The translations under genes were made by a program, and so were the position numbers. A stretch of 64,000 bases of DNA from Microbotryum violaceum. Its lineage: Eukaryota. The stretch is from assembly GCA_001244265.2 (NCBI GenBank), contig CDLV01000004.1:3534001-3598000 (forward strand), in the 5' to 3' direction. Shown in pieces: positions 1 to 64,000 of the stretch. The stretch's first letter is position 1. Each line of letters begins with the position of its first letter. The notes under the pieces are model-generated. The model was given only the letters and a program-made list of their open reading frames with translations, was not told the DNA's origin and searched no databases.

Positions 1-3000
1 CCTCACCCTTTCTTGCAACCTCTGCCGACGTACTGTGCGCTCATACTGGCTGAGTGAACACGGCGCGCTAGTCGTACTCGACCCGAACATAGAGCCTGAG
101 GAACCCCAGCGGTTGCTACCCTTGCGATCAACCGATCGTCTTCTAGCGAAAAAAAAATTGCTTCTTGTGGCCCCCATGCGGTTGTTCCTCGATGACATGG
201 CCGCGACGGAGTCCAAGCGATGGAACCCGATGTATACAGTAAATCGAACCCTCCACGGGCACGCAGGTTGAGCGGCGGCCGTCACTGACACTCCTTTCGT
301 CTGACCCTGGATCCCCGCAGGCATCTATTCAGAACCTAGCCCTTCCCTCTACAGTGCTTCGGCGAAGACATATGCTGCATCACACCGGTGTCACCAACAT
401 CGACGTGGATGCCCTTGATCTCGCCGAAGTTGTGCTTGCCTTGATTTCGTTTGTCACACTCGGTGCGCTCCTCTATCGCTTGGGAGCCCTCACTGATTGC
501 TCGAACTTTTGATACTCGCCTAGAGAAACCATGGAGGACAATCCGATCGAGTGTTACAGCTCAGCGGCAGGTGGTGATGTCATGATTCGCACGCCGATCT
601 TGTACTCCGTACACGACTCGCCGATGGCAGCGGCGTGCTCAGCGAGGGCAGGACGCGGAATGTTCCCATGCATCCGATGTCGATGGGGAGGCTCATGGAA
701 GGAGAGGCTTACAGAGGCTCAGATGGTCTTGTTCTTCAAGGTGCGCCTGCCACTGCCCGTCCCTTCTGGCCGATCTTCGCAGTGGTGCTAATTCGTGATC
801 CTGTGCCTCCGCAGTGTACATGCCAGCTGGATGGCAACACCACACGTGAAGAAGCGCTGCAACAGATCGAAACCTACGCGAGTGGGCTCGCGATGACGAG
901 CGTCAAAGAACAACAGACCTCGACGGGCACCCACGACGCATGGACAAAGCGAACACTGCAGCGCCTCGCCAACTGCTTCAAAAAGGAAATGAAGCACAAG
1001 AGCTTCGGGGTAAAGCCCGAGACCTTAGAGGTGAAAGCCTACAACAACATGGGCCCAACGGCCAAGACGCGCGTAAAGACGGCGAATCAGGCGCGGGCTC
1101 TGGAGGAAGTGGGCAAGTTGAAAGATGAGCTGATAGAACGGGGTGACTACGTTGGGCCTTTCTTCAGCGTACCGCGTAAGTTACGTGCAAGCATTGCTTT
1201 CCTCAAATCAACTGTTCGGTGATGCCGATGGCGACTGACGCGAATGCATGACCCCAGACTTCGATCCGCACGCGCACATGCCGCTTGACGTTCTGCACGT
1301 CTACTACCTGGGTATCGTCAAGTACGCATGGAAAGCCACACTTCAAGTCGACAGCCTGAAGAAAGATCGCCCTGGAAGACTGCATTTGCATGCTTTCCTC
1401 ACCTCATTGTCGTCCGTTGGGCTATCTGGCAACATAGCCGCGTACCATTTCATACATTTCCAAGGGTCACTCGTCGGATATGACTTCGTGGTCTTCGCCC
1501 AAACGATGCCTCTAGTCGCGCAGTTCCTGTTCAAGAAGAAGTTGATGCCGCCAGACCTGAACGAGTGCTGGAGCGCAATTGGTAAACTCGGCCACCACCT
1601 TCACGCTCTAAAGGTGGCAGATCTCGAACGGTATGCCGTGAGTGCTTTGATATACGTGACATCTGGTCATCTGACCTTTGCTGACTTTTTGTTTTATTTT
1701 TTATTTTTATTTTTTCCCTTCACTGCCTGGCAGACCGAATGCGAGAGTCTCGTCAACAACGTTTTGCAGGCATCCATGCGTCGCAGCTTGCCTCACGTGC
1801 TCAACAAACACAATTACCATACCCTTGCCAGCCTGGGGAATACCATTCGAATGTTTGGCCCGCCCCACTCATTTGATGCGTCTCTGGCGGAGTCGGCCAA
1901 CAAAGTCATCCGCCAGCACAACCTACGAACGAACCACCACGATGTCTCCGGCGATATTGCCCGCAAACTTGGAGACACAGAACGTGTGAATTTCATTGCT
2001 CGCGGAGGAACGTGGGAGAAGGATGGCGAACAGGTCAACATCGGTCCTGCAGCGAGGCAGTACATTGAAGAAGATGCTGTGATGCGTGCCTGGCTGTTCC
2101 CTGGCAGCGACCCAACTCAACAAGACTCTCCGACTGGTGAGGAACGAAGTGCTCTGGGTGGGAGGCCTGCCGATCTCGCTGACTGCTGTTGCCACAGCGT
2201 TCGAGATCGCCTTTACGCACGATGCACAAAGCGCAGTTCTATCTACCGCGACTCAGCTCGCCGATACTATCTGCTTCTCCTCGACTGAAACTTCCTTGCC
2301 GAACCTCTCAGAAGATGCTCGATGGCGCAAGGCAAAATTGGCCAAGCTCCCCAATGGGGACTATGTGCATCCGCAGGACTGGTGCTTGTTCAGAAAGGAT
2401 GGGGCCGAAATGGTGCGCGATCTACTTCCTATCCATACGGACTTACTACCGACTATTCTGTATTTCTCTGTGGCTACAGGTACTCGTTGGCCAGGCGACT
2501 GAGCTTCTTGCTAACCTCTGTCCGACCAGCGGACAGTGCAGAGGCCTAGTCGCCTTCACGCTAGGCAGAGTTGGAACTGAGCTGGCGTCGACAGGGTTCC
2601 TTGGAATCGTTCGCAGTCATGTGCAGGTGGTTGTTCCAGTCGAGGTCAGCGCGTCTCGACATTGTGTGAATTGCTTTCATATGCTGACACTTGATATCCC
2701 ACTTGCCTGAGGTATCACTCAGAACGTGGTTGCACTCGCGGTGGTTCAGCACAACTGCGCCCGGTCAAAGTGTCAGATGGTCAGCGCCGAAACCGGTCCA
2801 CCACTCATTCAGCACGTTGATGAGCAGGAGTTCCTGTTAAGCACCATTGCTCATCGCTCCTTCGATGAGCTCGCCAACTTTCGCCCACCCGTCAAGCAGC
2901 CAACGCCGATTGACGCCTTCGTTCGAGCAATTTTGGCATCTAAGGACGCAAAGGAGCTCACGGTCGAAGCGGACAAGATTGACGGAGACGCGGACGACGA

Positions 3001-3245
3001 AAGAGCTGCGGACGGTGGTCCGGCAAGAGAGCGTGGCAAGAGAAGGCGCAAAAGGAACGCACAATCCAGGGTGGGCGCATGTTTTGTCGTCAATATCATG
3101 TGCTCATGTGAGCCCTGGCTCATCTTGCAAGCTTCGGCAGGCTCGATTGGCAAAGATAGAGGAAGATCTTGAGGAGGATCTTATCACTTGCGGAAAGGTA
3201 GGCCTACTCCCTATCCGGGAGTTTCTTTCGTCTACGGACCATTGA
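1..3245 (+). CDS. Basidiomycete EnSpm/Plavaka-like DDE transposase, multi-exon, 5' end outside the window, 3' end approximate
   Basis: Motifs LFLDDMAATESKRWN, HDSPMAAACS...CIRCRWGG, FDPHAHMPLDVLHVYYLGIVKYAW and AESANKVIRQHNLRTNHHDVSGDIA, separated by GT-AG introns (e.g. 239-320). Confidence 0.7.
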
Positions 3246-3296
3246 GCCAGTGACCTCGGTCCCAGACCAAGGAGCTTTTCGACAGATCGGATAGCT

Positions 3297-3362
3297 CGGA
3301 CGCGGCTTCATCCTCCGACAACGACTCGTACGCGGCTTCATCCACCGACAACGACTCGGACG
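3297..3362. repeat. 30-bp tandem duplication
   Basis: ACGCGGCTTCATCC(T/A)CCGACAACGACTCG occurs twice in tandem. Confidence 0.8.
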
Positions 3363-5026
3363 CTCGGAGGGTAAGTTGAACCTGCATAGCTGAGCTTTGT
3401 TTCGCCTGATTATGGAACTGACGTCTCAAGACGTTTGATGTACCTGCCCAGGATGTGCCGTCTCTACGTGGCCAATGTTTTAACGGGGCAATTGATACCA
3501 GGGACGAATCTGACTCAGACTCAGATGAGGGGAAGCAATCTCGTAAGCGGTCCAAACTTCGTCCATTCGAACATGATCCTTGAAGAAGTGTTTTCTATGG
3601 ATTGGTGGCAATAGGGTCCTGCAATGAATTGAAGCTTGGGGGAAACAGCGTTCAAGAGGCGCCGCGATGGTTCGAGCGACATATGTCGTCGGGCACTGCA
3701 CTGCAGGCGTATCTTCAACCCCACCGTCGTGTTGCAGTGGCTGTGAGGGATGAAGCCGTGCACAGGTTCCAACTGTTCATGCCTACAGGAGGATCACAAG
3801 GGTATAATTGCTACAATGGTCTGGTTGGATTTTCCTAGCAATAGTTTACAATGCTCGACTTGCAGAGAGTAGGCCCAGGCGCTCAGGTGGGTCTGTGTGC
3901 GTCAGCTTGGACCAGCTGAGAATCGGGCCTTGTTCTGACTCCTTCCAGTCAGTGCGCCGCGTCGTTCGCGGTATCGCCTAGAATGCCCCCTATCAACGTA
4001 CTGTCGATCGAAGACATTGAGATCGATCCTATCGAGGACGAAAATATCAAGGAATGGTCACACGTCGCCTGCATCGCAACTCCGAAGCTGCTGAATGTCA
4101 AACTACCCGCGACGGACCAATCCGAGATCCTGTTGTCGACAGATGCCCCACAAGCTCCGTCCGAATTCTACTTTGAGACACTCCCGCACCCTCCAAAGCA
4201 AGCTCGCAGACACTTTTTGAATCCAACAATCTCAGCGAAGCCAAGAAGGAAGGATCGCGGTCTCTGGCAGTTGGCCGTTATCGCGTGCCACTCGGCTTCA
4301 AGCGGATCTGGGACAACTTAGACAATGCCAGAGAAGCGCGGAGAAGAATCGAAGACGCGCTCGAGTGGATGAAGAGGGTCGAAAGGAGTGCATAATCGAC
4401 GATTTTTATATCAGCAAGGCCAAGGAAGCACTTTTCAACCTGCCGTGGCACGAGTTACCGGGCGTGGGCAACGAGCTGGGGCATAAGCGACTTGTGAACT
4501 TGCTCAGTAAGTTCACCCTTCTCACTCCCACTCTTGCCACTCTCCTTGTCCCTGTTCTCGCCATGATCTGATGAGCAATGGTCTGATTGCATGCTCTCCT
4601 TTTCCGTTCATCAGGCAATGAATGGGTTGGCGAGACAATCATCAATTTTCTCATCGGGGGCATTATTCACACCCAGCAGCTCGAACACACGACGACCATA
4701 TATGGGCTTATTCCTTCTGATTGCATCTCATACGCAATCTATCGCTAATTTTGCCCGGATCGCACACGCCTGCGAGCGTGACCTCGGCTGATTCGCCTCT
4801 TGACGTCTTACCACCCACTTCCGATCACCCACAGACGTCTTCGCGCTCGAGGCGCTGCCTCCGACATCATGGTAGGTCCTTTTCACCGCTGTGCTTCAAG
4901 ATCACACCCCACGTGCTCGATTCGACCTTTTTTGGCGACGTCCACTCGGCTTGGGTCGACACCGGCTGACCGACACGTCCACTCCAGCGTGCGCCTGCTC
5001 GACGACCCCAAACGACGCAACAGAAG

Positions 5027-7362
5027 GTGGCAGCTCCCAAGACCACGCGTAATTCACGAAAAGACGTGACCAACGAAGACCTAGCCAAGAAGTCCCAAGA
5101 TGAGCCTGCGGACGACACTACCACTACGTCGTACGACATTCCCACCATCGTCACGCCACGACTGGGCGTCCCCAACCCTCACAAGCAGACCTTGACGGCT
5201 GGCACCACTACCGAAAAATTCAGTGCCTCGCTTCTGTTTGAGCCGATTTCTGATGGACAGAGCCCTGTCGCCGATGTCGGCCCATCCGCTCGCCACGCGG
5301 TCTCCACCACCCTCGAACCCGAAGCATCGCATGGCCTCAACCTCGAGGACTCGGTGGTATGTCGCGCAAGCTGAGACTACGACTCTGTGATCTGGTTTAG
5401 TTTCGGCTGACGTCCCGTCGTTTGTCCAAGGTGCAGCGCCAACAGGCTTCCTCAGAAACCGGAACCAAGCGCAAACGTGCCTGGGGAGTTGCCGACGAGG
5501 TCGATGAGGTCAATACAGAACCAGAGGTAAGGGCGATCACAGATACTCGTCTAAAAGCTAAATCTCCCAAGCTAAATCTCCGCCAATCGGGAACGCCTGG
5601 ACGTGCAGAAGTCGATACCAAGCCCGACTCATCTTTACCTCGCTTGTATCTAAGCTCGGAATCCGACGTACGTCCGAGCCCGACCTGCTTCCTCTAGTCT
5701 AGCAGTAAGACGGCACTGACGAAGTATAAACCCGCACAGAGCTCTGAAGCTTTTGGTGACGGGGACGGCTGTGGTAAGGATCGCAACGTACCATCCGAGA
5801 CGGCCTTAGGTGAAGATTGGTCTAGAATTGCCAAGACGAAGGTCGTCTGCTCGGACGTAGACGACGAGCCCGACGACATGTTCGAGGTGCGCTCTTGTGT
5901 GCCTTGAGAGGAATTCGCATCCTGCTGACTGCCATTGCGTCTCCTGTAGGTCTGTACTCGTCAATTGAAAGGCGCACAAGCGCATGGCGACCCATGCAAG
6001 GTGAGCTGTGACCGATGCGATCATCCGCCACGCTTCGCGCCACTGACAAGAGGCATGACCCACTGCTCTCTGGCATCGACCGTCGCTGGCCTGCCAATCT
6101 TACAGTTCTCGACCGAAGAACCCGATGCCAAGAGCCTTGAAGGTCAGCTTGGCCAGATACGACGCGACCTCCAGGCATTACGTGCTATGCTCGAGCCAGT
6201 GATCATGTTCATCAACACGCCAAACATCGACCATCTCAAGGTACGTGTGATCTCCACGCGTGAGGACGCGAAGCATAGATTCAACTGACGAGACGCATTT
6301 CACCACCATTGGCAGAGCCGACTCCCCCCGTGGTAAAGATCTTTGTGGCTACCCCCTTCTTTTACAAGCAATTGGCTTCGGCGGAGTCTTTTGCAGTACG
6401 TGACCTTCATTTCGGTACCAGCGCACGATTGTCTCATACAGGTTTCATCACCCGCAGTTGTTCTTGACGAAAAGCGGCCTCGTCCCGACCGAAGCGTACA
6501 ACAAGAATCTCCCGTTCCGCCACAACCTGCTTTCAAACATTCCGGCTCTGTCGGTGCAGGGTCGTAGTGATCTCCGACATGTGAGCAGACGCCTCGCGTC
6601 TTGTGGTCTCCGAGTGGTCCTGACAAAATTGTAACTCTTCTCAGATCCATAAAGCTCAAAAGGACAAAGCTACTCTAGGCCGTACCATCAATCAATGGTA
6701 CAAAGGCCAACAAGTTGCCGTCACGGAAGGACACGTGACCTGGTGGAGTATACTGGTGCGTATATATGAAGAACACGCCTCCACCCTCGATCCTGACCTG
6801 CGCTTGTAATCACTATACCAGTGGCAGGCGATGAAGGCGCCGAACGTTTCGAACCCCAGCGACTCCAAAGCCAACAGCTTCGCAAACAAGCTCAAGCGCT
6901 ATGGTGACAGCCTCGCCGAAGACGCCGCCGCGAACGCACACCTCGCGGGCGGCTACAAGAGGAATGGGGGGTTCGATCATCAAGCGTGAGCTTCATGCTT
7001 CATGGTGAGATACATGGCATAATCGAATATGCTGACACTTGGTGACTTTTTGGGCGCGTACAAGGTTTCTCTTTGACACAGTCACGGCGAAGATGAAGCG
7101 ACACTCCGGCATCCGGACGGCCCCTCAAAACACACTCGGCGACCACGCGCTACAAGCCGTCTGCTCTGAAGTCATCGAGGATCCGGTGAACAACCTCAGC
7201 TTTTCCAGCCGAGTAGCCGTGAGTGGCGCCCTCAGTCCACCACATGCCGAACTTGGACTGACGAACGATCCCCCGGAGCGAACACAGGACGCAGTCCAGG
7301 AGATGGGTGAAAATTCGGGAAAGGCGAGGAAGAAGAAGAGGACGCAAGACCCCCAAAGATGA
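5027..7362 (+). CDS. Putative accessory multi-exon gene of the CACTA-like element, possibly degenerate
   Basis: A chain of + strand ORF pieces (5027-5374, 5422-5697, 5965-6288, 7039-7362) with GT-AG introns and a Cys-rich segment (CKVSCDRCDH). Exon structure is uncertain. Confidence 0.35.
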
Positions 7363-7866
7363 GGAGCAAATCGAGGACGGGGAACCCTAAGCAACGCGCT
7401 ATCGAACAAACTCTCTGGAGCATTCGACGTGTGCAAGGGGACTCGGGCGCGACTTGGGGTGGAGTCGGGGTGGACCATGGGTGGGGGGCTTTCTGAGGTA
7501 TCGGGGTTTTTCAGACTTGTATCAACATGTTTTTAGTGGTTGCAATGAGTGTTGCTTCGTATGATAAGTCTACAGGAGCTGGAAGAGAGCAATATGTGCC
7601 TACAGCACCTGGTCCAGCATTTACTACAGCGTCCACCTGGTCTCCTTATGAATGCCCTACGTGTACCACATTGCGTCCATGCTTTTACATTAGAGCCACC
7701 CTATCGTCCCATTATGGCTTCCTTCGGGAGTTTATATCAAGCCGCCCTATGGCTGCCGTATGGCTCGCACGTGTTCATGCCCTATGGGCTGGCCATATAT
7801 GGGCCATAGGGCTATTCGCCTAAATGATTAGGAAGGCCGTATGCCGGGGCCATATGGGGCAAAGTG

Positions 7867-7998
7867 CGAGCATCCGACCTGATCCCTCCGCTCACGGTCA
7901 ACGATGATGTTCATTCCGACCCTGATTCGATGCTTGGAGCGGCCAGCGACTACTTCGAGCGGGTCTATGAGGACCGCCCCATCCCACCTTTCTGCTAA
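7867..7998 (+). pseudogene. Short non-LTR retrotransposon ORF2-like fragment
   Basis: LIPPLTVNDDVHSDPDSMLGAASDYFERVY resembles the endonuclease-RT linker of LINE ORF2. Confidence 0.35.
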
Positions 7999-8159
7999 CT
8001 TTATGCCTAATCGGGCCGCAAGCGGGCCTCAAGCGCGCGCGCGCGCCTGAAGTTGGCGAAGTTAGCACTCCCTGGACACCGCCAGCGCCCCGAATCGAAT
8101 TCCGAGTTCCTGCGCTGAGACCCTGCTCCCCTATCTTACCCTTTGCGGAATCATGCCCC

Positions 8160-8806
8160 GCAGGTCAAGTCTCCTTTGGTCGACGTCGCCGCCGGCGTGC
8201 AATTGTAAACGTCGAGACCGGTGCTGTGAGTTGTATCTCCTGTCGTTTCGTTATCAGACTCACGGCATGGAGAAGATTCTGACAACCGCAAAAATTGACG
8301 ATGACTTTACAGTTCCTCGCCATCAACCTCATCAACGGCGTCGGTCTCGCTACCCTTACCAACGAAGTCGCCCTTGTCACCCTCACTGCTGTCGAGCTCG
8401 AAGGCGCTGCTGTTGCTTCAGTCGGCGAGTCAATCCATAGTCCGGCCCTCCTTGCTCAGAGAAGCTTCGGGCTGACCAACGTATCCTGTCTTCCGGTCTT
8501 TTACCCTAGTCATCTCCGCTGGCGCCGACATCACCACTGGTCTTCACCTTACGGGCTTGCTCGATGCCGAGGCTCAAATCCTGATCGGTGTCGGTGGTGT
8601 CGCCGCATCCGAGTCGACCTGCTCTCGTAAGTGCTCCCGACTCCATTCAAGCCAGCCCCGGCTGAACGCTCTCCTCTACAGCCTTCTTCCGTCCCGTTGC
8701 CTGCGGCATCAAGCCCAAGGACAACTCGCAACGCATGGTCAAACGTTCTCTCACCGGTGACATCGTCGGCGCCGCAGCCGAAGTCGTGGTCGACGCCGCC
8801 ATCAAG
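8160..8806 (+). pseudogene. Fragment of a host gene for a hydrophobic, probably secreted protein with a Kex2-type KR site, truncated by an insertion
   Basis: Spliced exons read LAINLINGVGLATLTNEVALVTLTAVELEGAAVASV / ISAGADITTGLHLTGLLDAEAQILIGVGGVAASESTCS / FFRPVACGIKPKDNSQRMVKRSLTGDIVGAAAEVVVDAAIK. The sequence then switches abruptly to repeats. Confidence 0.45.
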
Positions 8807-10902
8807 CATAGCAAAAATCGGGGGTATTTCGGGTATGGCTTTGGGAGTGCGCGCTCTGCCGAGATGATCCCGGCGCCATCCCAGCACCATCCCGGCGCTC
8901 GGCGCTCAATTCTAGGACGATCCCGGCACGCGCTCGCCCTCTTGGGCCCCTCCCAGAATCGGGAAGGAATTTCAGGACGGTCTCAGAATCGAAAGTCGGA
9001 CGCTGGAATGATCTCGGGACGGTCCCGGCGGCGCTAGGTTGCCAGTCCGGGTATGGTTCTGGAACTCTGGTGTAATCGCCCATGGTACTGGGAGTAGGAG
9101 GTAATTCCGGGATGGTGCTGACTGTGTACCAGAATACATAGGCTTCCGGCTAGTTAGAGGCATGATGTAGGGCTTGTATAGCATCTGCAGAAATTCTACC
9201 CCTTGGGTCCAAAGGACGGCTCGGTATGCATGCGCAGTACAGATGAAAGATATGGATTGCAATTGCCGTGAATTACGACGGCCGCAGTTGAGGCGGGATT
9301 GGGTCCAGCATGAGCAGGGGCGAGCCGAGAAGGGAGGTGAAAGGCCGAGACACGACAAGACAGCCGACGCGAGTCGGTCTTAACAGTCCTTGCCTCTGCT
9401 CCACTCACGCGCTCGCTCACCCAGTGGCAAGAGGGTCCCCAGTCATCATCGGTGAGGCGACGTCCGCTGACCCTTACTCACCGGTTAGCCTCGACTCATG
9501 ATGAAGGACTGTTCTTGTCTTCGTACTCTATTGCCCATGGGCATGTTTGGTACGGGCGATTTGATGGTGCGACCGACGGGCCAGGTTCATGGTCGACCTG
9601 ACTCGACTTGACCTCGCCTGCATGCTGCTACTACCCTCACTTGGTTATCCGCCACTCGTCAAACCCACCGGCACGGGTTGAACAACCGAGTCATCAGGTG
9701 AGTAGCAAACGACAAGGTCCTTACGGGCTCCCCGACCCACCGTCCGGAGTGTCGTCACCCTTGTTGTGCACGGTTCTCCTGTCTCAACGGGCGGGACTTC
9801 TCCTGTCTACGCACTCTCGCCCGTTGCCATTCCACTCTTGACTGTACAGTGTGTGGTATGCTTCACTCTCCACCTCTCAAACCTTCGATCCATGACCGCA
9901 ATACTTTGCCTAGCTGACTTGCTCTCTGGTGGGCTTTACGTTCCTTCCCCAGATGGGCCGACTGGCTAGCCCCTGTGCCGATTCGGGTTAGTCTCCCCCT
10001 CTCGTCCCACACCTCCGACCTCGTTTGAAGCTCTTCTTCCCTCCTTTTTTCGCTTCCAGCGTTGCTGATGTTCATGCTGAGATTTGTCAATTCTCCATCT
10101 CTGTCGTAGTTAGATTCGTTTGGACACCATAGTGAGCCTCCTACGCCTCCGCCAGGCTGTTGACGGCTCAAGGCCATACACTGACCATCAACTAGTTTCG
10201 TACCGAACACCAATCATACGAATGCATTTCATGGCCCAACGTGAGTCACCGCCGGTTCATCTTCGAGCCGCTCGGTCGCTTTTCGGCATCAGAGCCTTGA
10301 AGTCAGGGAGGGGCTCAGCTGACTCGCCCGCGGTTCACTGACAATGTCCCCGACAGCTTACCATAGCAGCAGGTCTGGGTCAACCGCTCTTTCTCGGCTA
10401 CTTGCTAGCTATTAGTACTAGAGTCTCGAACATAGAGCAGGCCGTTGACACGCTCTATTGGCCCCGACAGAATGAAGCGTTGGCCGTCATCGGGCGCAGC
10501 CACGACGTCCGGTAGGTGCCTTGTATGCGTGTTTAGAGCAGTTCTGAGTAGCAGATGTCATATTACGTTTTTTGTTTAGCCTTTTACTGTATTGCATGTG
10601 AAAACCGCACCCGATTACAGCGAGAGAACGACTGCAAAAGTGATTACGAATCAAGCATTACGAGTATGCATAAGTAAAAATCAAATTGTTTACTAATCGA
10701 TCCCACAACTATCTTGGCACCATCTTGGGATCATCCCGGGACCCAGGACTATCCCGGCGGCGTCCCAGCACCGTGCCCAGACCGCCGTCAATTCCTGGAC
10801 CATCCCAGGATCCCGGACGGTCCCAGCATTGGTGCGCCTGTCGCGGGGACGGTCCCGGGATGGTCGCAGAGTTAAGGCGCCCAACTCTGGGAGTGCGCCG
10901 TG
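8807..10902. mobile_element. Non-autonomous DNA transposon with subterminal repeat arrays (CACTA-like derivative)
   Basis: Both ends (8820-9110 and 10700-10902) carry related GATCCCGG/GGACGGTCCC repeats and a shared TGGGAGTGCGC. Termini are CATAGC... and ...GCCGTG. No clear TSD. Confidence 0.5.
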
Positions 10903-13275
10903 ATCATGCACGGTCATCTTTTGTCCCAACTCGGAGAAGACTGAGTTTCCTTTTGTTCGAGGGGTTTCTATTGCATAAGGGGCTGTCTGTCAATGGATGC
11001 ACTCCCTGACACCACTTGCGCTCCAGTCCGAGCTTTGAGAAACCTCTTTAGCTCTACAGTAGCGAGATAGTAGCGAGGTGCCATCTCATCGTCCGGGATA
11101 ACGAAACAGCAAACATGCTTTGATATTTAGTACTCCAATTCCATTGCATCAATCACCGCACCCAATGATTCCACAGCGCTGGGCCCTAAGATCAATCTGC
11201 ACCGCTGCCCCTAAAACCCTTGTATACACCTCGTCGAAACCCTCTCCCAAATCCGTCTTGACCTCCTTCAACATGATGCCATCATTTTCCTTCAGTGACC
11301 TCATACACCAAGGTTCAGATTCGGTTGCCCAATCGGCCGTACCGGAACTGTACTGGGTCGCGAGAAAATAGGTCGAGGAAGGGTTGCGCTTGTCTTCGAA
11401 CAGGGAGCCGTTCCACCAAAAGGGACGACCCTCTGTCACGGATCGAACGAAACGGATAGTTAGTGATCAGGTATCGCGTCCTACGTTCAATAGACCTACT
11501 TCGATCGAGATGAAGATAATGCTCGCTACACATCTGAGGGGCTGAGACTCCGTCTGATCCGCTAAAGTAGGTAGGGTGCCCGATGATCGAAGCAAAGGGT
11601 GGATCGAAATAGTCTGTCGGGATGTAAACCAATGTTACATGGTCAGATCATAGTCAATTAGGCTAGCTACATAAGTGAGGGATCTCACAAGGTATTCCCG
11701 CGAGCTCGAAAGCGATCCTGTGCAATCCCGCACCGCTTCAATCAACTCCGACTCAAGGGCCTTTCCTGAACTTGATCGTGCCACACTTACCAACAAGATT
11801 GGTTGTCCCCAAAAGTCCTCTTGTACGTTACTTCATCCCTTATTTGCTTCGTATTGAGCCACCCGACAAAGACCATCCCCAACACGACATCCCGTCTCCC
11901 CTTATCGACGACGACGACACCGGATGCCATCTCCTCCCTCGACGCTCTATCCTCCATCTCGACTTGTTCAACATCGCACTCGGCACACGATTCTTCATCA
12001 CGCCTTCGAACCAAATATGGACCGCATCATCGGTAGGGAACAATTCACGATCTCTGAAGAACAAATACCCGTTTCTCGATAGCCTGGGTCTTGAAGGAGC
12101 ACATTCGGGTCCTGCATGAAGACGACGTCGGCATCGACGAGGATCGTTTCTTTGAAGGGCGAGGCTAATAGAGCGAAAGGCTTGATCGCATAACCGCCAT
12201 CCAAGATACCGACATGGTCTTCGGTTCGACGTCAAGGGGGTCGAACACCTCGACGTCAGGAGAAAGGGATTTCGGGCTTTCGTTGGTTATCCGGGGAGAG
12301 GTCGTCCGGCCCGGCATGGACGATGAGGATGGGCAACGTGGTCAAGTGCACTTTCTTGAGCGTTGTGATGAGGTGCAAGGCGTACTGTGGGTCGAGAGGA
12401 TAACGTTCCAGCCTATTATAAAGTTGTCTGGGCTGGAGAAAATTCTCACTCACCCGAAAGTACCAGTTTGAACAAGGGATCATGATTCCCTTTGGTCGAG
12501 TGAAGGTGTCGATAAGCTGATCGAATGATCTCCTACCTCCTCGGCCTGAGGCGATGTAGGGGAACAATTTGGTGAAGAGCGAATCACGAAGGTCGATTGC
12601 CGAGTTGGTGATCTTGTCTACCTCGTCTTGGGGTAGATGAGGACTGTTGGTGTTCTTGTGAAGCGATCCAAGTCCTGGTGGGACGCATCAAAGCCAGGTG
12701 GGTGAGACCGAACAAGGCGCGAGGAGATGTCTCACATTCACTTACGTGCACGACCTTGACCTGGTCGGCATACACCTCAATCATCTCAGGCCCGATAGAG
12801 TCTACGAGATTGATCGAACGGTGTTGCCGATCAAGTAGCGCTTGGTGCTGCCGCCCGAGCTCGTCCATGCTCGTTGCAACCGGGGTGCCTTTCGCGGATG
12901 AAAATGTCCGCCAGCGTTGTGCTGTCCGAGGATCGTCATAGACCCGGTTCAGGTGGTGGGCGGCAAGGGGCAGCAGATGATAGATTGTGAATGCTATGAG
13001 AATGCTCGGAAACAGATGTCGAAGTCGAAGATATCGGCTGGGTCGAGATGGGGCCGTGCCGAGGGCGCGCAAGGATCCGCATTAGATCAGATCACCGTCA
13101 GATCAGATCAGATCTGATCTGGATTTTTCTGATTCGGCCTTGATTGATCTGATCTTGATCTGATCTGAGACATGAAATTGCCTAATTTGGCACATAAAGA
13201 CTTCTACATGTCTACATGTTGAAATTTTCATCTTCTTCCTCCACAACCTCATCCTCATCATCCTCATCATACTCC

Positions 13276-15460
13276 TCAACAACTAGTAACTAATCATGAT
13301 CGGTAATAGAAGTGGGATGAAACAGCAATATACACTCTGACACCCCCCCCGTGCTGTCATACCACTGCACCTCGTAAGCCCAAATTCGTCCAATGGAAGA
13401 TGAACGGCTTGGGACCCAAGGCCTTGGTGAAGATGTCAGCAAACATGTCGCCAGTGGCGATGTAGCGGACCTCAATCTCTTTCTCAGCAACCCTCTCGCG
13501 GACGTAGTGTTCCGAGATGCGAACGTGACGAGATCCCTGATGGTTGGTCGGGTGTTGTGCCAGAGCAAGCAAACCTTGGTTGTCACCATAGAGCACGACT
13601 GGACCGGGAACCGGAGCCCCGAGTTCGCTCAGGAGTTCGCTCAGGTGAATGGCGTCCCCACTAGCGTACGAAAGAGAGAGGTATCCCGCGTCGGTAGTAG
13701 ACTTGGCGACCCTGTGCTCCCGTTTGGAACACCAAGCAATGGCGGCTCCGGACAAGATGAATGCGTAGCCCATGGTCGATCGCGAGGTTGTCAGGCAGGC
13801 TCCCCAGTTTGCATCCGAGTAGCCATGGAGCGGTTGGTTGGTCTTGCGGTAGGTGAGCCCCAAGTCCAGAGTGCCTTTGATGTAGCGGAGGACGTGCTTG
13901 ATGGCTGTCCAATGCTCCGGGCCGGGTTGCTGCGAGAAGCGCGCGAGGTAGCTGACTACGAAAGCGAGGTCCGGACGAGTGCCAACCGCGGCGTACATCA
14001 ACGAACCGATGGCCTGCAAGTAGCGAGTGCGATCCTCAGGGGTAGCAGACGAGTTCTCGAAATCGAGGACGACACCGGGTTGCATGGGGACGCCCGCTGG
14101 CTTGGCATCGGCGAATTGGAACCTGGCCAAGATATCTCAAAGGTAGCGTTCTTGGGAAAGTGTGATGGACCCGTTGTGCCCGCGTTTGACTTGGATGCCG
14201 AGGATGTATTCGGCAGGCCCGAGACGTTTGATACCATATGCGAGTTCTAACGCGTCGAGAACCCTGTCAAGCTCGGCGGTAGAGGGCCCAACCAACAGCA
14301 AGTCGTCAACGTACAAGGCGATGTAATGAGAGTGCCCGTCGTGTTCGCGGCGGTAGATGCAGATGTCCGATCGGGTGGGCACGTATCCGAGGGAGCGCAA
14401 AGTCGAGTCAATCTCCGCATTCCAGATGGTGCCCGCTTGGCAAAGTCCGTAGATGGATTTGGACAGCCTGAGGATCTTGCCAGGCATGTCGATGCCTAGT
14501 GGAACGCGCATGTAGAGAGGCTTGTCAAGTTTGCCGTGGAGGTACGCCTTGTTGACGTTGGCTTGATGGACATGGTAGCCATTGGCCACGGCGAGGGCAA
14601 TGAGAGCCCAAATGGATGTGAACTTGATGACGGGGGCATAGTTCTGCTCGAAGTCAATGCCAGGGCGTTGGGCACAACCGTGGGCGACGAGACGAGCCTT
14701 GCGATCGATGATGTCCCCGTGCTGGTTGTGTTTAGTTCGGAACACCCAGCCCGACCGTAAGAGGATCTCACCCGCGGGGAGCTCACAGGAGTCAATGACT
14801 TCGAACACCTCGTATTCGTTGAGAAGTGAGTCAAATTCGTCGTGTGCCGGGCCACCCCACGTGTCCTGTTGTCCCGATCGGATGACATCGCCCAATTGGC
14901 TGGATCTCGGACCACGGATAAGTCGTGCTCCGCAAAGCCGGCTTTGGTGGACGCGAAGGCACGGAGCATGCCCTGGAAGGCGGGAGTGGGTCCATCAGGT
15001 CCGCCAACAAGGTCTTCCCGCGTGATGAGGGTGGGAACGAGTTGGCGCCGAGTCCGGGGGCCAGCGGTGATGTGCCGAGCGTCGATTTCACCGTACTTCC
15101 CTGGATCGGGACCAACCTTGGCAACATTGCCGTACTCCCAAGTGGGCTTGACTTTGGCGAGTGGAGTTGGTTCCGGTGGTGCTGGTTCCGGAGGACGCTG
15201 CGGCAGGTGGATCGAAGAAGTGGCATCAGTAGAAGTCAATGTGACCGTGCACCAGTCCGCCCGCCATGGCTCCCAATGTGTGGTAGAACCACCGCCGGTG
15301 TGACTTGGGTGCACCGTCATATTCATCTATCAGCGGTCAGAGCAACTCTGATTAATAGAGTGGACCTGAGTTCAATTCTCAGTTCAGCCAAACTTTCCTT
15401 TGTTTTCCAATTGCATCGTCGTCGAGCGAAGGCGGCTGGGTGGGTTCGAGGCAGAGTGAT
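13276..15460 (-). mobile_element. Ty1/Copia RT-RNase H fragment with PPT and truncated 3' LTR
   Basis: [43 protein letters not shown]-run PPT precedes an LTR starting TGTCAGAG at 13342, which is cut after ~67 bp. Confidence 0.9.
15228..15412 (+). mobile_element. Short hairpin + tRNA-like retroelement, copy 1 (19-bp internal deletion)
   Basis: Near-identical to 24017-24220 and flanked by the direct repeat GCATC (15223-15227 / 15413-15417). Removing it restores the Copia frame (..[12 protein letters not shown]..). Confidence 0.8.
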
Positions 15461-16789
15461 CACCTTGCTAAGCCGCCGCTTTCTGGAGCTCCCCGCTTCT
15501 ATGACTGGATTGGGTCGCATGATCCCTATGAGAAAGTGTTTGCAAGGAGTCAGCACCTGACAATGCAACGAGTGCCCATCAGAGGAGGACCACACCCTGT
15601 AGTATTTATGTGGCGTGGGGCCAACACCCAATGCCGCGGTGGCGATGCTAGATGGCAGATGGCGCGCTCCATTCTCTCTCACTTGCAGTGATCAGCTGAG
15701 GCTGGGTGCGCCGCAGTTGGCATTTCAAATCAAAATGGCAGCATCCAGGTACCCCCTACTTTTGGATTTTTTCCTCGAGGCTTGATTGATCTGAACTTGA
15801 TCTAAACCCCGTCAGATCTGATCTAATGCGGACCCTTGGGGCGGCGGACAGGGCTAATGCGACTTGGGGCGTGTCATGAGTCGTGACAGGCAGTTTATCA
15901 ATCATGGGACAGAAGATGGAAGGAAAAATAGCGCTGTTGGAACCCGTTTAACAAAGCCATTAAAACCGGGACGCACATCTGGACACCGGGCCTCGTTCGG
16001 CCGGCTCCGTGCGGACAGGGGCCGCTGCGATCGGGCCCGCACTGAGCCCGTGCAGTGAATCCGGTGATCGTGCTAATCGGACCAATCAAAATGATCGGGC
16101 AGGTCAGGAAACTTACTCGCAGAGACATTCCTTTTCCTCATCCAGAAAACTCAATCAGTAGCAGTGATGCGGAACAACATGGCTTCCATGTTGCACAAAG
16201 GTGCTGCAAAAGTTGGAGTGTCGGCAACACGTCGTCCGTCGGCGTGCCAGATCGAGTTCGGTGGGGAGGTGCCGAATGCCGAACATCATCGCACTGTGGC
16301 GGCTCGCGCTTTTCCCCTCCGATGTCTCGATTGGATGCCAATGGGGTTCTTGAGCACGGGAAGGGGATTGTGACCTTCCTTGTGTATCTTTCGGTTTGTT
16401 TGGTTGTGTTGGGATGAGGAAGATGATTGATCTTCCTGGACGAGACCCTGGGATGATGCGTACACCCCAATTCCCGAACCCCCGGTTCGGACAGGCGCCC
16501 TGGCGCCGGACGCGTACCACAGGTCACGCCCCCCACATTCACAACCAAAGAAACACAGCGAAAGGTGCCTACGTTACAACGCATGAATCGAGTGCAAGCT
16601 TGTCAGCCTTGCTCAGCACTTGGATTGCAATCCTCTTGTGCTGCCGCCAATACCTGTTGAAGGCATTCGATGACCAACGGACAAGGATTCGGATGTGATC
16701 TGTGTACACCTTTACAAAGGTAAAATGACCTCACAAACAAACAAAGGTACACGACATCGCAGACACAGGGAGACATAACTCTGTGCAAA

Positions 16790-19795
<3,006 letters not shown>

Positions 19796-21104
19796 ATTGC
19801 GCCGAGGTGCGCCGCGCCCGTTGTGAAAGCCATCCTAGTCTTCGTAGCTTAGACCTGACCTTCTCTTGCATTGAATCTCATCTCATCTCATCTCCTCCCT
19901 TCCGTTGAGAATCATGTGCAGTGCCGTCAGAACCTCCTGCTCCAAGTGGCGATTGCGACAGGCCGCCCTGCAGCGTTTCCCAACCGACCCAAAAACAACA
20001 ACAAAAACGGAACTCCCTTCACCGCACAATCCACCCACCACGACCTAATTCTTCCTATACTTGGCTCCACTCCCGAACTCACAACCCCATCCTCACCCTT
20101 CCCAATCACCGTGGCTCCTTCAACGGACCCACAACAAACGCCTCGATCGCCTTCCACGTCGCGATCGGACACGTCCACCACCCGCTGAGTTTGGCCTCAC
20201 CCCGCTCCCTCGCTGCTTCTACAACACTCCCTCCGTCGTTTACACCGACACCACCCGCGCTTCGTCCTCGCGCCGCAAGACCTACCTTGTCCTTTGGCAA
20301 CGTAGGGCCCTCACCATCTGACCGTATACAGAAACCCCCTTACAACTTTACTCCTCCGTTAGCCACAGCTTCGACAGCACCTCCCTCACGAACAGCGCTC
20401 ACTCTACCGTCCACCAACTCCGCTCAGGGCACGCCCCCCCTGAATGTAGAAGTGGAAGTTGATAAACTTCTGCCCCCTCCCGGCCTTTCTCCCCCGACAA
20501 CCTCCCGGGCTCAACAACATCTACAATCCGCCCAACCCCGCCTCACCTACAACTTCAACAGGCAAATCGCCCTTCGACCCACGACCAGGCACGTGCGTCC
20601 CGTGCTTCTCTCGTGCCGCAACTCTCTACCAAGTTACCCGGCAGGAGTAAGGCAGGCGCAGCCTAGGTCTGACAATATTTCTCTCGATGAGACGGTGTTA
20701 TTACTCTCACCCACCGCAATTGAGACGACTATAGTTTGCAAGCACCATGTCCATTGTTTCAACATTAAGTTGCTCCACTAACTCAATCTAAATCAGAAGC
20801 TGGTCTAACCGCCCGAGAAGTATTCGTCTTTCTGACCAGCGAATTCATTGCCGTAGCTTTCACCCGAAGAGCTGCCCATCTCACCGTCCTGCTCGAGGAG
20901 TGATGCGGAGAAAGGCCTCACCTCCTTTGCGAGTTGAGCCTCGTCGCTCATAGCCATCTGCACCTGAATGACCCGCACTCGCTGAACGTCACGGGGCGCA
21001 TTAGTAGGCGGAGCGACGCCTTACAATTTGGTGGCCCTGCTCGACTGCTCCACCCGGGAGTGCACCCATATCACTGCCAAGGAGACTCACCTGCGCTTGC
21101 CTAC

Positions 21105-21386
21105 CACTGAGGGTCGGTTGATTCCGGTAATACCCAGGTCTCACCTGGGTATTGTCCCGAGCGCGCCTGGGTATTACCCAGGCGCGCGGTATTAACCCCA
21201 CGACGGGCATTAACTCTCTGACGGGTATTACCCACGGAGATGGGTAATACCCAGCCAACGGGGAATACCCGGGCGCGCGGTAATACCCCCGAGCCGGGTA
21301 TTACTCATCTCTCTGGGTAATTAACGCGCCCCCGGAGGGGGCGACGGGTCCCTGAACCTCTGACGGAGTAACACCGACTGACAGTG
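21105..21386. mobile_element. MITE with CACTG termini
   Basis: Imperfect TIRs CACTGAGGGTCGGT / ACCGACTGACAGTG. The interior is packed with GGGTATTACCC/GGGTAATACCC palindromic repeats. Confidence 0.75.
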
Positions 21387-24016
21387 TCAGCTAGTATTAC
21401 TAAGAACGTACCATGGAACGGGTATGCAGCACCAAGTTTTCGAGTCAGTTTGGTTCACATGAATGAGGCGTTTAAATGTGCCAAATGTTAATGAACATTG
21501 CAGACAACGAGATCGAGCCAGAGCTGGGGGTGTAATGCATAAGTTGAGATCACTCGACATCGCCCATGTCACAGTGCGCGTCTGGACGAGTTTGCGTTCG
21601 CATGTGGTCATCAGCGTTGGGGACCCACATCGCGCGCTCACCGAAGTCAGCTTTAAGAAGTGGTTTCAGTTGACGTCGAGAGATTGGGATTTCCGGGAGC
21701 GACTTGGGCGCGAGACGGCCTGGCTTGGCTAGGCGCGGTGAATGTGTCCACCGCCAAGAGACATGGGAATCCAATGGCATGGAGTGTCAGTACTCCCCCA
21801 CAGATCTTTCACAGTGGGAAGAGCATTGCAACCCATGATTAGGTGACTTTTTGTCGTTGGCCTAAACAGTATCTGCTTTGTCAAGAAACTTGTCCTTGAT
21901 GCGCCCAAAGCTGTGAGATACCTTGTCATTGCAATGGTGAGTGTAAATCTGCCGGGTCGACGGTGACGAAAATGGTGTACATACCGAAAGCGTTGACGTA
22001 TCCGCGGATCTCATTCCTCATGTCGAGCATCTGCGCAGTTGTGCCGTAAATTTTGTCTCCGACACTTTGCAATTCCGCCAGAAAACAGTTGATATGCTTC
22101 TCTGCTTTTGTTGTGCCTTGTATCTTTTCGTGTCTTTGGGAATTTTTTGATCATTTCGGACACAACATCCATGTCGATTTCGAGCAGTGCTGCTGCAATT
22201 CGTGCCATCTCCTTATTGGGGACCCGAAAAGCGAGTTGGCAAAACACTTCCTTGTTGGCGGAGCATGTTCGAGACGATGAATGGGCAAGACGGGTTGCAT
22301 CAAAACCGCTGTTGTATAGATTGAACAAATGTTTGACTTGCTTGTCCAGAGAAATCTTGAGGTCGTGCTCGACACAGAAACCGACGAGACCAATTGGATC
22401 AAGGTGTGGCCACAGCTTTAAGAGCACAAGCTCGTCCGAAGGTGCCCACAAACGTGAAGGGGCATCGCCTGTTGGAATGACATAGGTGGGCTTGTCCTGG
22501 TTGAAATAACGGAGAGCTTTCTCAAAGAGCAGTCATGAGTGGATTGGTTTGTCGGTAGGGCGTGGCGGCACATGGACGCGTTCAAATACTGGTTCATCAG
22601 AGTCGTTATGCAGTACGTAGTTGCGTAGCCTTCAAAGAGCGATGATGTTGGTTCCACTGTCTCTGCCGTCACCACATTCGCCAAAACTACGTCGGGCACG
22701 AGACCGTCTCCATCCGCGATTTGTCGATCCGATACTTGGGGAGCAACCCAGACGGAAGCCGAAGTCGAAGTGGAAGCTGAAACCGCCGTAGAAGCTGGAG
22801 AGCGCGGGTTGAGCACACCCGCCCTGGCCGGAACTGCGTCGAACGAGCTGTGCAATCGCCATCAAAGGAGACGGCAGAGTGCGCCGAATTCTTGCTCTCG
22901 TTGATCAACCACTCGAGCATCTTTTGGATCCGACTCTGCTTCATGATCATGGGCTGACACTTGTCCAGCTCCGCAAGGTTGGGGCTCCCTCCACAGAATG
23001 CAAACACTGTCAGCGAGCTCCTTGACTGACATGGGCAGTACATCGGTGAACGAAGCGGTGTATTGGCTGAAGATGAGGGTGTTTTCGCGCGTAAGTTCTT
23101 GTTGAGCTTTCGGGATATCCGAAACGAGTTAGCTTGTACACGATCTTGTAGGCTCTGGCACGCGCAGTGACGAGGTGCTCAAGCTGACTTGCGTTGGAGA
23201 AGCAATCTCGGACATCAGCGGAGACGTGATCCAGTGCGGGATAAAATCCGCTGCTCAACGACTAAGGGGGACTTAGTCGGTGGCCCTGTGGTAAGGAACA
23301 GCTGTTTGAAGCAGTCTGGACAGAATGAGCACTGAAGCGTGATGTTTGTGGGCGAGTACGCGATCTGATCGATTAAAGAGTCGCTCGGTTGATGGAGACG
23401 TCGGGGACGGATGAGCGCACCCCGTCAAGCTGAAAAATCGTAAGTCGGAGGTCCGTCCGTAGTGTAGGGTTGGTCAATCCCCTCCAAATCCCTGATTCCT
23501 CGCGCTTGATGTCATCTTCAGGCACCGATCGTACGTTATGCCCGAAGACTCTCTCGGAACACACCAGGCAGCAGAAGAGACGGGAACGAGCGTCGGTGAA
23601 GTAATCATTCCATTCAGAACGGTTCTCGGTCTTGAACTGATCGGATGCTGGCGCAAAATGCGATGTTACTTTACCGGGATCTTCTTGTGCGGGTTCGGGA
23701 TGCAGCGGTGGACGTCTGTGCAGCGTTTGTTTAGAGTCAGTTGCTGAGACGTTCTCGCGATTCTTCTGGACTTCCTTGTTCAGTCAGGCTCGAAGCACGT
23801 CAACAGGTTTTGATGCGTATGCTCTGTGGTCGGAGAAGCAATGACGACGTGGCCGAGTCACGGGACTCGCCGCTTGTTGCCTTCTGAAAGCATATCCATT
23901 TGAACAAGCATTACAGTTGGGGTCGCACGACCAAAGGAGCGCTTGTAGGGATAGCCGAGTCTTTCGCAAGCGGGTTTCTCCTGGAGTATCCTTCCACGTG
24001 GTGGGCCCGAAAAAGC

Positions 24017-24220
24017 AGTAGAAGTCAATGTGACCGTGCACCAGTCCGCCCGCCATGGCTCCCAATGTGTGGTAGAACCACCGCCGGTGTGACTTGGGTG
24101 CACCGTCATGTTCATCTATTCCCACTGGTTGAGTAGCTCAGCGGTCAGAGCAACTCTGATTAATAGAGTGGACCTGAGTTCAATTCTCAGTTCAGCCAAA
24201 CTTTCCTTTGTTTTCCAATT
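24017..24220 (+). mobile_element. Short hairpin + tRNA-like retroelement, copy 2 (full length, 204 bp)
   Basis: Perfect 13-bp TSD GGCCCGAAAAAGC (24004-24016 / 24221-24233). A second copy lies at 15228. Confidence 0.85.
24127..24198 (+). ncRNA. tRNA-like cloverleaf (pseudo-tRNA, 72 nt) with Pol III A/B boxes
   Basis: Acceptor GGTTGAG/TTCAGCC-A, D arm GCTC/GAGC, anticodon arm ACTCT-GATTAAT-AGAGT, T arm CTGAG-TTCAATT-CTCAG, with a downstream T-run. The loop lacks U33. Confidence 0.7.
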
Positions 24221-25049
24221 GGCCCGAAAAAGCTCCTTCAGGAGACTCCCATGCTGAAGTTGATGCTGCTGCACACGAGCTGCCCAAGACTGCATTTGAC
24301 AACCACATCATTGAGCACTGACACTGGACGATCGTGTACGAGCGGACCGGAATACACATACTTGCTTGATCGGTGCGGCGGGAGGATCGGCTGTCGCTAG
24401 TGGTGGACGCGAGGGTTAACACGTTGCTGAGATTCGAGCGTTGTGCACTGCAGTGGGCTGACCTTGGCGATGGTGCGGACTCGGAGGTGTACAAGATCAG
24501 AAAGCAATGACATGACGGCGATTGTGTGATAGCCTGTCTTAGAGATGCAAGGAAACTTGGCCCAAGTTAGAACAAGGCAGTACAGAGAGACGGAAAGGAG
24601 AGGGCCGGGCGGTGGCAACTTGCCAGCGGAGGCCAGCCTGAGTGCGCTAGCTTATGCTTGTCTGCGCTAGTGGTGCGCTCTGGTGCGGGGACTCGGGGAG
24701 GCTGTCGACTCCATTGTAAGAGCGCAATGCGAACCGAAATAGCTGGGATGGAGTCGGATTTGCAGCATAAGAACCAGGCATCCCGTAACAAACGGGATGG
24801 GTTGAAAATCTACCCACGAGAGACCATAGATAAGAAAGTAAAGGAAAGAAATAGACCAACAAGGCTGTTTTTGTATTTATTTATTTTGTAGGGTGGGTGG
24901 GAGGAGACAAAGATAGAACAACTATGCTTGTAAAGCGCGATTCTATGAGTACTCAGAATACTGCAAAGACTCTGAGGACTATGGCATACCTATGCTTGTA
25001 AAGTGTGTCGCTTGGAGACAAGAAGACAGCAAAGGAAACAGACCTCATC

Positions 25050-26340
25050 AGCAACTTTGCTCGAAGCGGTCCATGAGCTTGGCTGCGCGGCGCTTGTGGG
25101 TGTGGAGCCGCTTTCGGCAATCACTTGAGTTGAGAAGTACAAGATCCCCAACAGACCAAGAGGGTTCATCCCGACACCTCTTGTTGGACTGTGCTGCCTG
25201 CCAAACCTTGGAAATGGCAAGCTGGTCCCGGGCGTCTTTGCAGGCTTGGAATTGAAGGGCAAGCAACTCCTCAACCGACGGCAAGTCGTCATCGCCGTTG
25301 ACACGGGCAAGTGGGGCAAGGGAGGGTGTGTATCCAAGCACGAGCTCGAAGGGGGTTTTCCCGGTAGCGACATTGAGAGACAAGTTGATGGCATACTCAC
25401 AGACAGCAAGGCACTCCGCCCAGTTGGATTGCTCCTTGTTGACGAGCGCTCGAAGAATCTGGAAGGCAGTCTTGTTCGTTTTCTCGCTGCGACTGTCCGT
25501 CTCCGGGTGAAACACCAAAGAGAGCTGGAGCTTGATGTTCAGGCGCTTGTGTAGGGCAGTCCAGAACTTGCTTGTAAACAGCTTGTCCTGGTCCGAGACA
25601 ATGCTTTGAGGGAGGCCAAAGAGGCGGTGCCATCCTTCATGGAAGCGCGCAGCGACCTCCGCTGCAGTGTCAGCTTCGCGTGCAGGGAGCAAACAGACCT
25701 ACCCCGACAGGCGGTCGGTGATTGTTAACACACGGTCGAAGCCTTTGTTGGCGGGCAGTGGTCCGACAAAATCGATGGCAATGTCGGCCATGGGTTGTGC
25801 CGGGACAGGTAGCGAGTGGAGTTTGCCAGCAATGCGAGTGGTACGAGCCTTTGTCCGTTGACAAGAATCACATTGTTGGACGTAGTGCTTGACGTCCCGG
25901 GACATGTTTGGCCAGAAGTATGCCTACTGAACGGTCCGGTACGTTTTCATATCACCTAGGTGCCCCTGCGCATCATGAGCATCATGAAGGATGGACTCAC
26001 GGAGCGGGGCTAGTGATGGAATGATAAGCCGGCCCTGTAAATACAGCAATGCATCAACAATCTTGAAGTCCGATGTGACCGAGCCAATGTTAGCCATGGC
26101 TTGCTGGCAGAATCGGTCGGTCTTGTACGCGTCAAGGATCTGCTGCTTGACAGCATCCAAAAGCTTGACATGGGAGACAGAGGCCATTAGGGTGGACAGT
26201 GGATCAGTGAAGGAGTATCGACTCATCGACTCATGGCGTCGGCTACAATGTTGTCCTTGCCAGGCAGGTATCGAAGGTCGTAATCAAATTTGGCCAGGGT
26301 GTCCAGCCAACGGGCTTGTTGGCGAGAGAGAACGGTGCGC
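25050..26340 (-). mobile_element. Ty3/Gypsy RNase H end and integrase fragment, degenerate
   Basis: LSRQQARW..YLPGKDNIVADAMSR, HDAHDAQGH, CDSCQ, IAIDFVGPLP, IVSDQD, FHPETDSRSE. Cut at 26340 by another Gypsy LTR. Confidence 0.9.
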
Positions 26341-29300
26341 TGTAAGGCCCGTGCGCCTGGGCCTTAGGAAGAGGGGACGCGCGCCTGGGCACTCTTAGTC
26401 TCTCTCCAGCGACTGATACGAGTGTCCAGGTGAGCACAAGGTGGATCAGAAGGCATTGTCATACCAGCGACTGATACGAGTGTCCAGTGTCAATTCTACA
26501 TACTTTGGTCCTGTGATCCTTGTCGTTGTTGCTCAGGTGTACACTCCAACGGGGTGTATTACACTTTTTTTTTCACACCGGTCAAAGACGCACACTGCCA
26601 CGTGCGCCAGCGACACACCCACGGAACGAACAAACGACAACGAACGGTAACAGACGAACATGGCGCGTGGCAAGAACTCCACCGCCCAACCAGCGCCACC
26701 ATCGGCACCAGAGGAAAGGGAGGACAGCTCGGACGATGAACAGGAGGTTGCAACGATGCCAAGGGGCATGAAGCTCAGCGCGCCCAAGCTTGCGAACGAA
26801 ACGAAGACGGCGAAAGCGGCTAAGAACGACACCCTCCATCAAATTGCGGAAAACTCAGAAGACGACATCTCAACGGACGAAGAAAACGAGTACGCCCCTC
26901 AGTTCATCTCCACCATTCCCATCACTCTGCACAACAACACGAAGTCAAAGACGTTGCAGGCACTTGCTGACTCTGGGGCCTCTTCCTCCTTTATCGCAGA
27001 TAAGGTGGTTGAGAAACTGGGGTTAGTCATGCATCGTCTCCCTGTTCCTACATTGGTCAAAACTGCAATCAAAGGTCAAGCACGCGCGTTTCATGTTACC
27101 TCGTTTGTAAAGATTCCGATCACGCTCGAGAATGGCGCATGGGAAGCGGGACACACGATTCTGAAGGTGGCTAAATTGCAGGAGCCCTTGGAAGTGGTAC
27201 TGGGGTTCAACTTCCTTGTAAAACACAAGGTTACCATCGACTTCGTGGCACACAAGATCTTGGTGCCACATCCGACCATGCCTGACGTAAAGATCGACCT
27301 TCTTGCGCCGGTCTTTGGACCCCACCCCCAGCGAGCCGCGGCGAGGAATGCCAAACGAAGCGATAAAGCTCGGATCAACTGGCGTGCAGTGATTGCCTAC
27401 ATCGACGGGGTCCAGCAAAGGGAAACGGAGTTGACGGAGTTGCGATGGCGGGAGGCAAAGCTACGGGTCGAGTTCGCGGATCGGTTCCCGGGGGATATTC
27501 CTCCGGTTTCGACGTATGAATCACCGGTCCGACACCGAATCGAGCTGAAGGACGGAGCAACAAAACCGAACTTGAAGGGTTATCGAGCGGCACACTGTTA
27601 CTGGGAAGCCTGGAAGCGCCTGATTGATCAGCACGTCGCCAATGGCCGCCTTCGAAAGTCGTCATCAGAGTTCGCATCCCCGGCGTTTGTCATCCCAAAG
27701 AAAGGTATGGATAAGGACCCGTCAATCCAACCACGCATGGTCTGTGACTACCGAGTACTCAACGAAGGGACGGTCCGAGATCGCACACCTCTACCACTTC
27801 CGGACAAGATTCTGTCGGTCTGCTCAAACGCGCGATTCTGGGGGAAGATCGACATGACAAACTCCTTCTTCCAAACCAAGATGGCCGAGGAAGACATCCG
27901 GAAGACGGCGATTGTGACACCGTGGAGATTGTACGAGTGGACGGTAATGCCAATGGGACTCTGCAACGCGCCAGCAACGCATCAGCGCCGAGTCAACGAG
28001 GCACTCGCAGACCTTATCGGGAGTGTGTGTTTCATGTACCTTGACGACATCACAATCTTTGCCGACGCCTTGGAGGAACATGAACGACGGGTGCGACTAG
28101 TCCTGGAGGCGCTGAGACGGGCGGATCTGTACGTATCGCCGAAGAAGACGGAACTGTTTGCTGCCGAGTGCTTTTTCCTCGGCCACCAGATCACTCGGGA
28201 AGGCATCAAGGTCGACCCCAACAAGGTGGAGCGAATCCAACAGTGGCCGCGACCAAGGACGGTGAAGCAATTGCGGGGATTCCTAGGTCTGGTGCAGTAT
28301 CTGCGGAAGTTCATCGACAAGCTTGCGGATTTGACGGCGGTTTTAGTCCCGCTGACACGGAAAGGGGTGCATGTCGACGAAGGCTGGACGGGAGAGCACG
28401 ACAAGGCGTTTGAGGCAATCAAGTCCTTGGTGGGCAACCTTCCTTCTCTACATCCCATTGACCATTCCGACAAGGGCGACCCATTATGGCTGATGACGGA
28501 CGCGAGCAATCGGGGAATCGGGGCGGCACTCAGTCAAGGAAAGCAATGGCAGACGGCCATGCCGGCAGGCTATTGGTCACGACAGTACAACCCAGCGGAA
28601 GGCAACTATGCAGCCCACGAGATGGAATTGCTTGCAATTGTGGACGCCCTTCATCACTGGCGGGCGGACCTTTTGGGTGTTCGATTCAAGATCCTCACAG
28701 ACCACCACTCCTTGGCGGGCTTCATGAAGCAACCAAGCCTTTCACAACGACAAGCTCAATGGACCGAACAACTGGCCGTTTACGACTTCGAGATTGTATA
28801 TGTACGAGGTCCAGAGAACACAGTGGCTGATGCATTGAGTTGTTACTCTTTCCCGGAGGAACCCACAGCCGGCCGCCAGGCGAGCGACAATGTCAACGTG
28901 CTGGCGGAGGCAACTCTCGATCCGGCCTTCCTTTGCAAACTCAGGGACGGTTACCGCAAGGACCCGCAATGTCAACAAGCTATCAAGAACATTGACTCAA
29001 CACCAGGCTACTCAGTCGACAATGGAATCGCACGGTTCAAAGGACGGATCCTCCTGCCAAAGACGGGGAACTTTTGGGAGGACGCGCTACATGACGCGCA
29101 TGATGCCGCAGGCCATTTTGGACTACACAAGACGTATGAACACCTACGCCGCAACTTTATCTGGTCGGGAATGAAGGATGCATGCAAAGATTACGTTGAG
29201 TCCTGTGCTGCTTGTCAGACAATGAAGATGCATGGCACCGGTTTTGCCGGTCGGATCCACAATTTGAATGTGCCTGACCGGCCAGGCCAATGCGGGAAGT

Positions 29301-30710
29301 TGGCCTAGACTTTGTCGGGCCACTTGTACCTAGCAATGGTAATGACGCACTGCTTACGGTAACAGATCGCCTTTCAGGCTACGTTCGCCTCATCCCCTGC
29401 CGCACGACGGACGACGCGACTACCATGGCGGACCGGTTCTTTGAGGGGTGGCATCGACACTTCGGCATGCCACGAGTGCTGGTCTCCGACCGCGTCAAGC
29501 TCTTCACAAGCGAGTTCTGGCGAGCGTACATGGGCCAGCTGGGAACGAAACTGGCAACATCGACGTCTTTCCACCCACAAACGGATGGCCGAAGCGAGCG
29601 AACAAATCGGACCGTGATCCCTTTCCACCCACAAACGGATGGCCGAAGCGAGCGAACAAATCGGACCGTGATCCAAGTCCTGCGAACAATGGTCAACCGA
29701 CGGCAAAATGACTGGTCAAAGCACTTGGCTACGGTGGAGTTTGTGATCAACTCCAGTATGAACAGGTCGACGGGGAAGACGCCATTTGAAGTGGTACTTG
29801 GGTTCATGCCGGAGCTGACGCCGATCACCCCAGTGGAGGGCTCAACCACGTCACAGGCAGTCAAATCCATTGTGGAACAACGTGAAGCAGCGGTTGCGGA
29901 AGCCCGAGACAATTTGGCAATTGCAAAGATCCGACAGGCCAACCAGAGCAACAAGGCGAGGAAACCGGAGCCCGGGTTTGCAGTTGGCGACATGGTCTTA
30001 GTTGACTTGCGGGATCGACGACTGCGGTACAAGGCCGATGGGGAAGCACGGTCAGCCAAACTCTTTCCCCGGTTTGACGGCCCCTACGAAGTCCTAGCAG
30101 CACGACCCGAAACCTCAAATTACAAGCTGAAGCTCAAGGCGGGGGACAAGTCGCACAACGTCTTCCACGCCTCCAAGCTCCGACGCTGGGTAAAGAACAA
30201 TGGGGTGGTGTTCCCAGGACGAGAGGCAACGGAACCAGCGGCCATTATCGTCCAAGGAAACGAGGAGTGGGAGGTAGAACGGATTGTGGACGAAAAGGGG
30301 AAGGGGTCAAGGAAGAGGTTCTTGGTGAAATGGAAGGGGTGGGCAGACAGCGACAACACATGGGAGCCATGCTCACACCTGGAAGACACCGCAGCGTTGG
30401 AAGAGTGGGAGAGTGGGAAGGCGGGGGAGGACAAGGCAAGGAGGGGAGGGTGTAAGGAGGGAGGGGAGTTTGGTTTAGGTGGTGGAGAGTGTAAGGCCCA
30501 TGCGCCTGGGCCTTAGGAAGAGGGGACGCGCGCCTGGGCACTCTTAGTCTCTCCAGCGACTGATACGAATGTCCAGGTGAGCACAAGGTGGATCAGAAGG
30601 CATTGTCATACCAGCGACTGATACGAGTGTCCAGTGTCAATTCTACATACTTTGGTCCTGTGATCCTTGTTGTCGTCGCTCAGGTGTACACTCCAACGGG
30701 GTGTATTACA
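26341..30710 (+). mobile_element. Chromodomain-bearing Ty3/Gypsy LTR retrotransposon, gag-deleted, no TSD
   Basis: LTRs TG..CA at 26341-26563 and 30490-30710 (the 3' LTR may begin at 30451, right after the PPT). Flanks TGCGC and ATAGA do not match. Confidence 0.92.
26660..30516 (+). pseudogene. Gypsy pol (PR-RT-RH-INT-chromodomain) with a frameshift near 29290
   Basis: LADSGAS, YLDD, TDAS, HHCC zinc finger, LDFVGPL, TDGRSER and chromodomain [20 protein letters not shown]. Confidence 0.9.
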
Positions 30711-33700
30711 ATAGAGAGTGATGATAGCAAACAAAGTGCCCGAATGTTTGATGTAGAGGCAAGCATCAGCAGTTGCCCTCATGTAGCCTCGAGACACCAT
30801 GAGATTGTTGACGGCTCAATACCATTCACGGGGCGCCTGTTTGGTGCCATACATGGAACCCACGAGCTTGAGGCACTTGCCAGGGGATTGAGGACGATTC
30901 CATCCTTTTGGGTATTGAACATAGACATCCTTGGTCATCTTGCCGTTGAGAAAGGCGCAGTCAAAATCGAACTGTTTGAGATACAGGCCCTGAGCAGCAG
31001 CCAGAGCAATCAAGAACAAAATTGTCGAAGAACGAGCGACAGGAGCGTAGGTGTCATGGTTGTCGATGCCTGGGCGTTGAGCAAATCCTTGAGCAACGAG
31101 ACGAGCTTTGAAACGAATGATTTTGCCATTTGCATCGCGCTTGATACTGTAGACCCAGATCGTGCCGAGTACCCGAATCCCTTTGTGCCACTTGACTTCC
31201 TGAAAGACTCCATGATGATCGAATTGTAGAAGTTCTGAGACCATTGCCGCACTCCAATGGTTGCAATTGGGTGACTTCATGGCTTCCTCAAATGTCTTGG
31301 GTATCTCAATGTCTTCTTTGGCAAACACGGCAGCACAGTAGGCATTGTAGGAAAGCTTGTTGTGGGACATGGTTGGAGTATCCAAGACATTGACCATGAT
31401 AGCCAAAATGATGGGAAGTATATTTTCCGGAGGTTGAGGTCGACGACAAGAACCAGCAGGAAGGATGTTGGAAGGATCAACATTCTCGAATTGGCCAGGA
31501 TTTGGACCAGTGCAAACAATGGTGTAACCTTCATGAGGAGCGAGAGTGACTTCTGCCTCACCGTCGAGTGGTTCTTTTGCGTCATGATAGTTATCAGGTC
31601 CATTGTTGTTGTCATTGTCGTCATCCTTACAAGGAACGACTGCAAGATACCCCCCTGTTGACCAACTCCAATTGGAACCACCGGAGGAGGCTGTGGATCC
31701 GGCAAAGTTGGATCCACAACAGGTGAAGTTGGTGTAGATGGCAATACATCTGGCGGAGGATGAGGAGGTTGAGAATGATGAACAGGATCAGAAGCGTCCG
31801 CACAATCTTGAGACGAAGTGACAACGGAAGGAGTCTCAAGGAATGTGACGTGACGCGAAACGTAGACCCGTTTTGACAATTGGACCCAGACACGGTAGTT
31901 GTATTCACCGGAGTACCCGATGAAAACTCCCTGACTGGAGCGAGGTGCAAGCTTGGAGCGACGCTCCTTCGGAACGTGGACAAACGCCGTAGATCCGAAT
32001 GGCTGAAGATGAGCAAGACTAGGCTTCTTGCCGAGAAGAGCTTCGATTGCCGTTTTTCCTTGAATACGAGGATGTGGTCAACGATTGAGAACAAATGTTG
32101 CGACGGCCAGAGCATCTGACCAGAATCACATGGGAAGACCGGAGTCGAGGAGCATTGATCAAACGAGACCCATGAGAGATCCATTGAGTCGCTCTACTTG
32201 ACCATTTTGCTCCGGAGTATAGGGGGCCGTGAATTCCACAATGATGCCCTGCTTTTCAAGAAGAGCCCGGAACAATGAGTTGTCGAATTCATGACCATTG
32301 TCCGATCTGACCCTCTTGATTTTCTGACCGGTTTGATGCTCGGACTCGGCTTGAAATTTCGACCATGCTTCGATAATTGTCTCAGCCCTCTTGTCCTTTA
32401 GCACGATCGTCCATTTAGCCGTCGAATACTGATCCACAATAGCGAGATAGATAGTATCGCCATGGTGATTGGGATGTTTGACAAACCCAAGATTGATGAA
32501 GACGCGGTAGAGTGCATGAGACGCTTCGGTACTCTTGTTGGAGAAGGGTGATCACTTTGACTTGGCCTGGATGCACGAAAAGCAAGGAGTAACCTTTTTG
32601 TCCTTCAGAGTGATGCCAGTGATAGCCCCGGGTTTGACGGCCAAAACGATCGCCGCAGGAGATTGATGGCCCAACTTCCGATGTGCTTCCATCAACGTAC
32701 AGGTTCCAGTGAGACGATTAGCTCCGACCATTGAAGGCGGTGAGGATGACATGATAGGCTGAACGGGAGCTGCATCCATGACAAACCCCCAACCAGGAAG
32801 CGAGCGCAGAATTGACTTGCCGCGGATGCTGAAAATGAGATTGCTTTGGGGACCAACAGCGTACGTCATCGATTCCAACAGACGGTCGATGGAGATAAAA
32901 CCGCATTGAGCACCGGGCATGTAGTAGACCCTCTTAATGGTGATACGAGCGCCATATGAGGTAAGAAACGTCACTGAGCCATGACCGGGAGATTCGATTT
33001 GAGATTGATCGGCGACAGAAATTTTGAGAGGCTCAGAGACAACGTCCGATAGGACCGACTTGTCTCCAACGCAATGGACCTTAGCACCCGAGTCAATGAT
33101 CCATGGAAAACGTGGCATCGTTCGCGAATAAGGGAAAGTGTAGGTCATCAATGCAGATTCATCTACACCAATGGCAGCTACGTTCGAATTTGAGTCCGAG
33201 GAAGCGGGAGCGCTCACATCCTTGTTCCTGCTTGGACAGAGACGCCAACCACGCTCGTGTCCCAGTGCTTTGCAGCGCGAACAATACGACTTGGAGTAGT
33301 CCTTTTGCGCCGTGGTGGAAATACGGGTGACGAGGCTAGTATTGTCAATGATCCGAGCGGATAACAATTCCTTTTGTTTGTTTCGGGAATCAGCCATTTC
33401 GACGTTCATCAGGAGTTTCGGATAGAACGTGTTCCAATCCATGTGGATGTCGATGTCGGAGGCAAGGTTCCCAACGATCGAGTCATACTGGGCTGGGAGC
33501 GACCGAACGAGCATGCCTGCAAACAGCCAATGCGGAAGCGGAGCTCCGAGGTTCTGAAAATCGGTCATGGCGATCTTGACCTTGTTGACGAATTCCTTAA
33601 AAGGAATATTCCCAGAGTAAGGTTGCGCTAGAGTGTTGAGGAGGTCCATAGTGCGACTCGGGCGACCGTGAGAGTGGAGACCACGGAGGGTGTCCCACAT

Positions 33701-34326
33701 CTTGTACGCCGAGGTAAGATGAATCAAGTGAGACATCTGTTCCTCAGAGATCGAATTGGCGATGTACTTGCATGCCAAATCGTTGCGGCGGATGCCCCGT
33801 TCGCGATATTCCACGACCTTGTCCGCAACTTGAACACTGGTGAGCCTGGGCGAGGCGTCCGAGTGCGCAGAACCAGAGCCCCCCCCCCAAGCCCGCTAAA
33901 GCCGGAGGAGGCTGGTTCAACTGGCGTGACGGACGCAGTTGCATGTGTGATAACGAGCGTGGACCAATAGTCCGCGACAAGGGAGTCGATGGATTGATCG
34001 ACAACATCCCATACTTTGTCGGCTCAAAGATTGATAAACGCACGTTGTGACCAGCTCTTGTACCCTTGTGTGTCCTTGAGATACAAGCGATTGCCCAACC
34101 TGTTGGGAAGTCGGATTCGCCTATTGAGCTCATAACCTGTTGCAACAAGGACTAAGAGGTACTCCACGACTCAGCTCCGAGATACACGAGTGAGATGATG
34201 AGAATAGCGTGGAGAAGGAACACAGAAGGAAAAAAGACGCAAAGACAAAGATAGGCGCGCGCGCAGAATAAAGTATTAACCAAGATCAATAGCAATGAGT
34301 TAGGCTCTCAGACCCCACTTCTAACA
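30711..34326 (-). mobile_element. Ty1/Copia, 5' part (inverted duplicate arm), truncated at the YVDD codon by the Gypsy LTR
   Basis: LTR 34138-34326, PBS GGTTATGAG, gag-PR ORF 32552-33814, INT and RT pieces. It is the reverse complement of 34924-38490. Confidence 0.92.
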
Positions 34327-34923
34327 CAAGTAACTGACCGGTTGGACTGTAACATCACAAGGGATCCGAAGCAATGCCATCTCGTCATTCCCAAGGCATC
34401 GCCTACACAAATCGTCGATTTCGTTGATGCTTCGGGAGGGACAGGCAAAACATTCTCGGAAGAAACGGTCCTTGGAATTGGCCAGAGGGAAAATACGCTC
34501 TTGCCGTTGCATCATCGGGTTATTGCTGCACTGCTACTGCCAAAAGGCAGAACGGCACATTCACGGTTCAAGATCCCGATCGACATCTTCGACAACTTTA
34601 CATGCAATGTTCCGAAACAAGGACAGCTCGCTGACCATTTTCGGATGTGCGACTTGATCATCCGGGACGAGGCACTGATGCAGCACCGTCGATGTTTCCA
34701 GCTGGTGGACAGGATGTTGCAAGATGTGCGATCGTCAACGGCTCGGTTTGGTGGACTGACCGTCGTGTTGGCAGGTGTGTGCCAATCTTTCAACAGTACA
34801 GCGCAAGGCAACATGACTGACTGACGGGTTGGGCTGTAACATCACAGGGGACAAGTTTTCTCAAGATGCCTTCCCCGTTATTTCCAAGACATTGCCTGCA
34901 CAAATCGTCGACGCTTGCATCAT
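34327..34923 (+). pseudogene. Helitron PIF1-type helicase fragment
   Basis: GGTGKTF, AALLLPKGRTAHSRFKIPI, IIRDEALM, FGGLTVVLAG, intron, GD..Q..PVI. Confidence 0.85.
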
Positions 34924-37900
34924 ATACTTTATTCTGCGCGCGCGCCTATCTTTGTCTTTGCGTCTTTTTTCCTTCTGTGTTCCTTCTCCACGCTATTCTC
35001 ATCATCTCACTCGTGTATCTCGGAGCTGAGTCGTGGAGTACCTCTTAGTCCTTGTTGCAACAGGTTATGAGCTCAATAGGCGAATCCGACTTCCCCAACA
35101 GGTTGGGCAATCGCTTGTATCTCAAGGACACACAAGGGTACAAGAGCTGGTCACAACGTGCGTTTATCAATCTTTGAGCCGACAAAGTATGGGATGTTGT
35201 CAATCAATCCATCGACTCCCTTGTCGCGGACTATTGGTCCACGCTCGTTATCACACATGCAACTGCGTCCGTCACGCCAGTTGAACCAGCCTCCTCCGGC
35301 TTTAGCGGGCTTGGGGGGGGGCTCTGGTTCTGCGCACTCGGACGCCTCGCCCAGGCTCACCAGTGTTCAAGTTGCGGACAAGGTTGTGGAATATCGCGAA
35401 CGGGGCATCCGCCGCAACGATTTGGCATGCAAGTACATCGCCAATTCGATCTCTGAGGAACAGATGTCTCACTTGATTCATCTTACCTCGGCGTACAAGA
35501 TGTGGGACACCCTCCGTGGTCTCCACTCTCACGGTCGCCCGAGTCGCACTATGGACCTCCTCAACACTCTAGCGCAACCTTACTCTGGGAATATTCCTTT
35601 TAAGGAATTCGTCAACAAGGTCAAGATCGCCATGACCGATTTTCAGAACCTCGGAGCTCCGCTTCCGCATTGGCTGTTTGCAGGCATGCTCGTTCGGTCG
35701 CTCCCAGCCCAGTATGACTCGATCGTTGGGAACCTTGCCTCCGACATCGACATCCACATGGATTGGAACACGTTCTATCCGAAACTCCTGATGAACGTCG
35801 AAATGGCTGATTCCCGAAACAAACAAAAGGAATTGTTATCCGCTCGGATCATTGACAATACTAGCCTCGTCACCCGTATTTCCACCACGGCGCAAAAGGA
35901 CTACTCCAAGTCGTATTGTTCGCGCTGCAAAGCACTGGGACACGAGCGTGGTTGGCGTCTCTGTCCAAGCAGGAACAAGGATGTGAGCGCTCCCGCTTCC
36001 TCGGACTCAAATTCGAACGTAGCTGCCATTGGTGTAGATGAATCTGCATTGATGACCTACACTTTCCCTTATTCGCGAACGATGCCACGTTTTCCATGGA
36101 TCATTGACTCGGGTGCTAAGGTCCATTGCGTTGGAGACAAGTCGGTCCTATCGGACGTTGTCTCTGAGCCTCTCAAAATTTCTGTCGCCGATCAATCTCA
36201 AATCGAATCTCCCGGTCATGGCTCAGTGACGTTTCTTACCTCATATGGCGCTCGTATCACCATTAAGAGGGTCTACTACATGCCCGGTGCTCAATGCGGT
36301 TTTATCTCCATCGACCGTCTGTTGGAATCGATGACGTACGCTGTTGGTCCCCAAAGCAATCTCATTTTCAGCATCCGCGGCAAGTCAATTCTGCGCTCGC
36401 TTCCTGGTTGGGGGTTTGTCATGGATGCAGCTCCCGTTCAGCCTATCATGTCATCCTCACCGCCTTCAATGGTCGGAGCTAATCGTCTCACTGGAACCTG
36501 TACGTTGATGGAAGCACATCGGAAGTTGGGCCATCAATCTCCTGCGGCGATCGTTTTGGCCGTCAAACCCGGGGCTATCACTGGCATCACTCTGAAGGAC
36601 AAAAAGGTTACTCCTTGCTTTTCGTGCATCCAGGCCAAGTCAAAGTGATCACCCTTCTCCAACAAGAGTACCGAAGCGTCTCATGCACTCTACCGCGTCT
36701 TCATCAATCTTGGGTTTGTCAAACATCCCAATCACCATGGCGATACTATCTATCTCGCTATTGTGGATCAGTATTCGACGGCTAAATGGACGATCGTGCT
36801 AAAGGACAAGAGGGCTGAGACAATTATCGAAGCATGGTCGAAATTTCAAGCCGAGTCCGAGCATCAAACCGGTCAGAAAATCAAGAGGGTCAGATCGGAC
36901 AATGGTCATGAATTCGACAACTCATTGTTCCGGGCTCTTCTTGAAAAGCAGGGCATCATTGTGGAATTCACGGCCCCCTATACTCCGGAGCAAAATGGTC
37001 AAGTAGAGCGACTCAATGGATCTCTCATGGGTCTCGTTTGATCAATGCTCCTCGACTCCGGTCTTCCCATGTGATTCTGGTCAGATGCTCTGGCCGTCGC
37101 AACATTTGTTCTCAATCGTTGACCACATCCTCGTATTCAAGGAAAAACGGCAATCGAAGCTCTTCTCGGCAAGAAGCCTAGTCTTGCTCATCTTCAGCCA
37201 TTCGGATCTACGGCGTTTGTCCACGTTCCGAAGGAGCGTCGCTCCAAGCTTGCACCTCGCTCCAGTCAGGGAGTTTTCATCGGGTACTCCGGTGAATACA
37301 ACTACCGTGTCTGGGTCCAATTGTCAAAACGGGTCTACGTTTCGCGTCACGTCACATTCCTTGAGACTCCTTCCGTTGTCACTTCGTCTCAAGATTGTGC
37401 GGACGCTTCTGATCCTGTTCATCATTCTCAACCTCCTCATCCTCCGCCAGATGTATTGCCATCTACACCAACTTCACCTGTTGTGGATCCAACTTTGCCG
37501 GATCCACAGCCTCCTCCGGTGGTTCCAATTGGAGTTGGTCAACAGGGGGGGTATCTTGCAGTCGTTCCTTGTAAGGATGACGACAATGACAACAACAATG
37601 GACCTGATAACTATCATGACGCAAAAGAACCACTCGACGGTGAGGCAGAAGTCACTCTCGCTCCTCATGAAGGTTACACCATTGTTTGCACTGGTCCAAA
37701 TCCTGGCCAATTCGAGAATGTTGATCCTTCCAACATCCTTCCTGCTGGTTCTTGTCGTCGACCTCAACCTCCGGAAAATATACTTCCCATCATTTTGGCT
37801 ATCATGGTCAATGTCTTGGATACTCTACCCATGTCCCACAACAAGCTTTCCTACAATGCCTACTGTGCTGCCGTGTTTGCCAAAGAAGACATTGAGATAC

Positions 37901-39644
37901 CCAAGACATTTGAGGAAGCCATGAAGTCACCCAATTGCAACCATTGGAGTGCGGCAATGGTCTCAGAACTTCTACAATTCGATCATCATGGAGTCTTTCA
38001 GGAAGTCAAGTGGCACAAAGGGATTCGGGTACTCGGCACGATCTGGGTCTACAGTATCAAGCGCGATGCAAATGGCAAAATCATTCGTTTCAAAGCTCGT
38101 CTCGTTGCTCAAGGATTTGCTCAACGCCCAGGCATCGACAACCATGACACCTACGCTCCTGTCGCTCGTTCTTCGACAATTTTGTTCTTGATTGCTCTGG
38201 CTGCTGCTCAAGGCCTGTATCTCAAACAGTTCGATTTTGACTGCGCCTTTCTCAACGGCAAGATGACCAAGGATGTCTATGTTCGATACCCAAAAGGATG
38301 GAATCGTCCTCAATCCCCTGGCAAGTGCCTCAAGCTCGTGGGTTCCATGTATGGCACCAAACAGGCGCCCCGTGAATGGTATTGAGCCGTCAACAATCTC
38401 ATGGTGTCTCGAGGCTACATGAGGGCAACTGCTGATGCTTGCCTCTACATCAAACATTCGGGCACTTTGTTTGCTATCATCACTCTCTATGTTGACGACG
38501 GTCTCATCACGTCCAACAATCAGTCCTTCTTGGACTCCGCTCGGATCGCTTTACAAGGCCTTCCAGCTCAAGCGTGTCGGACCCGTCTCCTACTTCCTGG
38601 GCTTCGAAATTCATCGCATCAAAGATTACATCCTCGTTCACCAAAGCAAGTATGTCCGCACTATGCTCGAGAAGTTCGATTTCGCTTCTCCATCCAAGCG
38701 CCGTGCAGTCACGCCCATGGACGATCACCCCTCGCTTCGAATCGATGCTACTCCGTTTGCCGATGTGTCATTGTACCAATCGGCTGTGGGTTCCCTGCAG
38801 TACGCGTCCACTTGATTTTGACCCGATATTGCGATTGCTGTTCGTGCCGTTGCTCAAAAGAACTCCTGTCCAACTGTCAACGATTGGGCTGCGGTCAAGC
38901 GTATATTTCGCTACCTCAACAGCACCATCGATTTGGGAATTCTTTATCGAAACAGTTCCACAACTCGATTGATGGTCTACTCCGATGCCTTGTTTGCGGA
39001 TGACCCGGAATCTCGCAGATCGGTGGGAGCCTATGCATCAATGTTCGCTGGCGGCGTTATCTCCTGGCAGTCGAAGCAACAATCTATGATCGCTACATCC
39101 ACTACCGAAGCCGAAATCCTCTCTGCATCCTCAGCCACTTGTGAAGCAATCTGGCTCCGTTGTTTGACTGGTGATGTCGGCATTCCACAAGCACAGCCTA
39201 CTATCATTCAAGAGGACAACGCCGCATGCATCCAAATCGCCAAGGATCCGGTCGATCACATGCGAACCAAGCACTTCGACATTGCTCATTTGTTCGTTTG
39301 AGACCGGGTTGCTTCTGGCAAGGTCGAACTTGAATACTGCCCTACCCACGTCAATGCCGCGGATATTATGACGAAGCCTTTGGGACTTCAACGTTTTGAT
39401 CAACTTTGTGCGCTACTTGGAATGGTCTCGTTAGTCTCTTTGACCGGTGGGAGTGTTAGAAGTGGGGTCTGAGAGCCTAACTCATTGCTATTAGTCTTGG
39501 TTAATACTTTATTCTGCGCGCGCGCCTATCTTTGTCTTTGCGTCTTTTTTTTCCTTCTGGGTTCCTTCTCCACGCTATTCTCATCATCTCACTCGTGTAT
39601 CTCGGAGCTGAGGCGTGGAGTACCTCTTAGTCCTTGTTGCAATA
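34924..39644 (+). mobile_element. Ty1/Copia LTR retrotransposon, inactivated, 5' LTR truncated
   Basis: Partial LTR 34924-35062, PBS 35063-35072, CCHC gag, WIIDSGA protease, VRSDNG/QNGQVER integrase, KARLVAQG/YVDD RT, RNase H and 3' LTR 39454-39644. Multiple in-frame stops. Confidence 0.93.
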
Positions 39645-40686
39645 ACTTAGTCATGCTGCCCTGCGCTTTGCTTTTGAAAGATTGGCACATATACCAACGC
39701 AATGGTCACCCCACCAAACCGAGCCGTCGAGGATTTGCCAAGGGATCTATACTGCATGCTGCACAGTTTCTTGAGAAAACTTGTTCCGTATTCGTTGCAG
39801 AGCTTCCACGACGACCGCTTCGGATGTCGCGAGCTCGAGGTGGCAATGGGCAAGGTGTGAAGAGCAGGAGGAAGAAAGATGGAGAAGCCTGCGCCTCAGT
39901 TTGAACCGGACTAATAGAATGTTGTGGAAGGCCGCGGAACGTCGTGGAGTGAAGCCCCGTGACACGCTGGCGGGGCCCCTAACGGCGGCATTGGCGCACT
40001 GGCCGACGCTACCCGAGGTCTGGAACTGCTTCAAAGCGTGGAGGAACGAATCTCAAGCTTGGAGGTGAAGAACTGCGGGCCCGTTGCACTTGCCGTGCGA
40101 CATTAAGACTGCCCGCTGCCGGTGCAGTTGACTTGACAAACCAGTTTGCGCGACGTCGTGTTGATCGGTTTCGCGCTGCTGCTTCTGGCGAAGGCATCGT
40201 TGCCGCTGAGCTTCGGTGATTGTTCGAGGTTGCTGGTGACGGGGTCTGTGCGAATAGGGCGGGAGTTGGGAGGAGTCGGAATGTGCGGAGGAGGAACGCG
40301 AGCAGCTGCCGACGTCTCTGCTGCCCCGCTGCTCTCCGTGAAGATTGTTGTACAGCAGACGGGACGTGAAAGCTTGCAGATGACTCTTCGGCAGTGGCAG
40401 AACTGGATGGTTGAAGGGACTACACTCCGATGTGGCAAGCACGCAAAACCGGTCGTCTGGGAAGCAGAGAGTCATGTGCCAGGCTGCTTTGATGGGAAAT
40501 GAAACCTCGACGAAGGTAGGCGAAGCGGTCTCGCCGATGCTGAAACAGCGCTAGCTAACTGGGACGCGCTGGACCGAGAGCTGCCGATGACGTCAAACCA
40601 CGTGGTTTGTCTTTCGTTCTCTGACGTTCTTTGACGTTCTTTAGCCACACAGATTCATTTATATAGATAGAAGATAGTTTTAAGGA
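39645..40686 (-). mobile_element. Helitron derivative, 5' part, with an unidentified captured coding fragment and a PIF1 piece
   Basis: 39645-39730 on the minus strand encodes STARFGGVTIALV plus an intron homologous to 34735-34820. A Helitron-like 5' start (TC..TCTATCTATATAAATG) lies at ~40655-40686. Confidence 0.5.
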
Positions 40687-40688
40687 TA

Positions 40689-40720
40689 CTAGGTTCGGCG
40701 GCGCGCTTCCGCGCGCCACC
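40689..40720 (-). terminator. Helitron 3' terminus (GC hairpin + CTAG)
   Basis: Minus strand GGCGCGC-GGAA-GCGCGCC, 7 nt spacer, then CTAG|T. Confidence 0.7.
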
Positions 40721-40762
40721 TCACATTGAGAATCAGCAGTTCTGTTACTTTATTGCAGATGG

Positions 40763-42846
40763 CTACGGTTCTACGCTGCTTTCATCTATGCGCATTGATT
40801 TTGCCCTGATCTCCTGGAGGTGGACTGATTCGTCGTGATTTGGTAAAGGGGAGGGTCGGGCGGAAAATGTGCGGGACCGGAACGGAACGCTCTCGCTCAA
40901 GCCTTTCCCGTTGACGACGTCTTTGCTGACCTCGAGACCGCGCCGAGTCGAGGCCAGATGTCTCCATAGGACCGCGTGTTCCCGATCGATTATGTGCAGG
41001 TAGCTGGTGATGTTTCGCCTTCTCGACAATCCTTCCCGTCGCGTTCAATCGCTGATGTAAAGCACGAAATTCTGACAGTGCAGGACGCATATCTCGGAAT
41101 CGCCCTCTGACTGCCCGCGCGTGTCGAGCCAAACATTGAAGAAATGGTCGTTCTGGGACCAAGAACATTCGCGCAGCTGAAGAAGTTACATCCGGCGATC
41201 CAGTATAATGAGCGCGCGGTCTCAGATCTCTTCAACATCTTCAGTGCCGAATATGGACTCGGCATCAGCTGGGTCGATCGATTCAGGAAGGGTATCTAGA
41301 TGTTGGGATGGTTTGAAAGATGTCAGGGCGACATAAGAGGTGATATGGAGCACGCTGTATTGAAAACTTACCCGACATGTTAGTCCAAAGTGTTTGGAAA
41401 CTAGTGCTACGAGTCTTTTCGTCTTCGATCCAAGCCAAAGCTTGCCGCACCTCGGCGCCGATCCGCGCTTTCTGCTCACCGACTCGATCCTTGGCGCGCA
41501 CAGCTGTTACTCCTCGGAACGAGCAACCGTAGCCCGCTCACAGCCCTCTCCATCAGTCAACCCGAAGTTCGGAATGAGGCGGGGGCTGAACTCGACTTGG
41601 TAGGACCAGACATGGGCGTATGCATGGAAGACGCTCGTGGCGAACTCCAGTCGCTTGAAAAGCCTTAGCAGGAGCTGCCTCTGGTGACAAATGATTAGAA
41701 AGTAGGCACATTTGGTCTGTACCAACGAGACTAAGGAGGAAGGGACGCGTCGTGATCGAAGCACACCTTTTCAATATGGTGCTTAAAGTTACAAGCAATG
41801 TCTTATAAGACTCCGATCTTGGCGTGTTCAGGAAGGCGCTCTGAAATGTGCTTGAGGATGGCAAGCGCATAGTACAATCTGAGTGGTCGGAGGGGAATCT
41901 GCGCATTAGTACTGGGATTCGAGAGGAAAGCGGAAGCGACTAAGTCCCGCCAGACAGCTCCGCGCTTACTTTTCACCAGACCTCTCAAGATTGACCATTT
42001 TCAGGTTCACGTCATGACGGTATACGCAGGCAACGAGTCCGGTGTCGACTACTCGTGACGGGGTTGAGCCAGCTCCGTCGTCGGCAGCCTTCCACGACTC
42101 TGTGCACGCCTATGACGGTGGGTGGGTGTAGAGGTAAGCGATCCCATTAAGGCAAATGCAAAGAGCGGCATTACTCACCTTTTTGGTCGGCCGCACCGAA
42201 GCTTCAACCTCGGCCTTCATCGCCTAAACCTCTTCCTCACCCAAGAAAGTGTCCTGAACAATCTGGTCGTGGTTCGAGTTTTTCTCACGCGTTTGCTGAA
42301 AGTTGCCGTCGTATGCAAGCACGCAATCCAATGTGACGTCGTGACAAGGTTGATTAAGTCACGTTGGCCCGAAGCACGCGGGACACTTGTTGGAACGAAT
42401 CGACGGTGCCTGCGAGAAGGTCCCCGCTGTCCTCCTCGCATGTTTCGAGAGCGCGGTACTCGTCGATCGCGTTGCTTCCGAAGGTCTTTGTCCTGTATGC
42501 GCGGAAGGCAGGCTTTAAGCATGTGCCCATGAGACGATGGCGGCGTCCAAACTCACCCAAGAATGTCCCGTATAGTGACCCCGACCCCACCCACAACGGG
42601 AGTAATATACTCTTTGAGGCCGTCCGCATAGCCGGTGATGGCGCGGGGGCTGACCTTCCAGCTCGCGTGGGCCTGCTCGACCAGTCGAAATGAGAAGGTG
42701 GTCATCGGCATTGAAGCGGTCGAAGAGATGAACCCTAGTTGGGTCAAGCGTTCAACATCCGTAGCACACCGCGACTCGGAGGCACAGAAGGTGACCTGCA
42801 ATTTGTAGACCGACGGTTTGGACTTGTATCTTCTCTTCGGCGGCAT
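40763..42846 (-). pseudogene. KDZ (Kyakuja-Dileera-Zisupton) transposase pseudogene with a CxC-type N-terminal domain
   Basis: CPACFG..YDGNFQQTR, GLVACVYRHD..N..SGEK, LYDIACNF, FHAYAH..SPRLIPNFGLTDGEGCER. In-frame stops are present. Confidence 0.85.
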
Positions 42847-43026
42847 GGCGATGCCGAGTCAAGTGCATGAGCAAGAGGACGAACGCGAGCCGTGGGGCTT
42901 GTACAGTCGATGGCGACGCTACAAGGAGCTGTAGCGAAAGCAACGAGGTGAGGCGGCGAGTCAAGTGGAAGGTCCCTCGCGTGTTGCGCTAGGCCTCGGC
43001 GCGCGTGGCCGACTGCCGACTGCCGC

Positions 43027-44403
43027 AGGACCCATGAAAGCCCAGCCAGAGGCGCGTAGGTAAAATCCGGGAAGATCGCCGATTTTGGACCTCATTTGTC
43101 CACCATTTTTTGGGATTTTCGCCCAAAAAAGTCCCCAAAATGTCCAGTCCATCTACGCGCCTCAAAAAATAGCTCCAGATTCGTTTCAAAATGCTCTAAA
43201 ACATCTTCAAAAATCACGAAAACGCCGTCCGGACGTTTTTCGCTCGGGCCGAATCGCCGGAGCCGGCGCGCGCTCTTCAGCCGTGTCGGTTCTGCTTCGC
43301 CGAGGGCTCCTCACCTGCACTTACTGCCTGCCTCTTTGCCTAACGCGGCCATAGTATACATGTAACGTACCACGAGAGGTTAGATCGATTGCAGTCACTC
43401 TGCGAAGCAGTAAGCTAGCTACAGTGAGATCTACGAGCCCCCAGGTTCATTGAGGGGGTAATTATTCCTCAACGAGCAGTGACGGCATCACCTCCAGAGC
43501 TCTAACGAAGGGACGTTGATCTTCGATGCCGACACGCGAATGACTACACCAACTCTTGGCTACTGAGAACAACTGAACGCATGCGCTCAGCGTGATCTAT
43601 ACGCCGCCAGATTCGACGTCGAAAGGCAGCCGATAATGATAGACTGGTGGCCTTGCCTACGTGCCGCAAGGATTGCTCCACGATCTTCAACTTGTCCCTC
43701 AAAGCATCGAGCGGCCTAGCAAGGGATTCAAACTCGAGAGGCTCGTCTGTCGACCATGAAAGCTGTTTAAGCTGAATCCGGGTGCATTGGCTGGTTTGTC
43801 AAAGCTGGAGGCAAAAAGCTCAGACACCCTCACGTCCAAGAGGGGTGCCATTCGCTCAAAATCATCGTCTGAAAGAGATCGATATCCGGACCTCTACGTT
43901 TCGTCAAAGCAAGCCGAGCCGAGAATGTAGGATATTGGCGATGATGGCACAGACGACGTCGACGCGACGTGGCGGGGAAGGCAAGAGACGCGCGCACTCG
44001 AACGTTCGAACGCCTCGCTCAACCAGCCAAGAGGTCATTTTTCATGAAAGCGGACGGTTAAAAGCAAGTCGATCAGAATGATCGTAGATTTGTAAGAATA
44101 AATGTTGGAAGTGCAAAATAACCATCAATTAGAGCCGTTGTTGTGAATTCGGTACAGCCCGGAATGTTTCGCGTGCGCTCCCGCGGCTCTTGAGGGTCGG
44201 CAAACTTTGGCTTTCCAAGCCGAACGTGGCCGAAATGGGTCCCGATTTGTTCACTGAAACCTACGAGCCTAGGACCCCACCCACACCGGCGCACCATGAT
44301 TTGTCCACCCCCGACTACGCCCCCTGGCGATTTTGGCCCATCTGAGGCCCAAAATTTGTCCAGTCGGGCGCTACGCGCCTCCGGCTGGGCTTTCGGGGGT
44401 CCT
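43027..44403. repeat. ~33-bp inverted repeats bounding 1.38 kb; probable non-autonomous TIR element
   Basis: AGGACCCATGAAAGCCCAGCCAGAGGCGCGTAG versus reverse complement AGGACCCCCGAAAGCCCAGCCGGAGGCGCGTAG, with shared GATTTTGG/TTTGTCCA subterminal motifs. No TSD found. Confidence 0.6.
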
Positions 44404-44510
44404 TACTCAGCGCTACTCAGCTACAGGCCACCAGCCGCACTTCTGGCTCCCATCTTGCCTTCGTCCCTCTCCCACCCCACCCCACCGCTCACCACATCAA
44501 TCCGTCCAAC

Positions 44511-44618
44511 ATGGGTGTCCCCGCTCTTTTTCGATGGCTGTCGAAAAAGTATCCCAAAATCGTGTTACCCGTACGTTCCCATCGTGCCCAAGTAACGGCC
44601 TCAGCTCTAGTGGGCCTC

Positions 44619-44677
<59 letters not shown>

Positions 44678-47600
44678 GCTGACTTGTGAACCGGCTCTCA
44701 TGCGCAGGTAATCGAGGATACACCTGTCAGTGTGCCTGGTCCGGATGGCCAGATGGAGGAGTTGGTGAGTGTGAGAATGAACGAGTGGGTGTGCTACAAC
44801 CGTTGACGACGGGCGGCGGCGCAGTCGCTCACCTCGGCCCGTCCGTCGATCGCTTCCGCCTAACCACTGCCATGACACTTTCCTACAGCCCATCGATACT
44901 TCGGGCGCGAATCCGAACGGGGAAGAGTTTGACAACCTGTACCTCGACATGAACGGCATCGTACATCCGTGTACGCACCCCGACGGCAAGGTCAGTCGAT
45001 CGAGATACCCCCTCTCGTAATCGGTGCTTGAATCACAACTGACAGTCCCTCCTCACCAGCCCGCCCCTAAAACGGAACAAGACATGATGCACGAGGTGTT
45101 CCTCTACACCGAACGCGTCGTCGCTATGGTCCGACCGCGCAAGTTGCTCATGATGGCCATCGACGGCGTCGCCCCGCGCGCCAAGATGAACCAACAGCGA
45201 TCCCGACGCTTCCGATCCGCCGCCGAGGCGAAAGTGAAAGAGGAGGAGAGGATCAAAGCTATTGAGGAGTGGGAGGCGATGGGCAAGGAGGTTAGTGACG
45301 AGATGAGGGGCGAGAAGGGTTGGGACTCGAATGCCATCACGCCTGGCACGCCGTTTATGGACCTGTTGGCCAAAAGTTTGAGGTATTGGGTCGCCAAAAA
45401 GCTCAACGAGGATCCAGGCTGGGCAGGGGTCAGTACATGCACATTTTGAATAGGTTGAACAGTAGGACACTGACCCTCACGTAACATATCACAGCTCCAA
45501 GTCATCATCTCGGACGCCTCGGTCCCGGGAGAAGGCGAGCACAAGATCATGGACTTTATCCGTCGCCAACGCAGCCACTCTTCGCATGACCCCAATACCA
45601 AGCATGTCATCTACGGCCTCGACGCCGATCTCATCATGCTCTCCCTCGCGACGCACGAGCCCTACTTCCGCGTCCTACGTGAAGACGTTTTTGCGCAAGA
45701 CTCGAAAAAGCCTCGAGGGTGTCACACCTGCGGTCAACCGGGCCACCACTCGTCGCAATGTACGGGCAAACCCAAAGATCCACCCTTGGAAGGTAGAGCG
45801 GACCAGCTCGTCAAACCCTCTCCCCTGAAACCGTTCATTTTCCTCGACGTCTCGATCCTTCGCGAATACCTCGCCGTCGAACTTTCCGCGCCCGTGCATT
45901 CCTTTCCCTTTGATTTGGAACGCGCAATCGACGATTGGGTCTTTTTGATCTTTTTCGTCGGTAACGACTTTTTGCCCCATTTACCTTCATTGGAGATTAG
46001 GGAAGGCGCGATCGATACGCTCATGACGATTTGGAAGAACTCGCTCGAATCGATGGGTGGGTATTTGGCTCAACATGGGAAAGTCAATCTCGAACGAGCG
46101 CAACTCATCCTCGAACAACTCGCGTCGAGGGAGGATGAAATCTTTCGCAAGCGTCGGGAGGCAGAGGAACGACAAGACCGGAATGTAAAGCAGAGGAAAT
46201 TGGAGAACGATCAGAGGAATCATGGCAAGGGAGGACAGGCGAGTGGTCAAGTCGGCGTCAATTGGCAAATGCAAAGGGAGCAGGATCAAATGAAAAGCAT
46301 GAGTCAAGCGGCTTTATCGAATGGTTTGTCCGAAAATGGGCAACATAAAGCTCTATCTTCGAATGGCGGACTACCCTCTAAACCGACGTGGGTTGATCCG
46401 GGTTCGCTTCCCGCTCCATCGAAAGGGGACGTCGCCTCCATGGTCGGTAGCAACGCGAGTATCGTCGCGAATCGAAAAGCGATCCGGATGGCAAACCTTT
46501 CGGCGAGGGACATGATCAAGGCTGAGATGCAGGCGAGCAATGGAGGGACGGAGGAGGCGCAGAAGGAGAGGAGCGGTTCGCCGACGGCGTCGAAGAAGAA
46601 TTTGAGTGCGGCGGAGTTGTTGAAGAAGCAGATGATGGGTGGCGATGAGGAAGAGGCGGCGGAGCAGGAGGAGGAGGCTGAGAAGGCGGATGAGGAGAAT
46701 GTCGAGATGGCTGCAACCGAGCCCGAAGTCGTAGACGAAAAGAAGGACGAGGCGCCCCAGGTCGACGGGGAGGCATTCGCCATCGACGGCGACGTCGACG
46801 CGAGCGAGACATCGCCTCGAGGAACGAAACGCAAGGTCGAGGACGTTGAGCCCGAATCGGCTGAAGTGACCGAACTTGAAGACGACGACGACGAAAGCTC
46901 CGAAGACACCTCGATCGTTGTCCCCGGCGGCGTGCACAAGGTCAAAGTCGCTCCTCTCAAACACATGGGGAACAATGTCGTCGAACAGGACGACATGGTC
47001 AAGCTCTGGGAGCCGGGATACAAGGAACGCTACTACCGCCAGAAATTCGGCGTCGAACTGTCCGACCTCGAGTTCAGGAAATCGATCGTCAAGTCCTACG
47101 TTGAGGGTTTGTGCTGGGTTCTCGAGTACTATTACCAGGGCACGCCGTCGTGGCAATGGTACTACCCGCATCACTTCTCGCCGTTCGCGAGCGACTTTGT
47201 CGATATGAAGGACCTCAATATCAATTTCACGTTGGGGCAGCCGTTCAGGCCTTATGAGCAATTGATGGGTGTCTTCCCCGCCGCCAGGTGAGTAGTGCTC
47301 GATTTCACTGCGACGCTGAGCAAAGCACTAATGCATCTTCGTCACTTTTCTCAGTCGTTTCCATCTCCCCGAGCCTTTCCAACCGTTGATGACCGAGTCC
47401 GACTCACCCATCATCGACTTCTACCCCGAAGAATTCGAAGTCGACATGAACGGTAAAAAGATGCTCTGGCAAGGTGTCGCTCTACTTCCCTTCATCGACC
47501 CCGACCGACTCTTGACGGCGATGGGCAATAAGTATCCCCTTTTGAGCGATTTCGAAAATCACCGCAATCAAATGGGTCATGATTCGCTCTTCGTGATGCA

Positions 47601-48615
47601 GGAACATCCCTTGTACGACTACCTCGAAGGGCTGTACACCAAACGAAGGATTCAAGAACCTGTCGCATTGGATACGAAACGATCCAAAGGCCTGGCCGGA
47701 CTCGTCCTCCCCGAATTAACTTGCATCCCAGGAGCCATATACGATTCCCCCCTGCCTTCCCTCCCGGATATTCAATCTGATCGATCGATCTCGGCGGAAT
47801 ACAAATTTCCTGAACAAAAGACACCGCACAGGAGCATACTCCTCCCCGGCGTCAAAGTCGCGAGACCGGTGTTGAGCCAACATGATCGGGATGGCGTGAG
47901 GAGAGGTGGGGGTGAACAGAGATATGAGGGGAATAATGGGTTCCATGCACAGAGGCGAAGCGAGCAGACGGGACCGGGGTTCCTTAAGCGGGATCAGGGG
48001 CAGAGAGGTCAGCAGGGATATCAGCAGGGTGGGTACCAGCAAGGTGGTGGAGGAGGTGGTGGGTATCAACAACAGCAAAGACCAGGCGGGTACCAGCGTC
48101 AACCTCAGCAAGGTGAGATGCTTCGATTGCATTGAAGTTTGTCAGGTTCGGGGATTGATCGTGTCAACCTTTTCCATTCCCTTCCAGGCGGTTATGGAGG
48201 CTACGACGGTGCGCAAGGTTACTACGCGCAACAACCCGTCGCAGCAGGCTATGGCGGCTACCAACACCCCGTCGTTCAAGCCGGCTACGGAGGCTATCAA
48301 CCCCCACCCCAGGCCGGCGGAGTCTACGGTGGTCGGGGTGGAGCACCTCCAGCACCCGCGGGCTACTACCCTCCACTCCCTATCGCTCGTTCCCAAACGA
48401 CCTACGCCGCACTTCCACCCGGGATGGGCAGCGCCTACGGTGGTGCACGACCTGTTCCCACCGTGGGCTACCAAGGCTATCAACCTCTTACTCATGGTCG
48501 AGGACCACCGGGTGCTCCCCCCGCTGCGGCAGCTTATGGTGGTTATGGAGCCAGTGCACCACCGACCCCTAGTGCGGCGAGTGGGTGGCGACCTGGTCAA
48601 CCCCCGAGGAGATAA
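44511..48615 (+). CDS. XRN2: 5'-3' exoribonuclease 2 (Xrn2/Rat1/Dhp1), multi-exon
   Basis: [80 protein letters not shown] knuckle, [14 protein letters not shown]-rich tail. Introns are canonical. Confidence 0.97.
44621..44676. repeat. (AACATCG)x8 perfect tandem repeat in XRN2 intron 1
   Basis: Read directly from the sequence. Confidence 0.95.
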
Positions 48616-48829
48616 ATAATTATTCACGTTCGAAAGTTTTACATGTTTCATTTTTCTGTGATGAAGATGTCCTTTTTCGTTGTACGTTGGTAGACTTTTC
48701 TTTGTCTCTCTTTAGAGGCAAGACTGAAAATACCACAATTCGTGTATATTGCGCATAGAACAGAGGCGAGAGAAAGATACAAATACAGAGCGAGAGAGAG
48801 AGCAGTCTACAAGGATTTAGGAAGACAAA

Positions 48830-50371
48830 TTAATTAGGTGAAGCCGAAGCGAGTCCGGTGTCCGAAGGGGCGGTTAGAACTCCAAACTCGGAGATATGTC
48901 CGAAGACAGAATCAGCGTCCATGTCCATCTCGACGTCCGGCGTCGATAGTGGGGGCGACCCGAAAGACGAAGGCGATTCGGCAAACGTGGCTTGACGAGC
49001 AGTCAGGAGTCCACATGTTAGAGGGCTGGCATCCTCGGCACTCATCGGTGGTTGGAACGTAGAATCGTCGAGGTAAGAGTCCGCGGACGAAGAAGAAGAA
49101 GAGAAAGACGAGCCGAAGGCGTTCCAGATCGAGTTGTCGGGCGAGTAGTCGAAGTGCTCAATCGCTTCGGTCGGAGGAAGCTCGAACGAGAATTGCATGT
49201 CGCTTGCGGGCGGAAGGGGTAGACCGTAGTAGCTCTCGGGTGCGTCTTGGCTCCACTTTGAATCGAGAGAGTTGACGGAGAAGTCTGATGAGTCAATTTG
49301 GTAATGAAGGCCCGAAATGTCGCTGTCCTGGGATGCGATCAGCGTGCGGTTGAAGATAGGGCCAAAGTCGGTCAGGGGCTCGACGATCGGCGATGTTGTC
49401 GGGAGTGGTACAGCGGAAAGGTACTGGCGTGACCCCGGCAAGTTGACGGTTGATCTCGTCGTATGGTTCGGCAAAACCAACAGTGAAGGTGCCACCGGTT
49501 CGGAAAATGTTGAAGTATGCTCCGCATATTGTTCTTTGAGTGACAGCTGTGACTTCGCGTCATCGATAGGGCCGGTTGGTCGTCGAGTCCTTCGCTGGCG
49601 TTGGTTCGCAAACTAACATTAAAATCTGTCAATATCGGTCCCGGAGCGATTGGAGCACTGCAACGGACTCACCCAAGTTGCCACCTGCTTTTCTCTCAAA
49701 CCCGTTCGTTTGGCCAGAGCGACTCGTTCACCCTTCGTTAGGCGTTCAAATTGATTGAACGCGGTGAACAATACTCGAGTGATATGCTCGTCAAAGACTC
49801 CTGCCACGGACACAGCTTCAACGTCTACAACGCCTGTTCTCGTTGAAGCGCTCCCCAGTGGAGACGTCTCGGACCAGCGGGTCCGCGGGATCATAATGCT
49901 TCGGGCTTGCTGGGCGGCGTCTCGCATTCGTTCAAGCAAGAGCAAACGAAGCTTCTGTAGTTCGTTCGATAATTCTTTTGTGAACCTTGTACGTGTTGCG
50001 GATTCCATGCGTTCGAAGATTGTGTGATCATCCTCGGTAACGGCGGTGGCGAGGCCACGCATTGTCGCTTCGAAGGCACCGGCGCAGGACGATATGATCT
50101 CTGCCGCGCTAGAGCCATACTCGGAAAGAACGTATTGCTGGATTTGGTCCGAGCATCCAATGTCCTTCAGCTCTTTACGGAAAGCAGCATCGTCGGCGTT
50201 GTCTACCTGGAAGGGCTCCCACGGCGGGTGACTCCACAAAGCGACGTGAGGCCCAAGGCCCGGGTCCGAGTTTGGGCCAGAGGGATCCAAGGGCGGCGAG
50301 TCATCGGTGGCTGCGAGACGGTCCAGCAACATTGCAGCTGAGTAGGCTATGTCGGGCCAAATGGAGTCCAT
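48830..50371 (-). CDS. HD2: HD2-class homeodomain mating-type protein (bW-like), ~493 aa; exons 50371-49673 and 49612-48830
   Basis: LFTAFNQFERLTKGERVALAKRTGLREKQVATW|FANQRQR after removing a 60-bp GT-AG intron (49613-49672). Divergent from HD1. Confidence 0.9.
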
Positions 50372-50620
50372 CTCTTGAAGGTGATAGGGTAAGACAACGG
50401 AGGGTGTAGGATGCAGAGCGCGAGTACTGAGCGATCAGTGGAGATTACAGGCCGGCTTAGATCTTGAGCAGCGGTCATCTTCGATTGCCAAAGAGAGAGC
50501 GTGCACTGGCCCCCTTTCTGCCCTTTGTTTGGATTTGGGAAACGTCGCCACAGCGCTGCTTCAACCATACCCACAGGGCTTTGATCAGCTATCTACAGCC
50601 TCAGAATTAACTTCAGCGAC
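50372..50620. promoter_or_regulatory. Bidirectional HD1/HD2 promoter region (249 bp)
   Basis: Short interval between the divergent start codons. Confidence 0.6.
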
Positions 50621-51961
50621 ATGGACTATAAAATACTCCGAGACGTTGAGGACGATTTCAACAAAGCAGTGTCGTCCGGACAGAACGCCGAGCTCATTCT
50701 CGAGCGGATGGGACCTGCGCTCAAGCACATAAAATCAGCGATGAATGGAGCACCCACAGCGTCCGACGCAGCCATCGTACATGGTGTTCTGAACAGGATA
50801 AAGGCCACTTCAGATGGGATTGGCCGGTTCGAAGCGGCCTCGGCACTGCTCGTTTCCGACAGCAGGAAGCAATTGCGCCAGTCGCTCGCTGCCTATGGGG
50901 CAACCGCTTTCAAGTCTGCGGTGCTCTCAACAGACCGAGCGACGACGGATGCCTCAACGAGTGGCAGGAACTCTGAAGCGTTGAGTGAATATGAACTTAC
51001 TCTACCCTATCGCATGTGGTTTCTCAACAACTTCGCCTGGCCTTACCCCGAATCCTCCGAACGAGTGCGCCTCCTCGCACAAGTCCGTTCGCACGGTCGC
51101 GCTCAGCTATCCAACTGGTTCGTCAATTCGCGCCGCCGTTCCGGGTGGTCTCGTTTCGCCAAGAAGTACACCGATGGCGATCGGGACGCATTAGCAGCAT
51201 TTTTGTGCAAGATCGAAAGTGGCAACGCAACCGAGGAGGAGGTCGAAGACGTCGAGAAATGCAAGGCCCACTTCATGGACAAGGGCAACATGCTCGTGCG
51301 GGATGGGATCGAAGAGGTCTTGACGGCCGCGTCCATGGGGGCTTTGACCGATGGGTGTGTGCCACCATCAAAAATGGCTCTTAGTCGAATCTTTCCCATC
51401 AAGAGCGAGGATCCGCGAAAGCCCGTTTTGTCCAAGAAGCGTGGCCGGATCGAAGATGTCGAAGATCCGCCGTCCAGCCCTTGCTCGAAGCGGTCGACCT
51501 CGGGTTCATGGACCGACTCTTCCGGCGTGCTTTCTAACGACACCGGAGAGACTTCGGTAGGCTCCAATTCCGACTTAACGACACCTCGACGCAAGAGTGC
51601 ACGAGTGCCACGATCGCCCGCCGCCAAACCGCTTCGACCCACCACAAAGCCCGCGCCTTCCACGCCGGCCCATCAAGCTCCTGTTACCCTCAGTCGCCTA
51701 CCGCAGACGCCTCACCTCCGAAGCTTCTCATCACCGCTTTCAAGTCCTACGGTGGGTCGTTTTACAAGGTCAGGGTCCACCTACCGCGCTGTCTCGTCCT
51801 CTTTCACCATCGAACAACCGAACCTCGCTGGCGAGCTCGCGCTACCCCCACCCCCTTTCCAAATCACGTCGAACGAGCACTTTGTGACGCTGGCGACGAC
51901 CAAAACTTGGAGCAACCTGGACCCATGGCTCAACTTTGTGGTGGATTTGAATGCAATCTGA
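50621..51961 (+). CDS. HD1: HD1-class homeodomain mating-type protein (bE-like), 446 aa
   Basis: Atypical (TALE-like) homeodomain WFLNNFAWPYP...QLSNWFVNSRRRSGW, basic NLS-like KKRGR and an S/P-rich C-terminus. Confidence 0.92.
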   Translation: MDYKILRDVEDDFNKAVSSGQNAELILERMGPALKHIKSAMNGAPTASDAAIVHGVLNRIKATSDGIGRFEAASALLVSDSRKQLRQSLAAYGATAFKSAVLSTDRATTDASTSGRNSEALSEYELTLPYRMWFLNNFAWPYPESSERVRLLAQVRSHGRAQLSNWFVNSRRRSGWSRFAKKYTDGDRDALAAFLCKIESGNATEEEVEDVEKCKAHFMDKGNMLVRDGIEEVLTAASMGALTDGCVPPSKMALSRIFPIKSEDPRKPVLSKKRGRIEDVEDPPSSPCSKRSTSGSWTDSSGVLSNDTGETSVGSNSDLTTPRRKSARVPRSPAAKPLRPTTKPAPSTPAHQAPVTLSRLPQTPHLRSFSSPLSSPTVGRFTRSGSTYRAVSSSFTIEQPNLAGELALPPPPFQITSNEHFVTLATTKTWSNLDPWLNFVVDLNAI

Positions 51962-52675
51962 GCTTTTCTGGGGTGTTGTACCTGACACGGTGTGAGTTCA
52001 ATGCTGCGTGGTCGGAGCGCTGTTCTCAGGTTGACGGACACTGATATTGCATCCGCGTCTTGCAAATCAGGTCTCGATTTAGAACCCTGTAGTATAGTTG
52101 TCTGACATCCCAAGTGCTATGTGAGGGAAGCGTATGTATAAAGTTGATCACCGCCGGCAGGTACCATGCGCTCGGCCACGAGGCCCGCCTCAATGTGAGG
52201 ATCACATGCACTGTCTAGTCACGCCTCAAAACGCCTGTGCTCTAAGGGTTTCACTTGTCCCACCTGACGTACTATCGAAGGAGCGCGAACACATTGCCGC
52301 ACTTGACCTCGTGCCGTCGCCACCTCGGAAGACTTTTTGGCTGTCCTGAAAAGGGTGTACATCACGGCGAAATGTGTGCAGGTGTTGGACTCACAGGGGC
52401 TGGGGTCGACGAAGCCAACATCGAGCATTTGCGGAACAAGAGTCGCCTAGAGCTTGCACGGCCGCGTTCGTGCCGAGCGGTTCCATGTCACCGTCGGCGA
52501 GTGGAGTTCGATAGCTGTCTACGCGCAGCCAAATCAGTCGATCCCTGTCATGAGTTTCATCTCCGAACACTTTGTCGTCGGCGTCGACAGACAAAAAGCG
52601 GATGAACCCCAAGCTGAGAATTCAGCACCTCATGCGATCGACATACACAACTAGCGCCTTCCAATGAGCTACCAT

Positions 52676-54040
52676 TTAGAAAACCGGTAAGTCAAGCTCC
52701 TGCCCGCTGACTCCGGCCGCTTCGGCATTCGCCAACATCCTTTTCATCACCTCGTGCTTCACAGTAGTATCGGGTCCTTCCTCATCATCCCAGTCAACTG
52801 ATTGCGCCCAGCCTTTGTTGGCGATCTTACGCATCAGTTGTACGACTCCGTTCGATTTGGCCATTAGCGCAGGGGCCTTGATGTCACCCAAGCATTGTGG
52901 ATCGGGGTGCAGTGCAAGATGATCGAGATTACTTGCACTCAAGCCGCGTGAAACGTTGATCCTGTTTATAAGCTTGATATTGGGTAAGTACTGGCACGTG
53001 CGAAGGATAGATGCCTCAACCTCGAGTTACTGACGTAAAATACCGAAGGTGCATTGTCAGCCTTCTCAAGTTCGTCAAATGTCCAAGTAGAGTATCAAAC
53101 GATCCCTCGAATTCGGGCGAGTTGACCAACCACTCGAGTTCGAGCAAGCCATCGTTGAGGCTTTCGACGAATCGAGGCAGGCTAAAACTGTCTTTGTTTC
53201 CGACGCCACTGAGGACAATCGCCACCCCGGGGCCCACTGCAAGCCTGGATGATGCTCACAGCTAAATTACATTCGTTGCAACTATGTTAATTTATTTGGG
53301 CTCACTTACTTTCTGAGGTTCGGGCAGCCGCCCTGAAGCATCCCGAAGAACAGGACCGAGACTTTGCCCGAACGAAGCGTCAATTCGCGCAGGCCCCCTG
53401 TGATCAGATGGGTCCTAACCGAAGGCTGTCCCGGTGTTATCGAAAACATCAGCATAGGTCTCATTCAACTCATAGTCCAAGCTGACTCACCGCTTGGGTG
53501 TTCATGCGCCAAATCGAGTGCAGCTGCTCAATAAATTCACGCTTGACCAAGTCAATTCTCGAGGAGCGTCAAGCTCTGCAGCTCGGAGCCGAGGGCACTT
53601 TGAATCGCGAGACCTTGCGGTCCGCCGATCCAGGGGCCGTCGAAGTGGTGGGTATAGAACTGGCGAGGAGGCCGAGAGTGAAGCGCATTGTAAAAGACCC
53701 GCCAAATTTCACTGGAGCAGATTTCTGGAAGCTCAAGCTTCCGGATCGAGGGGCAATGGTAGAGGATCCGCTTCAGAGCGTGCGCGAACCAGCTCATTGC
53801 CGTTAGTCGAAGGCTGTACACCACGGGGATAAGCGTGGGGTCGGGGGTTCCTAGACTTGTGTATGCGTTGACAAAAGCGTCTACTGTGGTAGTGCTAAAC
53901 GGTTGCGATTGGAACTTGTGCGCCGAACGCGACAGGAGAGGAGAGAGAGCGACGACGGGGACGGGCCGTACGCGAGAGGGGCAAAGCGCGCGCGGGGGAA
54001 TTGCCGGCGCCGAGATGGGAGAAAGGGGAGGCGAGAGAGT
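52676..54040 (-). pseudogene. LRR/F-box-like multi-exon gene, likely pseudogene
   Basis: ILYHCPSIRKLEL, LQSLTLLEN*, GCPNLR, LTNLRRLTM (RNI-like repeats). In-frame stop at ~53552 and a solo LTR at its 5' side. Confidence 0.45.
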
Positions 54041-54046
54041 TTGAAC

Positions 54047-54249
54047 TGTCAGAGTGTATATTGCTGTTTCATCCCACTTCTATTACCGATCACGATTAGT
54101 TACTAGTTGTTGATATTAGTCGCCTCGCGCGGCTATTGCTTGCCTCGCGCGCTCCTACTCTGCGCTTCTCTTCTTTCTCCAACTGTCTTTACTATCATCC
54201 TCGGCTCTTGTACTAAACGTATCTTGTGCCTCGGCTTTAGGTTCTAATA
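54047..54249 (+). mobile_element. Copia solo LTR with 5-bp TSD
   Basis: TSD TGAAC at 54042-54046 and 54250-54254. The first ~67 bp match the LTR at 13276-13342 (-). Confidence 0.88.
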
Positions 54250-55770
54250 TGAACGGGGACAAAAGACTCGGAGACTTGGACGCTTGAACACTTGAACACT
54301 TGAAAACACACACACACTCAAATTCCCAACAATGAAACCGTGAGATCTAACCAGCACCAACCGTATGGCCTGAATTCCTCCTGAAGTGATCTACCTAAGA
54401 AAGAGAGCAAACCGAGTCCCGTCGAGCCACAAAAGTCCCCAAGTCCCCCTTGTCCGTTACGCTGTCCCCTCCCCTGAGCTGGCCTTGCGCTGCCCCGAAG
54501 TGGCCCGCCGCCCCCTCTGCTCTGCTACCTCCTACAATTCGCAACCCTTCCGAGGTACCAGGATTCTCGAACTCAATGATACACGAGATGTTCCGATAAA
54601 CTAGTTATACTTGTCCTTTGTTTGACCCTCCGCCTCTTGTGCCCGAAGGTGTTGCTCAGACAATCTGAGACTTATCTCCTTCCAATGCCTTTGGCCTTCG
54701 CAAAGTAGGGTAGCCAGAGCCAGGAGTCCACTAGCGCTCAGGGACAGGATCGAAGGTAGTCGCGCGCGCGGGAAGGATTGCCTCATCCGGCGCCGGGTCA
54801 ATCGAGTCACAGTTGTCGTCGGTGAGTCGTCGGTCGTGCACAAAGGAGATCTGGCCATCAAAAGCTTGGATCGAGAAAGTCACACTCGTTGCAGGTGGCG
54901 CTGTGGAGTGAGCACGCCGAACCATCGAACACCCGTTTAGCGTGGCGGAGCTCGACAGTCAATTGGGTGCACGATCCGGACTGCCACACTACTTGCAGAT
55001 ATGACGTCAAGTAGACATTTCTGTACAGGAGTGAAATGGTCTTAAGAGACTCGAAATCGCGGTTAGTTATGCAGAGTTCTGAAAGAAAGACGATTTGTTT
55101 TAAGCATCATGTCAACGGACCATGCGACACCATTAACGCGACACGGTTAGACAGAGGAGACGATCTGAGTAATCAGGCCTGCGCGCCGTCACAGACCACC
55201 GTTAATTCACATGTTCGACTTCATCGTCTCACGGTATTACTCACCCATCCTCCTCCACAGCGGGCAAAAAGGAAGCCCAAGATTCTATGAATCACTTCGG
55301 CCGCCGATTGTCGCGTCTTGACGCGAGGTTGCCACAACTGCTGGCACTCCTCCGCGTACTCTTGCTTCACCTCTACACATGATCGTTGTCGAAGTGTCAT
55401 ATTTGAAGTAGATGAGTATCGTCAAGTGATGACTTTGCGATGGACGGACGCTCTTGAGCTGTCGTAGAGGTGAGGAAACGCTTCGCGCTAGGCTGTTGAA
55501 GCTCGTGAGCAGCGGCGGTGCGATGCGAAATGTGTCTCACCGTCTTGAAACGTTGTCGGGCCGCTGAGCCGTAAATCACGCCGCTGCACAGTACACAGCC
55601 CGCCAAGGGTCTTTGAAAACAAAGAAGACAAAGAATGGGCACTCAATAATGCATGTATTAATGTTTAGTCTACATAGTACTGACCCCTGCGCAAATTTCT
55701 CAATCCACTAGTCAACTAAGAAGCGAGCTTCTGTCGCCCCTGTGCGTGCCTTCCGCCTTCAAATCTGCGC

Positions 55771-57200
55771 TCACGCCTTGGCGGCCGACGGGGCTTCATA
55801 TCGCACACCCGCATCAAGTCTAGCCTTGGCCAGCGCCAATATTCTTTTTACATCCTCATAACCGATGAACGAATCGATGCCGTTCCTTTCCTCCCATTCC
55901 ACCCCCAATGACGAAAATTCGATCATGGCAATGCCAAGTGCGCGCACGATTTCTTCCGATCTGGCCACAGGCGCAGGAGCATCGATTCTACCGAGGGCTC
56001 GTGACGAGGGAATCAAAGCGAGACGCTGAAGCTTGTTGTCGCTCAATGTCTGAGCAAGGACGAGGCTGTGGGAGGGGAACAGATCGAGTTTGACCTATCG
56101 TCATCTGCGCATACTATTCAGAGAGCTGCACTGACGAGAAGAATTGGAGGGGGACCCCAAGTTCCTGCAGTCTGGGTAGGATGTCGAGAATGGTATCGAA
56201 AACGCTGGCCGCAGCCTGTGTCAGAGGAATTCCCCTGCCCCAATAAAAATTGCGCATTGTGACGGGGTTGAGAGATTGGATGAATTGAGCCATGTCGAGC
56301 TGCACAACAGATGGCCTGTGGTTGATCATGACTACCCATGGCTCAATGACGAGTCTGCGACGGAACTCAAAGGATCAGGTACTGTGGGCGTGCAACTCGA
56401 CTAAACTCACGTCTCAAGTAATGGGCAGTTCTGGGTAATGGCGAACATGAATTTGGCTGAGACGTGTCCGTCTGCAAGTAGTTCACGGAGGCCGTGCCAG
56501 CGGCTGTACGCGTGATGTGAGATACTTTAGCGTTAGTTTAGATGCTCAGCGCGCAAACTTACTTACCGTGAATGCATTCATGCGCCAGATTGGCGCCACT
56601 AGCTTGATCACCTCGCTTGTCACCATTCGCAAATCCGCATCTTCAAAGTCTCCAATTCTGGACCTAGAGCGCTGAGAAGGGCGAAGCAGCCTTGGGCTCA
56701 CCGGCCATGAAAGACGCTTCAAAATGCCGCGGACGGATCGATACGGTGGTCGATCCGCTAATCGATTCGGTGGTCGATCCGCTAATCGATTCGGTGGTCG
56801 ATTCGGTGGTCGATTCGGTGGTCGATTCGGTGGTGGATCCGAATTTCGCATACAAAATCTACCAAATCGGTAGTGGGTAGCAACCCACGATCGCCAGACG
56901 TCGAACTCAGGCGCAATTGTCGAGGATTGATGGTAGATGGTTCTCGAGAGATCGGCATTCGCCCAGTTCGTCGAGATACAGTCTCCATACCCAGGGTCCG
57001 ATGTGAGGGTGGGAACTGGAAGAAGCTCTTTTCGCGAATGCCTTTACTCTACCGTACGACGAGAGATAGATGTCGGCATAGAAAAGAGGGCCCTGTGAAA
57101 GGCAGTCAACCCCCGGCAGTATACAGGATTAGCCAGATATAGTGGCTTCTGAATATCTTGCCTATCCAGACAAGGACTAGTAAAAGTACGTACGAGCTGC
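55771..57200 (-). pseudogene. Second LRR/F-box-like pseudogene (bounds approximate)
   Basis: RALFYADIYLSSYGRVKAF..VWRLYLD..LPSILDNCA*, ILPRLQELGV, KLQRLALI. Contains stops and a repeat insertion. Confidence 0.35.
56737..56836. repeat. Minisatellite of (TCGATTCGGTGG) / (TCGATCCGCTAA) 12-bp units
   Basis: About 8 related 12-bp units in tandem. Confidence 0.85.
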
Positions 57201-59030
57201 GCAAAAGTTCGATTGACCAAGAGGCAGTTCAGGCCGCTTCGGTACGCGGGTCTGCCATGTGCGTACCTAGTCAGGTGTTCAGTTCCAAGTACACGGACGT
57301 TGAGAAGTAGCTGGGTGATACTGACGCATTTTGCAGCATTTCATCAACGAAGAAGAAGGTCAAGACAATGCAAATAACGTTGGCTGGACAATGTCGCGAC
57401 GGAACATGCTCAACCTTCCCTTTTTCAGGTTCTTGAGCGCGAACAATCCGCTGGGCCGCGCCGTGGCCGGGTTGAAGGTTTGCAACCTGCAGCGGGTTAA
57501 TCTGTGCGCGACCCGTTGTTAAGCATTCAGTTGGTGCGGTGAGCGTGCCAAGCTGAACTGTCGCTGAGGTCGTCCGAATCGCGGTATGTATGGTAGTTGG
57601 GTGCGTCGGGATTCAAGTTTGGTTGGCGGATGAGCAGCCGGTGCAAGATTATTTGGGGTTGACTGAAGGTTCGTTTGCAAAGAAGCGTTTGGAGTAAGAC
57701 TCGACCTTGAATCGGTGATATGCCCGAGGCTTGGTCTCGCTTTTGTAGTCAATCCGACCGTCCTTCTCCTCCAAGAGACCACTCCGAAGCGGCTATTCGC
57801 GTCTGGGTCAACGGCCCGGATGGGCTCCAGGTTCGCCGCAGCTAGTGCTTCGGATATCGTGCGTGGGGGAGGGTGTGGTGAGGCTTTCGCGGCTCAAGCG
57901 GTAGTGGTGGAGAGGCTCGTATGAGAAGTAGCCGTCTGCGCTAGACTCGTGGGCGCCGATGAGAGACGTGTGTCCAACTGAGCGACACTACTAGGACCAG
58001 CAGGTGCCACGAGACTCGCAGCGCCAGTGGCTGGACCTAGTGAAGCAGTTGATACACGCCGTTTCGAACGAGTGCGCGTGACAGGAGCATCACACATTGT
58101 GGGACCGCGAGTCAAAGATGGAAAGGGAAGCGGTGAAGAAGAGAGGGTGTTCGCGTGGCGCTTCGAGCACAGACTCGAGACAGGGGCAAAGAGTGCGAAG
58201 TCGGTGCGAGTCGAGTTCGAGACCGGGCAGCTTCCGTCTCTTTTCATTTTGATTTTCACTTTCGGCTTTTGGCGGCGTTCAGCGAACCGAACAGCAGTCC
58301 TCCACTCCCCCCCATGGGCAGTCCCCTCCAGCAGACCGAGAATCAGCACGTCTTGCAGCAATTTTAAGGTTCGACGACACCGCGCGGTGATCGCGAACAC
58401 TTCCGTAAAAACAAAAATCGTTTGCAGAGAAAGGTAGAAAAATGTGCTCGAAGATGAGGCCAGCAGCAACAAAGCCAAAGGGTTTCCCAGAGTTAACGTG
58501 TAACTCGAATTGGCTGGAGGTTGATGTCGTCAGATTGGTTGCAGGTCCGAGTCGAGTATCGCACACGGTACTCGTCCTCGACACCCTGGACGCTTCTGAT
58601 GTATGCTTCTTTGCATTCCGCTTTGGCCATGTTTCTCATTGTCGGGCGAAAGAACTGGATACGTGTATTCAATCCACGAGGTGATCCCGCCTGCACTCCC
58701 TCCCCAGCGGAACATAGCCCTGTGGATCCAAGCAGGCGAAGCTCGTCGGGATCGAAGTGGCAAGCGCGAGAGAGCCAAATGTGATGCGCTTCAAATCTTT
58801 TTGAAGGAGGAGACCTGACGGAACACTGATGGTGGTATGAAGGGAAGATAGAACGCCTTTCGTGTTCTGTAAGCGGGTTCGGTCCGATTGATAGCAATGC
58901 GCAGCTGACGGCCGTTCGTTCAAGAGATCTGATAGGAGCCGAGTTTTCATGCGATATGGACAGTTCTCTAAATAGGTGCCACTAGATCCGATGAGGAACA
59001 CGTGAGACCGGAGGTACGTCGTACCGCCCG

Positions 59031-59190
59031 CGTGTCGAGTGGAAAGGGTCGTACGGCGTGTCGAGTGGAAGGGTCATACGGCGTGTCTTGACTTTATGTT
59101 ACCACAATCACCCAAGGCTTAGATCGTTGCGTGTTGTGTTCTATTTGGTAACAATCACCCAAGACTTAGATCGTTGCGTGTTGTATTATA
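59031..59190. repeat. Two adjacent tandem duplications (~25 bp and ~47 bp units)
   Basis: GTGTCGAGTGGAA(A)GGGTC(G/A)TACGGC x2 and ACAATCACCCAAG(G/A)CTTAGATCGTTGCGTGTTGT x2. Confidence 0.8.
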
Positions 59191-59313
59191 TTCACATAAT
59201 TTCACCTTTCTTTCCGCGACGCCGCGTCCACTTTGAGCAGCTTCATGTTTGAGCAAGTGAAAAGTGACCACATAGTTGCGATGATTGCGTATATCCTCTA
59301 CACTGCTGTTCTT

Positions 59314-60510
59314 TCATTCTTTGGTCGCCTTTTTGACCTTCTTCGGGCTCCTCGTCTTCCCCTCCCCATCTTTCGAGCCCGATCCTGCGCCTTCTCCCGG
59401 CAGCCCTCCACCCGCCTTGAGTCTCAACGTTTTTTTCTGGTGCTTTGAGAGAGGTGCCGCCGACGTTGATGTAGATGTCGGTTCGACGTCGGACACGGAC
59501 AGCGCTCGCTTCCTCTTCTTCTTGCCTTCGCTGGAGGTCGTTGTGGGTGTGGCCTCGACAGATTTGCCCTTCAACTTGGCCTCCTTTTGGTTGGGTTTGG
59601 ACGAGGTCGTCTGATCATCGAAGCCTGTACGAGACAAATCCAAGCCGAGATCAGATGAAACTGGTCTTTGCCAGCCCAAATGCATGGAAGTCATTTCGTA
59701 GGCGAGAAACATACCCATGAACGGGTCCATCTTGGGTCTCCCATCGGCACCTTCTTGACCTGCTTCTTCGCCTCCGACTTTCCTTCCTTCTTCCCCAAAC
59801 TCTTGGCCACCTCTTGCTCACTACTTGCACTACTACTACTCCCGTTTTCCTCCTCCCCCTCCTCTCCATCAAACCTCGTATGCTTCCCCTTCGGATCGAG
59901 GTTCTTCTTCCCCCAATCACAGCATTGATGAACCTCGTTGCTGCGTTAATGTCCAAATTCGTCCTTTGTACGTTATCGTTGATGGACATGGTTGAAGGAC
60001 CAGCTTCGAGTTCAGTTTGAGGTTGGTTGGTTTGGAGTATACTCGGTTCGGCGCGGTGCAATTTTGAGAAGTAATTTTTTAGACGAGTCTGGGACACAAC
60101 CCAAAAGCAAAACTTAGTTTTAAAGCATTGGTCGCAATGGTCCTGGAACGAACCAATTCTGCCATGACAGGATGAGTCGCCGGGTTGATCGCGCAGATTC
60201 TCAAATAGACTGAAACAGCCAAAATAAACGCATCAGTAACTGCACAGTCCACGTGCACAGTCCACGCTCAAGTGATCCACTCGCTCCAAAACTGACCCCA
60301 GATCAAATCATGCACCGTATAAGCCAACATGATCCTCGCATGTGCCCTCTCGATAGGCGAAAGCGCCGTTCCCTGAGTCTCGAGTTGCGCGAAGAGGTCT
60401 GTGAGGGAGGTGCGCGAGGCGAGGAGCGGTGCAAGCGTCGCTTCAAGCTGGTCTACGGTCGTCGAGAGCGTTTCGAGCGTTTTGGAAGGGTCCGCTTCGG
60501 TGAGAGACAT
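59314..60510 (-). CDS. C1D/Rrp47 (Sas10/Utp3/C1D family) exosome cofactor, with two apparent 1-bp frameshifts
   Basis: ERAHARIMLAYTVHDLIW|VYLR..NPATHPVMAEL|TRLKNYFSKL..LDINAATRFI, GKHTRF and a K-rich tail. Confidence 0.8.
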
Positions 60511-60953
60511 GGCGGATCGGTAGATGGTCTGACGTCGGGTGGGATAAGATGGTGGGCTGAGCACGAACGGAGGGGAGCCATGCTCGGCTGCGAAGCCGGC
60601 CGCGTCACGCGGGGTGTGATTACTAATTCAGGAAAGCGTCGAGCGGTAACCAAATTGGAAATTGTTTTTCTCGACGCTAAACCAAATTGGAAACTGTTTT
60701 TCAGTGTCATAGTAATCGGGACTTTCGAGGTCAACGATTCGTGTGTTGTCCGCTACAGCACACACTACAGTGCCTACTCGGAGCCTGACACGGAGCAGAC
60801 CGCCGGATTCAAAGCGTTCTCTCGAACCAAAACTACCCATTCCAATCATAGCAATTCGTGCCATAAATTCCGCCAAAACCCTCCTGCACACATTCTGATC
60901 CGATCCCTCAATCTTGGTCCAAAGTGCCTTTTTCAGTATCACTCGTCCTCGGC

Positions 60954-62973
<2,020 letters not shown>

Positions 62974-63081
62974 TTTGGTGAGATGGCTGTGAGCGAGGCT
63001 GTGAGGTGTGTGGGTGGCGAGAAGCCAAAGATCCAAAGCGGGCGGCGATCGGAGCTGACTCCGAGCGCGCTTCGAGAAGAC

Positions 63082-64000
63082 GGGTGGGCCGCCCCCCTGG
63101 GGGTGGCGCGCATGCGCTTAGAGTGGAGTAGGCGAGAGAAATGCCTGTTCGCTTCTGCACCTTATTCGTTTCGCTCGAACGGCAGTGCTCATTGCCTCTA
63201 CACTCGCGAAACTTTTCGACCCTATTATTACCGGCAATGACGACTGCTTCGACCTCAACCAACTACCACGCCGAGCTCTTGTCTACAGAGTCGCCGGCGG
63301 CAACTATCGGTGGCGCCGAGGGCGTGCACGTGGCCCCGCTCTTGCCCCCGATGCAACTTTCCGGCGCCCTAGACACGACGGCGTGTACCACTTACGATGG
63401 CGTCTTGTTCGGCATCTCTGCCGAAATGATCAAGTGGGCGAAGGATCGCAAGGATCCTCCGATGTCGTGTCTGTCACGTCATCAACAAGTCAAGATGAGT
63501 CTGGATTATGATGTGGGTTTCAAGGCGCGGATGGAGGCGGGTCTGGTCTTCGACGGCTGCCTGCCGCGCACGCAGTGGCAAGACGCGCGCTATTCTTACG
63601 TGCTCCTGATAAAGGAAGCGGTCGACCTGATGACGGCCTCGATCATTGTCGGAGGCGCACAGTCGCCTTCGGAGATGTTTGACCGGTACTTCGAGTCGGT
63701 TGCGATGCGGACCTGTGACTTGAATTGGTCCATCATGAGGAAATACGACTTGACGGTTCGTTCTTTGTGGTGGTCGGGGTTCAAGGTCTCGAAGATAAAG
63801 GTTTTCGGACCCTTCGACCAGTCGATCATGGCTCAGGTCTCGGCTGCCCTCAACGTGCCCGCCATGAAGTGGGCTGAGCTCGCGGCCGAGCACCAGTCAT
63901 CGTGGGCCCGGGCGATGGAGCGCCCGGTAGACGATCTCATCGAGGCGCGTGGCCGCATTCAAGCCATGGAGGACGCAACGCTGGGGGGCGAAGATTGGAA
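63082..64000 (+). mobile_element. Second DIRS/Ngaro-like copy (5' end and gag), runs off the window
   Basis: Near-identical reverse complement of 18877-19795. Confidence 0.88.

Follow-up and report, generated by a model that had tools for sequence, protein, structure and literature searches.

A 204-bp element in a transposon-rich region

The window, i.e., the whole stretch of 64,000 nucleotides from Microbotryum violaceum that was analyzed here, is eukaryotic and rich in transposons, with several Copia gag and reverse transcriptase pieces. Two copies of a short element, designated A and B, are located in its left half. These copies, their target site duplications (TSDs) and the neighboring genes were assigned as follows:

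14140-14994, minus strand: Copia RVT_2 (reverse transcriptase), host of copy B, E 6.9e-49
15223-15227: left TSD of copy B, GCATC, 5 bp
15228-15412, plus strand: element copy B, 185 bp, lacking 19 bp internally
15413-15417: right TSD of copy B, GCATC, 5 bp
21929-22150, minus strand: Helitron_like_N remnant, multicopy host repeat of copy A, E 2.7e-7, 31.4 bits (cutoff 28.9)
24004-24016: left TSD of copy A, GGCCCGAAAAAGC, 13 bp, exact repeat of 24221-24233
24017-24220, plus strand: element copy A, full length, 204 bp, host flanks unrelated to those of copy B
24221-24233: right TSD of copy A, GGCCCGAAAAAGC, exact 13-mer, same as 24004-24016
26651-30513: Ty3/gypsy chromovirus pol
about 44.3-47.3 kb: XRN2/Rat1-type exonuclease gene
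49622-50434, minus strand: homeodomain gene of a divergent pair
50585-51958, plus strand: homeodomain gene of the same divergent pair

The divergent homeodomain pair looks like a basidiomycete HD mating-type locus. For the XRN exon the best matches were 57-58% identical, with 50% identity to Agaricomycotina; judged by this exon, the source can be placed only as a basidiomycete lacking close relatives with annotation.

Copies A and B lie 8.8 kb apart in separate hosts, and each of them carries its own duplication. Copy B adjoins the Copia RVT_2 domain and copy A is located 1.9 kb from the Helitron_like_N remnant. Concerning the hosts named in the original prediction, Copia can be retained for copy B (RVT_2, E 7e-49), whereas a Helitron as host of copy A is plausible but thin, the remnant being weak and 1.9 kb away. 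As had been predicted, the two copies are near-identical (99% alike) and have unrelated flanks. Besides the 19-bp deletion of copy B, which corresponds to 24119-24137 of copy A (+/-1), a single difference was found at position 24110, where copy B and every covering contig from the four sequencing runs described below carry A; the G is private to copy A.

The TSDs of unequal length, 13 bp at copy A and 5 bp (GCATC) at copy B, were recovered as exact repeats at both copies. Because C stands at -1 and G at +1 in both cases, each TSD length is uncertain by 1-2 nt. When 200,000 segments of 204 nt were drawn at random from the window, exact flanking repeats of at least 5 nt occurred in around 0.16% of them and those of at least 13 nt in around 0.001%. 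The left TSD edge, GTG/G (the slash marks the edge), is common to both insertions (n = 2); by chance, two insertions would agree in a 4-mer at one edge in 0.4% of cases. The element itself ends with AG...TT (AGTAG...CCAATT). Termini of the TIR or LTR type, which had been named beforehand as an observation that would count against a retroposon, are absent from both copies: the termini of copy A are not complementary and form no TIR, and beside copy A or B no second LTR, PBS or PPT was found. With nt 1-194 of copy A as query, BLASTN (word size 7, E<=10) gave no third copy in the window. Likewise, the element ends matched nothing else in the window by BLASTN, and no paralogue of the insertion-site flanks of A or B was found within it.

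A hairpin joined to a tRNA-like module

The following parts can be distinguished within copy A:

24018-24119 (nt 2-103), no strand assigned: long imperfect hairpin, 39 pairs, apex near 24062-24066
24127-24198 (nt 111-182 of 204), plus strand: tRNA-like cloverleaf (pseudo-tRNA), by Rfam and ARAGORN
24134-24144, plus strand: box A-like motif, 10 of 11 positions as in the consensus
24177-24187, plus strand: box B-like motif, 8-9 of 11 positions as in the consensus
24199-24220, plus strand: T-rich trailer TTTCCTTTGTTTTCCAATT with T3, T3 and T4 runs (T4 at 24211-24214), ending with CCAATT

The imperfect hairpin proposed for the first ~110 nt was thus located at 24018-24119. Its predicted folding energy is -42.6 kcal/mol on the plus strand (z -4.2) and -48.7 kcal/mol on the minus strand (z -5.5), and on either strand none of 200 shuffles folded as low. 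The raw energy is not extreme in this GC-rich window, being matched by 113 of 4260 segments of 106 nt on the plus strand and by 27 of 4260 on the minus strand. G-U pairs are equally frequent on the two strands (4 vs 4) and therefore allow no strand call; the hairpin is essentially a palindrome at the DNA level, and its strand is not named by folding. Repeat searches with 9-nt and 12-nt seeds miss it, as its exact runs are shorter. No Rfam family was found for the hairpin, neither with E<=10 on 23800-24400 nor with E<=1 over the whole window, and an exact pattern of a 27-nt hairpin stretch had 0 matches in metagenome contigs, a collection that is mostly non-fungal. Weak Rfam matches to mir-2329 at 13082-13168 on both strands were rejected as a simple palindrome of the GATC type.

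The second half of the element is the 72-nt cloverleaf at 24127-24198, for which Rfam reports a tRNA with 49.9 bits (gathering score 29) and E 1e-9. ARAGORN agrees and calls a tRNA at 24126-24199 with the anticodon TTA. The acceptor stem has 7 bp, the TTA (stop) anticodon is located at 24160-24162, and position 33 is occupied by A. The segments at 24134-24144 and 24177-24187 resemble box A and box B, based on the consensus motifs. The energy of the tRNA half folded alone does not reach significance (z -1.3 and -0.9). In copy B the deletion has removed the 5' acceptor arm together with the beginning of box A, and ARAGORN makes no tRNA call there. The T-rich tail after the cloverleaf is present in the predicted position (TTTCCTTTGTTTTCCAATT); its last 4 nt, AATT, are specific to the family represented by copies A and B, hereafter called the short family. 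An exact 29-nt pattern of the anticodon arm had 0 matches in metagenome, genome and viral contigs, which are mostly non-fungal. A functional tRNA gene was also considered and was rejected on account of the TTA stop anticodon, the A33 in place of U33 and the location of the copies inside transposons; in addition, the flanking duplications enclose 110 nt of non-tRNA sequence, too.

Empty sites, further copies and a longer family in related genomes

For the evaluation of mobility 20 public runs from five organisms and nine studies were used, which contain 6-38% of the words of 23717-24520; none of them contains half or more, and none is RNA. Contigs of four runs, one per organism (X1, X11, X15 and X16), were aligned at 85% likeness. 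An empty site corresponding to copy A was detected in X11 and X16 with one contig each. Its joint leads from 24003 to 24221 and skips 217 nt, and 13 letters fit both sides. The shorter sides of these joints comprise 26 and 30 letters, just under the 31-letter rule, and the empty site is supported independently by loose ends: among those listed, two contigs each of X1 and X11 match up to 24016 and continue into the right host flank, and in one X16 contig the left host flank stands directly before 24222. Diverged copies of the host repeat also occur without the element (joints 24009/24010 to 24225, 24016 to 24249 and 24009 to 24249). No contig among those listed bridges the host-element junctions of copy A. 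This finding and the empty site in the relatives make the insertion at 24017 look specific to the genome of the window.

The element as such is present in all four runs. Unitigs match copy A at 24016-24189 in X11 (two differences), 24017-24164 in X16 (one), 24016-24116 in X15 (one) and 24096-24189 in X1 (one), and a 3040-nt contig of X1 ends in 24123-24220 with 5 differences in 98 nt. Unrelated sequence follows 24220/24221 in at least seven contigs and precedes 24017 in at least one, among the 24 of 46 loose ends listed. At least two contigs start inside the left side of the element (24029 and 24059), and none of those listed stops on the right side. Of the variants listed, three lie within the tRNA-like part, and each of them leaves the fold intact: two are located in loops and one changes A-U to G-U. 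With 1-2 differences per 94-174 nt the element unitigs are very close to copy A, compared to 31 differences in 290 nt for one host-repeat contig; the family is therefore either young or conserved across the four organisms. The depth of the element unitigs is 4-8x that of neighboring longer contigs, which is not a copy number and can be read only as "low copy".

Taken together, the family is real, recently mobile and low in copy number. The original prediction of a mobile, non-autonomous element is in agreement with the unrelated flanks, the different TSDs, the empty site and the other sites occupied in relatives. Its counter-case, that only these two copies exist, fails, as the same termini with other flanks occur in contigs of X1, X11, X15 and X16.

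Part of the element is shared with a second, longer family. Contigs of X11, X15 and X16 (523, 567 and 359 nt) match 24115-24216 with 10 differences in 102 nt, or 24135-24216 with 6 in 82, and then diverge. After 24216, seven contigs among the loose ends listed (four of X1, two of X15 and one of X16) read GTAACA(A/C)CCAGT..., the longest of them for 255 or more letters, and this continuation has the sequence GTAACAACCAG...; its motif has 0 matches in the window when up to 2 mismatches are allowed. In X15, a manual alignment places the 30 letters that precede 24115 on the 3' arm of the hairpin; 12 of the first 15 letters match, with a decay thereafter. Between the short and the long family the tRNA-like part keeps 92 of 102 letters (90%), and the adjoining hairpin arm keeps less. 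A third, more diverged variant of T-arm and trailer was found in X15 (loose end at 24181). Judged from these alignments, the sister family shares the hairpin-plus-tRNA block and has its long extension in place of the AATT of the short family. The long family might be of the Helenus type discussed below. A match to the end of a known larger element had been named as evidence against the original prediction. In part it was found, since 24115-24216 is shared at 90% with the longer family, which diverges after 24216.

Polarity, origin and relation to known elements

Variable TSD length is a mark of target-primed reverse transcription. The unequal TSDs, the AG...TT ends and the lack of a TIR, a second repeat, a PBS and a PPT exclude an integrase, a cut-and-paste transposase and a Helitron, and on the basis of established knowledge the same features point to target-primed reverse transcription. 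While mobility and variable duplications were observed directly, RNA mediation, polarity and promoter are what we infer. An RNA copy of the whole unit would be reverse-transcribed at a staggered chromosomal break, with an enzyme that presumably originates from a non-LTR (LINE-type) element. No LINE reverse transcriptase or endonuclease was found among the window ORFs scanned.

Our preferred reading, tentatively held and somewhat short of probable, is that of a low-copy, recently active non-autonomous retroposon whose plus strand is the RNA; we lean towards this strand over the minus strand. The layout would then be composite: a ~100-nt hairpin comes first, then a tRNA-derived pseudo-gene in sense orientation whose A and B boxes are intact, and finally a T-rich trailer. 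The conserved tRNA-like module would represent the functional core, either as Pol III factor-binding or as RNA-structure module, and the hairpin would be a 5' leader. The start of transcription would be set by something besides the tRNA boxes, possibly a promoter at a master copy or an unrecognised internal promoter. Several observations hint at the plus strand: the cloverleaf is intact (49.9 bits) and is the best conserved part between the short and the long family, all 3 of the 3 listed variants of the tRNA part keep the fold, contigs start within the left side at 24029 and 24059 while among those listed none stops short on the right (n = 2), and the GTG/G motif is shared at the left TSD edges (n = 2). 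Against it stands the position of box A, ~118 nt from the 5' end of the element. A type-2 Pol III promoter placed in this manner cannot start transcription at nt 1, so that these boxes do not account for a full-length plus RNA. Moreover, six more element bases follow the T4 run, and the end of the plus RNA is therefore not a Pol III terminator. The plus-sense tail CCAATT is neither A-rich nor a simple repeat, and the minus strand folds 6 kcal/mol better. A promoter placed for a full-length RNA is evident in neither sense.

A more specific version of the plus-strand reading would be a functional 3' tRNA-like end, bound by the reverse transcriptase or by a tRNA-processing or tRNA-binding factor, together with a 5' hairpin that provides a start not of the Pol III type-2 kind; we consider this unlikely. 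Retroplasmids and plant viruses have 3' tRNA-like ends with a similar logic, and the likeness to the element read in this way consists in the tRNA-like structure at the 3' end in both.

The opposite polarity is possible, albeit on the unlikely side. In this case the minus strand would be the RNA, the hairpin and the terminal ACTTCTACT would form a LINE-derived 3' recognition tail as in a stringent I/Tad-type fungal LINE, and the tRNA would be an antisense passenger; the longer family would be a fuller element, or the 3' UTR of the LINE itself, extending in the 5' direction. The minus strand ends with ACTTCTACT, which has at most one mismatch to (ACT)3, and only 22 of 127,984 9-mers of the window are so close. 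The stable hairpin lies directly upstream of this tail, and of the two strands the minus strand folds better (-48.7 kcal/mol, z -5.5). The stem of ~39 bp is far longer than the usual recognition hairpins of LINEs. (ACT)n tails are reported on the fungal SINE AfuSINE2-1a, where they resemble the minus-strand end ACTTCTACT, and on I-clade LINE relatives (PMC5063351), stringent LINEs recognise stem-loops (PMC4176376), and their 3' tails are similar to the minus-sense stem-loop followed by a 16-nt tail with a (ACT)3-like end (PMC4176376, PMC5135761). The extension of the long family past 24216 would be located on the 5' side, as expected of 5'-shortened short forms, and the T4 run is absent from the minus strand. 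However, the hairpin, as the putative recognition tail, is less conserved than the antisense tRNA part, which is the reverse of the usual sharing of tails between LINEs and SINEs, and in an antisense tRNA nothing would be expected to maintain a cloverleaf of 49.9 bits, or variants that respect its fold. The repeat number of the tail is invariant in the three copies whose left end was seen, the left-truncated contigs would have to be 3' truncations, the G-U counts (4 vs 4) favor neither strand, and a promoter is not evident here either. The remark on a minus-strand tail in the original prediction is still live.

Another explanation, which we regard as distinctly unlikely, assumes retropseudogenes of a lineage-specific cellular small RNA gene of ~204 nt, in which a hairpin domain on the 5' side would be joined to a tRNA-like domain on the 3' side. 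An external promoter would drive this gene at a master locus, and LINE machinery would have spread its copies. Copies of snRNA, 7SL and Y RNA are scattered by LINE machinery in animals. Both ends are exact and the same in every copy observed, although no internal promoter is positioned for a full-length RNA, and the low copy number as well as the near-perfect conservation across four organisms would fit. On the other hand, Rfam matches only the tRNA part (E<=10), this part is a pseudo-tRNA with a nonsense anticodon and A33, and no master locus was seen; the long family, which has diverged, and one or more further diverged variants of the tRNA-like module occur as repeats and look like a radiating transposon family rather than a single gene. 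An origin from an LTR appears quite improbable. The hairpin would then be U3 and the tRNA-like Pol III unit R of a Helenus-like TRIM, and the 204-bp copies would be solo-LTR-like or aberrant. Helenus (TRIMp3) comprises non-autonomous LTR retrotransposons of basidiomycetes with a tRNA-like sequence inside the LTR, and they have two LTRs, PBS and PPT, 5-bp duplications in fungi and a dependence on Copia (Kojima, 2024; PMC10886601). The element is similar to them in that it stems from a basidiomycete, contains a tRNA-like Pol III unit within the repeat unit with unrelated sequence upstream, and is associated with Copia, copy B being located inside a Copia with a 5-bp repeat; the pseudo-tRNAs of Helenus, too, are often called suppressor tRNAs by tRNA finders. 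In the long family, GTAACA after TTTTCC combined with a contig start at the TG of 24029 would give TG...CA as ends, together with a short inverted match, as read from 30-nt loose ends only. The short element, in contrast, is a single 204-bp unit that ends with AG...TT and not with TG...CA. The duplication of copy A has 13 bp, as the empty site confirms, and the tests for an LTR failed, as neither copy has a second LTR, PBS or PPT beside it and the copies are separated by 8.8 kb and have different hosts.

It is highly improbable that we are dealing with a similarity due to chance, an artefact of the assembly, a segmental duplication or a DNA transposon (derived from a MITE or a Helitron). The 5' half is indeed a DNA-level palindrome like that of a foldback element or MITE, and both copies lie in a transposon-rich region, but the flanks are unrelated, independent assemblies contain the empty and other insertion sites, terminal inverted repeats are missing and the TSDs are unequal. 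A MITE or another cut-and-paste transposon was rejected because the termini are not complementary and the duplications of 13 and 5 bp are not of fixed length. Helitrons are characterized by insertion between A and T without duplication, a 5' TC, a 3' CTRR and a small subterminal hairpin. A non-autonomous Helitron was therefore rejected as well, as copies A and B have clear TSDs and the ends AGTAG...CCAATT instead of 5' TC and 3' CTRR. Even together with all remaining readings, this last group of explanations is improbable.

With tRNA-derived SINEs (SINE2) the element has several properties in common: it is short (204 bp), non-coding and interspersed, its insertions are independent, it contains a tRNA-derived module in which A and B boxes occur, its copy number is low, as is that of SINE2 in fungi, and its TSDs are variable, here 13 and 5 bp (each +/-1-2 nt; two insertions measured). 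In SINE2 a 5' tRNA head with internal A and B boxes starts transcription at the first bases. Here, as the original prediction had pointed out, the position of the tRNA-like part differs from that in a tRNA-SINE: in sense, the cloverleaf covers nt 111-182 of 204, and on the other strand it is antisense. The 5' half of the element is a ~100-nt hairpin, and in sense there is no A-rich or repeat tail. Mg-SINE of Magnaporthe is a fungal tRNA-derived SINE. For AfuSINE2 of Aspergillus fumigatus, low-copy tRNA-SINEs with 4-14 bp duplications are reported (PMC5063351). Composite SINEs (SINEU) with snRNA-derived heads likewise carry a module of other origin 5' of a tRNA-type SINE part; there, the module added on the 5' side is reported to correspond to a known small RNA gene (PMC4494074), whereas the hairpin of the element has no Rfam match and no recognisable promoter. 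A SINEU-like order of modules would result from template switching as reverse transcription comes to its end.

Among the papers listed by searches of the literature, none describes a SINE in which a hairpin on the 5' side is combined with a tRNA-like part on the 3' side. Against the undescribed class suggested in the original prediction stand the Helenus TRIMs, which already place a tRNA-like sequence inside the repeat unit instead of at its 5' end (PMC10886601), and the longer family, which shares 24115-24216. The element represents an atypical order of modules within the retroposons, and a new class is not yet established.

These findings are of practical importance for annotation, where the element inflates the number of "suppressor tRNA" calls. 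In SINE theory the 5' small-RNA head carries the promoter into every new copy. Here, the only recognisable promoter module of a mobile family is either misplaced or on the strand opposite to the expected one. This implies an unrecognised route to the template RNA, the use of a 3' tRNA-like fold, or an antisense-tRNA passenger in an element driven by a LINE tail. If the 3' tRNA-like layout is true, it would be a SINE architecture without precedent, present in at least two families of this fungal lineage. The element is also linked to the question raised by Helenus, namely tRNA-like units moving between LTR and non-LTR elements, and it is a marker of very recent insertions beside a putative HD mating-type locus, in a flank rich in transposons.

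Genes and LTR retrotransposons in the window

The annotation of the window included the following genes and LTR retrotransposons:

26651-30513, + strand: Ty3/gypsy chromovirus with protease, RT, RNase H, integrase and chromodomain
32555-33895, - strand: Copia gag/Pol_BBD region
35080-36645, + strand: second Copia gag/Pol_BBD region, in opposite orientation to the first
37123-38382, + strand: Copia RT
44346-47288, + strand: XRN2/Rat1-type 5'-3' exoribonuclease gene with XRN_N and XRN_M domains, split into three or more exons
49622-50434, - strand, and 50585-51958, + strand: divergent homeodomain gene pair (Homeodomain, E 4e-6; Homeobox_KN, E 1e-10)

The chromovirus contains long pol open frames of 885 and 412 aa and may be intact and young, and the Copia elements at 32555-38382 are nested or head-to-head. 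By its gene layout, the divergent homeodomain pair looks like a basidiomycete HD1/HD2 mating-type locus; transposons fill almost all of the 45 kb to its left. Since the top database identity of the XRN2/Rat1-type gene was just 57-58%, the source lineage is one without close annotated relatives.

Repeats and folds near the Helitron remnant

Two repeat structures were recorded to the left of the Helitron_like_N remnant (21929-22150, - strand):

18210-18355 and 18464-18609: direct repeat of 146 nt, 88% alike, 254 nt apart, in an unclassified region
21167-21321: inverted-repeat cluster of GGGTAATACCC-type motifs

Folding of 106-nt windows placed the strongest minus-strand folds of the whole window within 21167-21321. 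This cluster closely adjoins the Helitron_like_N remnant and therefore may represent a Helitron terminal or subterminal structure. Matches to mir-2329 at 13082-13168, found on both strands, were weak (30 and 28.7 bits vs. a gathering score of 90) and were rejected as a low-complexity artefact, as the segment is a palindromic simple sequence, (GATCA/GATCT)n.

The host repeat and the tRNA-like module in related genomes

The repeat hosting copy A, the 204-bp mobile element at 24017-24220, was diverse and highly multicopy in all four related assemblies, as judged from the flanks within 23717-24520. In one of them (X11) the contig depths over this host repeat sum to as much as 15,000. Many internal deletion variants occur, e.g., 24279/24289->24363 and 24311->24366.

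The related genomes also harbor a longer repeat family, whose tRNA-like module is about 90% alike when aligned to 24115-24216 of the window, and which proceeds past this module as GTAACA(A/C)CCAGT... over more than 250 nt in the contigs. The T-arm and trailer are present there in a third variant as well, one that has diverged further. Within this fungal group, the pseudo-tRNA module has spread by radiation to several families.
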